Source of the DNA: a virus
Reading direction: 5' to 3' (one strand)
DNA length: 40,871 nucleotides
Virus record (IMG/VR): IMGVR_UViG_3300045988_025559
In this document: positions 1 to 40,871 of the stretch, in pieces
Layout: each line of letters starts with the position of its first letter
Position numbering within the stretch: position 1 is the stretch's first letter
Program-made: the position numbers and the translations under genes
Notes under the pieces: model-generated
What the model was told of the DNA's origin: nothing
The model's database searches: none
What the model saw: only the letters and a program-made list of their open reading frames with translations

Positions 1-79
1 AGCGCTGGCCGGAGATGGCGGCGAAGATCCAGAAGCGGCTGCTGGGCGAGGGCAAGATCACAAAGGCAATGATTGAGAG
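1..79. repeat. Terminal overlap: exact copy of 40793-40871 (circular or circularly permuted molecule written as a linear contig)
   Basis: The first and last 79 nt are identical (agcgctggccggagatggcggcgaag...caatgattgagag). The ORF frame is continuous across the join. Confidence 0.95.
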
Positions 80-3000
80 CTATGTGGATGCCTACGCCGG
101 GATCTACGGCGACGACACGGACGCCTACGTCGAGGAGATCGTCGCGGACACCTACGCCGGCATGAACCGAACGGACTACGGCACGAACCAGCTGCGCGCG
201 GACGTGAAGATGGAGGTCGGCCAGTGGCAGAAAAAATCCGGCAGCGCGAGAGCGCCGCCGGCGAAATACAGTATGGTCGGGCGTGGAGAAAACGGACTGA
301 AAACGTATAAGAGCGATTTCGGCAGCGATATGACGGTGGAAGAAAAGAAGACCTATATGTATCGCCTGATTACGGATGTATGGGCAAAGAAGCCGCTACA
401 GCTGACCATTTTGCAGGATGGCAAGGAGCGGCAGATCACGGCCAGATTCGACGGGGAAGCGAACGGGGAGAGGTTTGCCGGGAAAATGGCATATGGAAAC
501 CGGCGCGGGAACAGAACGGAGCGCCTGATTACGCTGAACCTTGCAAATGATATCTGGGAAATTGCGAATGAATCCAGATATGAAAACAGCAAAGGCGAGT
601 TCAAACAGACACGGATGCACGAGAGTTCGGAGCGCTGGCATTACTTCGTAAATGCAATCAACTATGTCGATGATGCACAGCCGGGTCGGAACGGCGTTTA
701 CGACTTCAACCTGGACGTCATGGAACGGGATGATGGTGATTTCGTCTATACCTTCTCACTCAAAAAAAGAAGAACCGACGCCCCCCGGACTTTCACTGCC
801 GGGGTTGACGGCAAAAACGCCGCCGACGCAGATTCTTCTAAGAACAGTATATCCAAAACGGGAGAAACTGTCAAGGGGAAATTCTCTGCAAGCGCGCGGC
901 AGGCATCGGAGCGGGATAAACAGAACCTTGAGACCGTCTCTGCGATGCTGGACGATGGGAGCGGGCGCGGTGTGTTTAAGGACGCCGTTTTCCTGCGGAA
1001 TCCGAGGCTCATGCAGAAACTGATTGATGAGCGGGAGAAGACGAAGACGGCAGCGTTCCGGGATTGGTTCGCAGACAGCAAGGCAACGAACACGACAGGC
1101 GAGCCACTGCTGGTGTTCCACGGTGCCGGAGCGAAATTTACAAAGTTTGATGTAGGCGGGAAACCGATCTGGCTGACTGCAAACATCAAGTACGCGGAAG
1201 AATACTCCACTGCGACGCGCAGCGTTGAGCGAATTCTGCCGGAGGCATCGATCTACGCAGGGAACGTCGATCGTATTATCCCGGCATATATTCGCGTGGA
1301 GAATCCGGCGCATGTTGGAAACACTGACGGCGGATACAGCGGGAATTATGTGGATCTTGCGAAGCGGCTACAGATCAGACCTAGCGAACTGCAAGCCGTA
1401 TGGGAACAGGCGGGGAAGCCGGAGCTCATGTGGCAGGTGATCAATACGCCGGGGATGGTAGAGATGCTGAAACGGCATGGATACGACGGGGTTCAGGCGG
1501 TTGAGAACGGCGTGAAGGCATGGGCTGTGTTTGATTCTGCGCAAGTGAAGTCCGCGGTTGCAAACAACGGAAGTTTCAGCCTAACGAACCCGGATATCCG
1601 GTATTCTTCGCAGGACGGGCGGTATCGGGATCTGATGGGGGAGAAGGCGGCGCAGTATGTGCGGCGGCTGGAGTCCGGACTGGTGAACGAGCTGGCGGAG
1701 AATCTAAGCGTGCCGGGGCAGGCGAAGCGGGAGGTTTTGCGGCCGATGGCCGAGGAGGCGCTGCGGTCGTTCTTTACGGACGGGCAGCTTGACCGGGCGA
1801 AGCTGAACGACCTCTTTGAAACGGCCTACAAGGCGGGCGTGGAGGAGGATCAGCAGTATATCGAGCAGTACGGGGACCTGAAAAAATTCATCAGGGATCA
1901 GAAGATCTCGATCTCCGAGACGGACCGGCAGGACATTGCGGACTACAACCTGTTCCGGAAGGCAGCAATGGGAACGCTGACGATCAGCAAGGACGGCTTG
2001 CCGGTGGACGTGGCGTATCAGCAGCTGCAGGAGATGGCGCCGGAGCTGTTCCCGGCAGACATTACCGCGCCGAGCGACCAGCTGATGCAGATCTACGATG
2101 TGGCGCGCGGCATTCAGAAGGTACAGAAGACGCTGGATGAATACTACGGGGCGCAGGCGGCGAGCTTCAAGAAGTGGCAGCAGGCGAATTTCACGGAATC
2201 CATTGACCGGCTGACGAGCGGGCTGCGCGTGGCGCAGCGGTATCTGGACGCGCAGAACAAGGCCAAAGAAAAGCTTGCTATTCCGCAGACAGCGGAAGAA
2301 ACGAAGCAGATGTGGGCGCAGCTGAAGGACGCAAGGCGAGTGGTCGAGAAAGCGCAGAGCAAGACGCTGCTGACGGAAGCCGACCAGAAGATCGTGAACC
2401 GGCTGCTGCGCGGGGAGACAAGCCCAGATTATGTGGCAGGGCTGGAAAACGGGCAGCAGATCCTGAAGGTCTACGAGGCAAAGGCTGACTATGATATGCT
2501 GGCGCTGAAGCTCAAGGCATGGAACGCGCAGCGCAAGCAGGGGCTGCGGGACTTTGCCGAGAAGGCGCTGACGGAAGCAGAGGCCGTCAAGTGGGTCGAC
2601 AAGGTTATGGGGATCCAGTACCAGCGCGAGACGATGGAGCGAAACATCCGGGATATCGCGCGGAAGGGAAAGGTCTCTGACGAAAAGGCCAATGCTTTTA
2701 TCAACAAGTATTTCTGGCCCGTCCATGAGAACGAGAGCAAACGCAAGAATTACCTCGTGCAGCAGCAGAATAGGATCAAGGAGCTGAAGCTCGACCGGCA
2801 GGTACGGAAGGGAAATCTGGTATCCGAGAGCTATGCGGTGCAGTGGCTGGGCGAGGCGGAATTCAACCGGGACTATCTCAAACAGCACCCGCGTGTCGAA
2901 AGGCGCGGGGGGATGACGTTTGACGAGTGGAACGCGGCCATTCAGGAATTCGAGAAGCAGAACCCGAATCTGGATCTCGGCAAGGTGCGGGCAGCCGTGA

Positions 3001-5237
3001 AGGTTTTCCATGAGGTCTACGACAAGCTGTTCCAGGATATGAACCGGGTGCGCATTGAGAACGGCTATGAGCCGGTCAATTATCTGCAGGGATATTTCCC
3101 ACACTTCCAGGAGAACGAGGAAGGCGGCAGCATTCTGCAGAAGTTCGCAAGGGCGGCCGGGATCGAGGGCGATGTGTCGCCGCTGCCTGCGACGATCAAC
3201 GGCCTCACGGCAAACTTCAAACCCGGCATCCGGTACATGGCGAACATCCAGAACCGACTTGGCTACGCGACGGCGTATGACGCGCTGCAGGGCTTTGACC
3301 GGTACATTGAGGTCACGACAGACGTGATCTTCCACACGGCGGACATTCAGCGGCTGCGGGCGCTGGCAACGCAGATCCGGTATCGGGCGTCGGACGAGGG
3401 CCTGAAACAGCGGATCGACGCGATCATGATGAACCCGTTCCTCAACCCGGACGAGGCCAACGAGCAGGTGACGAACCTGACGAAGGAAGGACGGTATGGG
3501 CTTTCGAACTTTGTGGATGAGCTGGACGAATACACGAACCTTCTGGCGGGAAAGAAGTCGCGGCTCGACCGGGGCATGGAGAAGACGTTTGGGAGACGAT
3601 TCTACAACGTTATGAAGAAATTCGAGTCCCGCGTGGGCGCGAACATGGTCGCGGCCAACGTGGGTTCGGCGCTCACAAACTTCATTCCGATCACGCAGGC
3701 ATGGAGCCAGGTGTCGACGGAGGACGTGCTGCGCGGCATGTGGGATACGCTGAAAAACTACAAGACCGCTGACGGGCTGGATTCTGCGTCGACGTTCATC
3801 AACAACCGAAGCGGTTACAGGCGGCTGGCCATGAGCACGATGGGTAAAGTCTCCGCCGGTGCAGGATGGATGATGGAATCCATCGACACGTTCACGACGG
3901 GGAGTGTCGTCCGTGCGCGGTATTACCAGAATCTGCGGCGGGGCATGAGCGAGACGAGCGCGATGCAGGAAGCGGATCAGTTTGCCTCCGGCGTCATGGC
4001 AGACCGCAGCAAAGGCTCGACGCCGACGCTATACTCTGCGCGGAACCCGCTGGTAAAGCTGTTCACGCAGTTTCAGTTGGAAGTCAACAACGAACTGAGC
4101 TGGATCTTCAAGGATATGGCGCGGGAGGAGCGGAAGAAGGGCGTGGCGGCGCTGGCGAAGGCCATGTTCAAATTCCTCATCGGCGCGTGGATCTACAATG
4201 AATTCTATGAGAGCATTGTGGGCAGGCGTGCGGCGCTGGATCCGCTGGATATCATCAATGATACGGTCGGAGATTTCACGGGGTATCAGCTGCCGAACAC
4301 GGTACAGGCGGCAGCATCCGGGAAATGGGACTTCACGAAGGAGAAGCCGGGCACGTATCAGGCGATCAAGAACCTTGAGGGGAACATCATTTCTGAGTTC
4401 CCGGGCACGCAGGCGTTGACGATCCTAGGCGTGGATGAGGCGCTGGGGTTGGACATTGACAGCGGCAGGATCGCCGTGACGTCGGCCATCCCGAACCTCG
4501 GAAACATCGAGAAGGCGCTGCTGGCAAAGAACGAGGACATGGCGCCTGCGAAGAAGGCACAGACCATCGGAAACGAGCTTCTGAAGCCGGGCCTGTATCT
4601 GGCGACGCCGTTCGGCGGCGGGCAGATCCGCAAGTCGTATCAGGGCGCGACGGCGGCGGCTCGCGGCGGCAGCTACACAGTGGACAACGAGGGGCGCGAT
4701 ATCTTACAGTATCCCGTGTATAACGACAATCCCGCAGACCGGGCGAAGAGCTGGGCACAGGCGCTGCTGTTCGGCAAGACGGCGACGGAAGAGGCGCAGA
4801 GCTGGGTGGAGAGCGGGTTCAAGTCGCTGTCCGCGAAGGAGACCGCCGCCTATCAGGGCATGACCGAGGGCGGAACCGACCAGAGAGAAAGCTACGCATT
4901 CGTGACCGCCATGAAGAGGGTCGACGACAAGAATGCAAAGCTCACCATGCTGTACGCCTACGACATCCCACAGAACGCGAAGACGGCATATTATTATTCA
5001 GTCATGGCGTCTGACGAGGAGCAGGCGAAGATGGACGCGCTGGCAGCGGACGGCGTCGGCTATGACGCCTACATGCAGTACAAGCAGACGTACTTCAAGC
5101 AGTTCGGAACGCAGACAGTTTCGCAGGAACGGATCCAGACCGTGCTGGATGGGCTGAACCTGACAAAGGCGCAGAAGGCCGCGCTCTGGGCGGCCATGGG
5201 GACGAGCTGGAAAGAAGAAAACAATCCGTACAAGTAA
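1..5237 (+). CDS. 3' continuation of the giant virion polyvalent protein (joins 37675..40792). Contains an ART-PolyVal-like domain, a long helical region and a C-terminal hydrophobic/ejection-like region.
   Basis: The frame is open from base 1 (track ORF 15..5237 only starts at the first ATG). Position 15 corresponds to 40807, which is in frame with ATG 37675. Stop TAA at 5235-5237 is followed by a terminator. Confidence 0.85.
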   Translation, partial: RWPEMAAKIQKRLLGEGKITKAMIESYVDAYAGIYGDDTDAYVEEIVADTYAGMNRTDYGTNQLRADVKMEVGQWQKKSGSARAPPAKYSMVGRGENGLKTYKSDFGSDMTVEEKKTYMYRLITDVWAKKPLQLTILQDGKERQITARFDGEANGERFAGKMAYGNRRGNRTERLITLNLANDIWEIANESRYENSKGEFKQTRMHESSERWHYFVNAINYVDDAQPGRNGVYDFNLDVMERDDGDFVYTFSLKKRRTDAPRTFTAGVDGKNAADADSSKNSISKTGETVKGKFSASARQASERDKQNLETVSAMLDDGSGRGVFKDAVFLRNPRLMQKLIDEREKTKTAAFRDWFADSKATNTTGEPLLVFHGAGAKFTKFDVGGKPIWLTANIKYAEEYSTATRSVERILPEASIYAGNVDRIIPAYIRVENPAHVGNTDGGYSGNYVDLAKRLQIRPSELQAVWEQAGKPELMWQVINTPGMVEMLKRHGYDGVQAVENGVKAWAVFDSAQVKSAVANNGSFSLTNPDIRYSSQDGRYRDLMGEKAAQYVRRLESGLVNELAENLSVPGQAKREVLRPMAEEALRSFFTDGQLDRAKLNDLFETAYKAGVEEDQQYIEQYGDLKKFIRDQKISISETDRQDIADYNLFRKAAMGTLTISKDGLPVDVAYQQLQEMAPELFPADITAPSDQLMQIYDVARGIQKVQKTLDEYYGAQAASFKKWQQANFTESIDRLTSGLRVAQRYLDAQNKAKEKLAIPQTAEETKQMWAQLKDARRVVEKAQSKTLLTEADQKIVNRLLRGETSPDYVAGLENGQQILKVYEAKADYDMLALKLKAWNAQRKQGLRDFAEKALTEAEAVKWVDKVMGIQYQRETMERNIRDIARKGKVSDEKANAFINKYFWPVHENESKRKNYLVQQQNRIKELKLDRQVRKGNLVSESYAVQWLGEAEFNRDYLKQHPRVERRGGMTFDEWNAAIQEFEKQNPNLDLGKVRAAVKVFHEVYDKLFQDMNRVRIENGYEPVNYLQGYFPHFQENEEGGSILQKFARAAGIEGDVSPLPATINGLTANFKPGIRYMANIQNRLGYATAYDALQGFDRYIEVTTDVIFHTADIQRLRALATQIRYRASDEGLKQRIDAIMMNPFLNPDEANEQVTNLTKEGRYGLSNFVDELDEYTNLLAGKKSRLDRGMEKTFGRRFYNVMKKFESRVGANMVAANVGSALTNFIPITQAWSQVSTEDVLRGMWDTLKNYKTADGLDSASTFINNRSGYRRLAMSTMGKVSAGAGWMMESIDTFTTGSVVRARYYQNLRRGMSETSAMQEADQFASGVMADRSKGSTPTLYSARNPLVKLFTQFQLEVNNELSWIFKDMAREERKKGVAALAKAMFKFLIGAWIYNEFYESIVGRRAALDPLDIINDTVGDFTGYQLPNTVQAAASGKWDFTKEKPGTYQAIKNLEGNIISEFPGTQALTILGVDEALGLDIDSGRIAVTSAIPNLGNIEKALLAKNEDMAPAKKAQTIGNELLKPGLYLATPFGGGQIRKSYQGATAAARGGSYTVDNEGRDILQYPVYNDNPADRAKSWAQALLFGKTATEEAQSWVESGFKSLSAKETAAYQGMTEGGTDQRESYAFVTAMKRVDDKNAKLTMLYAYDIPQNAKTAYYYSVMASDEEQAKMDALAADGVGYDAYMQYKQTYFKQFGTQTVSQERIQTVLDGLNLTKAQKAALWAAMGTSWKEENNPYK
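1060..1600 (+). other. ART-PolyVal-like (ADP-ribosyltransferase-fold) domain inside the giant ORF
   Basis: Peptide FRDWFADSKATNTTGEPLLVFHGAGAKFTKFD...IWLTANIKYAEEY...HGYDGVQAVENG..WAVFDSAQVKSAVANNGSFSLTNPDIRYS. It matches my memory of the FxxWFGDSKVVDxxGxPLVVYHGT ... YDG ... VF.P.QIKSA ... NPDIRFS pattern of polyvalent-protein ART domains. Confidence 0.6.
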
Positions 5238-5241
5238 CCGC

Positions 5242-5273
5242 AGGCCGGGGCATTTGCCCCGGCCTTTGCTTTG
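5242..5273 (+). terminator. Rho-independent terminator after the giant ORF
   Basis: Stem aggccgggg / ccccggcct (9 bp) with loop catttg, followed by ttgctttg. Confidence 0.7.
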
Positions 5274-5333
5274 CGGCGTGGGGTGAATCCGGCGCGGGGG
5301 TCTGCTACACTGGATGAAAAGGAGGGATGCGGT

Positions 5334-5684
5334 ATGGCGACGCCAATTCCGGGGGCTTATCCGAGCCCGAGGATCGACAAAGGGGTGCTGCGGTGGTACG
5401 AAGGGGACACGTTCTCGATCGTGCTGCGGTTCGACCTGAAGGACCAGGACGGCGAGGCCGTCACGATCGGGACGACGGACAGCATGGCGGTCGTGTTTCT
5501 GGACGATACGCGGCAGACCGTCCACACGTTCAGCTTTGCGAAGGTGGAGAATGACCAGGTCACGCTGAACTTCGACGCGACGGTCACGGCAAAATTCACG
5601 AAGGGAAAGTACACCTACGATATCCGGTACACGCACGGGGACAAGACGACGCTGGCAAGCGGGAACCGGGCATTCGTGGAGTAA
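5334..5684 (+). CDS. Small beta-rich virion protein (putative fibre/baseplate-associated), function unknown
   Basis: AAAGGAGGG sits 7 nt upstream of ATG 5334, in frame with track ORF 5271..5684. The 116-aa product lies directly upstream of the fibre genes. Confidence 0.6.
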   Translation: MATPIPGAYPSPRIDKGVLRWYEGDTFSIVLRFDLKDQDGEAVTIGTTDSMAVVFLDDTRQTVHTFSFAKVENDQVTLNFDATVTAKFTKGKYTYDIRYTHGDKTTLASGNRAFVE

Positions 5685-5693
5685 GGAGCAGGT

Positions 5694-7127
5694 ATGAGGG
5701 TAGAGATTCCGAATCAGATCATGGTGACGATCGGAGGGCTGATCTCCCGCGGGGTAAAGGCCGTGGAGGTTACGGACGCGGGGAAGCTGATTTTCACGCT
5801 GACAGACGGCAGCACGATCGATCTTGGCTCGGTCATGGGCCAGCAGGGGCCGAAGGGCGAGACGGGACCGGCGGGGCCGCAGGGGCAGACCGGACCTGCC
5901 GGCGCACAGGGCGAGACCGGCGCGGCAGGCGCGAGCATCACGTCGATCACGAAGAAATCGCAGAGCGGGACGACGGCGACGTACACGATCGCACTTTCGG
6001 ACGGGAAGACATTTGACTTCAACGTCGAGACCGTCAAGGGTGAGAAGGGCGACAAAGGAGACAAGGGGGAAACCGGCGCAACCGGCCCGAAGGGCGAGAC
6101 CGGCGAGCGGGGACCGCAGGGCGAGACCGGCCCCAAGGGTGACCCCGGCGAAAAGGGCGAAACAGGCGCGACCGGCGCGACCGGCCCGAAGGGAGACCCG
6201 GGCCAGACCGGCCCGCAGGGTGAGACCGGCCAGACTGGCCCGGCAGGTCCGCAGGGGCAGAAGGGAGACACTGGCTCCGGATTTGTGGTCAAGGGATATT
6301 ACGGCTCGGTCTCCGCGCTGCAGGCGTCGGTCAAGAATCCGGAGGTAGGAGACGCCTACGGCGTGGGCGCGGCTGCACCTTATGACATTTACATCTACGA
6401 CGGCGTGACGAATGCGTGGGTCAACAACGGACCGCTGCAGGGCGCAAAGGGCGACAAGGGAGATCCGGGCGAACAGGGGCCGAAGGGCGAACCGGGCGAG
6501 ACTGGACCGCAAGGACCTACGGGTCCGCAGGGTGAGACGGGGCCTCAGGGGCCAACGGGTCCGGCCGGAGACAACGGCGCGCCAGGCGCAAATGGCGTGA
6601 CGCCGACGATCGGCACAAATGGCAACTGGTATCTGGGCGAGAACGACACCGGGAAGCCGTCGCGCGGCGAGAAAGGCGATAAGGGCGACAAGGGACCGCA
6701 GGGAGAGCAAGGCGAGACGGGCGGGACCGGCGCGGCCGGAACGACATTCACGCCGTCGGTCGCTGCGGACGGGACGCTCAGCTGGACGAACGACGGCGGG
6801 AAAACGAACCCGGACAGCGTCAACATCAAAGGCCCGCAGGGCAATCCGGGCGAAAAGGGCAACCCAGGAGAGACCGGCGCAAAGGGCGCAGACGGCGTCA
6901 CGCCGACGATCGGCACGAACGGCAACTGGTATCTGGGAGATACCGACACCGGGAAGCCATCGCGCGGAGAGAAGGGCGACAAGGGCGACAAGGGCGATCC
7001 CGGCGCGCAGGGGCCTGCGGGCGCAACGCCCGTCAAGGGGACGGATTACTTTACGGCGGCGGATAAGGCCGCGCTGGTGCAGGACGTGCTTGCCGCGCTG
7101 CCAGAATGGACAGGAGGAAACTACTGA
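5694..7127 (+). CDS. Collagen-like (Gly-X-Y repeat) tail fibre protein
   Basis: AAGGAG RBS. Several long GXY runs (GPKGETGPAGPQGQTGPAGAQGETG...). Two copies of the module GVTPTIGTNGNWYLG.TDTGKPSRGEKGDKGDKG. Confidence 0.9.
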   Translation: MRVEIPNQIMVTIGGLISRGVKAVEVTDAGKLIFTLTDGSTIDLGSVMGQQGPKGETGPAGPQGQTGPAGAQGETGAAGASITSITKKSQSGTTATYTIALSDGKTFDFNVETVKGEKGDKGDKGETGATGPKGETGERGPQGETGPKGDPGEKGETGATGATGPKGDPGQTGPQGETGQTGPAGPQGQKGDTGSGFVVKGYYGSVSALQASVKNPEVGDAYGVGAAAPYDIYIYDGVTNAWVNNGPLQGAKGDKGDPGEQGPKGEPGETGPQGPTGPQGETGPQGPTGPAGDNGAPGANGVTPTIGTNGNWYLGENDTGKPSRGEKGDKGDKGPQGEQGETGGTGAAGTTFTPSVAADGTLSWTNDGGKTNPDSVNIKGPQGNPGEKGNPGETGAKGADGVTPTIGTNGNWYLGDTDTGKPSRGEKGDKGDKGDPGAQGPAGATPVKGTDYFTAADKAALVQDVLAALPEWTGGNY

Positions 7128-8122
7128 TGGCATTGGATAAAGCAGTAGATTCCGCGCAGCTGAACGCCGACCTGACGGCGGTTGCGGACGCCATCCGCAC
7201 GAAGGGCGGCACGTCCGCACAGCTTGCGTTCCCGGACGGGTTCGTGAGCGCGGTGCAGGCCATCGAGGGCGCGCCCGACTTGCAGATCGTCGTCACGACC
7301 AGCGCGGGTGCGACCGTCACGGCCACGAAGGGGAGCAAGACGGCTTCCGGGACGGCAGATGCGAGTGGAAACTGCACGTTGATAGTCGATGAGGTTGGAA
7401 CATGGACGGTAACAGCAGCGACAGCAAGCACAACAAAGACGGCAGATGTTGTGGTTGGGACAGCTAATGTCGATTTGGCCATGATCGACCCCGTGTTCGG
7501 AAATAACAGCTGGGCTGCAATTATTAAGGCCTGTCAAGAGAAACAAGTTCCCAACACATGGAACGTCGGCGACAGCTGCAACATGACGATCAACAACAAG
7601 ACCTACGCGATCGACATCATCGGCAAGAACCACGACGATTATGCCGACGGCTCGGGCAAGGCTCCGCTGACATTCCAGATGCACACGACCTACGCGACGC
7701 AGTATAAGATGAACGGCGCAGAGGATAACAGCTGCGGCTGGAAGAACTGCCTGGTGCGGACGTCCAATGCGTTCCCGGCGCTGAAGAAGGTGATGCCGGC
7801 GGAGGTCGTGGCCGCGTTAAAGGCCGTGACAAAGAAGACCACGGCAGGCGGCGCGAGCTCGGCCATCGACACGACGGAGGACACGCTGTTCCTGCTGTCG
7901 GAGATCGAGGTCCAGGGCACGCGGACATACTCCTATGCGGGCGAGGGCACGCAGTACGAGTATTACAAGACGGCGGCCAACCGGAAGAAAAACCGTGCAT
8001 GGTATTTGCGCTCGCCGAGACTCAACAGCACTACCTGCTTTGACAGAACGGGATGGAACGGTGAGGCGGACTGGAGCGTCGCGTCCGAGGTGGACGGTAT
8101 CGCGGCGGCATGGTGTTTCTAA
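7127..8122 (+). CDS. Receptor-binding tail fibre/spike protein
   Basis: AGGAGGA RBS, and ATG 7127 overlaps the TGA of the collagen gene. The N-terminus LNADLTAVADAIRTKGGTSAQLAFPDGFVSAVQAI is typical of Firmicute phage fibre proteins. The C-terminal WYLRSP-containing domain resembles surface-binding domains. Confidence 0.75.
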   Translation: MALDKAVDSAQLNADLTAVADAIRTKGGTSAQLAFPDGFVSAVQAIEGAPDLQIVVTTSAGATVTATKGSKTASGTADASGNCTLIVDEVGTWTVTAATASTTKTADVVVGTANVDLAMIDPVFGNNSWAAIIKACQEKQVPNTWNVGDSCNMTINNKTYAIDIIGKNHDDYADGSGKAPLTFQMHTTYATQYKMNGAEDNSCGWKNCLVRTSNAFPALKKVMPAEVVAALKAVTKKTTAGGASSAIDTTEDTLFLLSEIEVQGTRTYSYAGEGTQYEYYKTAANRKKNRAWYLRSPRLNSTTCFDRTGWNGEADWSVASEVDGIAAAWCF

Positions 8123-8185
8123 TCATGTAGATATGATCTTTAAGGTCATTCTGATAAACAAGCCGACGAGCGTTAAGGAGCTTCT

Positions 8186-8437
8186 ATGAGTATGATTATT
8201 GACACCCTCATCACCGACCGAACTGCAGCGGACGTCGCACGCGTGCACGAGTTGGCCGTGAAGGGCTACGCGGGCATGACGGCGGCGGAGCTGGCGGAGT
8301 GACTGGCGGGGATGAAGGGCGCATACAACGCCGTTGACCTCAACCGCGTCGGGACGGCGCTGAACTACCTCCGCGACCGCCTGACCGGCGTCTGCGGCAG
8401 GGATATCACGTGGCAGGCGAAGACAGAAAAGAGGTAA
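8186..8437 (+). pseudogene. Decayed tail-fibre N-terminal fragment with an in-frame TGA (8300-8302)
   Basis: AAGGAG RBS and ATG 8186. It translates as MSMIIDTLITDRTAADVARVHELAVKGYAGMTAAELAE*LAGMKGAYNAVDLNRVGTALNYLRDRLTGVCGRDITWQAKTEKR*. The TGA sits where related fibre proteins, as I recall them, have Trp (..AEW..GMKGAYN..DLNRV). The ORF is cut short at the RBS of the next gene. Confidence 0.55.
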
Positions 8438-8441
8438 AAAC

Positions 8442-8777
8442 ATGGATGCTGGAACCATCACGATCATCTGCGCCGTCCTCGGCTCGTCCGCGCTGACGAC
8501 GGTCATTCAGGCCATCGTCGGCACAGCGCAGAAGAAGAAAACACAGGTAGACTCCCAGGGCGACCATCTCGCCGAGATCGACAAAAAGCTCGGGAAAATG
8601 CAGGAGCATCAGGACGAGCAGTATCTGGCGATCCTCCGGCTGACCATCATGTCGGAGGAAATGCCAATGGCCGAGCGTCTGATCGCCGGGCAGAAATACG
8701 TCAAGCTGGGCGGCAACGGCGATGTAAAAAAGTTTTTGCACCAGCTAGAGAAGCAGTGTGAGCACAATGGAGTTTAG
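8442..8777 (+). CDS. Membrane-anchored coiled-coil protein of the lysis cassette (holin/antiholin-associated?)
   Basis: AAGAGG RBS, N-terminal TM helix (ITIICAVLGSSALTTVIQAIVG), position upstream of the holin and endolysin. Confidence 0.6.
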   Translation: MDAGTITIICAVLGSSALTTVIQAIVGTAQKKKTQVDSQGDHLAEIDKKLGKMQEHQDEQYLAILRLTIMSEEMPMAERLIAGQKYVKLGGNGDVKKFLHQLEKQCEHNGV

Positions 8778-9024
8778 CAAGAAGTGGCTGATCTGCAGCG
8801 CGCTCGTCAGCCTCGCACTCATTATCGCCTGCGCGGCAGGCGCAGACCTGACGGAGATCACGCTTGCGGTGCTGGCTGAAACAACAGCTTCCAGCGGGTT
8901 TTATCTCTGGAAGGCAAAAAACGAGAACCGCGCGAAGTACGCGCAGAAGTACATGGATAAATGGGCTGAAAAATACGGCCCGGAAGCGGCAGCACGCATC
9001 GCAGAGATCGTGCTGAAAGATTGA
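8758..9024 (+). CDS. Two-TM small membrane protein, putative holin
   Basis: Two hydrophobic segments (WLICSALVSLALIIACAAG; ITLAVLAETTASSGFYLW) and a charged C-terminus. The start is ambiguous (GTG 8758 or ATG 8767). Confidence 0.55.
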   Translation: MSTMEFSKKWLICSALVSLALIIACAAGADLTEITLAVLAETTASSGFYLWKAKNENRAKYAQKYMDKWAEKYGPEAAARIAEIVLKD

Positions 9025-9037
9025 AAGGAGCATACAT

Positions 9038-9346
9038 ATGGACTACACACAGATCATCTCGGCAGTGATCGCGCTCATCAGCGCGCTCGTTTCGGCATTT
9101 CTGATCCCGTGGATCAAGACGAAGATCGACGCGGATAAGCTGCAAACGCTCCGTACCTACGTCGAGATCGGCGTAAAGGCGGCGGAGCAGCTGTACACCG
9201 CGACGGACGGCGCGGCGAAAAAGGCGTATGTTGTGAACTTCCTCGCCGAGAAGGGCATTCAATTTGATGTGGAAACGATCGACAAGCTGATCGAGGCCGC
9301 CGTGCTGCAGCTGCACCACGAGCTGTACGGGAGTGAGCGGGTATGA
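9038..9346 (+). CDS. LL-H-family-like phage holin
   Basis: AAGGAG RBS. One N-terminal TM (IISAVIALISALVSAFLIPWI) is followed by the helical ..VEIGVKAAEQL....GAAKKAYVVNFL..KGI pattern typical of that holin family. Confidence 0.7.
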   Translation: MDYTQIISAVIALISALVSAFLIPWIKTKIDADKLQTLRTYVEIGVKAAEQLYTATDGAAKKAYVVNFLAEKGIQFDVETIDKLIEAAVLQLHHELYGSERV

Positions 9347-10044
9347 GTTACGTTATGAGAGCGTCCGAGCTTGTAAAAAAGCATATCGAAGTCGCGAAGA
9401 ATTACAAGACCGTGTACATGTGGGGCTGCTTCGGATCTCCGGTCACGGATGGGATCATCACTGAGAAGGCAAAACAATACCCGGACTGGTACGACGCCGC
9501 AAAGCAGGCCAGATTCCGCGGGCTGATCGGAAAGGGCTACTTTGGCTTTGACTGCGTGAATCTCACAAAGGGGATCCTGTGGGGCTGGAACGGCAACAAA
9601 AACGCCTACCACGGCGGCGCCCGCTACGCCGGAAACGCCGTCCCGGATGTCTCCGCAGACGGTATGATTGCCAAGTGCAAGGACGTATCCGCGTCCGGCT
9701 GGGACAAGCTCGTCCCAGGAGAAGGCCTGTGGATGCCCGGGCACTGGGGCCTGTACATCGGAGACGGCCTTGCGGTCGAATGCACGCCGATCTGGTACGA
9801 CGGCGCACAGATCACCGCCGTCCAGAACATCGGCACGAAAGCAGGCTATCACGCTCGCAAGTGGCAGAAGCACGGAAAGCTCCCGTGGGTGGACTACGAC
9901 ACGGAAACCGTCGATAAGGCCGTCGAGGACGCCAAGAAGACCATCAAGGCAAAGGCCGGACTTGCGGACAACACGATCAAATATCTCGCCGACTACAAGT
10001 ACGGCGATGATCTCCTGAAAAAACTGGCTGCGGCGATGAAGTAA
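9343..10044 (+). CDS. Endolysin, NlpC/P60-like cysteine peptidase
   Basis: ATGA overlap with the holin gene. Candidate catalytic Cys in GFDCVNLTKGIL and His in PGHWGLYIGDG. Confidence 0.75.
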   Translation: MSYVMRASELVKKHIEVAKNYKTVYMWGCFGSPVTDGIITEKAKQYPDWYDAAKQARFRGLIGKGYFGFDCVNLTKGILWGWNGNKNAYHGGARYAGNAVPDVSADGMIAKCKDVSASGWDKLVPGEGLWMPGHWGLYIGDGLAVECTPIWYDGAQITAVQNIGTKAGYHARKWQKHGKLPWVDYDTETVDKAVEDAKKTIKAKAGLADNTIKYLADYKYGDDLLKKLAAAMK

Positions 10045-10075
10045 GCCCCGCCCGGCGGCGGGCCGAAGGGAGTGA

Positions 10076-10336
10076 CAGCAAATAACTGCGCGGCTGGCTC
10101 TGCCGAAGGAGCTGGAACACCTCACGCGCAGAGACTGGGAGCGCGTCACTGACGAGGGCATACTGGATCAGATCGATCAGCAGATCGTGAAGCTTTATAT
10201 CGTGGGCAGGCTCCCGCAGATGGACGCCGCCGCCGAGATCGGCGTCGACCGCAAAACCATCTCCCGCCGCCTGCCGCACATCTACAATACCGCCCGCCGT
10301 CTGGTAGGGAAAACGGACAAAGAGAAAGCGCCATGA
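10076..10336 (+). pseudogene. Start-less 86-codon ORF encoding a sigma-70 region-4 / ArpU-RinA-like HTH C-terminal half
   Basis: Open from the stop at 10073 to TGA 10334-10336. It reads ..LPKELEHLTRRDWERV..QIVKLYIVGRLPQMDAAAEIGVDRKTISRRLPHIYNTARRL. Third-position GC is high. There is no ATG/GTG/TTG with a usable RBS before codon 38. It ends in a strong terminator. Confidence 0.45.
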
Positions 10337-10359
10337 GCAACGGCTCATGGCGCTTTTTC
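10327..10359. terminator. Bidirectional rho-independent terminator between convergent genes
   Basis: Perfect 12-bp stem agcgccatgagc / gctcatggcgct with loop aacg. A T-run (ttttt) follows on the + side and an A-rich run lies on the other side. Confidence 0.85.
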
Positions 10360-10868
10360 TATGTTCCGGGATTGGCTTTCGGACGATAGTTCGGGTTATA
10401 CGATCTGCATGCGCGCTCCAGCGCGCGGAAGTCGCAGGAGATCTTACAGATGAAGCTGCTCTTTCCATTGACGACATCGTAGTATGTACGATTGGCATGA
10501 TCCAGAATGGCAAGCTTCTGACGGTTGCAATGTTCGATCTGGTTCAGGAGCAGGTTGCGATACTTCACATCCGGCTCTGCGGAAATGTCGTATTCAAGGA
10601 TCGCAGAATCAGGGACAGGGACCATGTTGTTGAAGCCGAGAAGACCGAGGCGGCCACCGTCAAGCTTCAGAATGTGCTTGCCGGGCTTTAGATTGGCATG
10701 GTTTGGCTTCGGGGATTCCATGGGGACGAAGTAACGGAAACTCCCGACAGTGAGAACAACGCCGACATAGGGGCGACGCTGGCCCTTGTTGAACGGGACA
10801 CGGAAGTCACGGGAATGGAGGAAGGAAATATAGCGCTCACTGATGTGGCAGATAAAAAGATTCTCCAA
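10359..10868 (-). CDS. toxN: ToxN/AbiQ-family type III toxin (endoribonuclease), abortive-infection type
   Basis: Peptide ..FICHISERYISFLHSRDFRVPFNKGQRRPYVGVVLTVGSFRYFVPMESPKPNH...LGLLGFNNMVPV.. matches the ToxN/AbiQ signature (KYI.YL...D..V......RPY.G......YF.PL.SPK..H ... NMIPV). TTG start with a weak GGAAAGG RBS. Repeat array and terminator lie immediately upstream. Confidence 0.85.
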   Translation of the reverse strand: MENLFICHISERYISFLHSRDFRVPFNKGQRRPYVGVVLTVGSFRYFVPMESPKPNHANLKPGKHILKLDGGRLGLLGFNNMVPVPDSAILEYDISAEPDVKYRNLLLNQIEHCNRQKLAILDHANRTYYDVVNGKSSFICKISCDFRALERACRSYNPNYRPKANPGT

Positions 10869-10885
10869 GATTCGACCTTTCCGGG

Positions 10886-10916
10886 AAAGAAAAAGCGAGA
10901 CTGCAGAAGTCTCGCT
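10886..10916 (-). terminator. Rho-independent terminator between the repeat array and the toxin gene (minus strand)
   Basis: Stem agcgagac / gtctcgct with a 7-nt loop. On the minus strand it is followed by tttttctttcc. This is the same position as the ToxI-ToxN attenuating terminator. Confidence 0.75.
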
Positions 10917-10939
10917 TTTAGTTGCCCATGATTTTTTAA

Positions 10940-11050
10940 GCCCCTACTTAACGGCAAGGGATTTCCGCTTTTTTGGCTCCCTACTTGACGGCAAGGGATT
11001 TCCGCTTTTTTAGCTCCCTATTTAACGGCAAGGGATCTCCGCTTTCATGG
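10940..11050 (-). ncRNA. toxI: Three tandem 37-nt repeats: candidate ToxI-like antitoxin RNA
   Basis: Units 10940-10976, 10977-11013 and 11014-11050 differ at 4-6 positions. Minus-strand unit: CUAAAAAAGCGGAAAUCCCUUGCCGUCAAGUAGGGAG. There are no spacers and no ORF. The array lies upstream of toxN on the same strand. Confidence 0.75.
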
Positions 11051-11159
11051 GCAGATGATGAACGGCGACGTTCAATCTCTGTAGATTCCTGAAATGGTTG
11101 TGCCGCGGATCGTGCGGTGCCAGATTTCAGGATTCTTTCGCGGATCTCTCCGCACCCCT

Positions 11160-11189
11160 AGTATAAACTCAAAAATGTGTAGAAGTCAA
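11160..11189 (-). promoter_or_regulatory. Sigma-70/SigA-type promoter driving the repeat array and toxN
   Basis: The minus strand reads TTGACT (11189-11184), an 18-nt spacer, then TATACT (11165-11160). This is about 100 nt upstream of the first repeat. Confidence 0.6.
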
Positions 11190-11334
11190 GAGGGGTACTG
11201 GGAAAATTTTTAAGAGGAAAGCATGTCCCACAAATGGTACACAGATATCCCGGAAATGTCCCCCATAAAAACCGGGGAAGCGGTAGACTGAACATAGAAA
11301 CCGGCCGGTTTACTACATTTTCGGAGGGATTTTT

Positions 11335-11832
11335 ATGGAATACGCAAGTAATGGCAAGGGCAATCTGGGTGTGACGCTTGGCGCAATCGGCACCGGTCTC
11401 GGCGCGCTGAACGGCGGTCTCGGCGGCATCCTCGGCGGATTCGGCGCGAATCCTGCTGCGGCTGCGGCTATGGCCGCGGGCGACAGCGACAACCACTTCG
11501 TCAGCCGGTATGAGGCTGGGCAGTCCGCAAGAATCGCGGAGCTGGAGACGGAAGTCAAGCTGCGCGACGCGAACGCTTACACCGACAAGAAAATTCTCGA
11601 GGTGTACCAGTACACGGACGGCAGAATGCGCTCGATCGAAGAGCAGCTTTGCCAGCAGCGCGTTATCAACGCGCAGACCACGGCGAACCTGTCCTGCATG
11701 CAGAACGAGATCGCGACTCTTTCCGGCATGACCAAGACGGTTATCCCCATTGCCAACATCTGCCCGGAACCGATGCAGCGGTATAACAGTTGGACGGCTC
11801 CGACCGGCACAGCGGCGGCTAGCGAGGGCTAA
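11335..11832 (+). CDS. Glycine-zipper / coiled-coil protein, function unknown
   Basis: GGAGGG RBS. N-terminal GNLGVTLGAIGTGLGALNGGLGGILGGFG, a central heptad-like region and conserved Cys residues. Confidence 0.7.
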   Translation: MEYASNGKGNLGVTLGAIGTGLGALNGGLGGILGGFGANPAAAAAMAAGDSDNHFVSRYEAGQSARIAELETEVKLRDANAYTDKKILEVYQYTDGRMRSIEEQLCQQRVINAQTTANLSCMQNEIATLSGMTKTVIPIANICPEPMQRYNSWTAPTGTAAASEG

Positions 11833-11881
11833 ATGCAAGGGGCGGCAATAGCCGCCCCATCCTTAAAGGAGGAAATCTGCA

Positions 11882-12223
11882 ATGACAGTGACGATAGATC
11901 AGGCCATGCGCGGAATTTTGCGCTTTTTTGATACAGTAGCATCCCCACATATGGACGAGGTGCGGTCCTTTGTGGCAGGCGTTGGGTTGTCTTTGCTGGC
12001 AGACGGCAGCAAAGAGCAACTGCTTGTACTGAGAGATAACCCGTGGGTCAAAGCAATGCAAATTATGGATGAGCACGGGGATATTGACATTGACAGGCTC
12101 TATAATAAGGCAAGACCTCGGCTCGATGGACGAAAACTCCCGATAAGGATTCCGTTTATCGGCAAACTAACTTTTGTTGCGGACGATATTGACAGTCTAT
12201 ACAAGTACATTCAGGAGGCATGA
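11882..12223 (+). CDS. Hypothetical protein
   Basis: AAAGGAGG RBS, 113 aa, high GC3. Confidence 0.65.
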   Translation: MTVTIDQAMRGILRFFDTVASPHMDEVRSFVAGVGLSLLADGSKEQLLVLRDNPWVKAMQIMDEHGDIDIDRLYNKARPRLDGRKLPIRIPFIGKLTFVADDIDSLYKYIQEA

Positions 12224-12224
12224 T

Positions 12225-12698
12225 ATGCAGGAATATATTGAAAAACTCCATAAGGAGTTGCATGAGATCATGGAACGTCCGGTGACGCTGGGGCGCGCGG
12301 AGGAAGTTATGGTGTATGCGGATACTATCTGCGCGCTGCATAAGCTAGGTGACGACCATTTTCGTGAGTCCACGAAAATGATGGAATTTACCGAGGACGA
12401 CGCAAAAGCGTGGAAGGCCCGCATGAAGAACGCCGACGGCTCGACCGGCCCGCACTGGACGATGGAACAGACGACGGCCGTGGCCGAGAGCATGGGCATT
12501 CAGGCGCCTGTGGTCCCGCGCTGGGCGTGGGGCGTAACCATGAACATGATGTACTCGGATTACTACCCCGTCGCCGTAGAGTTCGGACTCAACCGCCCGG
12601 AGTTCTACGCCGCGCTGGCAAAAGCGTTTCTGCTCGATAAAGACGGCCCGGGGCCGGAACAGAAGCTCATGGCGTATTATGAGCATATCGCAAAATAA
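12225..12698 (+). CDS. Hypothetical protein (HWTMEQT..MMYSDYY motif family seen in Clostridia prophages)
   Basis: AGGAGG RBS 8 nt upstream of ATG 12225, which lies 1 nt after the upstream stop. The track ORF 12174 start falls inside the previous gene. Confidence 0.65.
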   Translation: MQEYIEKLHKELHEIMERPVTLGRAEEVMVYADTICALHKLGDDHFRESTKMMEFTEDDAKAWKARMKNADGSTGPHWTMEQTTAVAESMGIQAPVVPRWAWGVTMNMMYSDYYPVAVEFGLNRPEFYAALAKAFLLDKDGPGPEQKLMAYYEHIAK

Positions 12699-12700
12699 AG

Positions 12701-12728
12701 AAATCCCTCCTGTCACCAGGAGGGATTT
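12701..12728. terminator. Hairpin terminator between convergent genes
   Basis: Perfect 12-bp stem aaatccctcctg / caggagggattt with loop tcac. There is a T-rich tract on the minus-strand side (ctttatttt) but only a weak U tract on the + side. Confidence 0.6.
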
Positions 12729-12793
12729 CAGCTTGCTATAGAATCTATATTTAGATGGGATTCATTCATGCGTACCGAATAAATGTATAATCA

Positions 12794-14383
12794 TCAATCC
12801 GCGAGGGGATAGAGGGTGACGTGCATGTCGCTGCCGGATTTGGTGTAGGATTTGGTCTGTTTATGGTAGAGGACCTTCTGCAGGACAGTTTTCAGGAGGG
12901 CGTTTTTCTCCTGCGGGGATGCGGCGAGCGGGTAGGTCTCGAGGACGCGGCGGACGGCGGGGGCCAGACGGGCGCGGGCCTGTCTGGCACGGGCCAGCTC
13001 ATGGATCGTGGTTTGGCTTGCCTCGATGCGGTCGACGATGACCTGCTTGTCAGCGGCGAGCGCCTGCGAGCGCTGCAGGAAGATCTCCGGCGTATAGACG
13101 CCGATCTCGACCAGCTCATACGCGCGGGCCTCCTGCGCCTCCAGCTTGGCAAGCTGCTTGCGGTCGGCGGCGATCGAGGACTCGAGCGCGGTGCGCATGG
13201 GCGTGTCATCTGGCGCAGCGGCCTCACCGAGCTCCAGCTCGCGCAGCCAGCCACGCAGAGCATCCAGCACGGCGTCCTCCACATCATCATACCACGCGCT
13301 GACGGTCGTGCAGCCGTAGGAGGGACAAAGTAGCGTATCGCGCCGGCCGCCGGAAGACGGGCGGCGCACCATCACGCGGCCGCACTGGTCGCAGCGGACG
13401 AGCCCAGCGAGGCTCGTCACGGTCCCCCATGCGCCCTTGCCGCGCGGGCTGGCGCTGGAATAGCTCAGAGCGACGGCCTTGTCGTACTGCTCCTGCGAGA
13501 TCAGGCCGTCGTGCAGCCCTTTATAAAGCTTCAGATCCTCCTGCCGGGTGCGGGGACGGCTGACGACGACAGCGCCGTCGACAATGCGCTTCGTCTCCGG
13601 TCGCCCGCCGGACTTGATCCAGCCAGCATTTGCCGGATTGCGCAGGATATCCAGCACAGAGTCCGCGCGCCAGAGGCTGCCGGAGTTGGTCGGGACGCCG
13701 AGGCTGTTCAGCCGCGTGGAGATCGCCTTCGCGCCGATGCGCGCGCAGCCATCGCCGGTGTACCAGTTGTAGATCTGCTGCAGGACGGGGGCCTGCTCCG
13801 GGTGCGGGACGAGCTTATAACCCTTGTCGTTCGGCAGCTTCTCGCGCAGCCAGCCGAAGGGTGTTTTGCCGGAGATCCACTTGCCTTCGCGTAAAGAAGC
13901 CTCCTTGCCGCGCGACAGGCGGCGCTTGATGGTGTTGTACTCGCGCCGGGACATAAAGAGGCCGAACTCAAAGTATTCCTCGTCCATCTCGTTGTTCGGG
14001 TCGTAGGTCTTGTTCGGCGTGATGATGCGGGTGTCGGAGTATTTAAAGGTCTGGGCAATAATGCCCTGGTCGATGGTGTCGCCGCGCGCCAGACGCTCGA
14101 CCTCCATGACGATGACGCCCGCATAGTTCCCGGTCTCAACGAGCTGCAGGACCTTCTGCACCTCCGGCCGGACGGCAATGGAGTCGCCGGTCACGACCTC
14201 TTCGCAGATCTCCACGACGTTCAGCCCGCGGCTTTCGGACAGCGACAAAAGCGCGGCCCGGTGCCGTTTGAGCGTGTCGGTCTGGCCGAGGGCTTCGGCC
14301 TCCATGTCCTTCCGGGACTTGCGCAGGTAAATGATGTACTGCGCGAGCGGGTCGGCGATTTTCCAGGTAGATGTAAATTTCAT
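12794..14383 (-). CDS. int: Large serine recombinase (phage integrase)
   Basis: N-terminal resolvase motif YIIYLRKSRKD..., a recombinase domain, the Zn-ribbon CDQCGRVMVRR...LLCPSYGC and a C-terminal coiled coil. Confidence 0.92.
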   Translation of the reverse strand: MKFTSTWKIADPLAQYIIYLRKSRKDMEAEALGQTDTLKRHRAALLSLSESRGLNVVEICEEVVTGDSIAVRPEVQKVLQLVETGNYAGVIVMEVERLARGDTIDQGIIAQTFKYSDTRIITPNKTYDPNNEMDEEYFEFGLFMSRREYNTIKRRLSRGKEASLREGKWISGKTPFGWLREKLPNDKGYKLVPHPEQAPVLQQIYNWYTGDGCARIGAKAISTRLNSLGVPTNSGSLWRADSVLDILRNPANAGWIKSGGRPETKRIVDGAVVVSRPRTRQEDLKLYKGLHDGLISQEQYDKAVALSYSSASPRGKGAWGTVTSLAGLVRCDQCGRVMVRRPSSGGRRDTLLCPSYGCTTVSAWYDDVEDAVLDALRGWLRELELGEAAAPDDTPMRTALESSIAADRKQLAKLEAQEARAYELVEIGVYTPEIFLQRSQALAADKQVIVDRIEASQTTIHELARARQARARLAPAVRRVLETYPLAASPQEKNALLKTVLQKVLYHKQTKSYTKSGSDMHVTLYPLAD

Positions 14384-14412
14384 AAGCAGATTCTCGCCAC
14401 TGTGGAAGGCGG

Positions 14413-14907
14413 TTATACGGGAACAAAGGATGCAAGCGCGGAGGCGCGAAGCCAGCCGATATTGGGATTACAAAGGTCGACAAGGAGCGCCAGGAGCGCG
14501 ATGAGAACGATGCACACCAGCACGCCGATCAGAATATCCTTGCGCCGCGCCTCGACGGACTTATGGCGGATGATCTGTTCCTGCTTGGAAATGATCGCGT
14601 TAGCATGCTTGAGCCGCAGCTCAAGCTCGGCGATGCGCGGCATTTTATCCGGCTGGTCCAGCAGCACGGCGCTGTCTGTGTCCATCGCGTCCGCGATCCG
14701 GTGCAGAGCGGACGAAGGGACGTCGCAGCCACGCTCATAGCGCGAGAGGCTGGCGACGGAAACGCCGGAGGCATCGGACAGCTCGTTCAGCGTCATGCCG
14801 CGAGACAAACGCTCTGAACGGATGCGATTTTCACAGGTTTCCAAGGTTTCCACGATCCTTTCCAAAAATGAGAATCCAGAAAATGCGGATTTCTCAAAAA
14901 ATCTCAT
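14413..14907 (-). CDS. XRE-family HTH protein with a C-terminal transmembrane anchor
   Basis: HTH NRIRSERLSRGMTLNELSDASGVSVASLSRYERG, a coiled region, then ILIGVLVCIVLIALLALLV. It ends 30 nt upstream of int. The start is uncertain (no clear RBS, possibly leaderless or internal). Confidence 0.7.
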   Translation of the reverse strand: MRFFEKSAFSGFSFLERIVETLETCENRIRSERLSRGMTLNELSDASGVSVASLSRYERGCDVPSSALHRIADAMDTDSAVLLDQPDKMPRIAELELRLKHANAIISKQEQIIRHKSVEARRKDILIGVLVCIVLIALLALLVDLCNPNIGWLRASALASFVPV

Positions 14908-14991
14908 AAATTCTCATAACTGGTGGTTGCTGAAAACGAAAAACAGGCATACGCTGGAAGCGCAAGGACGGCTCCCGGTCGCCTGCGCAAG

Positions 14992-15028
14992 CAAAAGCCC
15001 GCGCCGTTGTTCGGCCAGCGGCGCGGGC
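14992..15028 (-). terminator. Rho-independent terminator (minus strand)
   Basis: Perfect 10-bp GC stem gcccgcgccg / cggcgcgggc with a 12-nt loop. On the minus strand it is followed by ttttgc. Confidence 0.6.
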
Positions 15029-15137
15029 GACGCCTACCTATATCTTACAACTTTTGGGAGGCACGAACAAGAGGCAAAGATTAACAAAAAATGAACGCGG
15101 TTTTTGTGGAGAAATGGAGACGGAGATGGAAAAGACG

Positions 15138-15224
15138 ATGGAACAGATTGAAAACATTTTAGAGCGGGCCACACTGGATCAGCTGAAAATCATCCTGCGA
15201 TTCCTGCGGAACATCATAAAGTAA
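15138..15224 (+). CDS. Possible small ORF (28-36 aa), function unknown
   Basis: Reads (METEMEKT)MEQIENILERATLDQLKIILRFLRNIIK. There are GGAG motifs upstream, but spacing is ambiguous for each of the three in-frame ATGs (15114, 15126, 15138). Confidence 0.3.
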   Translation: MEQIENILERATLDQLKIILRFLRNIIK

Positions 15225-15225
15225 G

Positions 15226-15251
15226 CGCCGGAACGGGAAACCGTTCCGGCG
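15226..15251. terminator. GC hairpin downstream of convergent genes
   Basis: Perfect 11-bp stem cgccggaacgg / ccgttccggcg with GAAA loop. The U tracts are weak on both strands. Confidence 0.45.
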
Positions 15252-15257
15252 GGGAAG

Positions 15258-16130
15258 CTAGGGGTTACAATGCTCGCATGGGTCGTACCCTGCGGAGATT
15301 GCCGCGTTTCTGGACTTGAAAATTCTTTGGTTATCCTCATCCGGGAGATAGGAACATGACGATCGGTGAAATTTGTGACTCTTTTTGTTTCCAATATATT
15401 CGTTGGAGACGTACCCGGATGGGCGTTCTGGCCCGTCACCGGTGGGTTCGGATGATGAGGAGGAAGAGCTTGACACATGAGAAGATTCCGTTGATTGCGA
15501 TACATTTTCCTGAGGACGAGAGAAAGGATAAAACAGAAGAAACCCAAGGAATAGAATTACGGAGATGATGAGTATTCGGAGTCTCAATTTTTTGCCGGAT
15601 TCGACACGAGCTTTCAGCGCTGCATAATCTGATTTGGCAATCATTGCGTCATGCTTGTACAAAGCAGCTTCGCGCTTGGCAAGAGCAGCTTCTTGCTGTG
15701 CAGCTGATGCACGCGCACGAGACTCGTTGACAACGGCATCTGCAGCAGAAAGGACGTTTTGAGTGGAATCTACAACGGCAAATGCGGCAGACATTCGTTC
15801 ATCGTAAAGCCGACGGAGCGCGATGCATTGGCAATAGAATTCATAGTCCTGCAATGTCTCAATGCTTCTGCCGGAATAAGGATTGTACTTTCCACGAGAA
15901 AGCGGGTACGAAAGAGCGCCTTGAACGGAAACGATTTCACGCAGATAATCTTCTCTGCTTATTTTGCAAGATGGACGCTCAGGGGGATCTGGGAGTTTGC
16001 TAGAAGCGGAAAAACGAATGCCACGGGATGGCGTGTCAGTGGGAATCGACTGCAAACTCGTCGAGTGCGTCGTCGTACCCATTACGGTATCCTTCCTGGT
16101 AAGACTCGGCTTTTGCTTCCGCCAGATCAT
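15258..16130 (-). CDS. Single-pass membrane protein with an extracytoplasmic Ser-rich linker and a C-terminal Ada-like Cys/His metal-binding ('sunset'-type) domain
   Basis: TM ILIISVILFLGFLLFYPF, a poly-Ser stretch, then KFHRSSCSYLPDEDNQRIFKSRNAAISAGYDPCEHCNP (pattern FH..SC...N..F.S...A...GY.PC..C.P). The true start may be internal (MGTTTHS). Confidence 0.65.
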   Translation of the reverse strand: MIWRKQKPSLTRKDTVMGTTTHSTSLQSIPTDTPSRGIRFSASSKLPDPPERPSCKISREDYLREIVSVQGALSYPLSRGKYNPYSGRSIETLQDYEFYCQCIALRRLYDERMSAAFAVVDSTQNVLSAADAVVNESRARASAAQQEAALAKREAALYKHDAMIAKSDYAALKARVESGKKLRLRILIISVILFLGFLLFYPFSRPQENVSQSTESSHVSSSSSSSSEPTGDGPERPSGYVSNEYIGNKKSHKFHRSSCSYLPDEDNQRIFKSRNAAISAGYDPCEHCNP

Positions 16131-16227
16131 CGCTTGTGTACTGGCGCGGAGAACAGGACGTACAGAGAATGAGAAGAACCAAAAGCACGGCGCAGATCAC
16201 AGACATTGTTTCGGCATAAGCCCGCAT
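16036..16227 (-). CDS. Small secreted or lipoprotein-like protein
   Basis: GAGGGTGG RBS 5 nt upstream of ATG 16227. Signal-like MSVICAVLLVLLILCTSCS followed by an acidic mature part. Confidence 0.55.
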   Translation of the reverse strand: MRAYAETMSVICAVLLVLLILCTSCSPRQYTSDDLAEAKAESYQEGYRNGYDDALDEFAVDSH

Positions 16228-16250
16228 AAATACCACCCTCTACCAGAATA

Positions 16251-16290
16251 CAAAAATAAACGGAGACGGTCAAGCGTCTCCGTTTAATTT
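16251..16290. terminator. Bidirectional terminator overlapping the 3' end of the repressor gene
   Basis: Stem cggagacg / cgtctccg with loop gtcaag, T-rich on both sides (tttaattttttt on +, tttatttttg on -). Confidence 0.7.
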
Positions 16291-16644
16291 TTTTACGAAA
16301 TTTTCAATTTCGCTCCATTTTTCCGGCGGGAGCGCCATCAGGAGGGAGATGAAGCGTTTCCGGAAGGAGTCATCCGCGTCGGACATGATGTTCGAGACCA
16401 GCAGGGCCAGATCCTCATTCGCGCTGCGCTGCACATACATTTCCCCTTCGCCGTCTTCGAGCCAGGCGAGGGAGACGTTGAATTCCCGGCAGATATCCGA
16501 GATCGTGCGCTCGGTTGGGACATATGTGCCGGAGCATATTCGAGAGACATGAGCTTGTGTCAGGTGAATGCGCTCGGCAAATTTGGACTGCGTCAGACCC
16601 TGATCTTTGATTAAAAACGAGATTCGTTCATTCACTGTGTTCAT
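16270..16644 (-). CDS. CI-like XRE-family repressor
   Basis: GAAGGTGA RBS and ATG 16644. HTH NERISFLIKDQGLTQSKFAERIHLTQAHVSRICSG. Divergent from the early operon. Confidence 0.8.
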   Translation of the reverse strand: MNTVNERISFLIKDQGLTQSKFAERIHLTQAHVSRICSGTYVPTERTISDICREFNVSLAWLEDGEGEMYVQRSANEDLALLVSNIMSDADDSFRKRFISLLMALPPEKWSEIENFVKKLNGDA

Positions 16645-16667
16645 GGATTCACCTTCTTTCTGAAATG

Positions 16668-16696
16668 AGAGTATCACAGGCACGCATAATTGTCAA
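16668..16696 (-). promoter_or_regulatory. Repressor-gene promoter (minus strand)
   Basis: The minus strand reads TTGACA (16696-16691), a 17-nt spacer, then TGaTACTCT (extended -10, 16676-16668). Confidence 0.55.
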
Positions 16697-16728
16697 TCAG
16701 AAAATATGTGAAATGTATAAAATAATAC

Positions 16729-16757
16729 TTGACAATATACGTATCACATGCTAGTCT
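16729..16757 (+). promoter_or_regulatory. Early rightward promoter
   Basis: TTGACA (16729-16734), a 17-nt spacer, then TGcTAGTCT (extended -10). The 8-mer GTATCACA occurs at 16671-16678 and 16741-16748, overlapping both promoters (candidate operators). Confidence 0.55.
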
Positions 16758-16791
16758 ATACATAACGAATAAACCAAGCGAGGTGAGATCA

Positions 16792-16944
16792 ATGTCAGAG
16801 GAGCAGAAGCAGCAGGCCGAGAAGATCTCGGCGGAAATCAACAAGCTTACGCCGGAAATGCGTGAGAAGGCGCTGATCTTTATGCAGGGCATGGCTGCTA
16901 TGGTGCAGCCGGCGAAGAGCGAGAAGAAAGAACAGCCAGCGTAA
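16792..16944 (+). CDS. Small early protein (50 aa), function unknown
   Basis: GAGGTGA RBS and ATG 16792. First gene of the rightward operon. Confidence 0.55.
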   Translation: MSEEQKQQAEKISAEINKLTPEMREKALIFMQGMAAMVQPAKSEKKEQPA

Positions 16945-16988
16945 ATCTGCAAAATATGGAAAAACTAACGCCGGAAGGAGGCTGAACC

Positions 16989-17201
16989 ATGAGAAAACCG
17001 TATGACCCGATCGCGGACGAAGAGCCGCACATCGTGGCCGAGTATCATTTCCCAAACTGCACGGCGTATATCGCCGACAACTACCTGCGTCGCCTGACGC
17101 CGGAGCAGAAAGAGGCCAACCGGCAGGCTGCCCGCCGCGTGGCGTGGCAGATCCTCGAGCGGGCTGCAGCCGAAGGGCGTCTGCCCGCGGCCAGCAATTA
17201 A
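16989..17201 (+). CDS. Hypothetical early protein
   Basis: GGAAGGAGG RBS, 70 aa. Confidence 0.6.
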   Translation: MRKPYDPIADEEPHIVAEYHFPNCTAYIADNYLRRLTPEQKEANRQAARRVAWQILERAAAEGRLPAASN

Positions 17202-17236
17202 ACGCGCCGCAAGGCGCGTACATAGGAGTCGATATT

Positions 17237-17443
17237 ATGGCAAACGTCAAGACCTACACCCTGACGCTGGATGCGCAGGAGCTGCACGATCTGATCGAAG
17301 CGGCGATGGTCTGCGAGTGCCAGGCGGCGCAGATCATTAACGGACTCAAGCGCAAAGGGCTGGACATGGACGCGCAGAAGCTCGTGACGCAAAACGCCCG
17401 TCTGGCGCGGCTCGTCAGGCGGATGCAGGAGGCGAAGGCATGA
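17237..17443 (+). CDS. Hypothetical early protein
   Basis: GGAG RBS and ATG 17237 (the track ORF start at 17144 lies upstream). Confidence 0.55.
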   Translation: MANVKTYTLTLDAQELHDLIEAAMVCECQAAQIINGLKRKGLDMDAQKLVTQNARLARLVRRMQEAKA

Positions 17444-17685
17444 AAAAGCTGATTCTGACAACGGCTGAATGGCTGCATCTCAAGTGGATACTCGAAAGGA
17501 ACATAATCCGGATGGATGCGGATGCGATCCGTCTCAAAGAGGGAGAGCCGGGCAGCGAAGCAAGGCGGGAAGCCATTGGGAAAGAGCTCGAGAGCATTGA
17601 GAAGGAGCGCAGGAATATCGAGTTGGTGCTGGAAAAGATCAAGGCGGCGGACAGCGTACAGGACGGAACGGAGGAGAAGAAATGA
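17440..17685 (+). CDS. Hypothetical early protein (coiled coil)
   Basis: AGGAGG RBS, ATGA overlap with the previous stop. Confidence 0.6.
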   Translation: MKKLILTTAEWLHLKWILERNIIRMDADAIRLKEGEPGSEARREAIGKELESIEKERRNIELVLEKIKAADSVQDGTEEKK

Positions 17686-17927
17686 GAACCAATCTTGCAG
17701 AACGGCTCGGGTATGAGCCGGAGGAAGAGACCAGGGAGCGGCAGGAGCGGCTGCTGGAGGAGCTGCGGTACCGGGAGGCCATGCGGCGGGTGGCGAAGAC
17801 ATGCTGCGTGTGGCTGGGCGGCGCGGCCTTTGTGCTGGCGGTGATCGCCGGGTACGCAGAGATGACCGACGCATGCGTAGTGACCGGCGCGATCGCGCTG
17901 GGCCTGACCACCTACGGGATCCTGTGA
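17682..17927 (+). CDS. Hypothetical membrane protein
   Basis: GGAGGAGAAG RBS, ATGA overlap, two C-terminal hydrophobic helices. Confidence 0.6.
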   Translation: MRTNLAERLGYEPEEETRERQERLLEELRYREAMRRVAKTCCVWLGGAAFVLAVIAGYAEMTDACVVTGAIALGLTTYGIL

Positions 17928-18154
17928 AGCCGGTGAAGGACGAGCCCAAGATCATCGTCGAGCTCCGGCCGGATCAGCTGGCCAGCCTGATCGATGCGTT
18001 GGGCTTGGCGTCAGAATGCGAGCAGGAGGACGCCGAGTGCCTGAACAGCATGGACCGCGTCAACGCGCAGTGCGTCGCCGACACGGTTGCCAGGCAGGAC
18101 AAATACGCTAAGCTCGCAGCCTGGATGCAGCACGTACAGGAGGAAGCAGAGTGA
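17924..18154 (+). CDS. Hypothetical early protein
   Basis: GTGA overlap start. Upstream of it, the track ORF 17801 is Arg-rich out-of-frame overlap. Confidence 0.45.
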   Translation: MKPVKDEPKIIVELRPDQLASLIDALGLASECEQEDAECLNSMDRVNAQCVADTVARQDKYAKLAAWMQHVQEEAE

Positions 18155-18390
18155 ATTATTTTGCGCCGCGCATGCGGCCCATCCCGCCGCCCTGCGGCAG
18201 GAACTGCCCGGACCGAAGCGGCACATGCCGCGCCGGGTGCTGCACCTGGACGCTATATGAGAGCATCCGGAACCACATCTACGACGTCAACCACCGCGAC
18301 AGTGACAGTCTGCAGCTCGATCTTGCAGCGGGAAAGCAGATGGTCCATGCCGACAACCAGATAAGGAGGCGCAAACACATTGCGAAATAG
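18151..18390 (+). CDS. Cys-rich hypothetical protein
   Basis: AGGAGGAAG RBS and GTG 18151 overlapping the upstream stop. Confidence 0.5.
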   Translation: MNYFAPRMRPIPPPCGRNCPDRSGTCRAGCCTWTLYESIRNHIYDVNHRDSDSLQLDLAAGKQMVHADNQIRRRKHIAK

Positions 18391-18643
18391 CATCGATTAC
18401 CCCGGCGAGCGGGCACCGCGGCGCCCCGCCGTGATCGCGCAGGCCGGATACACCGGCCAGAACCACTTTTCCGTTACATATGGAGACCAGAAAGTGACCG
18501 TCCGCGCCGAGGACGGCTATGCGGCCCTTTTCACCGCCGCCAAACACTGGGGCTATAAATTCACCCGCCCGGAGTACCATCAGAACGCCCGCGCAACCAA
18601 GCTCCACTACACGCCGGACACCCGGCCGGGGGCGCTGGTATGA
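18380..18643 (+). CDS. Hypothetical early protein
   Basis: AAGGAGG lies 10 nt upstream of TTG 18380. Confidence 0.45.
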   Translation: MRNSIDYPGERAPRRPAVIAQAGYTGQNHFSVTYGDQKVTVRAEDGYAALFTAAKHWGYKFTRPEYHQNARATKLHYTPDTRPGALV

Positions 18644-19074
18644 ACAAAGATGTGATGTTTTCCAGCGCGACGGATTTGTGGGAAACGCCGCAGAGCTTTT
18701 TTGACGCGCTGAACGAAGAATTTGGCTTTGAAACGGACGTCTGCGCGCTGCCGGAGAATGCAAAATGCGCGCGGTATTTTACACCGGAGGACAACGGCCT
18801 TGCTCAGACGTGGACGGGCGTCTGCTGGTGTAACCCGCCGTATGGGCGGGAGATCGGGAAATGGGTGCAGAAAGCAGCAATGTCCGCCAACAAAAATGGG
18901 GCAACCGTTGTCATGCTGCTGCCCGCGCGGACGGATACAAAGTGGTTTCATCGATACATATACGGAAAGGCGGAAATCCGCTTTATCGCCGGTCGGCTGA
19001 AATTCGGCGGCGGCAAGCACAACGCGCCGTTTCCAAGCATGGTTGTGGTATTCGGGCAGGAGAATAAGACATGA
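18640..19074 (+). CDS. dam: Phage Dam-family DNA N6-adenine methyltransferase
   Basis: DLWETPQSFFDALNEEFGF..DVCA......WTGVCWCNPPYGREIGKWV.K......VVMLLPARTDTKWFH, i.e. the TP...F and NPPY motifs of the small phage Dam family. Confidence 0.85.
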   Translation: MNKDVMFSSATDLWETPQSFFDALNEEFGFETDVCALPENAKCARYFTPEDNGLAQTWTGVCWCNPPYGREIGKWVQKAAMSANKNGATVVMLLPARTDTKWFHRYIYGKAEIRFIAGRLKFGGGKHNAPFPSMVVVFGQENKT

Positions 19075-19262
19075 GATTTGTCTGTGACTGCTGCCACGAT
19101 CTGACGAACATCGAGGCCGACAGGATGGAGATCCAGGGCGACAAGCTGATGGTGTACAGCCGCGGGCGGCTGGTATACGTGGCGGATCTGGGGCAGATCA
19201 TGCTGGCGAAGCTTACGCCGGGGAGGGAGGACGGCAATGGACTTAGAGCAAACCGCGATTGA
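19071..19262 (+). CDS. Hypothetical small protein
   Basis: GGAG RBS, ATGA overlap. Confidence 0.5.
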   Translation: MRFVCDCCHDLTNIEADRMEIQGDKLMVYSRGRLVYVADLGQIMLAKLTPGREDGNGLRANRD

Positions 19263-20112
19263 GCGGCTGAAAATGGCCTCGGATATGAGCTTGCGGCTGT
19301 ACAAGCAACCGCTTGTGATTACATACTCGGGCGGCAAGGATTCAGATGTGCTTTTGCATCTGGCTGGGAAATCTGGTATCCCGTATGAGGTGCTGCATTC
19401 GCTGACCACGGCGGACGCGCCGGAGACCGTCTGGCATGTGCGGGATACCTTCCGCCGCTTGGAGCTGGCTGGCGTAAAATGCGACATCGATACCCACCGC
19501 ACATCGGACGGCGGGAATGTGACGATGTGGAATTTGATTCCGCGCAAACTCATACCGCCGACACGGCTGAAGCGGTACTGCTGCGCGGCGCTCAAAGAGA
19601 CCAGCGGGCGTGGGCGGTGGATCGCGACTGGCGTCCGCTGGGCCGAATCGCAAAAGCGCAAGTCCCGCGGCGTCATGGAGGCCCTGCACAGGGACAAGTC
19701 CAAGCGGCTGACGCTGATGAACGACAATGACGAAAGCCGCATGTTGGTGGAAAACTGCCAGCTCAAGGGGACGCGAGCAATCAATCCAATCATTGACTGG
19801 CAAGATGCTGACATCTGGGATTACTGCACAGCAGAAAAGATTTCGACGAACCCGCTTTACGCCTGCGGTTTTGAACGCGTGGGCTGTATCGGATGCCCAA
19901 TGGCGGGAAAGCACCGGAAGGCGCAGTTTGCACGCTATCCAAAGATCAAGGCCGCGTATGTCCGGGCGTTTGACAGGATGCTTGCAGAACGGCAGACGCG
20001 GGGGCTGCCCTGCGACTGGCAGACGGGCGAAGACGTCCTGCACTGGAGCCTGGAGGACGGCGTGCTGCCGGGACAAATGGTTTTTGAAGGAATGGAGGAG
20101 GACACGCTATGA
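19237..20112 (+). CDS. PAPS-reductase-family PP-loop protein with a C-terminal Cys cluster
   Basis: GGGAGGGAGGA RBS. PP-loop VITYSGGKDSDVLL and C-terminal CGFERVGCIGCP. Confidence 0.8.
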   Translation: MDLEQTAIERLKMASDMSLRLYKQPLVITYSGGKDSDVLLHLAGKSGIPYEVLHSLTTADAPETVWHVRDTFRRLELAGVKCDIDTHRTSDGGNVTMWNLIPRKLIPPTRLKRYCCAALKETSGRGRWIATGVRWAESQKRKSRGVMEALHRDKSKRLTLMNDNDESRMLVENCQLKGTRAINPIIDWQDADIWDYCTAEKISTNPLYACGFERVGCIGCPMAGKHRKAQFARYPKIKAAYVRAFDRMLAERQTRGLPCDWQTGEDVLHWSLEDGVLPGQMVFEGMEEDTL

Positions 20113-20486
20113 CAGACAAGGAAATCGTGCAGGCGCTGCGGCGATGCGCAGAGGGCGAGTGCAAAGACTGTGCCATGCATGAGGATAAGCAGCGCTGCCA
20201 AGAGAATTTATTGGCCAAAGCTGCTGAAGCCATCGAGCGCCTGACCGCCGAGAACGCGGCGCTGCGGGAGAAGGTGCCGCAGTGGATCAGCGTGGAGGAA
20301 CGGAGGCCGGAACCGGGAAAACGCGTCCTTGCTACGGACGGCGTATTTGTCGGCGAGGCGTACCGCACGAGCGCGGATACATGGAGAAGATATGACGGAA
20401 TAGCTATGCGGGACTGCCTCGGCAGTATAGTCACCCACTGGATGCCGCTGCCGGACGCGCCGGAGGAAGGAGACAAGCATGAGTAA
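20109..20486 (+). CDS. DUF551-domain protein
   Basis: C-terminal WISVEERRPEPGKRVLA.......THWMPLPDAPE pattern. Confidence 0.7.
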   Translation: MTDKEIVQALRRCAEGECKDCAMHEDKQRCQENLLAKAAEAIERLTAENAALREKVPQWISVEERRPEPGKRVLATDGVFVGEAYRTSADTWRRYDGIAMRDCLGSIVTHWMPLPDAPEEGDKHE

Positions 20487-20910
20487 AGCTGTTTTGATCA
20501 GCATTCGCCCGGAGTGGTGCGAGAAGATCATCAACGGGCGGAAGACCATTGAGGTGCGCAAGACGCGCCCGAGGATGGATACGCCGTTTAAGTGCTACAT
20601 CTACAAATGCGGAAACGGCAAAGTCATCGGGGAATTTCTGTGCGATCAGATCATCAACATTAACGGTGCGGGAAGGATCCCGTCGGATGCTGCGCGGCCA
20701 ACCTGCCTAGAGCCTGCGGAGCTGCACCAGTATCTCGGAGCTGCCACCGGCTTCGGCTGGCACATCTCAGATTTGCGCGTTTACGATCACCCGCGCGATC
20801 TGTGGGAGTTTACCGGTCTGCGGGAGACAAAATTCGGAGCAGAACAGGTGCAAATCACCCGCCCGCCGCAGAGCTGGCGGTACGTGGAGGAAGAGCTATG
20901 GAACGACTGA
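20479..20910 (+). CDS. ASCH (PUA-like) domain protein
   Basis: N-terminal LISIRPEWCEKIINGRKTIEVRK pattern typical of ASCH domains. Confidence 0.7.
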   Translation: MSKAVLISIRPEWCEKIINGRKTIEVRKTRPRMDTPFKCYIYKCGNGKVIGEFLCDQIININGAGRIPSDAARPTCLEPAELHQYLGAATGFGWHISDLRVYDHPRDLWEFTGLRETKFGAEQVQITRPPQSWRYVEEELWND

Positions 20911-21224
20911 CTAAATGGGGTGCGTCGATTTCAGAAACTGGGCGTGGAAATGATTGGAGGCTGAACGCAAAGATGCTGGATAGATACGTTGAAATCCCGC
21001 GAGGGCTTAATTTACAGATGCTACGTGACAAGTTCGGCTACGATGCTGTTGAATTTTACACGAATCGCATCAAGCAGCGAGAATTGGAGGGAAAGACGTA
21101 CTACAACCCGCTTAAGACTGTATATATCTGGGCAACCGAAGATCGGGCGAAAGGACAAGGGTTTTATTCATCTTATCGCGGCTATTCCAGCGGGCGCAAG
21201 CACAAGAACTATGGAGGATCGTGA
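20898..21224 (+). CDS. Hypothetical protein (MERLTKW N-terminus)
   Basis: GGAGGAAGAG RBS and ATG 20898. Its 5' end is nearly identical to that of the next gene. Confidence 0.55.
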   Translation: MERLTKWGASISETGRGNDWRLNAKMLDRYVEIPRGLNLQMLRDKFGYDAVEFYTNRIKQRELEGKTYYNPLKTVYIWATEDRAKGQGFYSSYRGYSSGRKHKNYGGS

Positions 21225-21994
21225 TGGAACGACTGACTGAATGGAACAAATCATCGCATAAACACGCCTATTATCCGCGCTGCTTCAAAGAACCGTGCTA
21301 CGGCAGCGGGTGCAAAATCGAGGATTGCCCGTTTGAAATAGCGGCGTGTGAGCGACTCGCGGACTACGAGGACACAGGGCTGACGCCGGAGGAAATCAAG
21401 GCTCCATTTACGGAGGACACGATGATAAATCTGGCAGCGCAGGCGCTGGGCGTGGAGCCTAGCCGCCTCCGCGAGCTTGCCGAGGCCGACAAGGACGGGC
21501 GGTGCGTCGTGCTGCCGTGCAAGGTGGGCCAGCGGGTGTTCGCCTTGTTGGACACGGATAAGCATATAAGCGAGTGCGAGGTCAAGCAGATTGGTATGGG
21601 CAATGAAATCGGCTTTATTGGCCTTGAGCCAATAGGCGCCAGAGGGCGGGAGTATGGCGTAGCGCTAAACGGATTTGGTAAGACCGTATTTCTCACCCGC
21701 GAAGCGGCGCTGAAAGATTTTGAAGCCTGCAACGCGGAAAATCCGCGCTGGACGCCTCCGCGGGTAAAAACGCTCCTGCTGCGTCAGCCAGCCGCCGACG
21801 TTGCGGAGGTACACCACGCACACTGGGAAGAAGCGGACTGGCGCGAATATGACGCGCAGAGCGGGGAAACGATTCGCTTTCCTAAAGCGGCAATCGTATG
21901 CTCGGACTGCCGGAACGCTTTTAAGAAAGGAACTCTTCGGATTCAGAGTTTCTGCCCGGCCTGCGGCGCGCGGATGGACGGTGCAGCCGAATGA
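21224..21994 (+). CDS. Hypothetical protein (MERLTEW N-terminus, Cys clusters)
   Basis: GGAGGA RBS 5 nt upstream of ATG 21224. Contains ..YEDTGLTPEEI.. and a C-terminal CSDC...CPACG zinc-ribbon-like motif. Confidence 0.6.
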   Translation: MERLTEWNKSSHKHAYYPRCFKEPCYGSGCKIEDCPFEIAACERLADYEDTGLTPEEIKAPFTEDTMINLAAQALGVEPSRLRELAEADKDGRCVVLPCKVGQRVFALLDTDKHISECEVKQIGMGNEIGFIGLEPIGARGREYGVALNGFGKTVFLTREAALKDFEACNAENPRWTPPRVKTLLLRQPAADVAEVHHAHWEEADWREYDAQSGETIRFPKAAIVCSDCRNAFKKGTLRIQSFCPACGARMDGAAE

Positions 21995-22449
21995 GCGGCC
22001 TGCGGTTTGAATCCATGGCGGACATGCCGCCGAGGATGCGGGAGGCTTACGCGCGGCAGATGCGCGACCTCTCAGGCGCTGCGGCGCCAGCTCCCATTCA
22101 CAAGGGGAGCCATGGGAAGACGAAGTACGGCAGCCGGAAGGATACGCGCGGCGAGCTGCGCTTTGACAGCAAGAAGGAGGCGCGGCGGTATGACGAGCTG
22201 ATGGTGATGCTGCGGGCCGGGATCATCTCCGACCTGCGGCTGCAGCCGCAGTTCACCTTGCAGGAGAGCTACATCACCGAAACCGGCGAGCGGATCCGCG
22301 CGATCCGGTACACGGCGGACTTTTCGTACAAATTCGGCGGCAAGCTCGTCGTCGAAGATGTGAAGTCCAAGCCGACGCGGACAAAGGAGTATTTGCGGAA
22401 CCGCAAATTCATGCGGTCCAAATTCGGGATCGAGATCCAGGAGGTCTAA
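21991..22449 (+). CDS. DUF1064-family protein (putative Holliday-junction resolvase-like nuclease)
   Basis: KYGSRKDTRGELRFDSKKEARRYDEL......LRLQPQF.L.......IRYTADFSY...GKLVVEDVKS pattern. Confidence 0.75.
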   Translation: MSGLRFESMADMPPRMREAYARQMRDLSGAAAPAPIHKGSHGKTKYGSRKDTRGELRFDSKKEARRYDELMVMLRAGIISDLRLQPQFTLQESYITETGERIRAIRYTADFSYKFGGKLVVEDVKSKPTRTKEYLRNRKFMRSKFGIEIQEV

Positions 22450-22450
22450 C

Positions 22451-22654
22451 ATGCCAGAAAAAAACGAGAGCAGCCCGCGCGAAGCATGCGGGCTGCCGAA
22501 GCAGGGCAATGCCTGCCCGTATGCAAAGATCGCGCCGGTTCTTTGCGCGCGGTGCGGCTGGAACCCGGATGAGCACGCGCGGCGGCAGGCGCTGCCGCTG
22601 ACCGAGAACGCCGACGGGCTGCGGCGCAAGGATATCAGCCAGCCCGAGGACTAA
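22451..22654 (+). CDS. Small Cys-containing hypothetical protein
   Basis: AGGAGG RBS. Last gene before the long non-coding region. Confidence 0.5.
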   Translation: MPEKNESSPREACGLPKQGNACPYAKIAPVLCARCGWNPDEHARRQALPLTENADGLRRKDISQPED

Positions 22655-23007
22655 GACCAGCAATCAGCCGGGGAACCATATTTTTTCGGACTTTGGCCGC
22701 GGCCGCTCCGCCATGAGACGGCTGCGGGAGGATCACCCCGGCTCTGCACCCGGCCCGCGAAACCTCAAGCCCGCGGGCCGGGGATAAAAAGCGCGTGTGG
22801 AACGTGCGCGCGAATGGGAACCGTCAACGTTACCCCACGCCGGGTGTCGGGATCGCCCGGCGGCATCGTGTTACCTCCTTATGGAAAGCTGCCTGAGCAG
22901 ACAAGGGCAGCTCGTCTGCGGCGACAGGGGGACGCGCAGGCGCAGGCGGTGCAAGTCCGCTCTGCATAGGGGCCGGGAGACCGGCCCCTGACGAAAGGAG
23001 AATGGAA
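22655..23007 (+). promoter_or_regulatory. ~350-nt GC-rich structured non-coding leader preceding the Zn-ribbon/packaging gene block
   Basis: No credible ORF. Perfect 11-bp hairpin at 22749-22782 and a 9-bp GNRA-loop hairpin at 22968-22989. An ACCUCCUU anti-SD-like octamer lies at 22873-22880, and the SD AAGGAG lies at 22995-23000. Confidence 0.4.
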
Positions 23008-23421
23008 ATGTCACACGTAGTCGATCTGACGGGCACGGACTTTGGATATTTGCACGTCATCGGGCGGGATACCAGCAAAAAAGGAGACACGGCACACTGG
23101 ATCTGCCGGTGTAAATGCGGGACCGTCTGCAGCAAGGACGGCAGATACCTCCGGAACGGGCATGCAAAAAGCTGCGGCTGCTTCCGGAAAGAACGCGCGG
23201 CCACGCTCGTCACCAAGAGGGATCCAGCCAAAAAGCCAAAAGCCGAACCGAAGAAGAAAAAATTCGGCCGCGGCCCGCAGCGGGCAGGCTCCGGGATCTG
23301 CTACAACCCACTCTGCCCGACGCGCAACAACTACCGCGGCGCCTGGAGCTGCACCGAATGCCGCTTCTGCCCGGAACGCAAATTTGCCCGCCAGTCGAGG
23401 CGGGAGATCATCACAATTTAG
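23008..23421 (+). CDS. Zn-ribbon protein of the LTGxxFGxLxVI family with a Lys-rich linker and a second Cys cluster (possible DNA-binding/late regulator)
   Basis: AAGGAG lies 7 nt upstream of ATG 23008. Reads LTGTDFGYLHVIGRDTSKKGDTAHWICRCKCGTVCSKDGRYLRNGHAKSCGC. Confidence 0.65.
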   Translation: MSHVVDLTGTDFGYLHVIGRDTSKKGDTAHWICRCKCGTVCSKDGRYLRNGHAKSCGCFRKERAATLVTKRDPAKKPKAEPKKKKFGRGPQRAGSGICYNPLCPTRNNYRGAWSCTECRFCPERKFARQSRREIITI

Positions 23422-23535
23422 AGGAAGATACATGCACGTGTATGGCGTGCGGGTACAAGGACTGACGCTGAACGGGGGGGCCGGAATTTCCGGCCACGCT
23501 TTGAGCGGGCAGAAAAAACAAAGGAGGGCTACAGC

Positions 23536-24357
23536 ATGCAATGGGAACAGGGATGCTTATTCGACGACAACCCGGAATACGATGCGTTCACGTCGAAATT
23601 CAAACCCAAAAAGACAACGGACGACTGCTACACGCCACCGCTTGTTTATGAGGCGATCCGGGATTGGGCGTGCAGTGAATATGGGATTGACCCGGCATGC
23701 ATCGTGCGGCCATTCTATCCGGGTGGGGACTATGAACGTTTTGACTATCCGGACGGCTGCGTCGTGCTGGACAACCCGCCTTTTTCGATTCTTTCAAAAA
23801 TCTGCGAATTCTACATAGACAGAGGGATTGCGTTCTTTCTTTTTGCGCCATCGCTCACGGCGTTCTCCAGCCGATCAGTTGTGCTGAGGATGAACCATAT
23901 CATTTGCGATGCAGTCATCACGTATGAAAATGGCGCAGTCGTTCACACGGCGTTTGTAACAAGTTTCGGAGGAAACATCGCGCAGAGCGCCCCGACGCTC
24001 AGAAAAGCGGTCGAGCGGGCGATGCGGCAGATTAAGGCGGAGACAAAAAAGGAGCTGCCGAAATATACATATCCGGACCATGTGCTGACGACAGCCATGC
24101 TGCAGAAATATGCGAACTACGGTATAGAGTTTGCGGTTAAGCGCGAGGACTGCACGTACGTTGAAAAGCTGGACAGTCAGCGCGCAGCGGGAAAGAAAAT
24201 CTTTGGTGGCGGGCTGCTGCTGTCAAACCGAGCTGCCGCCGAGAAAGCTGCCGCCGAGAAAGCTGCCGCCGAGAAAGCTGCCGCCGAGAAAGCCGCCGCG
24301 CACGTCTGGGAGCTGTCTGAATGTGAAAAGGGCATCATTGCGAGCCTCGGGAAATAA
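23536..24357 (+). CDS. Second DNA methyltransferase-like protein (DNPPF motif) with a C-terminal (AAAEK)n tail
   Basis: AAAGGAGGG RBS. DDCYTPPLVYEAI...VLDNPPFSILSKI..F....IAFFLFAP parallels the TP / NPPY / LLPA layout of the Dam-family gene at 18640. Confidence 0.65.
   Translation: MQWEQGCLFDDNPEYDAFTSKFKPKKTTDDCYTPPLVYEAIRDWACSEYGIDPACIVRPFYPGGDYERFDYPDGCVVLDNPPFSILSKICEFYIDRGIAFFLFAPSLTAFSSRSVVLRMNHIICDAVITYENGAVVHTAFVTSFGGNIAQSAPTLRKAVERAMRQIKAETKKELPKYTYPDHVLTTAMLQKYANYGIEFAVKREDCTYVEKLDSQRAAGKKIFGGGLLLSNRAAAEKAAAEKAAAEKAAAEKAAAHVWELSECEKGIIASLGK
24232..24300 (+). repeat. Perfect 15-bp tandem repeat, 4.6 copies (gctgccgccgagaaa)
   Basis: Units 24232-24246, 24247-24261, 24262-24276 and 24277-24291 are identical, followed by a partial unit. 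They encode AAEKA repeats in frame. Confidence 0.9.
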
Positions 24358-24375
24358 ACCGAGGCAGGAGGAGCT

Positions 24376-25146
24376 ATGGTAAAGCGACACAAGCGCCGGA
24401 AGTTTTCCGGGAGGGTCTGCGAGCAGATCGTGTACACGGTGGCGGGCGGCGCGGATCCGAAGACCAGCCGGCCGAAGAAGCCGCGGTTCCAGTCGCAGGA
24501 AGAACGCGAGGAATTCAACACCAGGATCTCGGCTGCAAAGTTCGCGGCGCTGGTCAACGCCAACTTCTCCCCGTCGAGCTATTACTCCACACTCACGCTC
24601 GACCCCGAACATGAGGTACATACCGCGCAGGAGATGCGCAGGATCCGGGATAAGTTCTACCGCCGCATGGTCTACCGGTATCCGGAGGCCAAGATCGTCA
24701 TCGTCTACGGCCGGGGCAAATCGACCAACCGCTTCCACCTGCACCTGATCACGGACGGCATTCCTGCCGATGAGCTCGGCAGGCTCTGGGGCCTTGGCAG
24801 CGTCATCGACTGCAAGCCGCTGCGGAAGCACAATTATTATCTGGATGAGAACGGAAATAAGGTAGACCACGGGCAGGACTACACGGCGTTGGCCAACTAC
24901 CTGCACGGCCACTGGCGCAAGGAGTTCGGCGGCCACCGGTACAAGGCCAGTCGCAGCTGCGTCCGGCCGGAGCCGGAGCCCGCGACCGAGGCGGTCCGGG
25001 ACTACAGCCCGACGCGCCCGCCAGTCGCCCCGCGCGGCTACATCCTCGTCGAGTCCAGAGCCACGCAGTATGGATTCCTGTATTTCAAATATGTATGGGA
25101 TCCCAAAAACGAGACACATAAGCGGACCGGGAGCCGCCTTCTTTAA
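24376..25146 (+). CDS. HUH-superfamily rolling-circle replication initiator-like protein
   Basis: AGGAGGAG RBS. Motif I-like YSTLTLD, HUH motif RFHLHLITDG, Tyr-containing DYTALANYLHGHW. The overall pattern recalls the 'rolling circle replication-associated protein' family of Clostridia elements. Confidence 0.65.
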   Translation: MVKRHKRRKFSGRVCEQIVYTVAGGADPKTSRPKKPRFQSQEEREEFNTRISAAKFAALVNANFSPSSYYSTLTLDPEHEVHTAQEMRRIRDKFYRRMVYRYPEAKIVIVYGRGKSTNRFHLHLITDGIPADELGRLWGLGSVIDCKPLRKHNYYLDENGNKVDHGQDYTALANYLHGHWRKEFGGHRYKASRSCVRPEPEPATEAVRDYSPTRPPVAPRGYILVESRATQYGFLYFKYVWDPKNETHKRTGSRLL

Positions 25147-25180
25147 ACCTTGTAAATGTGTTGAGTTTTAGAACGAAAGG

Positions 25181-25396
25181 GTGATAGAGACGAGCGACTA
25201 CTGGCACAGGGAGTATATCTGCCCATTCTGGCAGGCAGCCGGGAAAAAGACGATTCGCTGCGAGGGAGAATGCGTGCTCGCATTTCCTGAGCGGCGAGAG
25301 ACATCAGACTACATCACGCGATACTGCGCCAGCTTTGACTACGTGCGGTGCAGCATCGCGGCGGCGAAGCTCCGATACTACGAAAGAACAGAATGA
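25181..25396 (+). CDS. Small Cys-rich hypothetical protein
   Basis: GTG start is the only option after the in-frame TAG at 25169. RBS spacing is poor. Confidence 0.4.
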   Translation: MIETSDYWHREYICPFWQAAGKKTIRCEGECVLAFPERRETSDYITRYCASFDYVRCSIAAAKLRYYERTE

Positions 25397-25500
25397 GAGC
25401 CGAAGCGCATGCGGAACGCCGTATGCGCTCATTCTGCGTGCGTGGGGTGAAAAGATTTTCCGGATACGCTATGCTGAAAAGCAGAAGGGAGGCGTGAGCC

Positions 25501-25932
25501 ATGGCGAGGAAACCGAAGTATGAATCCGTGGAGCAGATCGAAGGGCTGATCGAGGCGTATTTTGAGAGCTGCAAGGGAGAGATCCTGCGGGATGAGGACG
25601 GGCGCATCGTTTTCAACCAGAAAGACGGGACTCCGGTCTGGGTGGGGCGGAAGCCGCCGACAATCCCGGGGCTTGCGCTGGCACTGGGCTTTTCCAGCAA
25701 GCAGAGTCTGTATAACTACAAGGCCAGGAAAGAATTTATGGACTCGATTTCGCGCGCGCAGACGCGCGTGGAACAATATACGGCCGAAAGACTGTTCGAC
25801 CGGGACTCTCAGCGGGGCGCGCAGTTCGCGCTGGAGTATGCGTTCCGGTATCGCAGAGACACCGGGGACGAAAAGCAGGATCAGACGCCGCGTGTGCTGC
25901 TGGAATGTGACGCGGAGGACGCGAGCGAATGA
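25501..25932 (+). CDS. terS: Terminase small subunit
   Basis: GGGAGG RBS. KPPTIPGLALALGFSSKQSLYNYKARKEF...I..A...VE...E..L pattern typical of TerS. Immediately upstream of TerL. Confidence 0.8.
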   Translation: MARKPKYESVEQIEGLIEAYFESCKGEILRDEDGRIVFNQKDGTPVWVGRKPPTIPGLALALGFSSKQSLYNYKARKEFMDSISRAQTRVEQYTAERLFDRDSQRGAQFALEYAFRYRRDTGDEKQDQTPRVLLECDAEDASE

Positions 25933-27287
25933 GAACGCTGGATCTCGGGCGGGCGCAGCCGAAGCAGACGCTCTTTCTCAAGGACAAACACCGGCACATC
26001 GCCTATGGCGGCGCGCGCGGCGGCGGAAAGAGCTGGGCCGTGCGGACAAAGTCGAAGCTGCTGGCGTTCCGGTATCCGGGCATTAAGATCCTGATCGTCC
26101 GAAAGACATACAAGGAGCTGCAGAATAACCACATCGAGCAGCTGACAGCGGAACTTGCCGGGTTCGCAAAATATAACCGGTCGGACAAAATGTTTCGCTT
26201 CCCGAACGGGTCGACGATCTCTTTCGGGTACTGCGCAAACGAAGGGGACCTGGGGCAGTATCAGGGCGCGGAATATGACGTGGTGTTCATCGACGAGGCC
26301 GGGCAGCTGCAGGAGAGCTGGATCCGCAAGATCAATCTCTGCGTGCGCGGAACGAATGGATTTCCAAAGCGGACGTATTACACGCTGAACCCCGGCGGGC
26401 CGGGGCATGCATACTTCAAGCGTGTCTTCGTCGATCGGAATTTCAATCCCGATGAAGACCCGAATGACTATTTCTTCATTCAGGCAAAGGTAGAGGACAA
26501 TAAGGCCCTCATGGATACGCAGCCTGACTACCTGCGCGAGCTGGAGAATCTGCCGCCGACGCTGCGGGCAGCGTGGAAGGACGGACGCTGGGACGTCTAT
26601 GAGGGACAGTTCTTCGAGGACTTCCGGGACGTGCCGGAGCATTACAAGGACCGGCGCTGGACGCATGTCATCGAGCCGTTTGAGATTCCGGACGGATGGA
26701 CGATCTGCCGGAGCTACGACTTTGGCTACGGGAAGCCGTTTTCTTGCGCATGGTGGGCGGTCGACTATGACGGGACGATCTACCGGATCATGGAGCTGTA
26801 CGGCTGCACGCGGACGCCGAACGAGGGCGTAAAGTGGACACCGGACAAACAGTTTGAAGAGATCCACAAAACGGAGATGCAGCACCCGTGGCTCAAGGGG
26901 AAAACCATCATCGGCGTGGCGGACCCCGCGATCTGGGATGCGTCGCGCGGAGAATCGGTCGCAGACACGGCTGCGCGGTACGGCGTATTTTTTACGCCTG
27001 GCGACAATGAGCGCATTGCAGGTTGGATGCAGTGCCACTACCGGCTGCAGTTTGACGAGGATGGATATCCGCGGATGTATGTCTTCAACACCTGCAGGGC
27101 GTTCATCCGGACGATCCCGACGCTGATCTATGACGAGCATCGGGCAGAAGACCTGGACACGAAGATGGAAGACCACGTCGCGGACGAATGGAGATATTTC
27201 TGCATGTCGCGGCCGATCAAGCCGATCCGCGCGGTGAAAGAGCAGCGGCTCCTTTTTGATCCGCTGGACATGATGAAACGGAGGTAA
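25929..27287 (+). CDS. terL: Terminase large subunit
   Basis: ATGA overlap with terS. Walker A GGARGGGKSW, Walker B-like VVFIDEAG and a C-terminal nuclease-like region. Confidence 0.9.
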   Translation: MRTLDLGRAQPKQTLFLKDKHRHIAYGGARGGGKSWAVRTKSKLLAFRYPGIKILIVRKTYKELQNNHIEQLTAELAGFAKYNRSDKMFRFPNGSTISFGYCANEGDLGQYQGAEYDVVFIDEAGQLQESWIRKINLCVRGTNGFPKRTYYTLNPGGPGHAYFKRVFVDRNFNPDEDPNDYFFIQAKVEDNKALMDTQPDYLRELENLPPTLRAAWKDGRWDVYEGQFFEDFRDVPEHYKDRRWTHVIEPFEIPDGWTICRSYDFGYGKPFSCAWWAVDYDGTIYRIMELYGCTRTPNEGVKWTPDKQFEEIHKTEMQHPWLKGKTIIGVADPAIWDASRGESVADTAARYGVFFTPGDNERIAGWMQCHYRLQFDEDGYPRMYVFNTCRAFIRTIPTLIYDEHRAEDLDTKMEDHVADEWRYFCMSRPIKPIRAVKEQRLLFDPLDMMKRR

Positions 27288-27291
27288 GGCC

Positions 27292-29046
27292 ATGCTGGCA
27301 CCACAACTGACGGAGACTGAGAAGCAGACCATGATGACGGAAGTCTTTCTCGGATACAACCACAACCTCGAGCTGGCGGACGGGGAGTTTTATGACATGG
27401 AGAATCTGTCGGCGGACGAGTATCCGCTGCTCGCGCCGCGGCCAAGGCGGGGGACGGCGCAGGCGATCGAGGGCGTGCAGGGCATTCTGGCGAAGGATGC
27501 GCTGTGCTGGGTGCAGGACCAGGTGCTTTATATCAACGGCGCTTCGATGGAGGCGTATATGCCGTCCGTGTCGATCTCGGCGGGGCAGAAGCAGCTCATT
27601 TCCATGGGCGCATATCTGTGCATCTTCCCGGACGGGATCTACTTCAACACCGAGAAGTACTCCGACAACGGGTACATGGGGCAGGAGAATGTGGTCGACG
27701 CGGCGAGCTCGAACGTGGAAATTTCCCTGTGTCTTGTCGACGGGACGGCGCTGACGGTGAGCTATAAGCAAGCCAGCCAGCCGGAAAACCCGACGAATGG
27801 CCAGTACTGGCTCGACACGTCCGGCAAGCTCCACACGCTCAAGCAGTGGGCGGAGGCGACGAGCCAGTGGGTATCCGTGCCGACGGTGTATCTGAAGCTT
27901 TCTGCGAACGGCATCGGGAAGGGCTTTAAGCAGTACGACGGCATCCGGCTTTCGGGGCTGATGGGAAACGAGCAGATCGAGAAACTGAACGGCAGCCAGA
28001 TCCTGTACGACGTGGGCGAGAGCTACCTCGTGATCGTGGGCCTCGTCGACGAGACGACGAAGGTGACGAGCGGGACCGTGAAGACGGCCCGGAAGGTCCC
28101 AAGCATGGACTTCATCACCGAGAGCGGGAACCGGCTGTGGGGCTGCAAGTACGGCGTGGCGGACGGCGAGACCGTCAATGAGATCTACTGCTGCAAGCTG
28201 GGCGATTTTAAGAACTGGGAGTGCTACCAGGGCGTGGCAACGGATTCGTGGCGCGCGAGCTGCGGCACGGACGGAAAGTGGACGGGCGCGGCGACGCTGG
28301 CCGACAGCCCGATCTTCTTCAAGGAGGACTGCTTCCACCGGGTGTATCCGTCGGCGACGGGGGCGCATCAGGTGGTCGTGCAGAAGTGCGCAGGTGTGCA
28401 GAATGGGTCGAGCAAGAGCCTGGTCGTGGTGGATGACCGGTTGTATTACAAATCGCGGATGGGCGTTTGCGTGTACGACGGGAGTCTGCCAAGCGAGATC
28501 GGCAGCTGCTTCGGGACGAAGCTGTATTACAACGCCGTGGCGGGCGGCGCCAGAGGGAAGTACTTCATCAGCATGGAGGATGAAGGCCATAACTGGTCGC
28601 TGTTCGTCTACGACACGCGCAAGGGTCTGTGGCACAAGGAGGACAGCACCCACGCAGAGGACTTCGCGCGGGTGGACGATGAGCTGTATTTCCTTGAGGA
28701 CGGGACGCTCAGGACTGTCTATGGCTCGGTCGGGACGCTGGAAGACAGTGTGCAGTGGATGGCGGAAACGGGGATCATGACGTATGGGCTGGTCGGGAAA
28801 AAGTATGTGTCCCGGATCAACCTGCGGATGCAGCTGCCGAAGGGGTCGAGCGTCGATTTCTGGGTGCAGTACGATTCCGATGGCGTCTGGCGGCACTGCG
28901 GGCATATCGAGGGGCGGGGGCTGCGGACGTTCCTGCTGCCGATCCGCCCGGCGCGGTGCGACCACCTGAAATTCCGGCTGACGGGGAAGGGCGAGATGAA
29001 GCTGTTCAGTCTGGCGCGGGTCCTGGAGGCAGGAAGCAATGCGTAA
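27292..29046 (+). CDS. Large virion protein with beta-propeller-like repeats (putative tail nozzle/tubular protein)
   Basis: GGAGG RBS. Repeated ..LYY....G.CVYDG... / ..YFISMEDEG..WSLFVYDTRKGLWHKED.. blades. The function call rests on position and size only. Confidence 0.4.
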   Translation: MLAPQLTETEKQTMMTEVFLGYNHNLELADGEFYDMENLSADEYPLLAPRPRRGTAQAIEGVQGILAKDALCWVQDQVLYINGASMEAYMPSVSISAGQKQLISMGAYLCIFPDGIYFNTEKYSDNGYMGQENVVDAASSNVEISLCLVDGTALTVSYKQASQPENPTNGQYWLDTSGKLHTLKQWAEATSQWVSVPTVYLKLSANGIGKGFKQYDGIRLSGLMGNEQIEKLNGSQILYDVGESYLVIVGLVDETTKVTSGTVKTARKVPSMDFITESGNRLWGCKYGVADGETVNEIYCCKLGDFKNWECYQGVATDSWRASCGTDGKWTGAATLADSPIFFKEDCFHRVYPSATGAHQVVVQKCAGVQNGSSKSLVVVDDRLYYKSRMGVCVYDGSLPSEIGSCFGTKLYYNAVAGGARGKYFISMEDEGHNWSLFVYDTRKGLWHKEDSTHAEDFARVDDELYFLEDGTLRTVYGSVGTLEDSVQWMAETGIMTYGLVGKKYVSRINLRMQLPKGSSVDFWVQYDSDGVWRHCGHIEGRGLRTFLLPIRPARCDHLKFRLTGKGEMKLFSLARVLEAGSNA

Positions 29047-29061
29047 GACGGGAGGTGCAAC

Positions 29062-30270
29062 ATGGGTAGTCTGACACTTGCATACCCGTCCATCGCGGGG
29101 AAGACGACGCAGGAGCAGCTGGAGAGCATGCGCAGGTATCTGTGCAGCGTGACGGAGCAGTTGAACCTCGCCGACTGGTCGGCGAAGGCGACGCTGACGG
29201 AGATCTCGCAGGCCATCGACGCGGACAGCCTCTCCGAGGCGGAGAAGAAAACGACGCTCTCCGGCTATGGAGCGCTGAAAGCGCTCATCATCAAGACGGC
29301 GGACTTCGCCGCGGCAAATTCGGAGACGTGGTCGACGAAGCTGTCCGGCAGCTATGTGGCCATCTCGGACTTCGGGAAGTATCTTGAAAAGACGCAGCTG
29401 ATGATCGAGGGAAACTCCGTCGGCATCAAGCAGCTGTATGACTACACGGCGGGCGTCAACAATCAGTTTTCCGTCAATTCGCAGCAGTACATCAAGACGG
29501 GGCTGCTGTACTACAAGGACGCTGTGCCGGTGTACGGCGTGGGCGTGGGGAACATCGAGACGACGGTGACGGACGGCGGCGAACGGGTCATCGACCAGAC
29601 GAAGAACGAGCTGGTGACGGTGACACCGGACCGGGTGAGCTTCTGGCAGGACGGGCAGGAGGTCGCGTATTTAAGCGACAAGAAGCTGCATTTCCCATCC
29701 GGGACGCTGGAGGCGGCGGGGGCGGTGCTGTCGGGGAAGATCACGGCGGCGGCCGACTCGACGTTCGGGCCGTGGACGATCTCGGAAAGCAGCATTTTCC
29801 GCACGGCCAACGAATTTGGGGGCAGCGCTAGCATGTACTTCGGCACGAGCGGGCTTTCCATCAAGGACAAATTCAAGGTGGACGCGAACGGCAAGCTGAC
29901 GTGCACGGGGGCTGAGATCGGCGGAACGATCAACGCGACGGATCTGAAGCTTGACGGTACGAGCATACAGACGAAGCTCAAGCAGATCATGGATGAGATC
30001 AACATCATCAGTGACGGGCTTGAAATCGCGGGCACAAACTTCTCGAACGGCACGATCGGAGGAGCGGAGGGAAGTCTGCAGTTTACGTCCTCCAGCTCGG
30101 CGGCCTATGCGGTCGACCTGTCTGGCCCGGCGGTGCGCGTGCGCTCGACAAGCGGCGATGTGTATCTGCAGAACGCGGCTGGGACGGCCAGCATGCAGAT
30201 AAAATCGGACGGGAGTATCCGGTTTACCGCCTCCGGCGGCGTAAGCGGCATTACGCCGGTGTTCGGATAG
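29062..30270 (+). CDS. Tail-associated structural protein (fibre/spike-like)
   Basis: GGGAGGTG RBS. N-terminal QLESMRRYLCSVTEQLNLADWS motif seen in phage tail proteins, then a beta-rich C-terminal part. Confidence 0.45.
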   Translation: MGSLTLAYPSIAGKTTQEQLESMRRYLCSVTEQLNLADWSAKATLTEISQAIDADSLSEAEKKTTLSGYGALKALIIKTADFAAANSETWSTKLSGSYVAISDFGKYLEKTQLMIEGNSVGIKQLYDYTAGVNNQFSVNSQQYIKTGLLYYKDAVPVYGVGVGNIETTVTDGGERVIDQTKNELVTVTPDRVSFWQDGQEVAYLSDKKLHFPSGTLEAAGAVLSGKITAAADSTFGPWTISESSIFRTANEFGGSASMYFGTSGLSIKDKFKVDANGKLTCTGAEIGGTINATDLKLDGTSIQTKLKQIMDEINIISDGLEIAGTNFSNGTIGGAEGSLQFTSSSSAAYAVDLSGPAVRVRSTSGDVYLQNAAGTASMQIKSDGSIRFTASGGVSGITPVFG

Positions 30271-30283
30271 GCAGGTGGTCTGA

Positions 30284-31678
30284 GTGGCAACGCTATCTGG
30301 CGCATCGGGTACGCCGACAAGTATCACGCTGACGATCTCGGGCATGTCGTCCACGACAGCGTACAAACGGAAATATGAATTTATCCTCGCGGGAACGGTC
30401 ATGGCGACGGTGACGGACCCGGATGCGGGCACGACGACGTTCAGCCGGATCATTACCGGGCTGACACCGGACACGCTGTATATCTGCCGCGTGCGGATCT
30501 ACAACAGCAGCACGGGGGCACTTGTCGCCGAGACAAACTCCATCAGCGTGCGGACGCTGGCACAGTCGACCTCGCAGGCGACGGTCAGCATTCTAAACTT
30601 CCTGGATAACCTGACGCAGCTGGCGAGCGGGTCCTTCAAAGGCGATATCGGAGATACGTTTTACATTTCGGCCGCGGGCACGCAGTATCAGACGTACTCG
30701 CAGCAGTATCATTTCCTGTACTTCCGGCTGTCGTCGCAGAATTACAGCACGGAGCACAACGCGAGCTACCAGATCCCGATTCAGGAGGGGCAGACAGTCA
30801 AGGTCTACTACCAGAGCAAGACCACGACGATTCCGATCTACAACTACCTGGACGGGCAGCACACGCTGTCAGACGGGTCCGTCTCCGGCACGATCGGCAA
30901 TTCGTTCTTCCTGTCCATGTCCGGCACGCAGTACCAGACGTATTCGCAGGAGTATGAATTCCAGTATTTCAGGCTCGCGTCGGAAGGGTATGCGACAAAT
31001 CACGCGGCGACGGAGACGATCCCCATTACGAGCGGGCAGGCCGTGCGCGTGTACTACAAGACGAAGATCACGGCAGTTGCGCCGGTTATCAGCGGGGTCA
31101 CGCTGACGAAGAACACGGCGACGGTCACGTGGGACAAAAACGGCGGCGGGTACGGAAGCTGGACGCTCTACTGGGGAAAGACGAGCTATACGGCGATCGG
31201 ATCGCAGTCGATCGGCAGCTCGCCGGTGACGGTCTCGGGGCTGGACCCGGGCACGACGTATTATTTCTGGATCGTCAACAAGGCCGGGACGGACTCGAAG
31301 ACATCCAACACCGTATCCGGCGATACAAAGGCGCAGATCGCGGCCTTCGCGTGGACGAGCGACGATGCGTCGTATATCGCGGAGGGGAAGGCCGTGACAT
31401 ACCTGACGGCGGCGAGCTGGAACCGGCTGACGGCGAAGATCAACGAGGTCCGGGCCGCCAGAGGCTACGGGAGCATTTCCTTCACGACGGCCTACGCCGG
31501 GCAGACGATCACGGCGGCCATCTACAACGAGGCGGCAAACGCCATCGGGAATCTGACAGGCGCGGGAAGCGTCAGCACGGTATCGGCAGAGACGAAGCTG
31601 GAAGCGACGTACTTTGCAAACAGCTATTCTGCGCTCAAGGAAGCGCTCAACCGGGCAATCAGCAGTTATAACGGATAG
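30284..31678 (+). CDS. Fibronectin-III-containing tail fibre/decoration protein with an internal tandem domain duplication
   Basis: AGGTGG RBS and GTG 30284. Two FN3-like segments (..GLTPDTLYICRVRIYN.. and ..SGLDPGTTYYFWIVNKAG..). Two ~80-aa repeats share GT.G..F..S..GTQYQTYSQ.Y.F.YFRL.S..Y.T.H.A...IPI..GQ.V.VYY..K. Confidence 0.6.
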   Translation: MATLSGASGTPTSITLTISGMSSTTAYKRKYEFILAGTVMATVTDPDAGTTTFSRIITGLTPDTLYICRVRIYNSSTGALVAETNSISVRTLAQSTSQATVSILNFLDNLTQLASGSFKGDIGDTFYISAAGTQYQTYSQQYHFLYFRLSSQNYSTEHNASYQIPIQEGQTVKVYYQSKTTTIPIYNYLDGQHTLSDGSVSGTIGNSFFLSMSGTQYQTYSQEYEFQYFRLASEGYATNHAATETIPITSGQAVRVYYKTKITAVAPVISGVTLTKNTATVTWDKNGGGYGSWTLYWGKTSYTAIGSQSIGSSPVTVSGLDPGTTYYFWIVNKAGTDSKTSNTVSGDTKAQIAAFAWTSDDASYIAEGKAVTYLTAASWNRLTAKINEVRAARGYGSISFTTAYAGQTITAAIYNEAANAIGNLTGAGSVSTVSAETKLEATYFANSYSALKEALNRAISSYNG

Positions 31679-31686
31679 GAGGAGCT

Positions 31687-31884
31687 ATGAATATCACAAA
31701 AGCAGTGGTGCAGCTGCGGGGGCGGCTGATCGAGGCCATCAACGAGGCGGGGCTGCCGCCGGTCATCGTGGGCTTTGTGCTGGACGGGATCCAGAACGAA
31801 GTGGCAAGACTCACGGCGGAAGACCTGCGGAAGGAGGAAGCGGACAATGCAGACAGAGCAGATGCAGACGACCATGCAGAATGA
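31687..31884 (+). CDS. Small hypothetical protein
   Basis: GGAGGAG RBS, 65 aa, overlaps the portal start by 38 nt. Confidence 0.5.
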   Translation: MNITKAVVQLRGRLIEAINEAGLPPVIVGFVLDGIQNEVARLTAEDLRKEEADNADRADADDHAE

Positions 31885-33793
31885 CACGGCGAGCGGGCTG
31901 ACGGCGCGAAAGGCCATCGGCGAAGAGCAGGCCAGAAAGGCCATGGACACGCTGTTAAAATACCGGCAGGGCAAGAGCGCGCTGGAGGCGCGGGTCATTG
32001 CGTCGGAGGACTGGTGGCGCATGCGCAGCTGGCAGCGGATCCAGAAGGGGAACCCGGAGGACGACAAGTGGACGTCGGCATGGCTTTTCAACGTCATTAT
32101 GGGCAAGCACGCGGACGCGATCGCGGCCTATCCGGCCCCGGCCATCCGCCCGCGGGAACCGGACGACCGGGAGGAGGCAGCGAAGCTTTCCTCGGTGCTG
32201 CCGGTCATTCTGGAACAGAACGACTTCGAAGAGGTCTATTCGGACAGCCAGTGGACGAAGCTCAAGCAGGGCACGCTCATCTGGCACGTGAAGTGGGATT
32301 CTTCGAAGCTGAACGGCCTCGGGGATATCTCGGTGCAGCCGGTAGATATTCTGTCTTTCTTCTGGGAGCCGGGCGTCCGGGATCTGCAGAAGTCGAAGAA
32401 CATCTTCCTGACGGAGATGGTAGACAACGATCTGCTGCTCGCGAAATACCCGGAGCTGCAGGGAAAGCTCAACTCCAATCCGCAGATCCAGCAGAAGTAC
32501 AACACGGACGACGTCATCAATTTTGACAACAAGTCGATGGTGGTGGACTGGTATTACAAGAAATATCAGAACGGCCGGCAGGTGCTGCACTTTGCGAAGC
32601 TGGTGGGCGACACCATCCTGCAGGCGACGGAGAACGATACGGAACAGAAATATGACACGCTGACGCTGCCGGACGGGAGCATTGTGCAGCAGCCGGCCGG
32701 GCGGCCCATGGCCGAGACGGGGCTGTATGACGACGGGGAATACCCGTTTGTGGTCGACGCGCTGTTCCCGGTGGAGGGCAGCATTGCCGGGTATGGGTAT
32801 ATCGACATCGGCAAGTCGACGCAGGAGCAGATCGACCGGATGAATCAGGCGATCGTAAAGAACGCGATCATGACGACGACGCCTCGGTGGTTCAAGCGGT
32901 CGGACGGGTCGGTCAACGAGCAGGAATTCGCGGACTGGACGAAGCCGTTCGTGCATGTGGATGGGAATCTGGGGCAGGACAGTCTGCAGCCGATCCAGGT
33001 CAACATGCTCAACAGCAATTATATCGCCATTCTGCAGAACAAGATCGAGGAGCTAAAGTGGACAACGGGAAACACGGACGTCAACAACGGCGCGACAAAC
33101 TCGGGCGTGACGGCAGCCTCGGCCATTGCGGCCTTGCAGGAGGCATCCGGCAGGAGCAGCAAGGACTCCACAAAGTCGGCTTACCGGGCCTACGCGCGGA
33201 TGATCCGGATGGTCATTGAGCGCATCCGGCAGTTCTATGATCTGCCGCGGCAGTTCCGGATCATCGGGCAGCGCGGGGCAGAGCAGTTCGTACAGTACAG
33301 CAATCAGGGGCTGCAGCCACAGACGATCTACGGCGCGAACGGACAGCCGGACGGGCTGCGGAAACCGGTCTTCGACATTGAGGTCTCGGCGCAGAAGGCG
33401 AGCGAGTACACGTCCATGGCGCAGAACGAGCTGGCACTGCAGTTCTTCCAGCTGGGATTCTTCAACCCGCAGATGGTCGACCAGGCGCTATCTACACTGG
33501 ACATGATGGACTTCGACGGGAAGGACTCAATCATCCAGAAGGTCCAGGAGAACGCGGACCTGCAGCAGCGGCTGGTCGAGTGGCAGCAGCTGGCGCTGGC
33601 GTTGGCAGACCGGTACGATCCGGTCATGGGTGAGGGGCTGGCGCAGCAGATCCTGCAGGAGGGCGGACAGGCAGTCCCGCAGGAGAGCGCCGCGGCAGCA
33701 AAGAAGCCGGAGATCAACACCGGCGAGACGCAGGAGCCGAAGATCGTGGAGAATGCGCGAAAAAAGTCGGAAGAAAGTGCACAGCCGACTTGA
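31847..33793 (+). CDS. Portal protein
   Basis: AAGGAGGAAG RBS and ATG 31847 (the track start at 31775 lies inside the previous gene). 648 aa, located upstream of scaffold and capsid, with an N-terminal ..LLKYRQGKSALEARVIASEDWWRMRSW.. motif seen in portal proteins. Confidence 0.7.
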   Translation: MQTEQMQTTMQNDTASGLTARKAIGEEQARKAMDTLLKYRQGKSALEARVIASEDWWRMRSWQRIQKGNPEDDKWTSAWLFNVIMGKHADAIAAYPAPAIRPREPDDREEAAKLSSVLPVILEQNDFEEVYSDSQWTKLKQGTLIWHVKWDSSKLNGLGDISVQPVDILSFFWEPGVRDLQKSKNIFLTEMVDNDLLLAKYPELQGKLNSNPQIQQKYNTDDVINFDNKSMVVDWYYKKYQNGRQVLHFAKLVGDTILQATENDTEQKYDTLTLPDGSIVQQPAGRPMAETGLYDDGEYPFVVDALFPVEGSIAGYGYIDIGKSTQEQIDRMNQAIVKNAIMTTTPRWFKRSDGSVNEQEFADWTKPFVHVDGNLGQDSLQPIQVNMLNSNYIAILQNKIEELKWTTGNTDVNNGATNSGVTAASAIAALQEASGRSSKDSTKSAYRAYARMIRMVIERIRQFYDLPRQFRIIGQRGAEQFVQYSNQGLQPQTIYGANGQPDGLRKPVFDIEVSAQKASEYTSMAQNELALQFFQLGFFNPQMVDQALSTLDMMDFDGKDSIIQKVQENADLQQRLVEWQQLALALADRYDPVMGEGLAQQILQEGGQAVPQESAAAAKKPEINTGETQEPKIVENARKKSEESAQPT

Positions 33794-33867
33794 TCCGCGT
33801 GGGGTGAAACTCTGAAAAGTTTGTGCTACGATGATTTTAGAATAAACGCCAGAAAGGAATTTACAGC

Positions 33868-34722
33868 ATGGAAGGCGAATTCACGGGCGCAGGCGCTCAG
33901 ACCATGGGCGCAGCTGACGTCGCCGGTCAGCAGAGCGGGCAGGAGGCAGCCGCACAGGCGCAGGTGCAGCAGCAGCCGGTCACCGTCCCCGACGCTCAGG
34001 GACAGGGTACACAGCAGGAAGAAACGTTTGACAGTCTGATCCGGGGCCGCTACAAGCAGGACTTTGATTCTGCGGTGCAGAAGGTCGTAAAGCAGCGCGT
34101 GCGCGGACTGAACCAGTACAAGGGGCAGGCCGAGGCGATGGCGCCGATCATCGACCAGCTGGGCGCGCTCTATGGGATCGACACGTCGGACCCGAGGAAG
34201 ACGGACTTCGCGGCACTGGCACAGCGCTTTTCCGCTGACGAGCGGCTTTATAGCGCGGAGGCCATGGAGAAGGGCACGACGACGGACGCGCTCAAAAAGG
34301 AGTACGCGGGCCGGGCCGAGAATACGGCCATGCGGCGGCAGCTGCAGGAGTACCAGATGCGAGAAGCCTTCGCCGGGATCCAGGCAGACTTCGCCCGGGA
34401 TGTGACGGCGCGGTACGGCGCGGACTTTGAGACCGAGATGCAGAACCCGGATTTTGCACGGCTCATGGGCGCGGGCGTGCCGCCGAAGACGGCCTATGAG
34501 GTCATCCATCAGCAGGAGATCGCACAGGCACAGGCGCAGCTGGTGGCGAACCAGGCGCGGGAGAACGTCATGCGGACCATCCAGGCGCAGGGCGCAAGGC
34601 CGCAGGAGATCGGCTCCGGCGCTGCGGGCGGAGAGAACGTCCCGATGAAAACACACTGGTCACGCGCGGAGGTGGAGGACATGCGCCGCCGCGCGGCAAG
34701 AGGGGAGCGAGTGATCCCCTGA
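33868..34722 (+). CDS. Scaffolding protein
   Basis: Gln/Ala/Glu-rich helical 284-aa protein directly upstream of the major capsid gene. Confidence 0.65.
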   Translation: MEGEFTGAGAQTMGAADVAGQQSGQEAAAQAQVQQQPVTVPDAQGQGTQQEETFDSLIRGRYKQDFDSAVQKVVKQRVRGLNQYKGQAEAMAPIIDQLGALYGIDTSDPRKTDFAALAQRFSADERLYSAEAMEKGTTTDALKKEYAGRAENTAMRRQLQEYQMREAFAGIQADFARDVTARYGADFETEMQNPDFARLMGAGVPPKTAYEVIHQQEIAQAQAQLVANQARENVMRTIQAQGARPQEIGSGAAGGENVPMKTHWSRAEVEDMRRRAARGERVIP

Positions 34723-34740
34723 GAAAGGAGATAGGAAATC

Positions 34741-35832
34741 ATGTTTAAATCCAAAGTCGGATTTCAGTTTTTTGCTGACGCCGGTACGCTCGTCAACGCG
34801 ACCGGCAACTACGTAAACGCAGGCACCGGCACGACTACGGCGTTTGACAGCGCCAACACGCTGGCACCGACCATGAAGACGTTCTACGACACGCAGCTGC
34901 TCGAGAACGCACGGCCGAACCTCGTGCATGCGCAGCTGGCAGGCCGTCAGGCACTGCCGCGCAACCACGGCAAGACCGTCGAGTGGCGCAAGTGGAACAC
35001 GCTGAAGGACGCGGAGGAGCTGACCGAAGGCGTCATCCCGACCGGCCAGAAGATGGGCCAGACCAGCACGACCGGCGCGATCAAGCAGATCGGCCTGTAT
35101 GTGACGGTCTCCGACCAGCTGGAGCTGCATGCGCTGGATAACGTCATCCTGGGTGCGACCGAAGAACTCGGCGCTTCCGCCGGCACGTCCATCGATAAGC
35201 GCGTGCGCGACGCGGTCGTGGCAGGCTCGAACGTGCAGTACTGCGACAAGGTCGCAGAGGGCGGCGCGCATACGGCAGTCACCAGCCGCGCAGGCCTCGA
35301 CCTGACGGCGAAGCTGACGCCGGACGAGGTCAACAAGGCTGTGACGACGCTGAAGAAGATGAAGGCTCCGAAGATCGACGGCAAGTACGTCGCCATCATC
35401 CACCCGTCGGTCGCATACGACCTGCGGTCCTCGAACGCATGGGTCGAGGCACACAAGTACGCAGACGTCACGCCGCTGTTCTCGGGTGAGATCGGCGAGC
35501 TGCACGGCGTCCGGTTTGTCGAGACGACGGAGGCGAAGATCTTCAACAACTCGACCTGCCCGGTCAAGACTGCAGCGTCTAGCGGAGGAACGACGGTCTA
35601 CTACAGCGTGTACGCGACGCTGTTCCTCGGCAAGGACGCATACAAGATGATCGACCCGGAGGGCGGCAATCTTGAGATGATCGTCAAGGGTAAGGACGAG
35701 ATCGGCGGCCCGCTGAACCAGTTCTCGACCGTCGGCTACAAGGCCGAGATGGCGGCGAAGCTGCTGTACGAGGACCGCATGGTCCGCGTGGAGAGCTGCA
35801 GCGCATACTCCGGCACGGACGAGGCGAACTGA
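34741..35832 (+). CDS. Major capsid protein, N4-gp56-like family (HK97 fold)
   Basis: AAAGGAG RBS. LAPTMKTFYDTQLLENARPNLVHAQLAGRQALPRNHGKTVEWRKWNTL..AEELTEGVIPTG pattern typical of that capsid family. A strong terminator lies shortly downstream. Confidence 0.85.
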   Translation: MFKSKVGFQFFADAGTLVNATGNYVNAGTGTTTAFDSANTLAPTMKTFYDTQLLENARPNLVHAQLAGRQALPRNHGKTVEWRKWNTLKDAEELTEGVIPTGQKMGQTSTTGAIKQIGLYVTVSDQLELHALDNVILGATEELGASAGTSIDKRVRDAVVAGSNVQYCDKVAEGGAHTAVTSRAGLDLTAKLTPDEVNKAVTTLKKMKAPKIDGKYVAIIHPSVAYDLRSSNAWVEAHKYADVTPLFSGEIGELHGVRFVETTEAKIFNNSTCPVKTAASSGGTTVYYSVYATLFLGKDAYKMIDPEGGNLEMIVKGKDEIGGPLNQFSTVGYKAEMAAKLLYEDRMVRVESCSAYSGTDEAN

Positions 35833-35848
35833 GAAAGGAGCACATAGC

Positions 35849-36100
35849 ATGGCAACGAAAGAGACCGCCGCGGCGGCTGTACAGGAAAATCCGGAAGACG
35901 TGTGGAACGTCATGAAGACGATCTACCTGCCCCGCGGGCAGGAGAACGAGGAGCAGAGCCGCTTCGTGGCGGTGAACGGCCGGACGTTCATGGTGCCGAA
36001 GGGCAAGGACGTGCAGGTCCCGCTGCCGGTGTATGAAGTCCTGATGAACGCGCGGATGGCGGAGGAGGAAGCCTTCCGCCGCGCGCAGGCGGACAACTGA
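35849..36100 (+). CDS. Small head-associated protein, function unknown
   Basis: AAAGGAG RBS, 83 aa, between the capsid gene and the terminator. Confidence 0.55.
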   Translation: MATKETAAAAVQENPEDVWNVMKTIYLPRGQENEEQSRFVAVNGRTFMVPKGKDVQVPLPVYEVLMNARMAEEEAFRRAQADN

Positions 36101-36132
36101 CAAGTGAATGCCCATGACGGCATGAAGCAGAG

Positions 36133-36158
36133 GAAGGGGCAGAAATGCCCCTTCTTTT
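36133..36158 (+). terminator. Rho-independent terminator after the capsid genes
   Basis: Stem gaaggggca / tgccccttc with GAAA loop, followed by tttt. Confidence 0.85.
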
Positions 36159-36172
36159 GGTAAGGAGGAAAA

Positions 36173-36550
36173 ATGAAAATTCGGGAAGCGATCGAGACGG
36201 TCGACCGGTTACTGCCGAACCAGTACGAGACGCCGGATAAGGTCCGGTGGCTGTCGGAGCTGGACGGAATCGTGTATCGGGATATCATCTGCACGCACGA
36301 GCACGAAAAGGAACCGGAGCCGTTTACGGGCTACGGGGAGGACGTGGACTTAGAGACCCAGCTTCTGATCCCGTGGCCGTATGATGAGATCTACCGCTGG
36401 TATCTGGGAATGAAGATCTGCGACGCCAACGGGGAGACGACGAAGTATGCGAACGAGGCGGCGAAGTACAACAGCTACTATCAGGGGTATTTCAACGCCT
36501 ACAACCAGGCGTACATGCCGAAGCAGTACGCGACACATTTCAAGCTTTAA
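36173..36550 (+). CDS. Putative head-completion/adaptor protein
   Basis: TAAGGAGG RBS, 125 aa. The call rests on position only. Confidence 0.4.
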   Translation: MKIREAIETVDRLLPNQYETPDKVRWLSELDGIVYRDIICTHEHEKEPEPFTGYGEDVDLETQLLIPWPYDEIYRWYLGMKICDANGETTKYANEAAKYNSYYQGYFNAYNQAYMPKQYATHFKL

Positions 36551-36562
36551 GGCGGTGAGACT

Positions 36563-37663
36563 ATGAGCGTATATCGAGTAGAGTCGGGCGGCAGGGCCCC
36601 GGCTGGGCTTTCGACCGGCGACGAGGTCGTGACCGGCGGCGGCACGTACCGCATCACGGGTGTGAACGCGGACGGCAGCTACCAGTCGCAGCTGGTGAAC
36701 AAGAACCAGACGACGAGGAACTACGGCGGCAGCTATCAGACCAGGAACAGCCCTTACACCATGTCCGGCGTGTCGGACTACACGAGGAGCAAGCTGAACG
36801 GGCTGGAGAGCGGGTACACGCCGTCGGGCAGCGTGCAGGCGGCGCAGGCGTATCTGGAGCAGGTCAAGGCCAGCAAGCCGGGCGCGTATCAGTCGCGATG
36901 GGACGATGAGCTGACGAGCCTGTATGACCAGATCCGGAACCGGAAGAAATTCAGCTATGACATGGGGACGGATCCTCTGTACCAGCAGTACAGGGAGCAA
37001 TACCAGCGGCTCGGGCGGCTGGCCATGCAGGACACGATGGGGCAGGCAGCGGCACTCACGGGCGGCTATGGCTCAACCTACGGTGAGCAGGTGGGCCAGC
37101 AGGCGTACAATGCGTATCTGCAGAACCTCAACGACATCGTGCCGCAGCTGCAGCAGCAGGCATATCAGCGGTATCAGGATGAGGGGACGGACCTTTATAA
37201 ACAGTACAGTCTCGTGAAGGGCCGGGAGGATACGGACTACGGCCGGTACCGGGATACGGTCAGCGATTATTATTCGGATCTTTCGGATGCGCGGAGCGCG
37301 TACAACTCGGAACGGTCGCTGGACCAGAGCCAGTGGGCGACGATGCTCGACTACTGGGCGCAGAAGGCAAACAACGAGAACGCAGCCTACCTGCAGGCGC
37401 TGGCGGCGGAGCAGGCTGCGGCGAAGAAATCCGGCGGCGGAGGCGGCGGTGGGAGAAGCAGTTCATCTTCCAAGCTGAGCGACAAGAAGAACAACACGCT
37501 TGCAAAAGCGGCGCAGGCGTACCGGGCAAAGAACCCGAATGTATATCTGGACAGCCGGACGCTGGACAACTACCTCAACAGCAAGGGATACAATGCGCTG
37601 GAGGCCAATACGTTCAAGGCGTATCTGGAATACTACGGCGCGACGTATCTACGGCAGCGGTAA
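36563..37663 (+). CDS. Gln/Tyr-rich virion (internal?) protein with a poly-Gly/Ser linker
   Basis: RBS AAGGCGGTGA. FSYDMGTDPLYQQYREQYQRLGRLAMQDTMGQAAALTGGYGSTYGEQVGQQAY motif common in gut Firmicute phages. Confidence 0.55.
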   Translation: MSVYRVESGGRAPAGLSTGDEVVTGGGTYRITGVNADGSYQSQLVNKNQTTRNYGGSYQTRNSPYTMSGVSDYTRSKLNGLESGYTPSGSVQAAQAYLEQVKASKPGAYQSRWDDELTSLYDQIRNRKKFSYDMGTDPLYQQYREQYQRLGRLAMQDTMGQAAALTGGYGSTYGEQVGQQAYNAYLQNLNDIVPQLQQQAYQRYQDEGTDLYKQYSLVKGREDTDYGRYRDTVSDYYSDLSDARSAYNSERSLDQSQWATMLDYWAQKANNENAAYLQALAAEQAAAKKSGGGGGGGRSSSSSKLSDKKNNTLAKAAQAYRAKNPNVYLDSRTLDNYLNSKGYNALEANTFKAYLEYYGATYLRQR

Positions 37664-37674
37664 CGGAGGGAAGC

Positions 37675-40600
37675 ATGGGACGAATCACACTGACAGAGGA
37701 ACAAAAGCGGATTGCAGAGAGCATCCGCAGCGGACAGGGAGCCAGCACACAGCAGGCTCCCTCCGCCTATCGCGGCGGAAGAATCACGCTGGACCAGAAG
37801 CAGATCCAGATCGCGAGCAAGTACGGCTTGCCGAACCCGGACTACGGGAAGAACGCGCAGAGCACGCAGACGACCGTAGACGATCCGCTGCATAAGCAGT
37901 ATGCAGCGTTTATGGCATACCAGAACGCCGTGCGGGAGGCGGAGCTTGCGCAGATCGAGCCGGGGGCCGCGCTGAAGGGCCGGGCGAGCGGACAGAAGAA
38001 GACGGAGAATGCGGGGGCGGAGACCGACGGGAAGGTATCAGAGCAGGAATACGGACGGTCTTCCGCGATGCAGAAGCAGTACGGGACGTACCAGAATTAT
38101 CTGCGCGGCGTGGAGGCGGCGCAGGGGCTGAAGCTTGGGACACTGGCGCTGCAGGGACAGAGCGCACTGCTGGCCGGCCGGTTTGCGCCGGCCACGCAGC
38201 AGGTGCGGGGGGACGTGGATGCGCAGAACCGGCGTGCAAAAGCGGCGCAGACCGTGCAGCGGGATCAGGTGCGCGGGATGCGGCGGACGTCGCAGGAGCT
38301 GGACAAGCAGATCGAGGCGCTGGAGATCGAACAGGCGGACACGCATTTCTCCGGGACCGGGCTTTCGGAAAATGGGAAGAGCGTGACGCAGCTGCAGAAC
38401 GAGATCGAGAACCTGCAGGCAAAGAAGACGGCGGTCGACAACCAGAGCGTGCTGGCCCGGGCACAGGAGGCAATCGGGAACCTGAGCGAGGAAGACCAGA
38501 ATCTGCTCCGGCAGTACCGCGGGCAGGAACTGAACGGATATCAGGTGCGGGCGTATGCGAAGTACGACGCGAAGACGGCACTCAACGAAAAAGGATACAG
38601 CGACGACACGCTCAAGCGGCTGGCGGAATGGCAGAAGGTGCTCGAAGACTATGAGAATGCGCAGAAGCTCGACCAGGCGGCGCAGGAGATGGGAAGCGGA
38701 TCCTTCGCGGGGAAAGCTGCGGCGACGCTGTTCTCTGCGGCGCTGGCGCCGGGGAAGGCACTGGGCAATCTGGAATCGCTGCGCGGCGTATTGCCGAAGT
38801 GGGCGGGCGGCTATCAGAACGAGGATATGCCGACGAACATCTACAGCCCGGCGTACAACGCGTCGCGCCTGTCCTCCGGCATTCGGCAGAGCGTGATGCA
38901 GAATATGAACCCGACGGGGCAGTTCCTCTATCAGGCAGGCACGTCGGCGCTGGACAGCGCGGTCAACATGGCGGTCTCGACGGGGCTCGTCGGGACAGTC
39001 GGCGGTGCGGCCGGGGCTGGCGCGAAGGATGCGATCGCGGAGACGATGAACTGGGTGATGGGCTCGCAGGTCGCGGCAGATTCGGTCTATGAGGGAATCC
39101 AGAACGGCAAGTCCAACGCGGACGCGCTGGTCGACGGTATCGTCGAGGGCGCGATCGAGGGCTTCACGGAAAAATACTCCGTGGGCGATATTATCGAGAA
39201 CATGTTGAGCGGGAAGGCCGTGTGGAGGAAGGCGCTGCGGTCGTTCGCGTCGGAAGGCGCGGAAGAGATCGCGTCCAACTGGCTAAACCGTGCGTATGAC
39301 GTGGTGGCGAAGCATGACCGGGGTGAGGTCATGACGGCCTACGCAAATTATATCGCAGAGGGCAGGACGCCGGCACAGGCGCTGGCGGCGATGGTCGGAG
39401 ACTTCGCAAAAGAAGACAGCCTTTCGTTCCTCGCGGGCGGCCTGTCAGGCCTTGCCATGTCCGGGACGTATGCGGGCGTGAACCGCGTGATTTTGGAAGC
39501 AAACGTCACGCAGACGGCCAGAGCGGTCATCGAGGCGGGCGAAGTACAAGACGTCATCGACTATGGCATGGCGCAGGAAGAGGGCACGAAGGCGCACCAG
39601 CTGGCCGAGGAACTGCAGCAGACCGTGGACGATGGCGGCGAGGTGACGCAGAAGGCCGTGGAGAACACGCTGCGTGAGGTGGCGAAGGAACAGCAGGCGG
39701 CCGTGGACGAAGGGCAGGAGCCGCGCGTGCCGGAGACGCTGACCCGGCTCGAGCAGCTGCAGGAACAGGCCCGGCAGGAGCAGGCACAGGCCGAGGCGGA
39801 CGAGAAGACGTTCCAGATCTACAAGAGCGCGGCGGAGACGGCGCAGGAGAACCAGAGGCTTGCGCAGCAGTACCAGCAGGAGCAGGAGCAGGAGCAGAAT
39901 CGGGCACAGCAGAGCGTCCAGGCGGTGCAGCAGGCCCAGCAGTCGGCGCAGCAGCAGTATAACCAGGACAGCTTATTTGCACCCATCCCAGGAACGGAGA
40001 GTATGGGTGAGCTGGATCCGGTGCAGTACGCCCGGCAGCAGACGGCGGACGCGGAGCAGGCGCTCGATGAAGCCGCACTGCAGCAGGAGGAACAGTATCT
40101 GCAGACGCAGGCCCAGAGAGCGGGCTACGACGAGCAGACGGCGGCGTATTTCCTGAACGGGAACACGACGGGCATGCCGGCGGAGCAGTATGCGCAGAGC
40201 TTCGGACAGGTCTATGAGCAGGGCAGACTCGGCGCGAGTGAGCAGCGGGCGATGCGCTACGCCGAAGGAATGAATCAGGACGTGGCGGCAGCCGCCTATC
40301 GAGCGGGCATTGCCGCAGGGCAGAAAGGGGTAAACAATGGCAGTATCGAGGTTACTGATGAAGGACAAATCGGGCAGGCTGGTCAGCGTGCCGAAGGACA
40401 AGCTGGAGGCGTTCGCCAAAGCACAGCGCAGCAGCAAAGAGCTGACGCCGGAAGAAAGAGAGCGCAGGGTGCAAGAGATCTCGCAAAGGCTTGGGATGAA
40501 GTAGAACTTTCGACGCTCGGCTTTGGAAAGGACAACACGCAAAAAGTGCGCGTCATGCCGAAGGGACAAGAGGCCAGAAGCGAGGATATCCAGGCGGCGG

Positions 40601-40871
40601 CAAAATTCTTCCGGTCGATGGGCGTGCAGAACGCGCGGTTCTTCACCGGGCAGCTGACGCAGGAGATCGATGGGCAGACGTTTTATGCGGACGCTGCCGT
40701 GACGGAGGACGGCTCCGTGCTCATCCGGGCGGACAGCGAGGAGTATTCTGCGTTCGAGCTGGCGAAGCACGAGGGGTATCATCTGCTTGCCGAGCGCTGG
40801 CCGGAGATGGCGGCGAAGATCCAGAAGCGGCTGCTGGGCGAGGGCAAGATCACAAAGGCAATGATTGAGAG
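37675..40871 (+). CDS. 5' part of the giant virion ORF (runs off the window and continues at base 1). Coiled coils, Gly/Ala-rich hydrophobic segments, Gln-rich linker, then an HExxH metallopeptidase-like domain.
   Basis: GGAGGG RBS and ATG 37675. I saw no stop in this frame to the window end, and the track lists no complete ORF in this frame, as expected for an ORF without a stop. HEGYH lies at 40768-40782. Confidence 0.8.
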   Translation, partial: MGRITLTEEQKRIAESIRSGQGASTQQAPSAYRGGRITLDQKQIQIASKYGLPNPDYGKNAQSTQTTVDDPLHKQYAAFMAYQNAVREAELAQIEPGAALKGRASGQKKTENAGAETDGKVSEQEYGRSSAMQKQYGTYQNYLRGVEAAQGLKLGTLALQGQSALLAGRFAPATQQVRGDVDAQNRRAKAAQTVQRDQVRGMRRTSQELDKQIEALEIEQADTHFSGTGLSENGKSVTQLQNEIENLQAKKTAVDNQSVLARAQEAIGNLSEEDQNLLRQYRGQELNGYQVRAYAKYDAKTALNEKGYSDDTLKRLAEWQKVLEDYENAQKLDQAAQEMGSGSFAGKAAATLFSAALAPGKALGNLESLRGVLPKWAGGYQNEDMPTNIYSPAYNASRLSSGIRQSVMQNMNPTGQFLYQAGTSALDSAVNMAVSTGLVGTVGGAAGAGAKDAIAETMNWVMGSQVAADSVYEGIQNGKSNADALVDGIVEGAIEGFTEKYSVGDIIENMLSGKAVWRKALRSFASEGAEEIASNWLNRAYDVVAKHDRGEVMTAYANYIAEGRTPAQALAAMVGDFAKEDSLSFLAGGLSGLAMSGTYAGVNRVILEANVTQTARAVIEAGEVQDVIDYGMAQEEGTKAHQLAEELQQTVDDGGEVTQKAVENTLREVAKEQQAAVDEGQEPRVPETLTRLEQLQEQARQEQAQAEADEKTFQIYKSAAETAQENQRLAQQYQQEQEQEQNRAQQSVQAVQQAQQSAQQQYNQDSLFAPIPGTESMGELDPVQYARQQTADAEQALDEAALQQEEQYLQTQAQRAGYDEQTAAYFLNGNTTGMPAEQYAQSFGQVYEQGRLGASEQRAMRYAEGMNQDVAAAAYRAGIAAGQKGVNNGSIEVTDEGQIGQAGQRAEGQAGGVRQSTAQQQRADAGRKRAQGARDLAKAWDEVELSTLGFGKDNTQKVRVMPKGQEARSEDIQAAAKFFRSMGVQNARFFTGQLTQEIDGQTFYADAAVTEDGSVLIRADSEEYSAFELAKHEGYHLLAERWPEMAAKIQKRLLGEGKITKAMIE
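40337..40504 (+). CDS. Embedded 55-codon ORF in the +1 frame of the giant ORF
   Basis: GAAAGGGG lies 6 nt upstream of ATG 40337. It encodes MAVSRLLMKDKSGRLVSVPKDKLEAFAKAQRSSKELTPEERERRVQEISQRLGMK. By hand count, GC3 is about 76 percent in this frame versus about 39 percent in the giant-ORF frame over the same stretch. Confidence 0.45.
   Translation: MAVSRLLMKDKSGRLVSVPKDKLEAFAKAQRSSKELTPEERERRVQEISQRLGMK
40793..40871. repeat. Terminal overlap: exact copy of bases 1-79
   Basis: See the feature at 1-79. Confidence 0.95.

Follow-up and report, generated by a model that had tools for sequence, protein, structure and literature searches.

A probable type III toxin-antitoxin (ToxIN) module carried as a moron by a temperate phage of an Oscillospirales gut bacterium

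A temperate phage of an Oscillospirales gut bacterium very probably carries an intact type III toxin-antitoxin module (ToxIN, of the ToxN/AbiQ type), a moron of 857 bp that includes a predicted promoter. The module lies in IMG/VR record IMGVR_UViG_3300045988_025559, and the whole stretch of 40,871 nucleotides that we analyzed is called the window here. Among abortive-infection and RNA-antitoxin systems, ToxIN is a textbook case. Oscillospirales are plentiful in the human gut, yet few have been brought into culture. The known ToxIN family gains another member, a large Oscillospirales-phage clade, and this is not a novel kind of system. On the minus strand, a sigma-70-like promoter sequence is followed by a structured leader, three 37-nt repeats, an intrinsic terminator, and an open reading frame (ORF) of 169 amino acids that begins with TTG. 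The features are listed below.

10364-11220, minus strand: the whole cassette, a discrete 857-bp insert with promoter, leader, toxI array, terminator, and toxN coding sequence
11160-11189, minus strand: predicted sigma-70-type promoter, with TTGACT (11189-11184), 18 nt, and TATACT (11165-11160)
11139-11154, minus strand: 5'-terminal leader hairpin, UGCGGA-GAGA-UCCGCG, beginning 6 nt past the -10 box and conserved in the clade
11084-11135, minus strand: extra long hairpin of the leader, GAAUCCUGAAAUC ... CCAUUUCAGGAAUC, predicted by both the MFE and the centroid fold
11052-11081, minus strand: second conserved leader hairpin, CAGAGAUUGAACG-UCGC-CGUUCAUCAUCUG
11045-11053, minus strand: 5' arm of a 9-bp helix around the array (the closing helix), UGCCCAUGA
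10935-11045, minus strand: toxI antitoxin array of three 37-nt units, from TRF and covariance-model matches
11045-11009, 11008-10972, and 10971-10935, minus strand: the three toxI units, in register, 37 nt each
10923-10931, minus strand: 3' arm of the closing helix, UCAUGGGCA
10886-10919, minus strand: predicted intrinsic terminator in the gap between toxI and toxN, with a 12-bp stem, a 5-nt loop, and a UUUUUCUUU tail
10876-10882, minus strand: Shine-Dalgarno-like GGAAAGG, read from the sequence
10359-10868, minus strand: toxN, a predicted endoribonuclease toxin of the ToxN/AbiQ family, 169 amino acids, TTG start
10325-10356, both strands: predicted bidirectional terminator hairpin with a 14-bp stem, -28 and -31 kcal/mol on the two strands

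The insert leaves out the last 5 bases of the ORF (10359-10363, stop codon included). The order of promoter, repeats, terminator, and toxin is that of the published type III locus definition (PMC3401426). The repeats (37 nt, 3.1 copies) lie just upstream of the toxin gene on the same strand, and their length falls inside the 31-46 nt range of ToxI (PMC3401426). By the published criteria for such loci (PMC3401426, PMC8860590), the cassette is classed as type III. A sequence-only reading of this DNA had proposed a ToxIN/AbiQ-like system, and the toxin family match, the layout, the repeat pseudoknot, and the phage setting all agree with it in silico.

That reading had pointed to ToxN/AbiQ signatures in the 169-aa protein (RPYVGVVL, YFVPMESPKPNH, and LGFNNMVPV), all of which are present in the ORF, and profile searches against this family were significant. 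The protein matched the PADLOC AbiQ model (4.7e-40) and Pfam PF13958 (ToxN_toxin; E = 1.2e-44, 152.7 bits, cut-off 25), the latter in an alignment that takes in positions 3-159 of a 159-position profile. Sequence matches in the PDB were to ToxN and AbiQ chains only (4ATO at 9e-23; 7D8O, 4GLK, and 2XD0 at ~1e-11). The AF2 model of the protein (pLDDT 91.8, pTM 0.87) predicts the ToxN fold, with a twisted antiparallel beta core, surrounding helices, and a long kinked helix. Foldseek aligned the model to ToxN_Bt (TM 0.81), ToxN_Pa (0.80), ToxN_Ec (0.78), and AbiQ (0.77), and to MazF/Kid with a TM of 0.30 or less only. Homology to CptN is unsupported, as the Foldseek match to 4RMO (TM 0.55, E = 4.6e-3) falls far under the ToxN group. 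Pfam gave ToxN_toxin alone, no TenpN structure or profile match turned up, and a search of NCBIfam with the toxin returned no match. The RefSeq plasmid relatives of toxN bear the name 'type III toxin-antitoxin system ToxN/AbiQ family toxin'.

The homologues of toxN number at least 763 at E <= 1e-5. Across 36 relatives at ~60% identity, 48 alignment columns are invariant, which indicates purifying selection. The active-site equivalents R32, E51, S52, and K54 align with K33, T52, S53, and K55 of ToxN_Pa/Ec. AbiQ is active though Leu occupies the position equivalent to Thr52. The loop of toxN reads PMES where ToxN_Pa/Ec have PLTS, so that a Glu takes the place of the catalytic-site Thr. We know of no earlier case of a Thr-to-Glu change at the Thr52 position, and with this residue catalysis may differ. 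E. coli clusters 4 and 5 are already known to have the Lys-to-Arg change at the Lys33 position (PMC8860590).

The weak ribosome binding site and TTG start of the sequence-only reading were recovered, with GGAAAGG 7 nt ahead of the TTG at 10868. Relatives at 60-70% toxN identity have ATG exactly at the position of this TTG, after GGAAAGGTCGAA, which shows that the start assignment is right; the motif is kept ahead of ATG in L034, L035, and L048.

The antitoxin array was found both by TRF (37-nt unit, 3.1 copies at 10933-11045, score 184) and by a covariance model of the unit. In the 40.9-kb window, this model gave three matches only, at 57 bits each, and the next best reached 10.5 bits (E = 0.45). 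The number and length of the repeats are as first read, and their placement at 11050-10940 shifts to 11045-10935. The unit consensus is AAAGCGGAAAUCCCUUGCCGUUAAGUAGGGAGCUAAA, and unit 3 has a changed 3' end (GGGGCTTAAA vs GGGAGC[TC]AAA).

Each unit is predicted to fold as a two-stem H-type pseudoknot, with positions 4-7 pairing with 18-21 (S1) and 12-15 with 27-30 (S2). In 59 distinct units from related loci, aligned with one N hand-placed in loop column 22 of the 36-nt units and so with a slight lean towards the proposed structure, 92.8% of the stem cells are paired, compared with 78.7% in shuffles (0/500 reach 92.8%) and 33-58% in controls with slid partners. This alignment replaced a plain MAFFT version, in which the 36/37-nt length difference was put at the 3' end and stem 2 was mis-registered. 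Both stems carry compensatory changes among the 59 units. Pair 5-20 is CG in 51, AU in 8, and broken in none; pair 12-30 is CG in 47 and UA in 12; pair 14-28 is CG in 44 and UA in 14; and pair 15-27 shows four pair types. RNAalifold finds S2 unaided. At the unit junction, A2, A3, and A36 never vary, and the conservation of A37 is 90% or higher. These conserved adenines match the A-rich cleavage sites of characterized ToxN family members (AA/AU, A/AAAA, and A/AAA; PMC5086642).

Array and toxin gene are strictly linked. Of 80 sister-phage loci, 17 have toxN, and it is these 17 and no others that contain the repeats; in 44 toxN loci, all covariance-model matches (123/123) lie directly upstream of toxN and on its strand. 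Related loci nearly always have three units. No degenerate or orphan repeats were detected in the leader, in the rest of the window, or in toxN-less sister phages. Across the window, no Rfam family reached its gathering score, and a search of 10300-11300 at E <= 10 gave noise only, for instance miRNA and sRNA models that fell on the terminators. The absence of a relevant Rfam family even at E <= 10 is in line with the earlier remark that the repeat sequence looked distinct from ToxI. Because ToxI sequences are system-specific, the Rfam negative is no argument against ToxIN membership.

We considered whether the repeats might act as DNA, as iterons or operator sites that adjoin a ToxN homologue by coincidence. 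Tandem direct repeats near promoters are often protein-bound, and short repeats of 10-11 nt are present farther upstream in relatives. However, two RNA helices are kept by compensatory base changes, the A-tract at the unit junctions is conserved, and the 37-nt unit is within the ToxI range (PMC3401426). The strand and place of the repeats are also fixed relative to toxN, past the promoter and ahead of the terminator. The chance that they are DNA elements is in our judgment close to nil.

We also considered whether the module is an inactive relic in which the toxin or the antitoxin no longer works. Glu51 in place of the Thr listed as catalytic in ToxN_Ec/Pa, the weak TTG start codon, and the imperfect 3' end of unit 3 could all be signs of decay. 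However, E51 is invariant in 121/121 aligned clade members, as are the flanking YFVP-ES-P residues, and AbiQ works with its Leu at this position. Over 30 near-identical phage contigs have an unbroken toxN ORF, its conservation reaches down to 50% identity, and compensatory changes preserve the RNA stems. Low translation is, moreover, expected of the toxin in a toxin-antitoxin system. We judge a relic extremely unlikely.

The promoter sequence that had been read as TTGACT-18-TATACT at 11189-11160 is present, with 10/12 consensus matches, and relatives have TTGNNN ... TATAAT at its place, ahead of the same 5' hairpin. Unlike in classic type III loci, a leader of ~108 nt separates the promoter from the array. 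A ~100-nt leader had been noted before; its presence holds, but it is a conserved structured element and not a plain spacer. The leader fold has -40 kcal/mol (z = -4.1). Its 5'-terminal hairpin is paired in 96/96 cells, and 3/6 pairs show compensatory changes, in hand-picked sequences whose count leans towards structure (variants GCGGA:UCCGC, GCAGA:UCUGC, GCAGG:CCUGC, and GUGGC:GCCAC). The second hairpin recurs at the same place in relatives as GUGA..GAAC...GUUC..UCAC. The extra long hairpin is confined to the phage group from which the window comes and does not appear in the leaders of L034-L073.

In the MFE and centroid folds, 11045-11053 pairs with 10931-10923 to close the array. This helix covaries (GCUCGUG:CACGGGC in L034/L048 and GCCCAU:AUGGGC in L035/L037) and is strong within the window's sub-clade. 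As a clade-wide feature it was rejected: across 27 distinct loci, cognate flanks (-10.8 kcal/mol) pair barely better than non-cognate ones (-9.0 kcal/mol), which makes the closing helix a lead and not a finding. The conserved RNA around the array (the 5'-terminal GNRA hairpin, the second hairpin, and the closing helix) might form a functional layer undescribed for type III systems, with the closing helix circularizing exactly the three-unit precursor, but we think this quite unlikely. If true, each transcript would be pre-organized by the helix for a single closed 3:3 ToxIN complex. In some sub-clades, the 3' arm of the helix shares bases with the terminator stem or with the Shine-Dalgarno sequence of toxN, and there array integrity would also be coupled to read-through into toxN. 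With the invariant catalytic-loop Glu added, the Oscillospirales-phage clade would then count as a mechanistic variant of ToxIN and not merely another member.

A rho-independent terminator had been placed ahead of the toxin gene at 10916-10886, and we find it at 10919-10886. Its arms are AAAAGCGAGACT and AGTCTCGCTTTT, followed by a T-tract (-16.2 kcal/mol, z = -3.3), and a GC-rich hairpin with a T-run stands at this position in all related loci inspected. A simple consensus scanner missed the terminator because the A/T extension of the stem consumes the T-run. The sequence-only reading had also ended the cassette with a bidirectional terminator. The hairpin at 10325-10356 exists, but it is the terminator of the convergent plus-strand HTH gene, used by toxN and located outside the insert, and sister phages have it at cassette-free sites.

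The phage setting is that of a moron. Immediately downstream of the cassette come a holin and a lysin-like gene, and genes for a serine integrase and a cI-like repressor are found 2-4 kb upstream. The site itself, flanked by the lysis genes on one side and the integrase on the other, holds variable cargo. Where sister loci extend more than 1.5 kb past the lysin, toxN is present in 13/70 cases and absent in 57/70. In the toxN-less sisters L133, L143, L145, and L147, the equivalents of window positions 10000-10363 and 11221-11354 are contiguous, so the junctions of the insert are precise. The proposed location in the lysogeny/moron block of a temperate phage is borne out by the nearby integrase, cI-like repressor, and holin and by the presence or absence of the insert among sisters. 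We rejected hth49 as a part of the system, since it is kept in 57/57 toxN-less sister loci. The alternative cargo genes at this hotspot were examined as known defense genes and gave no PADLOC matches and almost no Pfam matches.

Carriage at such a site raises the question of what the module does for the phage. Its main role could be addiction or stabilization: upon prophage loss, short-lived toxI would disappear and longer-lived ToxN would kill or arrest the cell, with phage defense secondary or absent. Toxin-antitoxin systems in general stabilize mobile elements (PMC12548467), and one report describes ToxIN_Bt as stabilizing plasmid pAW63 during sporulation (PMC4615649). The loci L034-L042, in which toxN is 60-70% identical, keep the cassette at the syntenic spot, and hth49, orf113, and DUF7841 have co-diverged, which suggests long-term retention in the phage lineage. 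However, a serine-integrase prophage is seldom lost and would leave little for post-segregational killing to act on. The 57/70 close sister phages without the cassette thrive, and a swap-in/swap-out cargo spot is typical of host-benefiting morons. We regard addiction as the main role as rather unlikely, and the two roles are not mutually exclusive.

A part in the lytic programme or in counter-defense is very unlikely. Here, ToxN would be an induced host-shut-off RNase, or toxI would be a decoy against host ToxN. The pseudo-ToxI of Pectobacterium phage PhiTE neutralizes host-encoded ToxN. The lysis genes adjoin the cassette, the closing helix and the stabilizing 5' hairpin suggest selection for plentiful precursor RNA, and phage-borne type III systems have been termed functionally unexplained (PMC12283969). 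However, none of the 80 sister loci has an array without its cognate toxN, which makes a pure decoy unlikely. The cassette shares its orientation with the integrase and repressor, opposite to the late genes, and it has its own predicted sigma-70-type promoter, which fits expression in lysogeny. The phage genes also show no depletion of A-runs, the putative ToxN sites (AAAAA occurs 65 times on the plus strand vs 58.7 expected). This lack of depletion also weighs against the defense reading, since it does not account for self-sparing.

Most likely, the cassette guards the lysogenized host against other phages, a defense role that we assign by analogy. The mechanism is drawn by homology with ToxIN_Pa, ToxIN_Bt, ToxIN_Ec, and AbiQ. 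In a lysogen, the promoter at 11189-11160 would give a transcript of the structured leader and then the three 37-nt toxI repeats. The terminator at 10919-10886 would end most transcripts and a minority would continue into toxN, which would be poorly translated from its TTG start and modest Shine-Dalgarno sequence, leaving the antitoxin RNA in large excess. ToxN, as a sequence-specific endoribonuclease, would cleave the precursor at every unit boundary, within the conserved A-tract (...AAA/AAAG...). The freed 37-nt pseudoknot would remain bound across two ToxN monomers and block their active sites in a closed, inactive complex, most likely of 3 RNA : 3 protein, which the near-constant three units per array would fit. 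Should transcription of the locus drop, for instance when an infecting phage shuts off the host, the labile RNA would not be replaced. Free ToxN would then cut both cellular and viral RNAs at A-rich sites, and the infection would be aborted.

The large ToxN clade, with dozens of phage contigs in IMG/VR and no fewer than 763 proteins at E <= 1e-5, is a plug-in moron in Oscillospirales temperate phages. PHROG 9764, labelled 'unknown function', gains an annotation, and we supply a covariance-supported antitoxin RNA model where Rfam has none. Sister phages with and without the cassette offer a natural series for studying prophage-encoded superinfection defense. The understanding of type III systems is unchanged by this cassette. 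Its clade-specific details (the active-site Glu, the conserved 5'-terminal leader hairpin, and the array-closing helix) are modest. Phage-borne toxIN has been on record since 2012 (PMC3401426), with one example only in the literature before the 2025 tenpIN survey (PMC12283969).

The closest solved relative is ToxIN_Bt of B. thuringiensis pAW63 (4ATO; sequence E = 9e-23, fold TM 0.81). Its antitoxin is a pseudoknot cleaved in an A-run (A/AAAA, PMC5086642), as we infer here. ToxIN_Bt has the same succession of promoter, about three repeats, terminator, and toxin, with an array of 2.9 x 34 nt, and shares the Arg at the Lys33 position within the RPYVGV motif. It differs in protein sequence (~29% identity), in its repeat (37 nt here, unrelated in sequence), in its active-site loop (PLTSRN vs PMESPK here), and in its carrier, a conjugative plasmid instead of a temperate phage moron. 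The cassette has in addition the ~108-nt structured leader and the array-closing helix, and to our knowledge neither has been described for ToxIN_Bt.

ToxIN_Pa (P. atrosepticum pECA1039; 2XD0/2XDB/2XDD) and ToxIN_Ec (7D8O) likewise belong to PF13958 (TM 0.80 and 0.78) and share the SPK of the active-site loop (PLTSPK vs PMESPK here). Both work by abortive infection, and their repeats are processed to single pseudoknots in a 3:3 heterohexamer (PMC5086642, PMC8860590). In contrast to these two, the toxin here has Glu for Thr52 and Arg for Lys33 and lacks the Tyr29-containing insertion; ToxIN_Pa has 5.5 x 36-nt repeats (PMC3401426) where the cassette has 3 x 37 nt, and both systems are plasmid-carried in Proteobacteria.

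AbiQ/antiQ of L. lactis (pSRQ900, 4GLK; PADLOC AbiQ 4.7e-40, TM 0.77) is also carried by a plasmid and has ~26% identity to toxN, with 2.8 x 35-nt repeats of different sequence. Both proteins keep the Ser of the P-x-x-S loop, and neither has Thr at the Thr position (Leu in AbiQ). Ser51 is the one residue of AbiQ whose mutation abolishes RNase activity. The published precedent for a system carried by a Firmicute (pro)phage is the toxIN of Clostridium phage D-1873 and the C. botulinum p1BKT015925 plasmid prophage (Blower 2012), with 38% protein identity, although its carrier is a large plasmid-type converting phage, whereas the genome here is an integrating, siphovirus-like one of ~40 kb.

The 169-aa protein encoded on the minus strand is, beyond reasonable doubt, a ToxN/AbiQ toxin. 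An HMM search bore out this call of the sequence-only reading, covering nearly the entire Pfam ToxN_toxin profile (E = 1.2e-44), and the PADLOC AbiQ profile matched at 4.7e-40. Only four solved structures are related by sequence: ToxN_Bt (4ATO, 9e-23), ToxN_Ec (7D8O), AbiQ (4GLK), and ToxN_Pa (2XD0). An AlphaFold2 model built from 36 homologues was confident (pLDDT 91.8) and superposed on these four with TM-scores of 0.77-0.81, versus only 0.55 for CptN, which argues against CptIN membership, and <= 0.30 for MazF/Kid. Sequence and predicted fold matches thus place the toxin in the ToxIN family rather than CptIN or TenpIN. The PHROGs family phrog_9764, labelled 'unknown function', matches the toxin over its full length (E = 6e-33), appears to be ToxN/AbiQ, and could be annotated so.

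The catalytic residues described for ToxN_Ec/Pa, Lys33, Thr52, Ser53, and Lys55, align to R32, E51, S52, and K54 of the window toxin, and the Lys-to-Arg change is known in E. coli clusters (PMC8860590). The Thr-to-Glu change is a clade signature. Among 121 aligned sequences (120 homologues and the window), E51 (121/121), S52, P53, and the YFVP before them do not vary, and M50 (120), K54 (118), P55 (110), and N56 (119) are nearly so. ToxN_Pa, ToxN_Ec, and ToxN_Bt carry the catalytic-site Thr at this position, whereas AbiQ has Leu and depends on the neighboring Ser. Because Glu is invariant in the clade and AbiQ relies on the adjacent Ser, we treat E51 as probable variation, not a defect. The E51 codon is at 10716-10718, and the loop YFVPMESPKPNH is near-invariant in the clade.

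All elements of the ToxIN-like layout proposed from sequence alone, including the promoter, three 37-nt repeats, and the terminator before the toxin, were recovered on the minus strand of 10200-11400.

Elements of the toxIN cassette (coordinates, strand, feature)
11189-11160, minus, predicted promoter TTGACT-18-TATACT (consensus scan, 10/12 matches)
11154-11139, minus, 5' leader hairpin UGCGGA-GNRA-UCCGCA, directly after the -10 box
11135-11084, minus, extra ~52-nt hairpin between the 5' and second hairpins (window's own group)
11081-11052, minus, second leader hairpin
11053-11045 with 10931-10923, minus, putative array-closing helix of UGCCCAUGA with UCAUGGGCA, the 9-nt stretches that directly flank unit 1 (5' side) and unit 3 (3' side)
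10933-11045, minus, toxI tandem repeat, 37-nt unit x 3.1 (Tandem Repeats Finder, score 184, 89% matches)
11045-11009, 11008-10972, 10971-10935, minus, in-register toxI units
10919-10886, minus, intrinsic terminator, 12-bp hairpin then UUUUUCUUU (-16.2 kcal/mol, z = -3.3)
10359-10868, minus, toxN ORF, 169 aa, TTG start with GGAAAGG 7 nt before it
10325-10356, both strands, hairpin downstream of toxN, 14-bp stem, strong fold on each

The proposed TTG is the true toxN start, because in relatives with 60-70% identity the corresponding codon is ATG, likewise preceded by the GGAAAGGTCGAA motif. The downstream hairpin, read earlier as a bidirectional terminator of the cassette, does fold strongly on both strands but belongs to the neighbor and is borrowed by the insert.

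We surveyed the repeats at loci encoding toxin relatives of 49-100% identity, 56 from IMG/VR phages and 17 from GTDB genomes. Every IMG/VR locus except L043 has a 36-37-nt tandem array upstream of its toxin; the L043 contig stops 123 nt before toxN, and R1, a covariance model built from the toxI unit, finds a unit at the contig edge. Tandem Repeats Finder detected such an array in 14/17 genome loci, and two others, L061 and L073, also proved to contain units. Between array and toxin lie ~50-180 nt, and a terminator hairpin follows the array. In the window, R1 matches the three units and nothing else, and among 80 sister-phage loci it matches exactly the 17 toxN carriers. All R1 matches (123/123, in 44 toxN loci) are directly upstream of toxN on the same strand. 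Three units per array is the near-constant rule, and a few arrays contain two; this number would fit the 3:3 RNA-protein complexes formed by ToxIN_Pa, ToxIN_Bt, and ToxIN_Ec (PMC5086642, PMC8860590).

We aligned 59 distinct units, placing a single N by hand in the loop of 36-nt units, and tested an H-type pseudoknot against 500 shuffles and slid-partner controls. Positions 4-7 pair with 18-21 in stem 1 (GCGG/CCGU), and 12-15 with 27-30 in stem 2 (CCCU/AGGG). With the N so placed, 92.8% of cells were paired, compared with 78.7 +/- 1.0% in shuffles (0/500 reached this value) and 33-58% in slid-partner controls, and the covariation score was 0.385 versus 0.120. Pair 5-20 changes from C-G to A-U in eight units and is broken in none; it switched in at least two independent events, since one A-U unit (L067.1) sits alone in an otherwise GCGG array. 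Switches occur in 12 units at pair 12-30, in 14 at pair 14-28, and in 31 at pair 15-27, the last with all four Watson-Crick types. RNAalifold recovered stem 2 without help, and no conserved pairing of columns 11-31 was found in this alignment. No Rfam model recognizes the toxI RNA in the window, even at a loosened threshold, which is no surprise, since each system has its own ToxI sequence. A conserved A-tract marks the boundary between units (A2, A3, and A36 invariant; A37 >= 90%) and matches the A-rich cleavage sites of characterized family members (AA/AU, A/AAAA, A/AAA; PMC5086642).

The leader (~108 nt from promoter to array) is structured (-40 kcal/mol, z = -4.1), and its architecture is kept throughout the clade. 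In 16 hand-picked sequences the 5' hairpin is 100% paired, with compensatory changes in 3/6 pairs. Given how RNA decays in Firmicutes, this 5'-terminal hairpin probably protects the toxI precursor from 5'-end-dependent decay. In the nearest sub-clades the array-closing helix is backed by covariation (GCUCGUG:CACGGGC, GCCCAU:AUGGGC), and across all 27 distinct loci cognate flanks pair only marginally better than non-cognate flanks; we regard the helix as a candidate element. Some sub-clades (L039, L044, L061, L069), but not the window, have UCACCUCCUUU at the leader end, which we take to be identical to the 16S rRNA 3' end (anti-SD). It can base-pair either with the toxI-toxN terminator, in its 5' arm (AAGGGG...), or with the GGAGG SD of toxN, which would allow antitermination or RBS occlusion. 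Short repeats also occur outside the cassette and may be operator sites: ATGTCCC x 2 in the orf165 promoter region of the window (11221-11300), and 10-11-nt tandem repeats 100-200 nt upstream of the array in relatives L031/L032, L037, and L049-L056 (GGGACATTTAT x 3.7, TGCATTTGTG x 3.3, AACTGGCCGT x 3.7-5.5).

The window derives from a phage of Firmicutes in the human gut. Sequences that match it at 80-95% identity include records titled 'Bacteriophage sp., human fecal samples', which lack annotation. Near-identical toxN genes occur on 20-67-kb IMG/VR contigs and in Oscillospiraceae or Clostridiales MAGs, and remoter copies in MAGs of Faecousia, Butyricicoccus, Acutalibacteraceae, Dysosmobacter, and Avoscillospira.

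Gene order around the cassette
upstream of the holin, tail genes, the last a collagen-like fibre protein
9038-9346, holin
9343-10044, lysin-like ORF
10187-10336, small HTH ORF
between the HTH ORF and the unknown ORFs, opposite strand, toxIN cassette
between toxIN and the serine integrase, three unknown ORFs, one a DUF7841 protein
12794-14383, minus, large serine integrase
14413-14907, minus, cI-like repressor

The nearby integrase and repressor agree with the temperate lysogeny/moron setting first suggested, and the cassette is indeed an insert. The 80 closest phage loci with a lysin include 70 that extend > 1.5 kb beyond it, and toxN is present in 13/70 and absent from 57/70. In 'empty' phages, window 10000-10363 adjoins 11221-11354, which makes the cassette a clean 857-bp insert (10364-11220). 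It brings its own predicted promoter and borrows its neighbor's terminator, as is classic for a moron.

The HTH ORF (frame 10076-10336, plus strand; 49 aa from GTG 10187) has weak Pfam HTH_28/Sigma70_r4 matches and is convergent with toxN, ending inside the shared terminator. Its frame is open for 37 codons further upstream (LPKELEHLTRRDWERV...) without ATG, GTG, or TTG, so the true start may be non-canonical. Since 57/57 of the toxN-less sister loci listed retain it, this ORF belongs to the phage rather than to toxIN. A cargo hotspot spans 10337-12173, from this gene to the DUF7841 gene, and in sister phages (among L074, L078, L091, L097, L110, L133) it is empty or holds toxIN or other, unrelated ORFs, such as a minus-strand 291-aa and 260-aa gene pair (L110, L097) or a 236-aa multi-zinc-ribbon/HTH protein (L091). 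These cargo genes had no PADLOC match and almost no Pfam match, and are candidate defence or moron genes. In remoter phages the syntenic site is occupied by toxIN alleles that have diverged. L048 (IMGVR_UViG_3300030040_000147) has a cI and serine integrase 97% identical to those of the window, with a toxIN of 63% identity and another stem-2 sequence on the opposite side of the lysogeny genes, which argues that alleles move between sites and phages. Elsewhere, the collagen-like tail protein (5694-7127, plus strand) has long Gly-X-Y tracts (GPQGETGPAG...) broken by globular segments, and this accounts for the many 9-45-nt GC-rich tandem repeats at 5846-6997. A near-perfect 15-nt x 4.6 tandem repeat (98% matches, AGCTGCCGCCGAGAA) lies at 24231-24299, where a long ORF on the minus strand seems to be spurious.

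In a lysogen, constitutive transcription, attenuation at the terminator, and weak translation would give excess toxI. Cleavage of the precursor by ToxN would fall within the A-tract at the unit junctions, and the 37-nt pseudoknots would then lock ToxN. If transcription stops, for example on superinfection, freed ToxN would degrade RNA; in E. coli ToxIN the trigger is loss of transcription on superinfection (Guegler and Laub 2021, as cited in PMC12283969). We prefer to interpret the pay-off as lysogen defence. Prophage stabilization is a less likely alternative, and a function in the life cycle of the phage itself is less likely still. A-runs are not depleted in the phage genome, giving no sign of self-sparing.

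The nearest characterized system is ToxIN_Bt, with ~29% identity and repeats of 34 nt x 2.9 compared with 37 nt here. The features that define a type III ToxIN locus (Blower 2012, PMC3401426; Manikandan 2022, PMC8860590) are all predicted in silico, so the cassette belongs to this known system. A phage-borne toxIN was noted in Clostridium phage D-1873 in 2012 (Blower 2012, PMC3401426), a 2025 survey stated that, until its own tenpIN examples, this was the sole phage-borne type III system on record (PMC12283969), and Fusobacterium phage phiFN37 (GenBank) already has one annotated. The clade is a large, previously undescribed gut-phage group of ToxIN, and its locally new features are an active-site loop reading PMES, a near-constant three units per array, a structured leader, and the putative closing helix.

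Follow-up and report, generated by a model that had tools for sequence, protein, structure and literature searches.

A giant phage protein of the polyvalent class with exchangeable effector cassettes between two conserved modules

The 40,871-nt stretch of viral DNA analyzed here (IMG/VR record IMGVR_UViG_3300045988_025559; hereafter the window, with all features described below on its plus strand) carries a giant gene in whose 2,784-residue product swappable effector cassettes occupy a central slot between conserved N- and C-terminal modules. This scaffold with an exchangeable center is the main organizing principle of the protein, and it had been missed by an earlier note on the same DNA. Comparison with known families supports the view that the gene encodes a polyvalent protein (Iyer et al., 2017); the class is known, and this member of it is well populated but unstudied. 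At least five modules can be distinguished (an N-core, a zincin-like domain, cassette B, an ADP-ribosyltransferase (ART) and a C module), and the domain order proposed earlier holds, running from a Gly/Ala-rich region through a Gln-rich stretch, a HEGYH-bearing domain, a beta-rich domain and the ART to ~1,200 residues of all-alpha structure. The two conserved modules account for about 2,300 of the 2,784 residues and have no coverage in Pfam, annotated PHROGs, NCBIfam or the PDB; NCBIfam searches over all three thirds of the protein returned nothing, and a sequence search of the whole protein against the PDB gave 0 matches.

The reading frame becomes visible only once the ends of the window are joined. 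Bases 1-79 are identical to bases 40793-40871, and linking 37675..40792 to 1..5237 yields 8,355 nt in one frame with a sole stop at its end. The 5' part (37675..40871, residues 1-1065, its last 79 nt repeating window bases 1-79) and the 3' part (1..5237, residues 1040-2784 plus the stop) meet in codon 1040, which is made up of base 40792 together with bases 1-2. A ribosome-binding site read from the sequence, GGAGGG (37665..37670), stands 4 nt 5' of the ATG at 37675, itself 11 nt past the stop of the preceding gene (at 37663), and a terminator-like element (5242..5275), with a 10-bp GC-rich hairpin and its T-run at 5242-5265, begins 4 nt past the stop codon. Because the frame depends on joining the ends, and because the 79-nt overlap, which falls within the ORF at residues ~1040-1066, has a common assembler k-mer length, the ORF could be an artefact, either a chimera created by contig circularization or a fusion of separate genes. 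We rejected this explanation, whose probability we consider negligible: the exact 2,784-aa protein is also called on an independent 41,215-nt ENA contig (P0001), thousands of full-length relatives are present in ENA, Logan, JGI, NCBI and MGnify, and homologs in GenBank MT835607.1 and six MAG contigs run unbroken over the equivalent junction point. The GC3 pattern and the lone stop codon are likewise consistent with one gene. The earlier proposal of a 2,784-codon ORF with a ribosome-binding site and a terminator was therefore correct, and the frame is unbroken on many independent contigs. The overlap itself is best read as the assembler signature of a circular contig, rather than as a physical terminal repeat.

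Within the slot, cassette A (882..1607, residues 1334-1575) carries a signature domain of the polyvalent class. Residues 1404-1565 (window 1092-1577) match ART-PolyVal (PF18760) with E-values of 1e-15 when the whole protein is searched and 6e-18 when the segment is, at scores of 59-66 bits (cut-off, 31.2) and over model positions 2-140 of 140; the ART-like domain described in the earlier note is thus borne out, and its polyvalent reading has the profile match on which it depended. The active site of ART-PolyVal and Tox-ART-HYD2 enzymes is an H-Y-D triad, with His on strand 1, Tyr on strand 2 and Asp on strand 5 (PMC5512222). The candidate triad here comprises H1413 (VFHG), Y1437 (KYAE) and D1551 (VFDS), which an alignment shows to be common to the second ART cassette of relatives, and which would occupy strands 1, 2 and 5, respectively; an ART-domain alignment assembled from many relatives for scoring the triad was too fragmentary for use. 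With its full-length family match and its candidate H-Y-D residues, cassette A has the features that define ART-PolyVal/Tox-ART-HYD2 domains.

Immediately upstream, cassette B (267..881, residues 1129-1333) is bounded by K1128|Y1129 and K1333|F1334, and AF2 secondary structure predicts it, in a low-confidence model, to be beta-rich. Cassette B matched nothing in Pfam, NCBIfam or PHROGs, a local jackhmmer search against all other cassettes recovered only B itself, and a database search brought back mainly gene fragments and no family. Among homologs at least 91% identical, it is either there as a unit or missing. More broadly, a set of 36 proteins with scaffolds at least 91% identical contains eight cassette combinations (B+A, B+C+A, D+A or its variant F, G+A, G+C+A, E+A, E+C+A, and B alone), so that even the ART can be lost altogether with the scaffold unchanged. 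The boundaries of the slot are constant across clades with 37-62% scaffold identity, and cassette C shows 81-86% identity between proteins that share 25-48% identity in their scaffolds; scaffold and cassettes recombine. Cassettes of the homologs at least 91% identical contain MuF_C (1e-13, 3e-12), a second ART-PolyVal (2e-23) and a weak LPD3, and 14 distant members contribute MuF_C (8 proteins), ART-PolyVal (6), LPD23 (6), PBECR5 (4), PBECR3 (2) and LPD3 (1). The LPD-type domains that the earlier note had suggested searching for are accordingly found in relatives of the giant protein, as LPD3 and LPD23.

Taken with the location of the gene among virion and late genes, this large multidomain protein and its signature domains resemble the polyvalent proteins described by comparative genomics (Iyer et al., 2017; PMC5512222), and the relatives, with their MuF_C, PBECR3, PBECR5, LPD3 and LPD23 domains, reinforce that identity. 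Several features set it apart from the class. Its effectors sit in one central slot with a conserved junction motif, in place of free-form architectures; most of its length lies in the two modules that no library covers; and the zincin-type HExxH domain that adjoins those effectors, a placement in keeping with the cutting role proposed for MPTases, is not recognized by the Pfam MPTase-PolyVal model.

That HExxH domain lies at the end of the conserved N module (residues 1-1128). The best-conserved part of the module is a Gly/Ala-rich N-core (38692..39594, residues 340-640), near-invariant among clades that are only 31-43% identical overall, which matches phrog_22978 at 1.8e-38, has a single TEK|YSVG motif inside it, at residue 500, and, as an HMM, picks up nine of the 14 distant family members. 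By composition per 100 residues, the N-core is followed by an acidic Gln/Glu/Ala-rich linker (39595..40464, residues 641-930), with 28 Q in residues 701-800. A tape-measure-like role had been suggested earlier for the N terminus, and nothing supports it. The zincin-like domain itself spans the junction, its first part at 40465..40792 (residues 931-1039) and its second at 1..266 (residues 1040-1128), ending in a conserved ARAPPAK. The HEGYH motif (residues 1032-1036, codons 40768-40782) contributes H1032, E1033 and H1036, which show no variation in alignments A1, A2 and A5 and almost none in A7, and E1084, E1085 and D1089, on the helix after HExxH (window 132-149), are invariant. In an AF2 model of residues 925-1340, in which the HExxH domain is usable (pLDDT ~80), the predicted order is an N-terminal helix, a beta-sheet, the HExxH helix and a Glu-bearing helix. 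This topology fits the published description of MPTases, which lists the same elements in the same sequence (PMC5512222). The best structural neighbors in BFVD are giant proteins of uncultivated phages, some named PolyVal ADP-ribosyltransferase. Searches for a named family gave a different outcome: the region matched neither Pfam MPTase-PolyVal nor any peptidase family even at E<=10, its profile found only chance-level matches among PDB sequences, and Foldseek of the 925-1340 model against the PDB returned nothing below E 0.05. The support for a zincin-like domain, which the earlier note had put forward and which looks active, thus comes from the invariant residues, the predicted topology and the structural neighbors, and not from the Pfam profile that the note had suggested running.

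MPTases of polyvalent proteins have been proposed to cut their parent protein into functional units (PMC5512222), and the giant protein has a candidate cleavage motif, [K/R]|[F/Y/M]-S, at every cassette boundary. The pattern [KR][FYM]S occurs four times in the 2,784 residues, three of them exactly at the three cassette boundaries, where the candidate cuts would fall at K1128|Y1129, K1333|F1334 and R1573|Y1574, whereas shuffled sequences contain a mean of 1.7 occurrences anywhere in the protein; the motif was defined post hoc, with the boundaries already in view. After the zincin domain, PPxx followed by [FYM]S is found in 24 of 25 diverse homologs, and the same junction motif precedes the C module in most of the distant members. 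This distribution suggests that the protein may process itself at the motif. Alternatively, the motif could be a recombination linker or, because several cassettes start with M-S, a leftover of former N termini.

Beyond the slot, the C-terminal scaffold (1608..5234, residues 1576-2784) is all-alpha and begins at an identical boundary in all clades. Its conserved core, residues ~1975-2715, includes NGYEPxNYxQGYFPHFQ, and a single strongly hydrophobic 19-mer helix is present at residues 2420-2438 (window 4140-4196). The C module has no match in Pfam, PHROG, NCBIfam or the PDB. AF2 of residues 1585-2784, run on a five-sequence alignment, gave an all-helical model with pLDDT 51 and pTM 0.31, which was therefore left out of the fold search. 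A profile of the C-core finds 3,145 clusters of giant proteins at 50% identity, and more than 2,700 close relatives lie on independent contigs that run across the junction. In cultured relatives the scaffold was not seen: tblastn against 50,697 phage records returned only one unannotated metagenomic contig.

The genomic setting is that of a late structural operon. The gene order is TerS, TerL, three tail-like genes, portal, scaffold, major capsid protein (MCP), three small genes, the giant gene, terminator, tail fiber and holin, which puts the giant gene last in the TerS-to-giant operon, after the capsid gene and ahead of the tail-fiber gene. The MCP is remotely like N4 gp56 (blastp 1.9e-6 across nearly the whole length), as the earlier note had recognized, and is also homologous to that of Bacillus podophages of the genus Pagevirus; the portal is of the P22/SU10 type. 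The phage encodes a serine integrase, its relatives encode tyrosine integrases, and every one of the six GTDB loci belongs to an Oscillospiraceae or Clostridiales MAG. This is a temperate, podovirus-like phage, probably of Oscillospiraceae.

A protein of this length in a structural operon might itself be structural, a tail tape measure, needle or envelope-spanning conduit decorated with enzymes that are never released by cleavage. Its mostly alpha-helical makeup, the ~1,200-residue helical C module with its hydrophobic helix at 2420-2438, and the position of the gene directly 5' of the tail-fiber gene all fit such a role, and a phage with a short tail, infecting a host with a thick wall, would need an envelope bridge. 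Among the structural genes, however, no tail tube, sheath, tape-measure, tape-measure chaperone or PhageMin_Tail/TMP family was found, in line with the absence of recognizable tube and tape-measure genes reported earlier, and both portal and capsid belong to podovirus types. Tape measures scale at about 0.15 nm of tail per residue, by which estimate 2,784 residues would imply a tail of ~400 nm. Moreover, the slot swaps enzymes of conflict systems and can drop the ART with the scaffold unaltered, which argues for cargo over structure. We consider the structural explanation unlikely; a conduit role of the scaffolds, by contrast, is compatible with cargo carriage and is no true rival to it.

A closer parallel is offered by N4 itself, whose gp50 (3,500 aa) is packaged in the capsid and ejected. 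The giant protein, like gp50, is encoded 3' of a capsid gene of the N4-gp56 type, in a late gene order that the two phages share, and its gene has the position of the virion RNA polymerase gene in N4; gp50 contains an MPTase domain (PMC5512222). As the earlier comparison with N4 had it, the cargo differs, being an ADP-ribosyltransferase and a domain without a family match in place of an RNA polymerase module (no Pfam polymerase family matches the giant protein), and so does the phage, which here is temperate, about 41 kb and of a Firmicutes-type host. HMMs of all segments against gp50 gave E>0.1, and no scaffold homology was detected to N4 gp50-gp69 or, by HMM and hhalign, to T7 gp13-gp16. By capsid, the closest cultured relative is the Bacillus podophage Page (Pagevirus; 33% identity), which likewise encodes a giant protein at the end of its structural module, Page_20 (1,679 aa), with the polyvalent-protein domain LPD38 (3e-27). 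The position of the giant gene relative to the tail genes differs in Page, and neither BLASTP nor HMMs of any segment revealed homology between the two proteins. Since the scaffolds have no detectable similarity to N4 gp50, T7 gp14-16 or the LPD38 protein of Page, a role in carriage and ejection is read from position and architecture only.

On these grounds we favor, with some confidence, a model in which the giant protein is a phage-type polyvalent cargo carrier, combining scaffold modules, an effector slot, ejection and release by a zincin. As the last head-operon gene of a temperate podovirus-like Oscillospiraceae phage, it would be expressed late, and its product, encoded at the N4 virion RNA polymerase position, would be loaded into the virion and enter the cell by ejection, together with the DNA, the two conserved modules of ~2,300 residues presumably carrying out packaging or ejection. 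The zincin domain would cut at [K/R]|[F/Y/M]-S junctions, in the virion or in the cell, and the freed effectors may then modify host targets, by ADP-ribosylation here and through RNase-type PBECR/MuF_C domains in relatives. Such action could help infection or lysogeny to become established. A further observation counts against the carrier model: the C module reaches just 39-51% identity between phages that share 79-100% identity in their other structural genes, which is unusual for a protein obliged to fit a conserved virion.

The same cassettes would suit a different delivery strategy, in which a MuF-like polymorphic toxin of the prophage, freed at lysis or borne on particles, acts against competitors of an immunity-protected host. 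ART and BECR-fold RNase (MuF_C/PBECR) cassettes also populate polymorphic toxins (PMC5512222, PMC5576092). MuF toxins (Jamet et al., 2017; PMC5576092) share with the giant protein temperate Firmicutes phages (the integrases point to temperate phages here too), a fixed carrier with effectors exchanged by recombination, and MuF_C-type domains, found here in the cargo slot of relatives. Unlike in MuF toxins, however, no Phage_Mu_F N-terminal domain was detected, and the variable part is internal and multi-cassette rather than C-terminal. Nor does an adjacent immunity gene co-vary with it: g137, directly downstream, is 99-100% identical in loci L001, L009, L010 and L011, the cassettes differ in at least three of these loci, and there is therefore no cassette-linked immunity gene at that spot. 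We regard the toxin explanation as quite improbable.

In architecture, though not in sequence, the cargo carrier also recalls the MARTX toxins of Vibrio, secreted bacterial toxins in which conserved N- and C-terminal regions surround an effector array that varies by strain, and an autoprocessing cysteine protease, activated by inositol hexakisphosphate, cuts between the effectors once they are delivered. Conserved ends, a central recombining array and an adjacent protease-like domain are common to both; the giant protein differs in being the product of a phage structural operon with a zincin-like motif, and its processing is hypothetical. By this analogy, and more tentatively than the carrier model itself, it could be a modular self-processing injection platform, the phage counterpart of MARTX, whose scaffolds would package it and carry it across a Gram-positive-type envelope and whose zincin would cut a family-wide [K/R/Q]|[F/Y/M]-S motif, freeing whichever cassettes recombination had brought into the slot. 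If so, host-phage conflict would act on the carrier itself, given that its C-module allotypes are highly divergent in otherwise near-identical phages.

Comparative genomics led to the prediction that phages inject polyvalent proteins as multi-effector payloads (PMC5512222), and few have been studied so far. What is new here is the N/C-module scaffold, the combinatorial cargo slot, the boundary motif and the more than 3,000 C-module clusters. The scaffold comprises ~2,300 conserved, completely unannotated residues from podovirus-like phages of Oscillospiraceae, a group of which the phage collection searched contains no cultured member. The family offers a route to how such proteins are cut: with a protease-like domain, a boundary motif and natural cassette permutations on a near-constant background, the processing hypothesis is directly testable. 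The slot could also lead to new injected effectors, among them domains without a known family. Human-gut metagenomes are very rich in such proteins (more than 2,700 close relatives), and if the injection platform is real, its more than 3,000 clusters would constitute a large unexplored library of injected gut-phage effectors, the orphan cassettes B and C among them.

The 2,784-codon frame that the earlier note had drawn across the ends of the record proved to be continuous. Window 1-79 is identical to 40793-40871, and joining 37675..40792 to 1..5237 across this exact 79-nt overlap yields an 8,355-nt frame encoding 2,784 aa, with a sole stop at its end. The ribosome-binding site and terminator described for it are both in place: GGAGGG lies 4 nt before the ATG, the upstream gene stops 11 nt ahead of that ATG, and a 10-bp GC-rich hairpin with a T-run (5242-5265) follows the stop. 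That the frame is an artefact of joining the window's ends is excluded by an identical 2,784-aa protein (P0001) called on a separate 41,215-nt ENA contig, and by homologous ORFs that run uninterrupted across the point equivalent to the junction, both in MT835607.1 (a human faecal virome contig in GenBank, with 94% nucleotide identity to the window over 15 kb) and in six MAG contigs. Because the overlap falls inside an essential-looking ORF (at aa ~1040-1066) and its length is one that assemblers commonly use as k-mer, we read it as the signature of a circular assembly rather than as a physical terminal repeat; neither the genome's physical ends nor its packaging mode can be read from it.

The order of features previously read along the protein was confirmed: a Gly/Ala-rich conserved region (aa ~340-640), an acidic Gln/Glu-rich linker (28 Gln in aa 701-800), an HExxH motif (HEGYH, aa 1032-1036), a beta-rich segment (aa 1129-1333), an ADP-ribosyltransferase (ART)-like domain and, after it, a predicted all-helical stretch of ~1,200 residues with one strongly hydrophobic 19-mer (aa 2420-2438). 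The ART-like domain belongs to ART-PolyVal (PF18760; aa 1404-1565; E 1e-15 with the whole protein, 6e-18 with the segment; cut-off 31.2 bits), the only Pfam family to match the protein, and its candidate H-Y-D residues are H1413, Y1437 and D1551. Two PHROGs families that lack an annotated function also match, phrog_22978 (aa 404-755) and phrog_21376 (the ART region); NCBIfam and PDB sequence searches with the protein returned nothing.

Across 36 proteins that share at least 91% identity with the giant protein, an N module (aa 1-1128, ending ...ARAPPAK) and a C module (aa 1576-2784, starting ...QDGRYRDLMGEK) stay constant; together they form a scaffold around a central cargo slot. In the window phage the slot holds B+A (the beta-rich cassette B, aa 1129-1333, and the ART cassette A, aa 1334-1575); elsewhere in this set it holds B+C+A, D+A, G+A, G+C+A, E+A, E+C+A or B alone; D also occurs in a variant, F, that is fused to A. 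Cassette A is ART-PolyVal, D combines MuF_C (1e-13) with a second ART-PolyVal (2e-23), G is MuF_C (3e-12) and E is weakly LPD3-like (3e-4, under the cut-off); searches for family membership of B and C found none. The slot boundaries are unchanged in clades whose scaffolds are merely 37-62% identical to the giant protein. Cassette C is 81-86% identical in proteins with scaffolds only 25-48% identical to that of the giant protein, indicating that cassettes either pass from scaffold to scaffold or evolve under much tighter constraint than the scaffolds do.

When sequences clustered at 50% identity were searched with a profile built on the core of the C module (aa 1975-2715), 3,145 cluster representatives matched at E<=1e-3, and 2,020 of them at E<=1e-30; among the best 150 of the 3,145 matches, most are 2,000-3,900 aa long. 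Across 14 diverse members, MuF_C occurs in eight, ART-PolyVal in six, LPD23 in six, PBECR5 in four, PBECR3 in two and LPD3 in one, all of them signature domains of polyvalent proteins (Iyer et al., 2017; PMC5512222), and a close relative, P0004, is already named 'PolyVal ADP-Ribosyltransferase' in NCBI nr. These domains, with ART-PolyVal in the giant protein itself, identify it as a phage-type polyvalent protein, as had been proposed from sequence; the LPD-type domains also anticipated were found in relatives (LPD23, LPD3), ART-PolyVal being the sole Pfam match within the giant protein. The C-terminal tail (aa ~2670-2784, window ~4890-5234) exists in at least two versions, and homologues such as P0003, P0008 and P0009 finish in a different, longer one. 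At the P0003 loci (L003-L006) the longer tail is followed by an extra opposite-strand ORF of 89 aa (L003 18670-18939 (-)) that is absent from the window.

The HExxH domain forms the final part of the N module, directly ahead of the slot. In 25 diverse homologues H1032, E1033, H1036, E1084, E1085 and D1089 never vary, and in 14 further, more distant ones the HExxH residues hardly do. AF2 modelling from a nine-sequence alignment (pLDDT ~80 for the domain) predicts a helix at the N terminus, then a small beta-sheet and the HExxH helix, followed by helical insertions and a further helix that bears the Glu pair; this is the topology described for polyvalent-protein MPTases (PMC5512222). In a viral structure library the best neighbours of the domain are segments of giant proteins from uncultivated phages; two of these proteins carry the name PolyVal ADP-ribosyltransferase and another is a polyvalent protein of SNF2 type. 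The Pfam model MPTase-PolyVal, which the earlier note had put forward for an HMM check, does not match the domain, and a PDB fold search with it came back empty; the domain is therefore at most a candidate member of that family.

All cassette boundaries carry a basic residue followed by F/Y/M-Ser, seen in the giant protein as PPAK/YSM, VKGK/FSA and PDIR/YSS (slashes marking the boundary). This motif was defined post hoc, once the boundaries had been seen; as [KR][FYM]S it occurs four times in the 2,784 residues, three times at the three boundaries and once as a conserved TEK/YSVG in the N-core (aa 340-640). It recurs at the boundaries in all clades; 24 of 25 diverse homologues have it after the HExxH zincin-like domain, and in most of the distant members it precedes the C module as (K/R/Q)(F/Y)S(I/V/L/M)xE. 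Because many zincins prefer a bulky hydrophobic P1' residue, we propose the cassette junctions as candidate self-cleavage sites. Alternatively, the motif may represent a linker for recombination or, since several cassettes begin with M-S, a relic of earlier N termini.

The giant gene closes a tightly packed late operon that opens with TerS (25501-25932) and TerL, and continues with three proteins of 584, 402 and 464 aa (the first matching a PHROG called 'internal virion protein', the last with an fn3 domain), the portal (Pfam P22_portal / SU10_portal), a probable scaffold protein of 284 aa, the major capsid protein and three proteins of 83, 125 and 366 aa; beyond the giant gene's terminator lie, in order, a 137-aa protein, a collagen-like tail fibre, a DUF6273 protein and a holin. 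The capsid protein is of the N4-gp56 type suggested earlier, and its alignment to N4 gp56 spans almost the entire protein (E 1.9e-6); it also matches 401-aa capsid proteins in the PDB, and its nearest cultured relatives are Bacillus megaterium podophages of the genus Pagevirus (33% identity). In N4 the order is TerL, tail genes, portal, scaffold, capsid, a few genes and the 3,500-aa virion RNA polymerase; given this shared arrangement, the giant gene occupies the position of N4's ejected giant protein. An identity with the N4 polymerase itself was rejected, as no segment of the giant protein resembles gp50 in sequence. A purely structural role, as tape measure or conduit, is unlikely: long-tail genes were not found, the structural genes of the window containing no tape-measure, tube or sheath family (an absence the earlier note had remarked on, and one that rejects a tape-measure identity), and the slot swaps enzymes. 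A conduit function of the scaffolds would nonetheless be compatible with a virion-delivered polyvalent protein.

The phage is temperate and podovirus-like, and its host is probably a member of the Oscillospiraceae, as judged from its integrase and those of close relatives, from the six loci in species-representative genomes, all of which are Oscillospiraceae or Clostridiales MAGs, and from giant-gene fragments beside a tRNA-Arg gene in spore-formers. The window encodes a large serine recombinase-type integrase (12794-14383 (-); phrog_95, 4e-87). Close relatives have a tyrosine integrase instead (L003 26011-27033 (-), L006 24197-25219 (-)) and a giant protein, P0003, 97% identical to the window's, indicating that the integration module has been exchanged among close relatives. 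The fragments P0399 (279 aa, 109 member sequences), P0395 and P0404, found with cassette B, join the end of the zincin domain to an internally deleted B and the first C-module residues (L016 8001-8840; also L017 and L018). P0399 is chromosomal in a bacterium, flanked by an alcohol dehydrogenase gene and the spoIIIA operon; it runs into a tRNA-Arg(CCT) gene (L016 8759-8834 (-)) and looks like a prophage remnant at the tRNA attachment site of a spore-forming host.

In MT835607.1 and L011, a relative's locus, the neighbouring structural proteins are 79-100% identical to the window's and the 137-aa downstream gene 99-100% identical, while the C module is only 51% and 39% identical, respectively. 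These comparisons mark the giant gene as a recombination hot spot whose C module exists in divergent allotypes, a pattern seen more often in proteins of receptor binding or conflict than in core components of the virion. Just past it, the collagen-like tail fibre (5694-7127), whose repeats match many PHROG tail-fibre families, is 52-79% identical in genomes otherwise ~95% identical, and is, among close relatives, the most variable structural gene bar the giant gene. Elsewhere, a ToxN-type toxin gene (10359-10868 (-); PF13958, E 1.2e-44) has a 37-nt tandem repeat of 3.1 copies directly upstream on the same strand (10933-11045), and the pair looks like a phage-borne type III toxin-antitoxin (ToxIN-like) abortive-infection module. 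Genes for a Dam-type adenine methyltransferase, a protein with a PAPS-reductase domain and two HTH proteins resembling repressors lie in the early/lysogeny region (18640-19074, 19237-20112, 14413-14907 (-) and 16270-16683 (-)). In the close relative L004, another polyvalent-associated domain, LPD18 (PF18832; 27459-27755), lies outside the giant gene, in a separate early-region protein of 278 aa cut by the locus end.

On balance we favour, with moderate confidence, a virion-delivered polyvalent protein whose scaffold carries exchangeable effectors and which would be packaged, ejected and cleaved. The window phage would thereby deliver an H-Y-D ADP-ribosyltransferase and an orphan domain, probably freed by the zincin beside the slot. 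A MuF-like polymorphic toxin with immunity genes would also bear variable cassettes, and is quite improbable here; that identity was rejected because the MuF domain was not found, the cassettes are internal and the downstream gene is invariant. MARTX toxins share the layout of the delivered polyvalent protein by analogy only. Bacillus phage Page, the closest cultured relative by capsid, ends its structural module with Page_20 (L013 19786-24825), an unannotated 1,679-aa protein that shows no detectable homology to the giant protein; it carries LPD38 (PF18857, 3e-27), which indicates that it too is a polyvalent protein. The polyvalent class is already known, and the sequence is already public under an automatic 'PolyVal' name. 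In the literature consulted we found no description of the two large scaffold modules (~2,300 residues for which neither a solved structure nor an annotated family exists), of the one central slot or of the family-wide junction motif. It is on these, and on how abundant the family is in gut metagenomes, that the interest of the giant protein rests.
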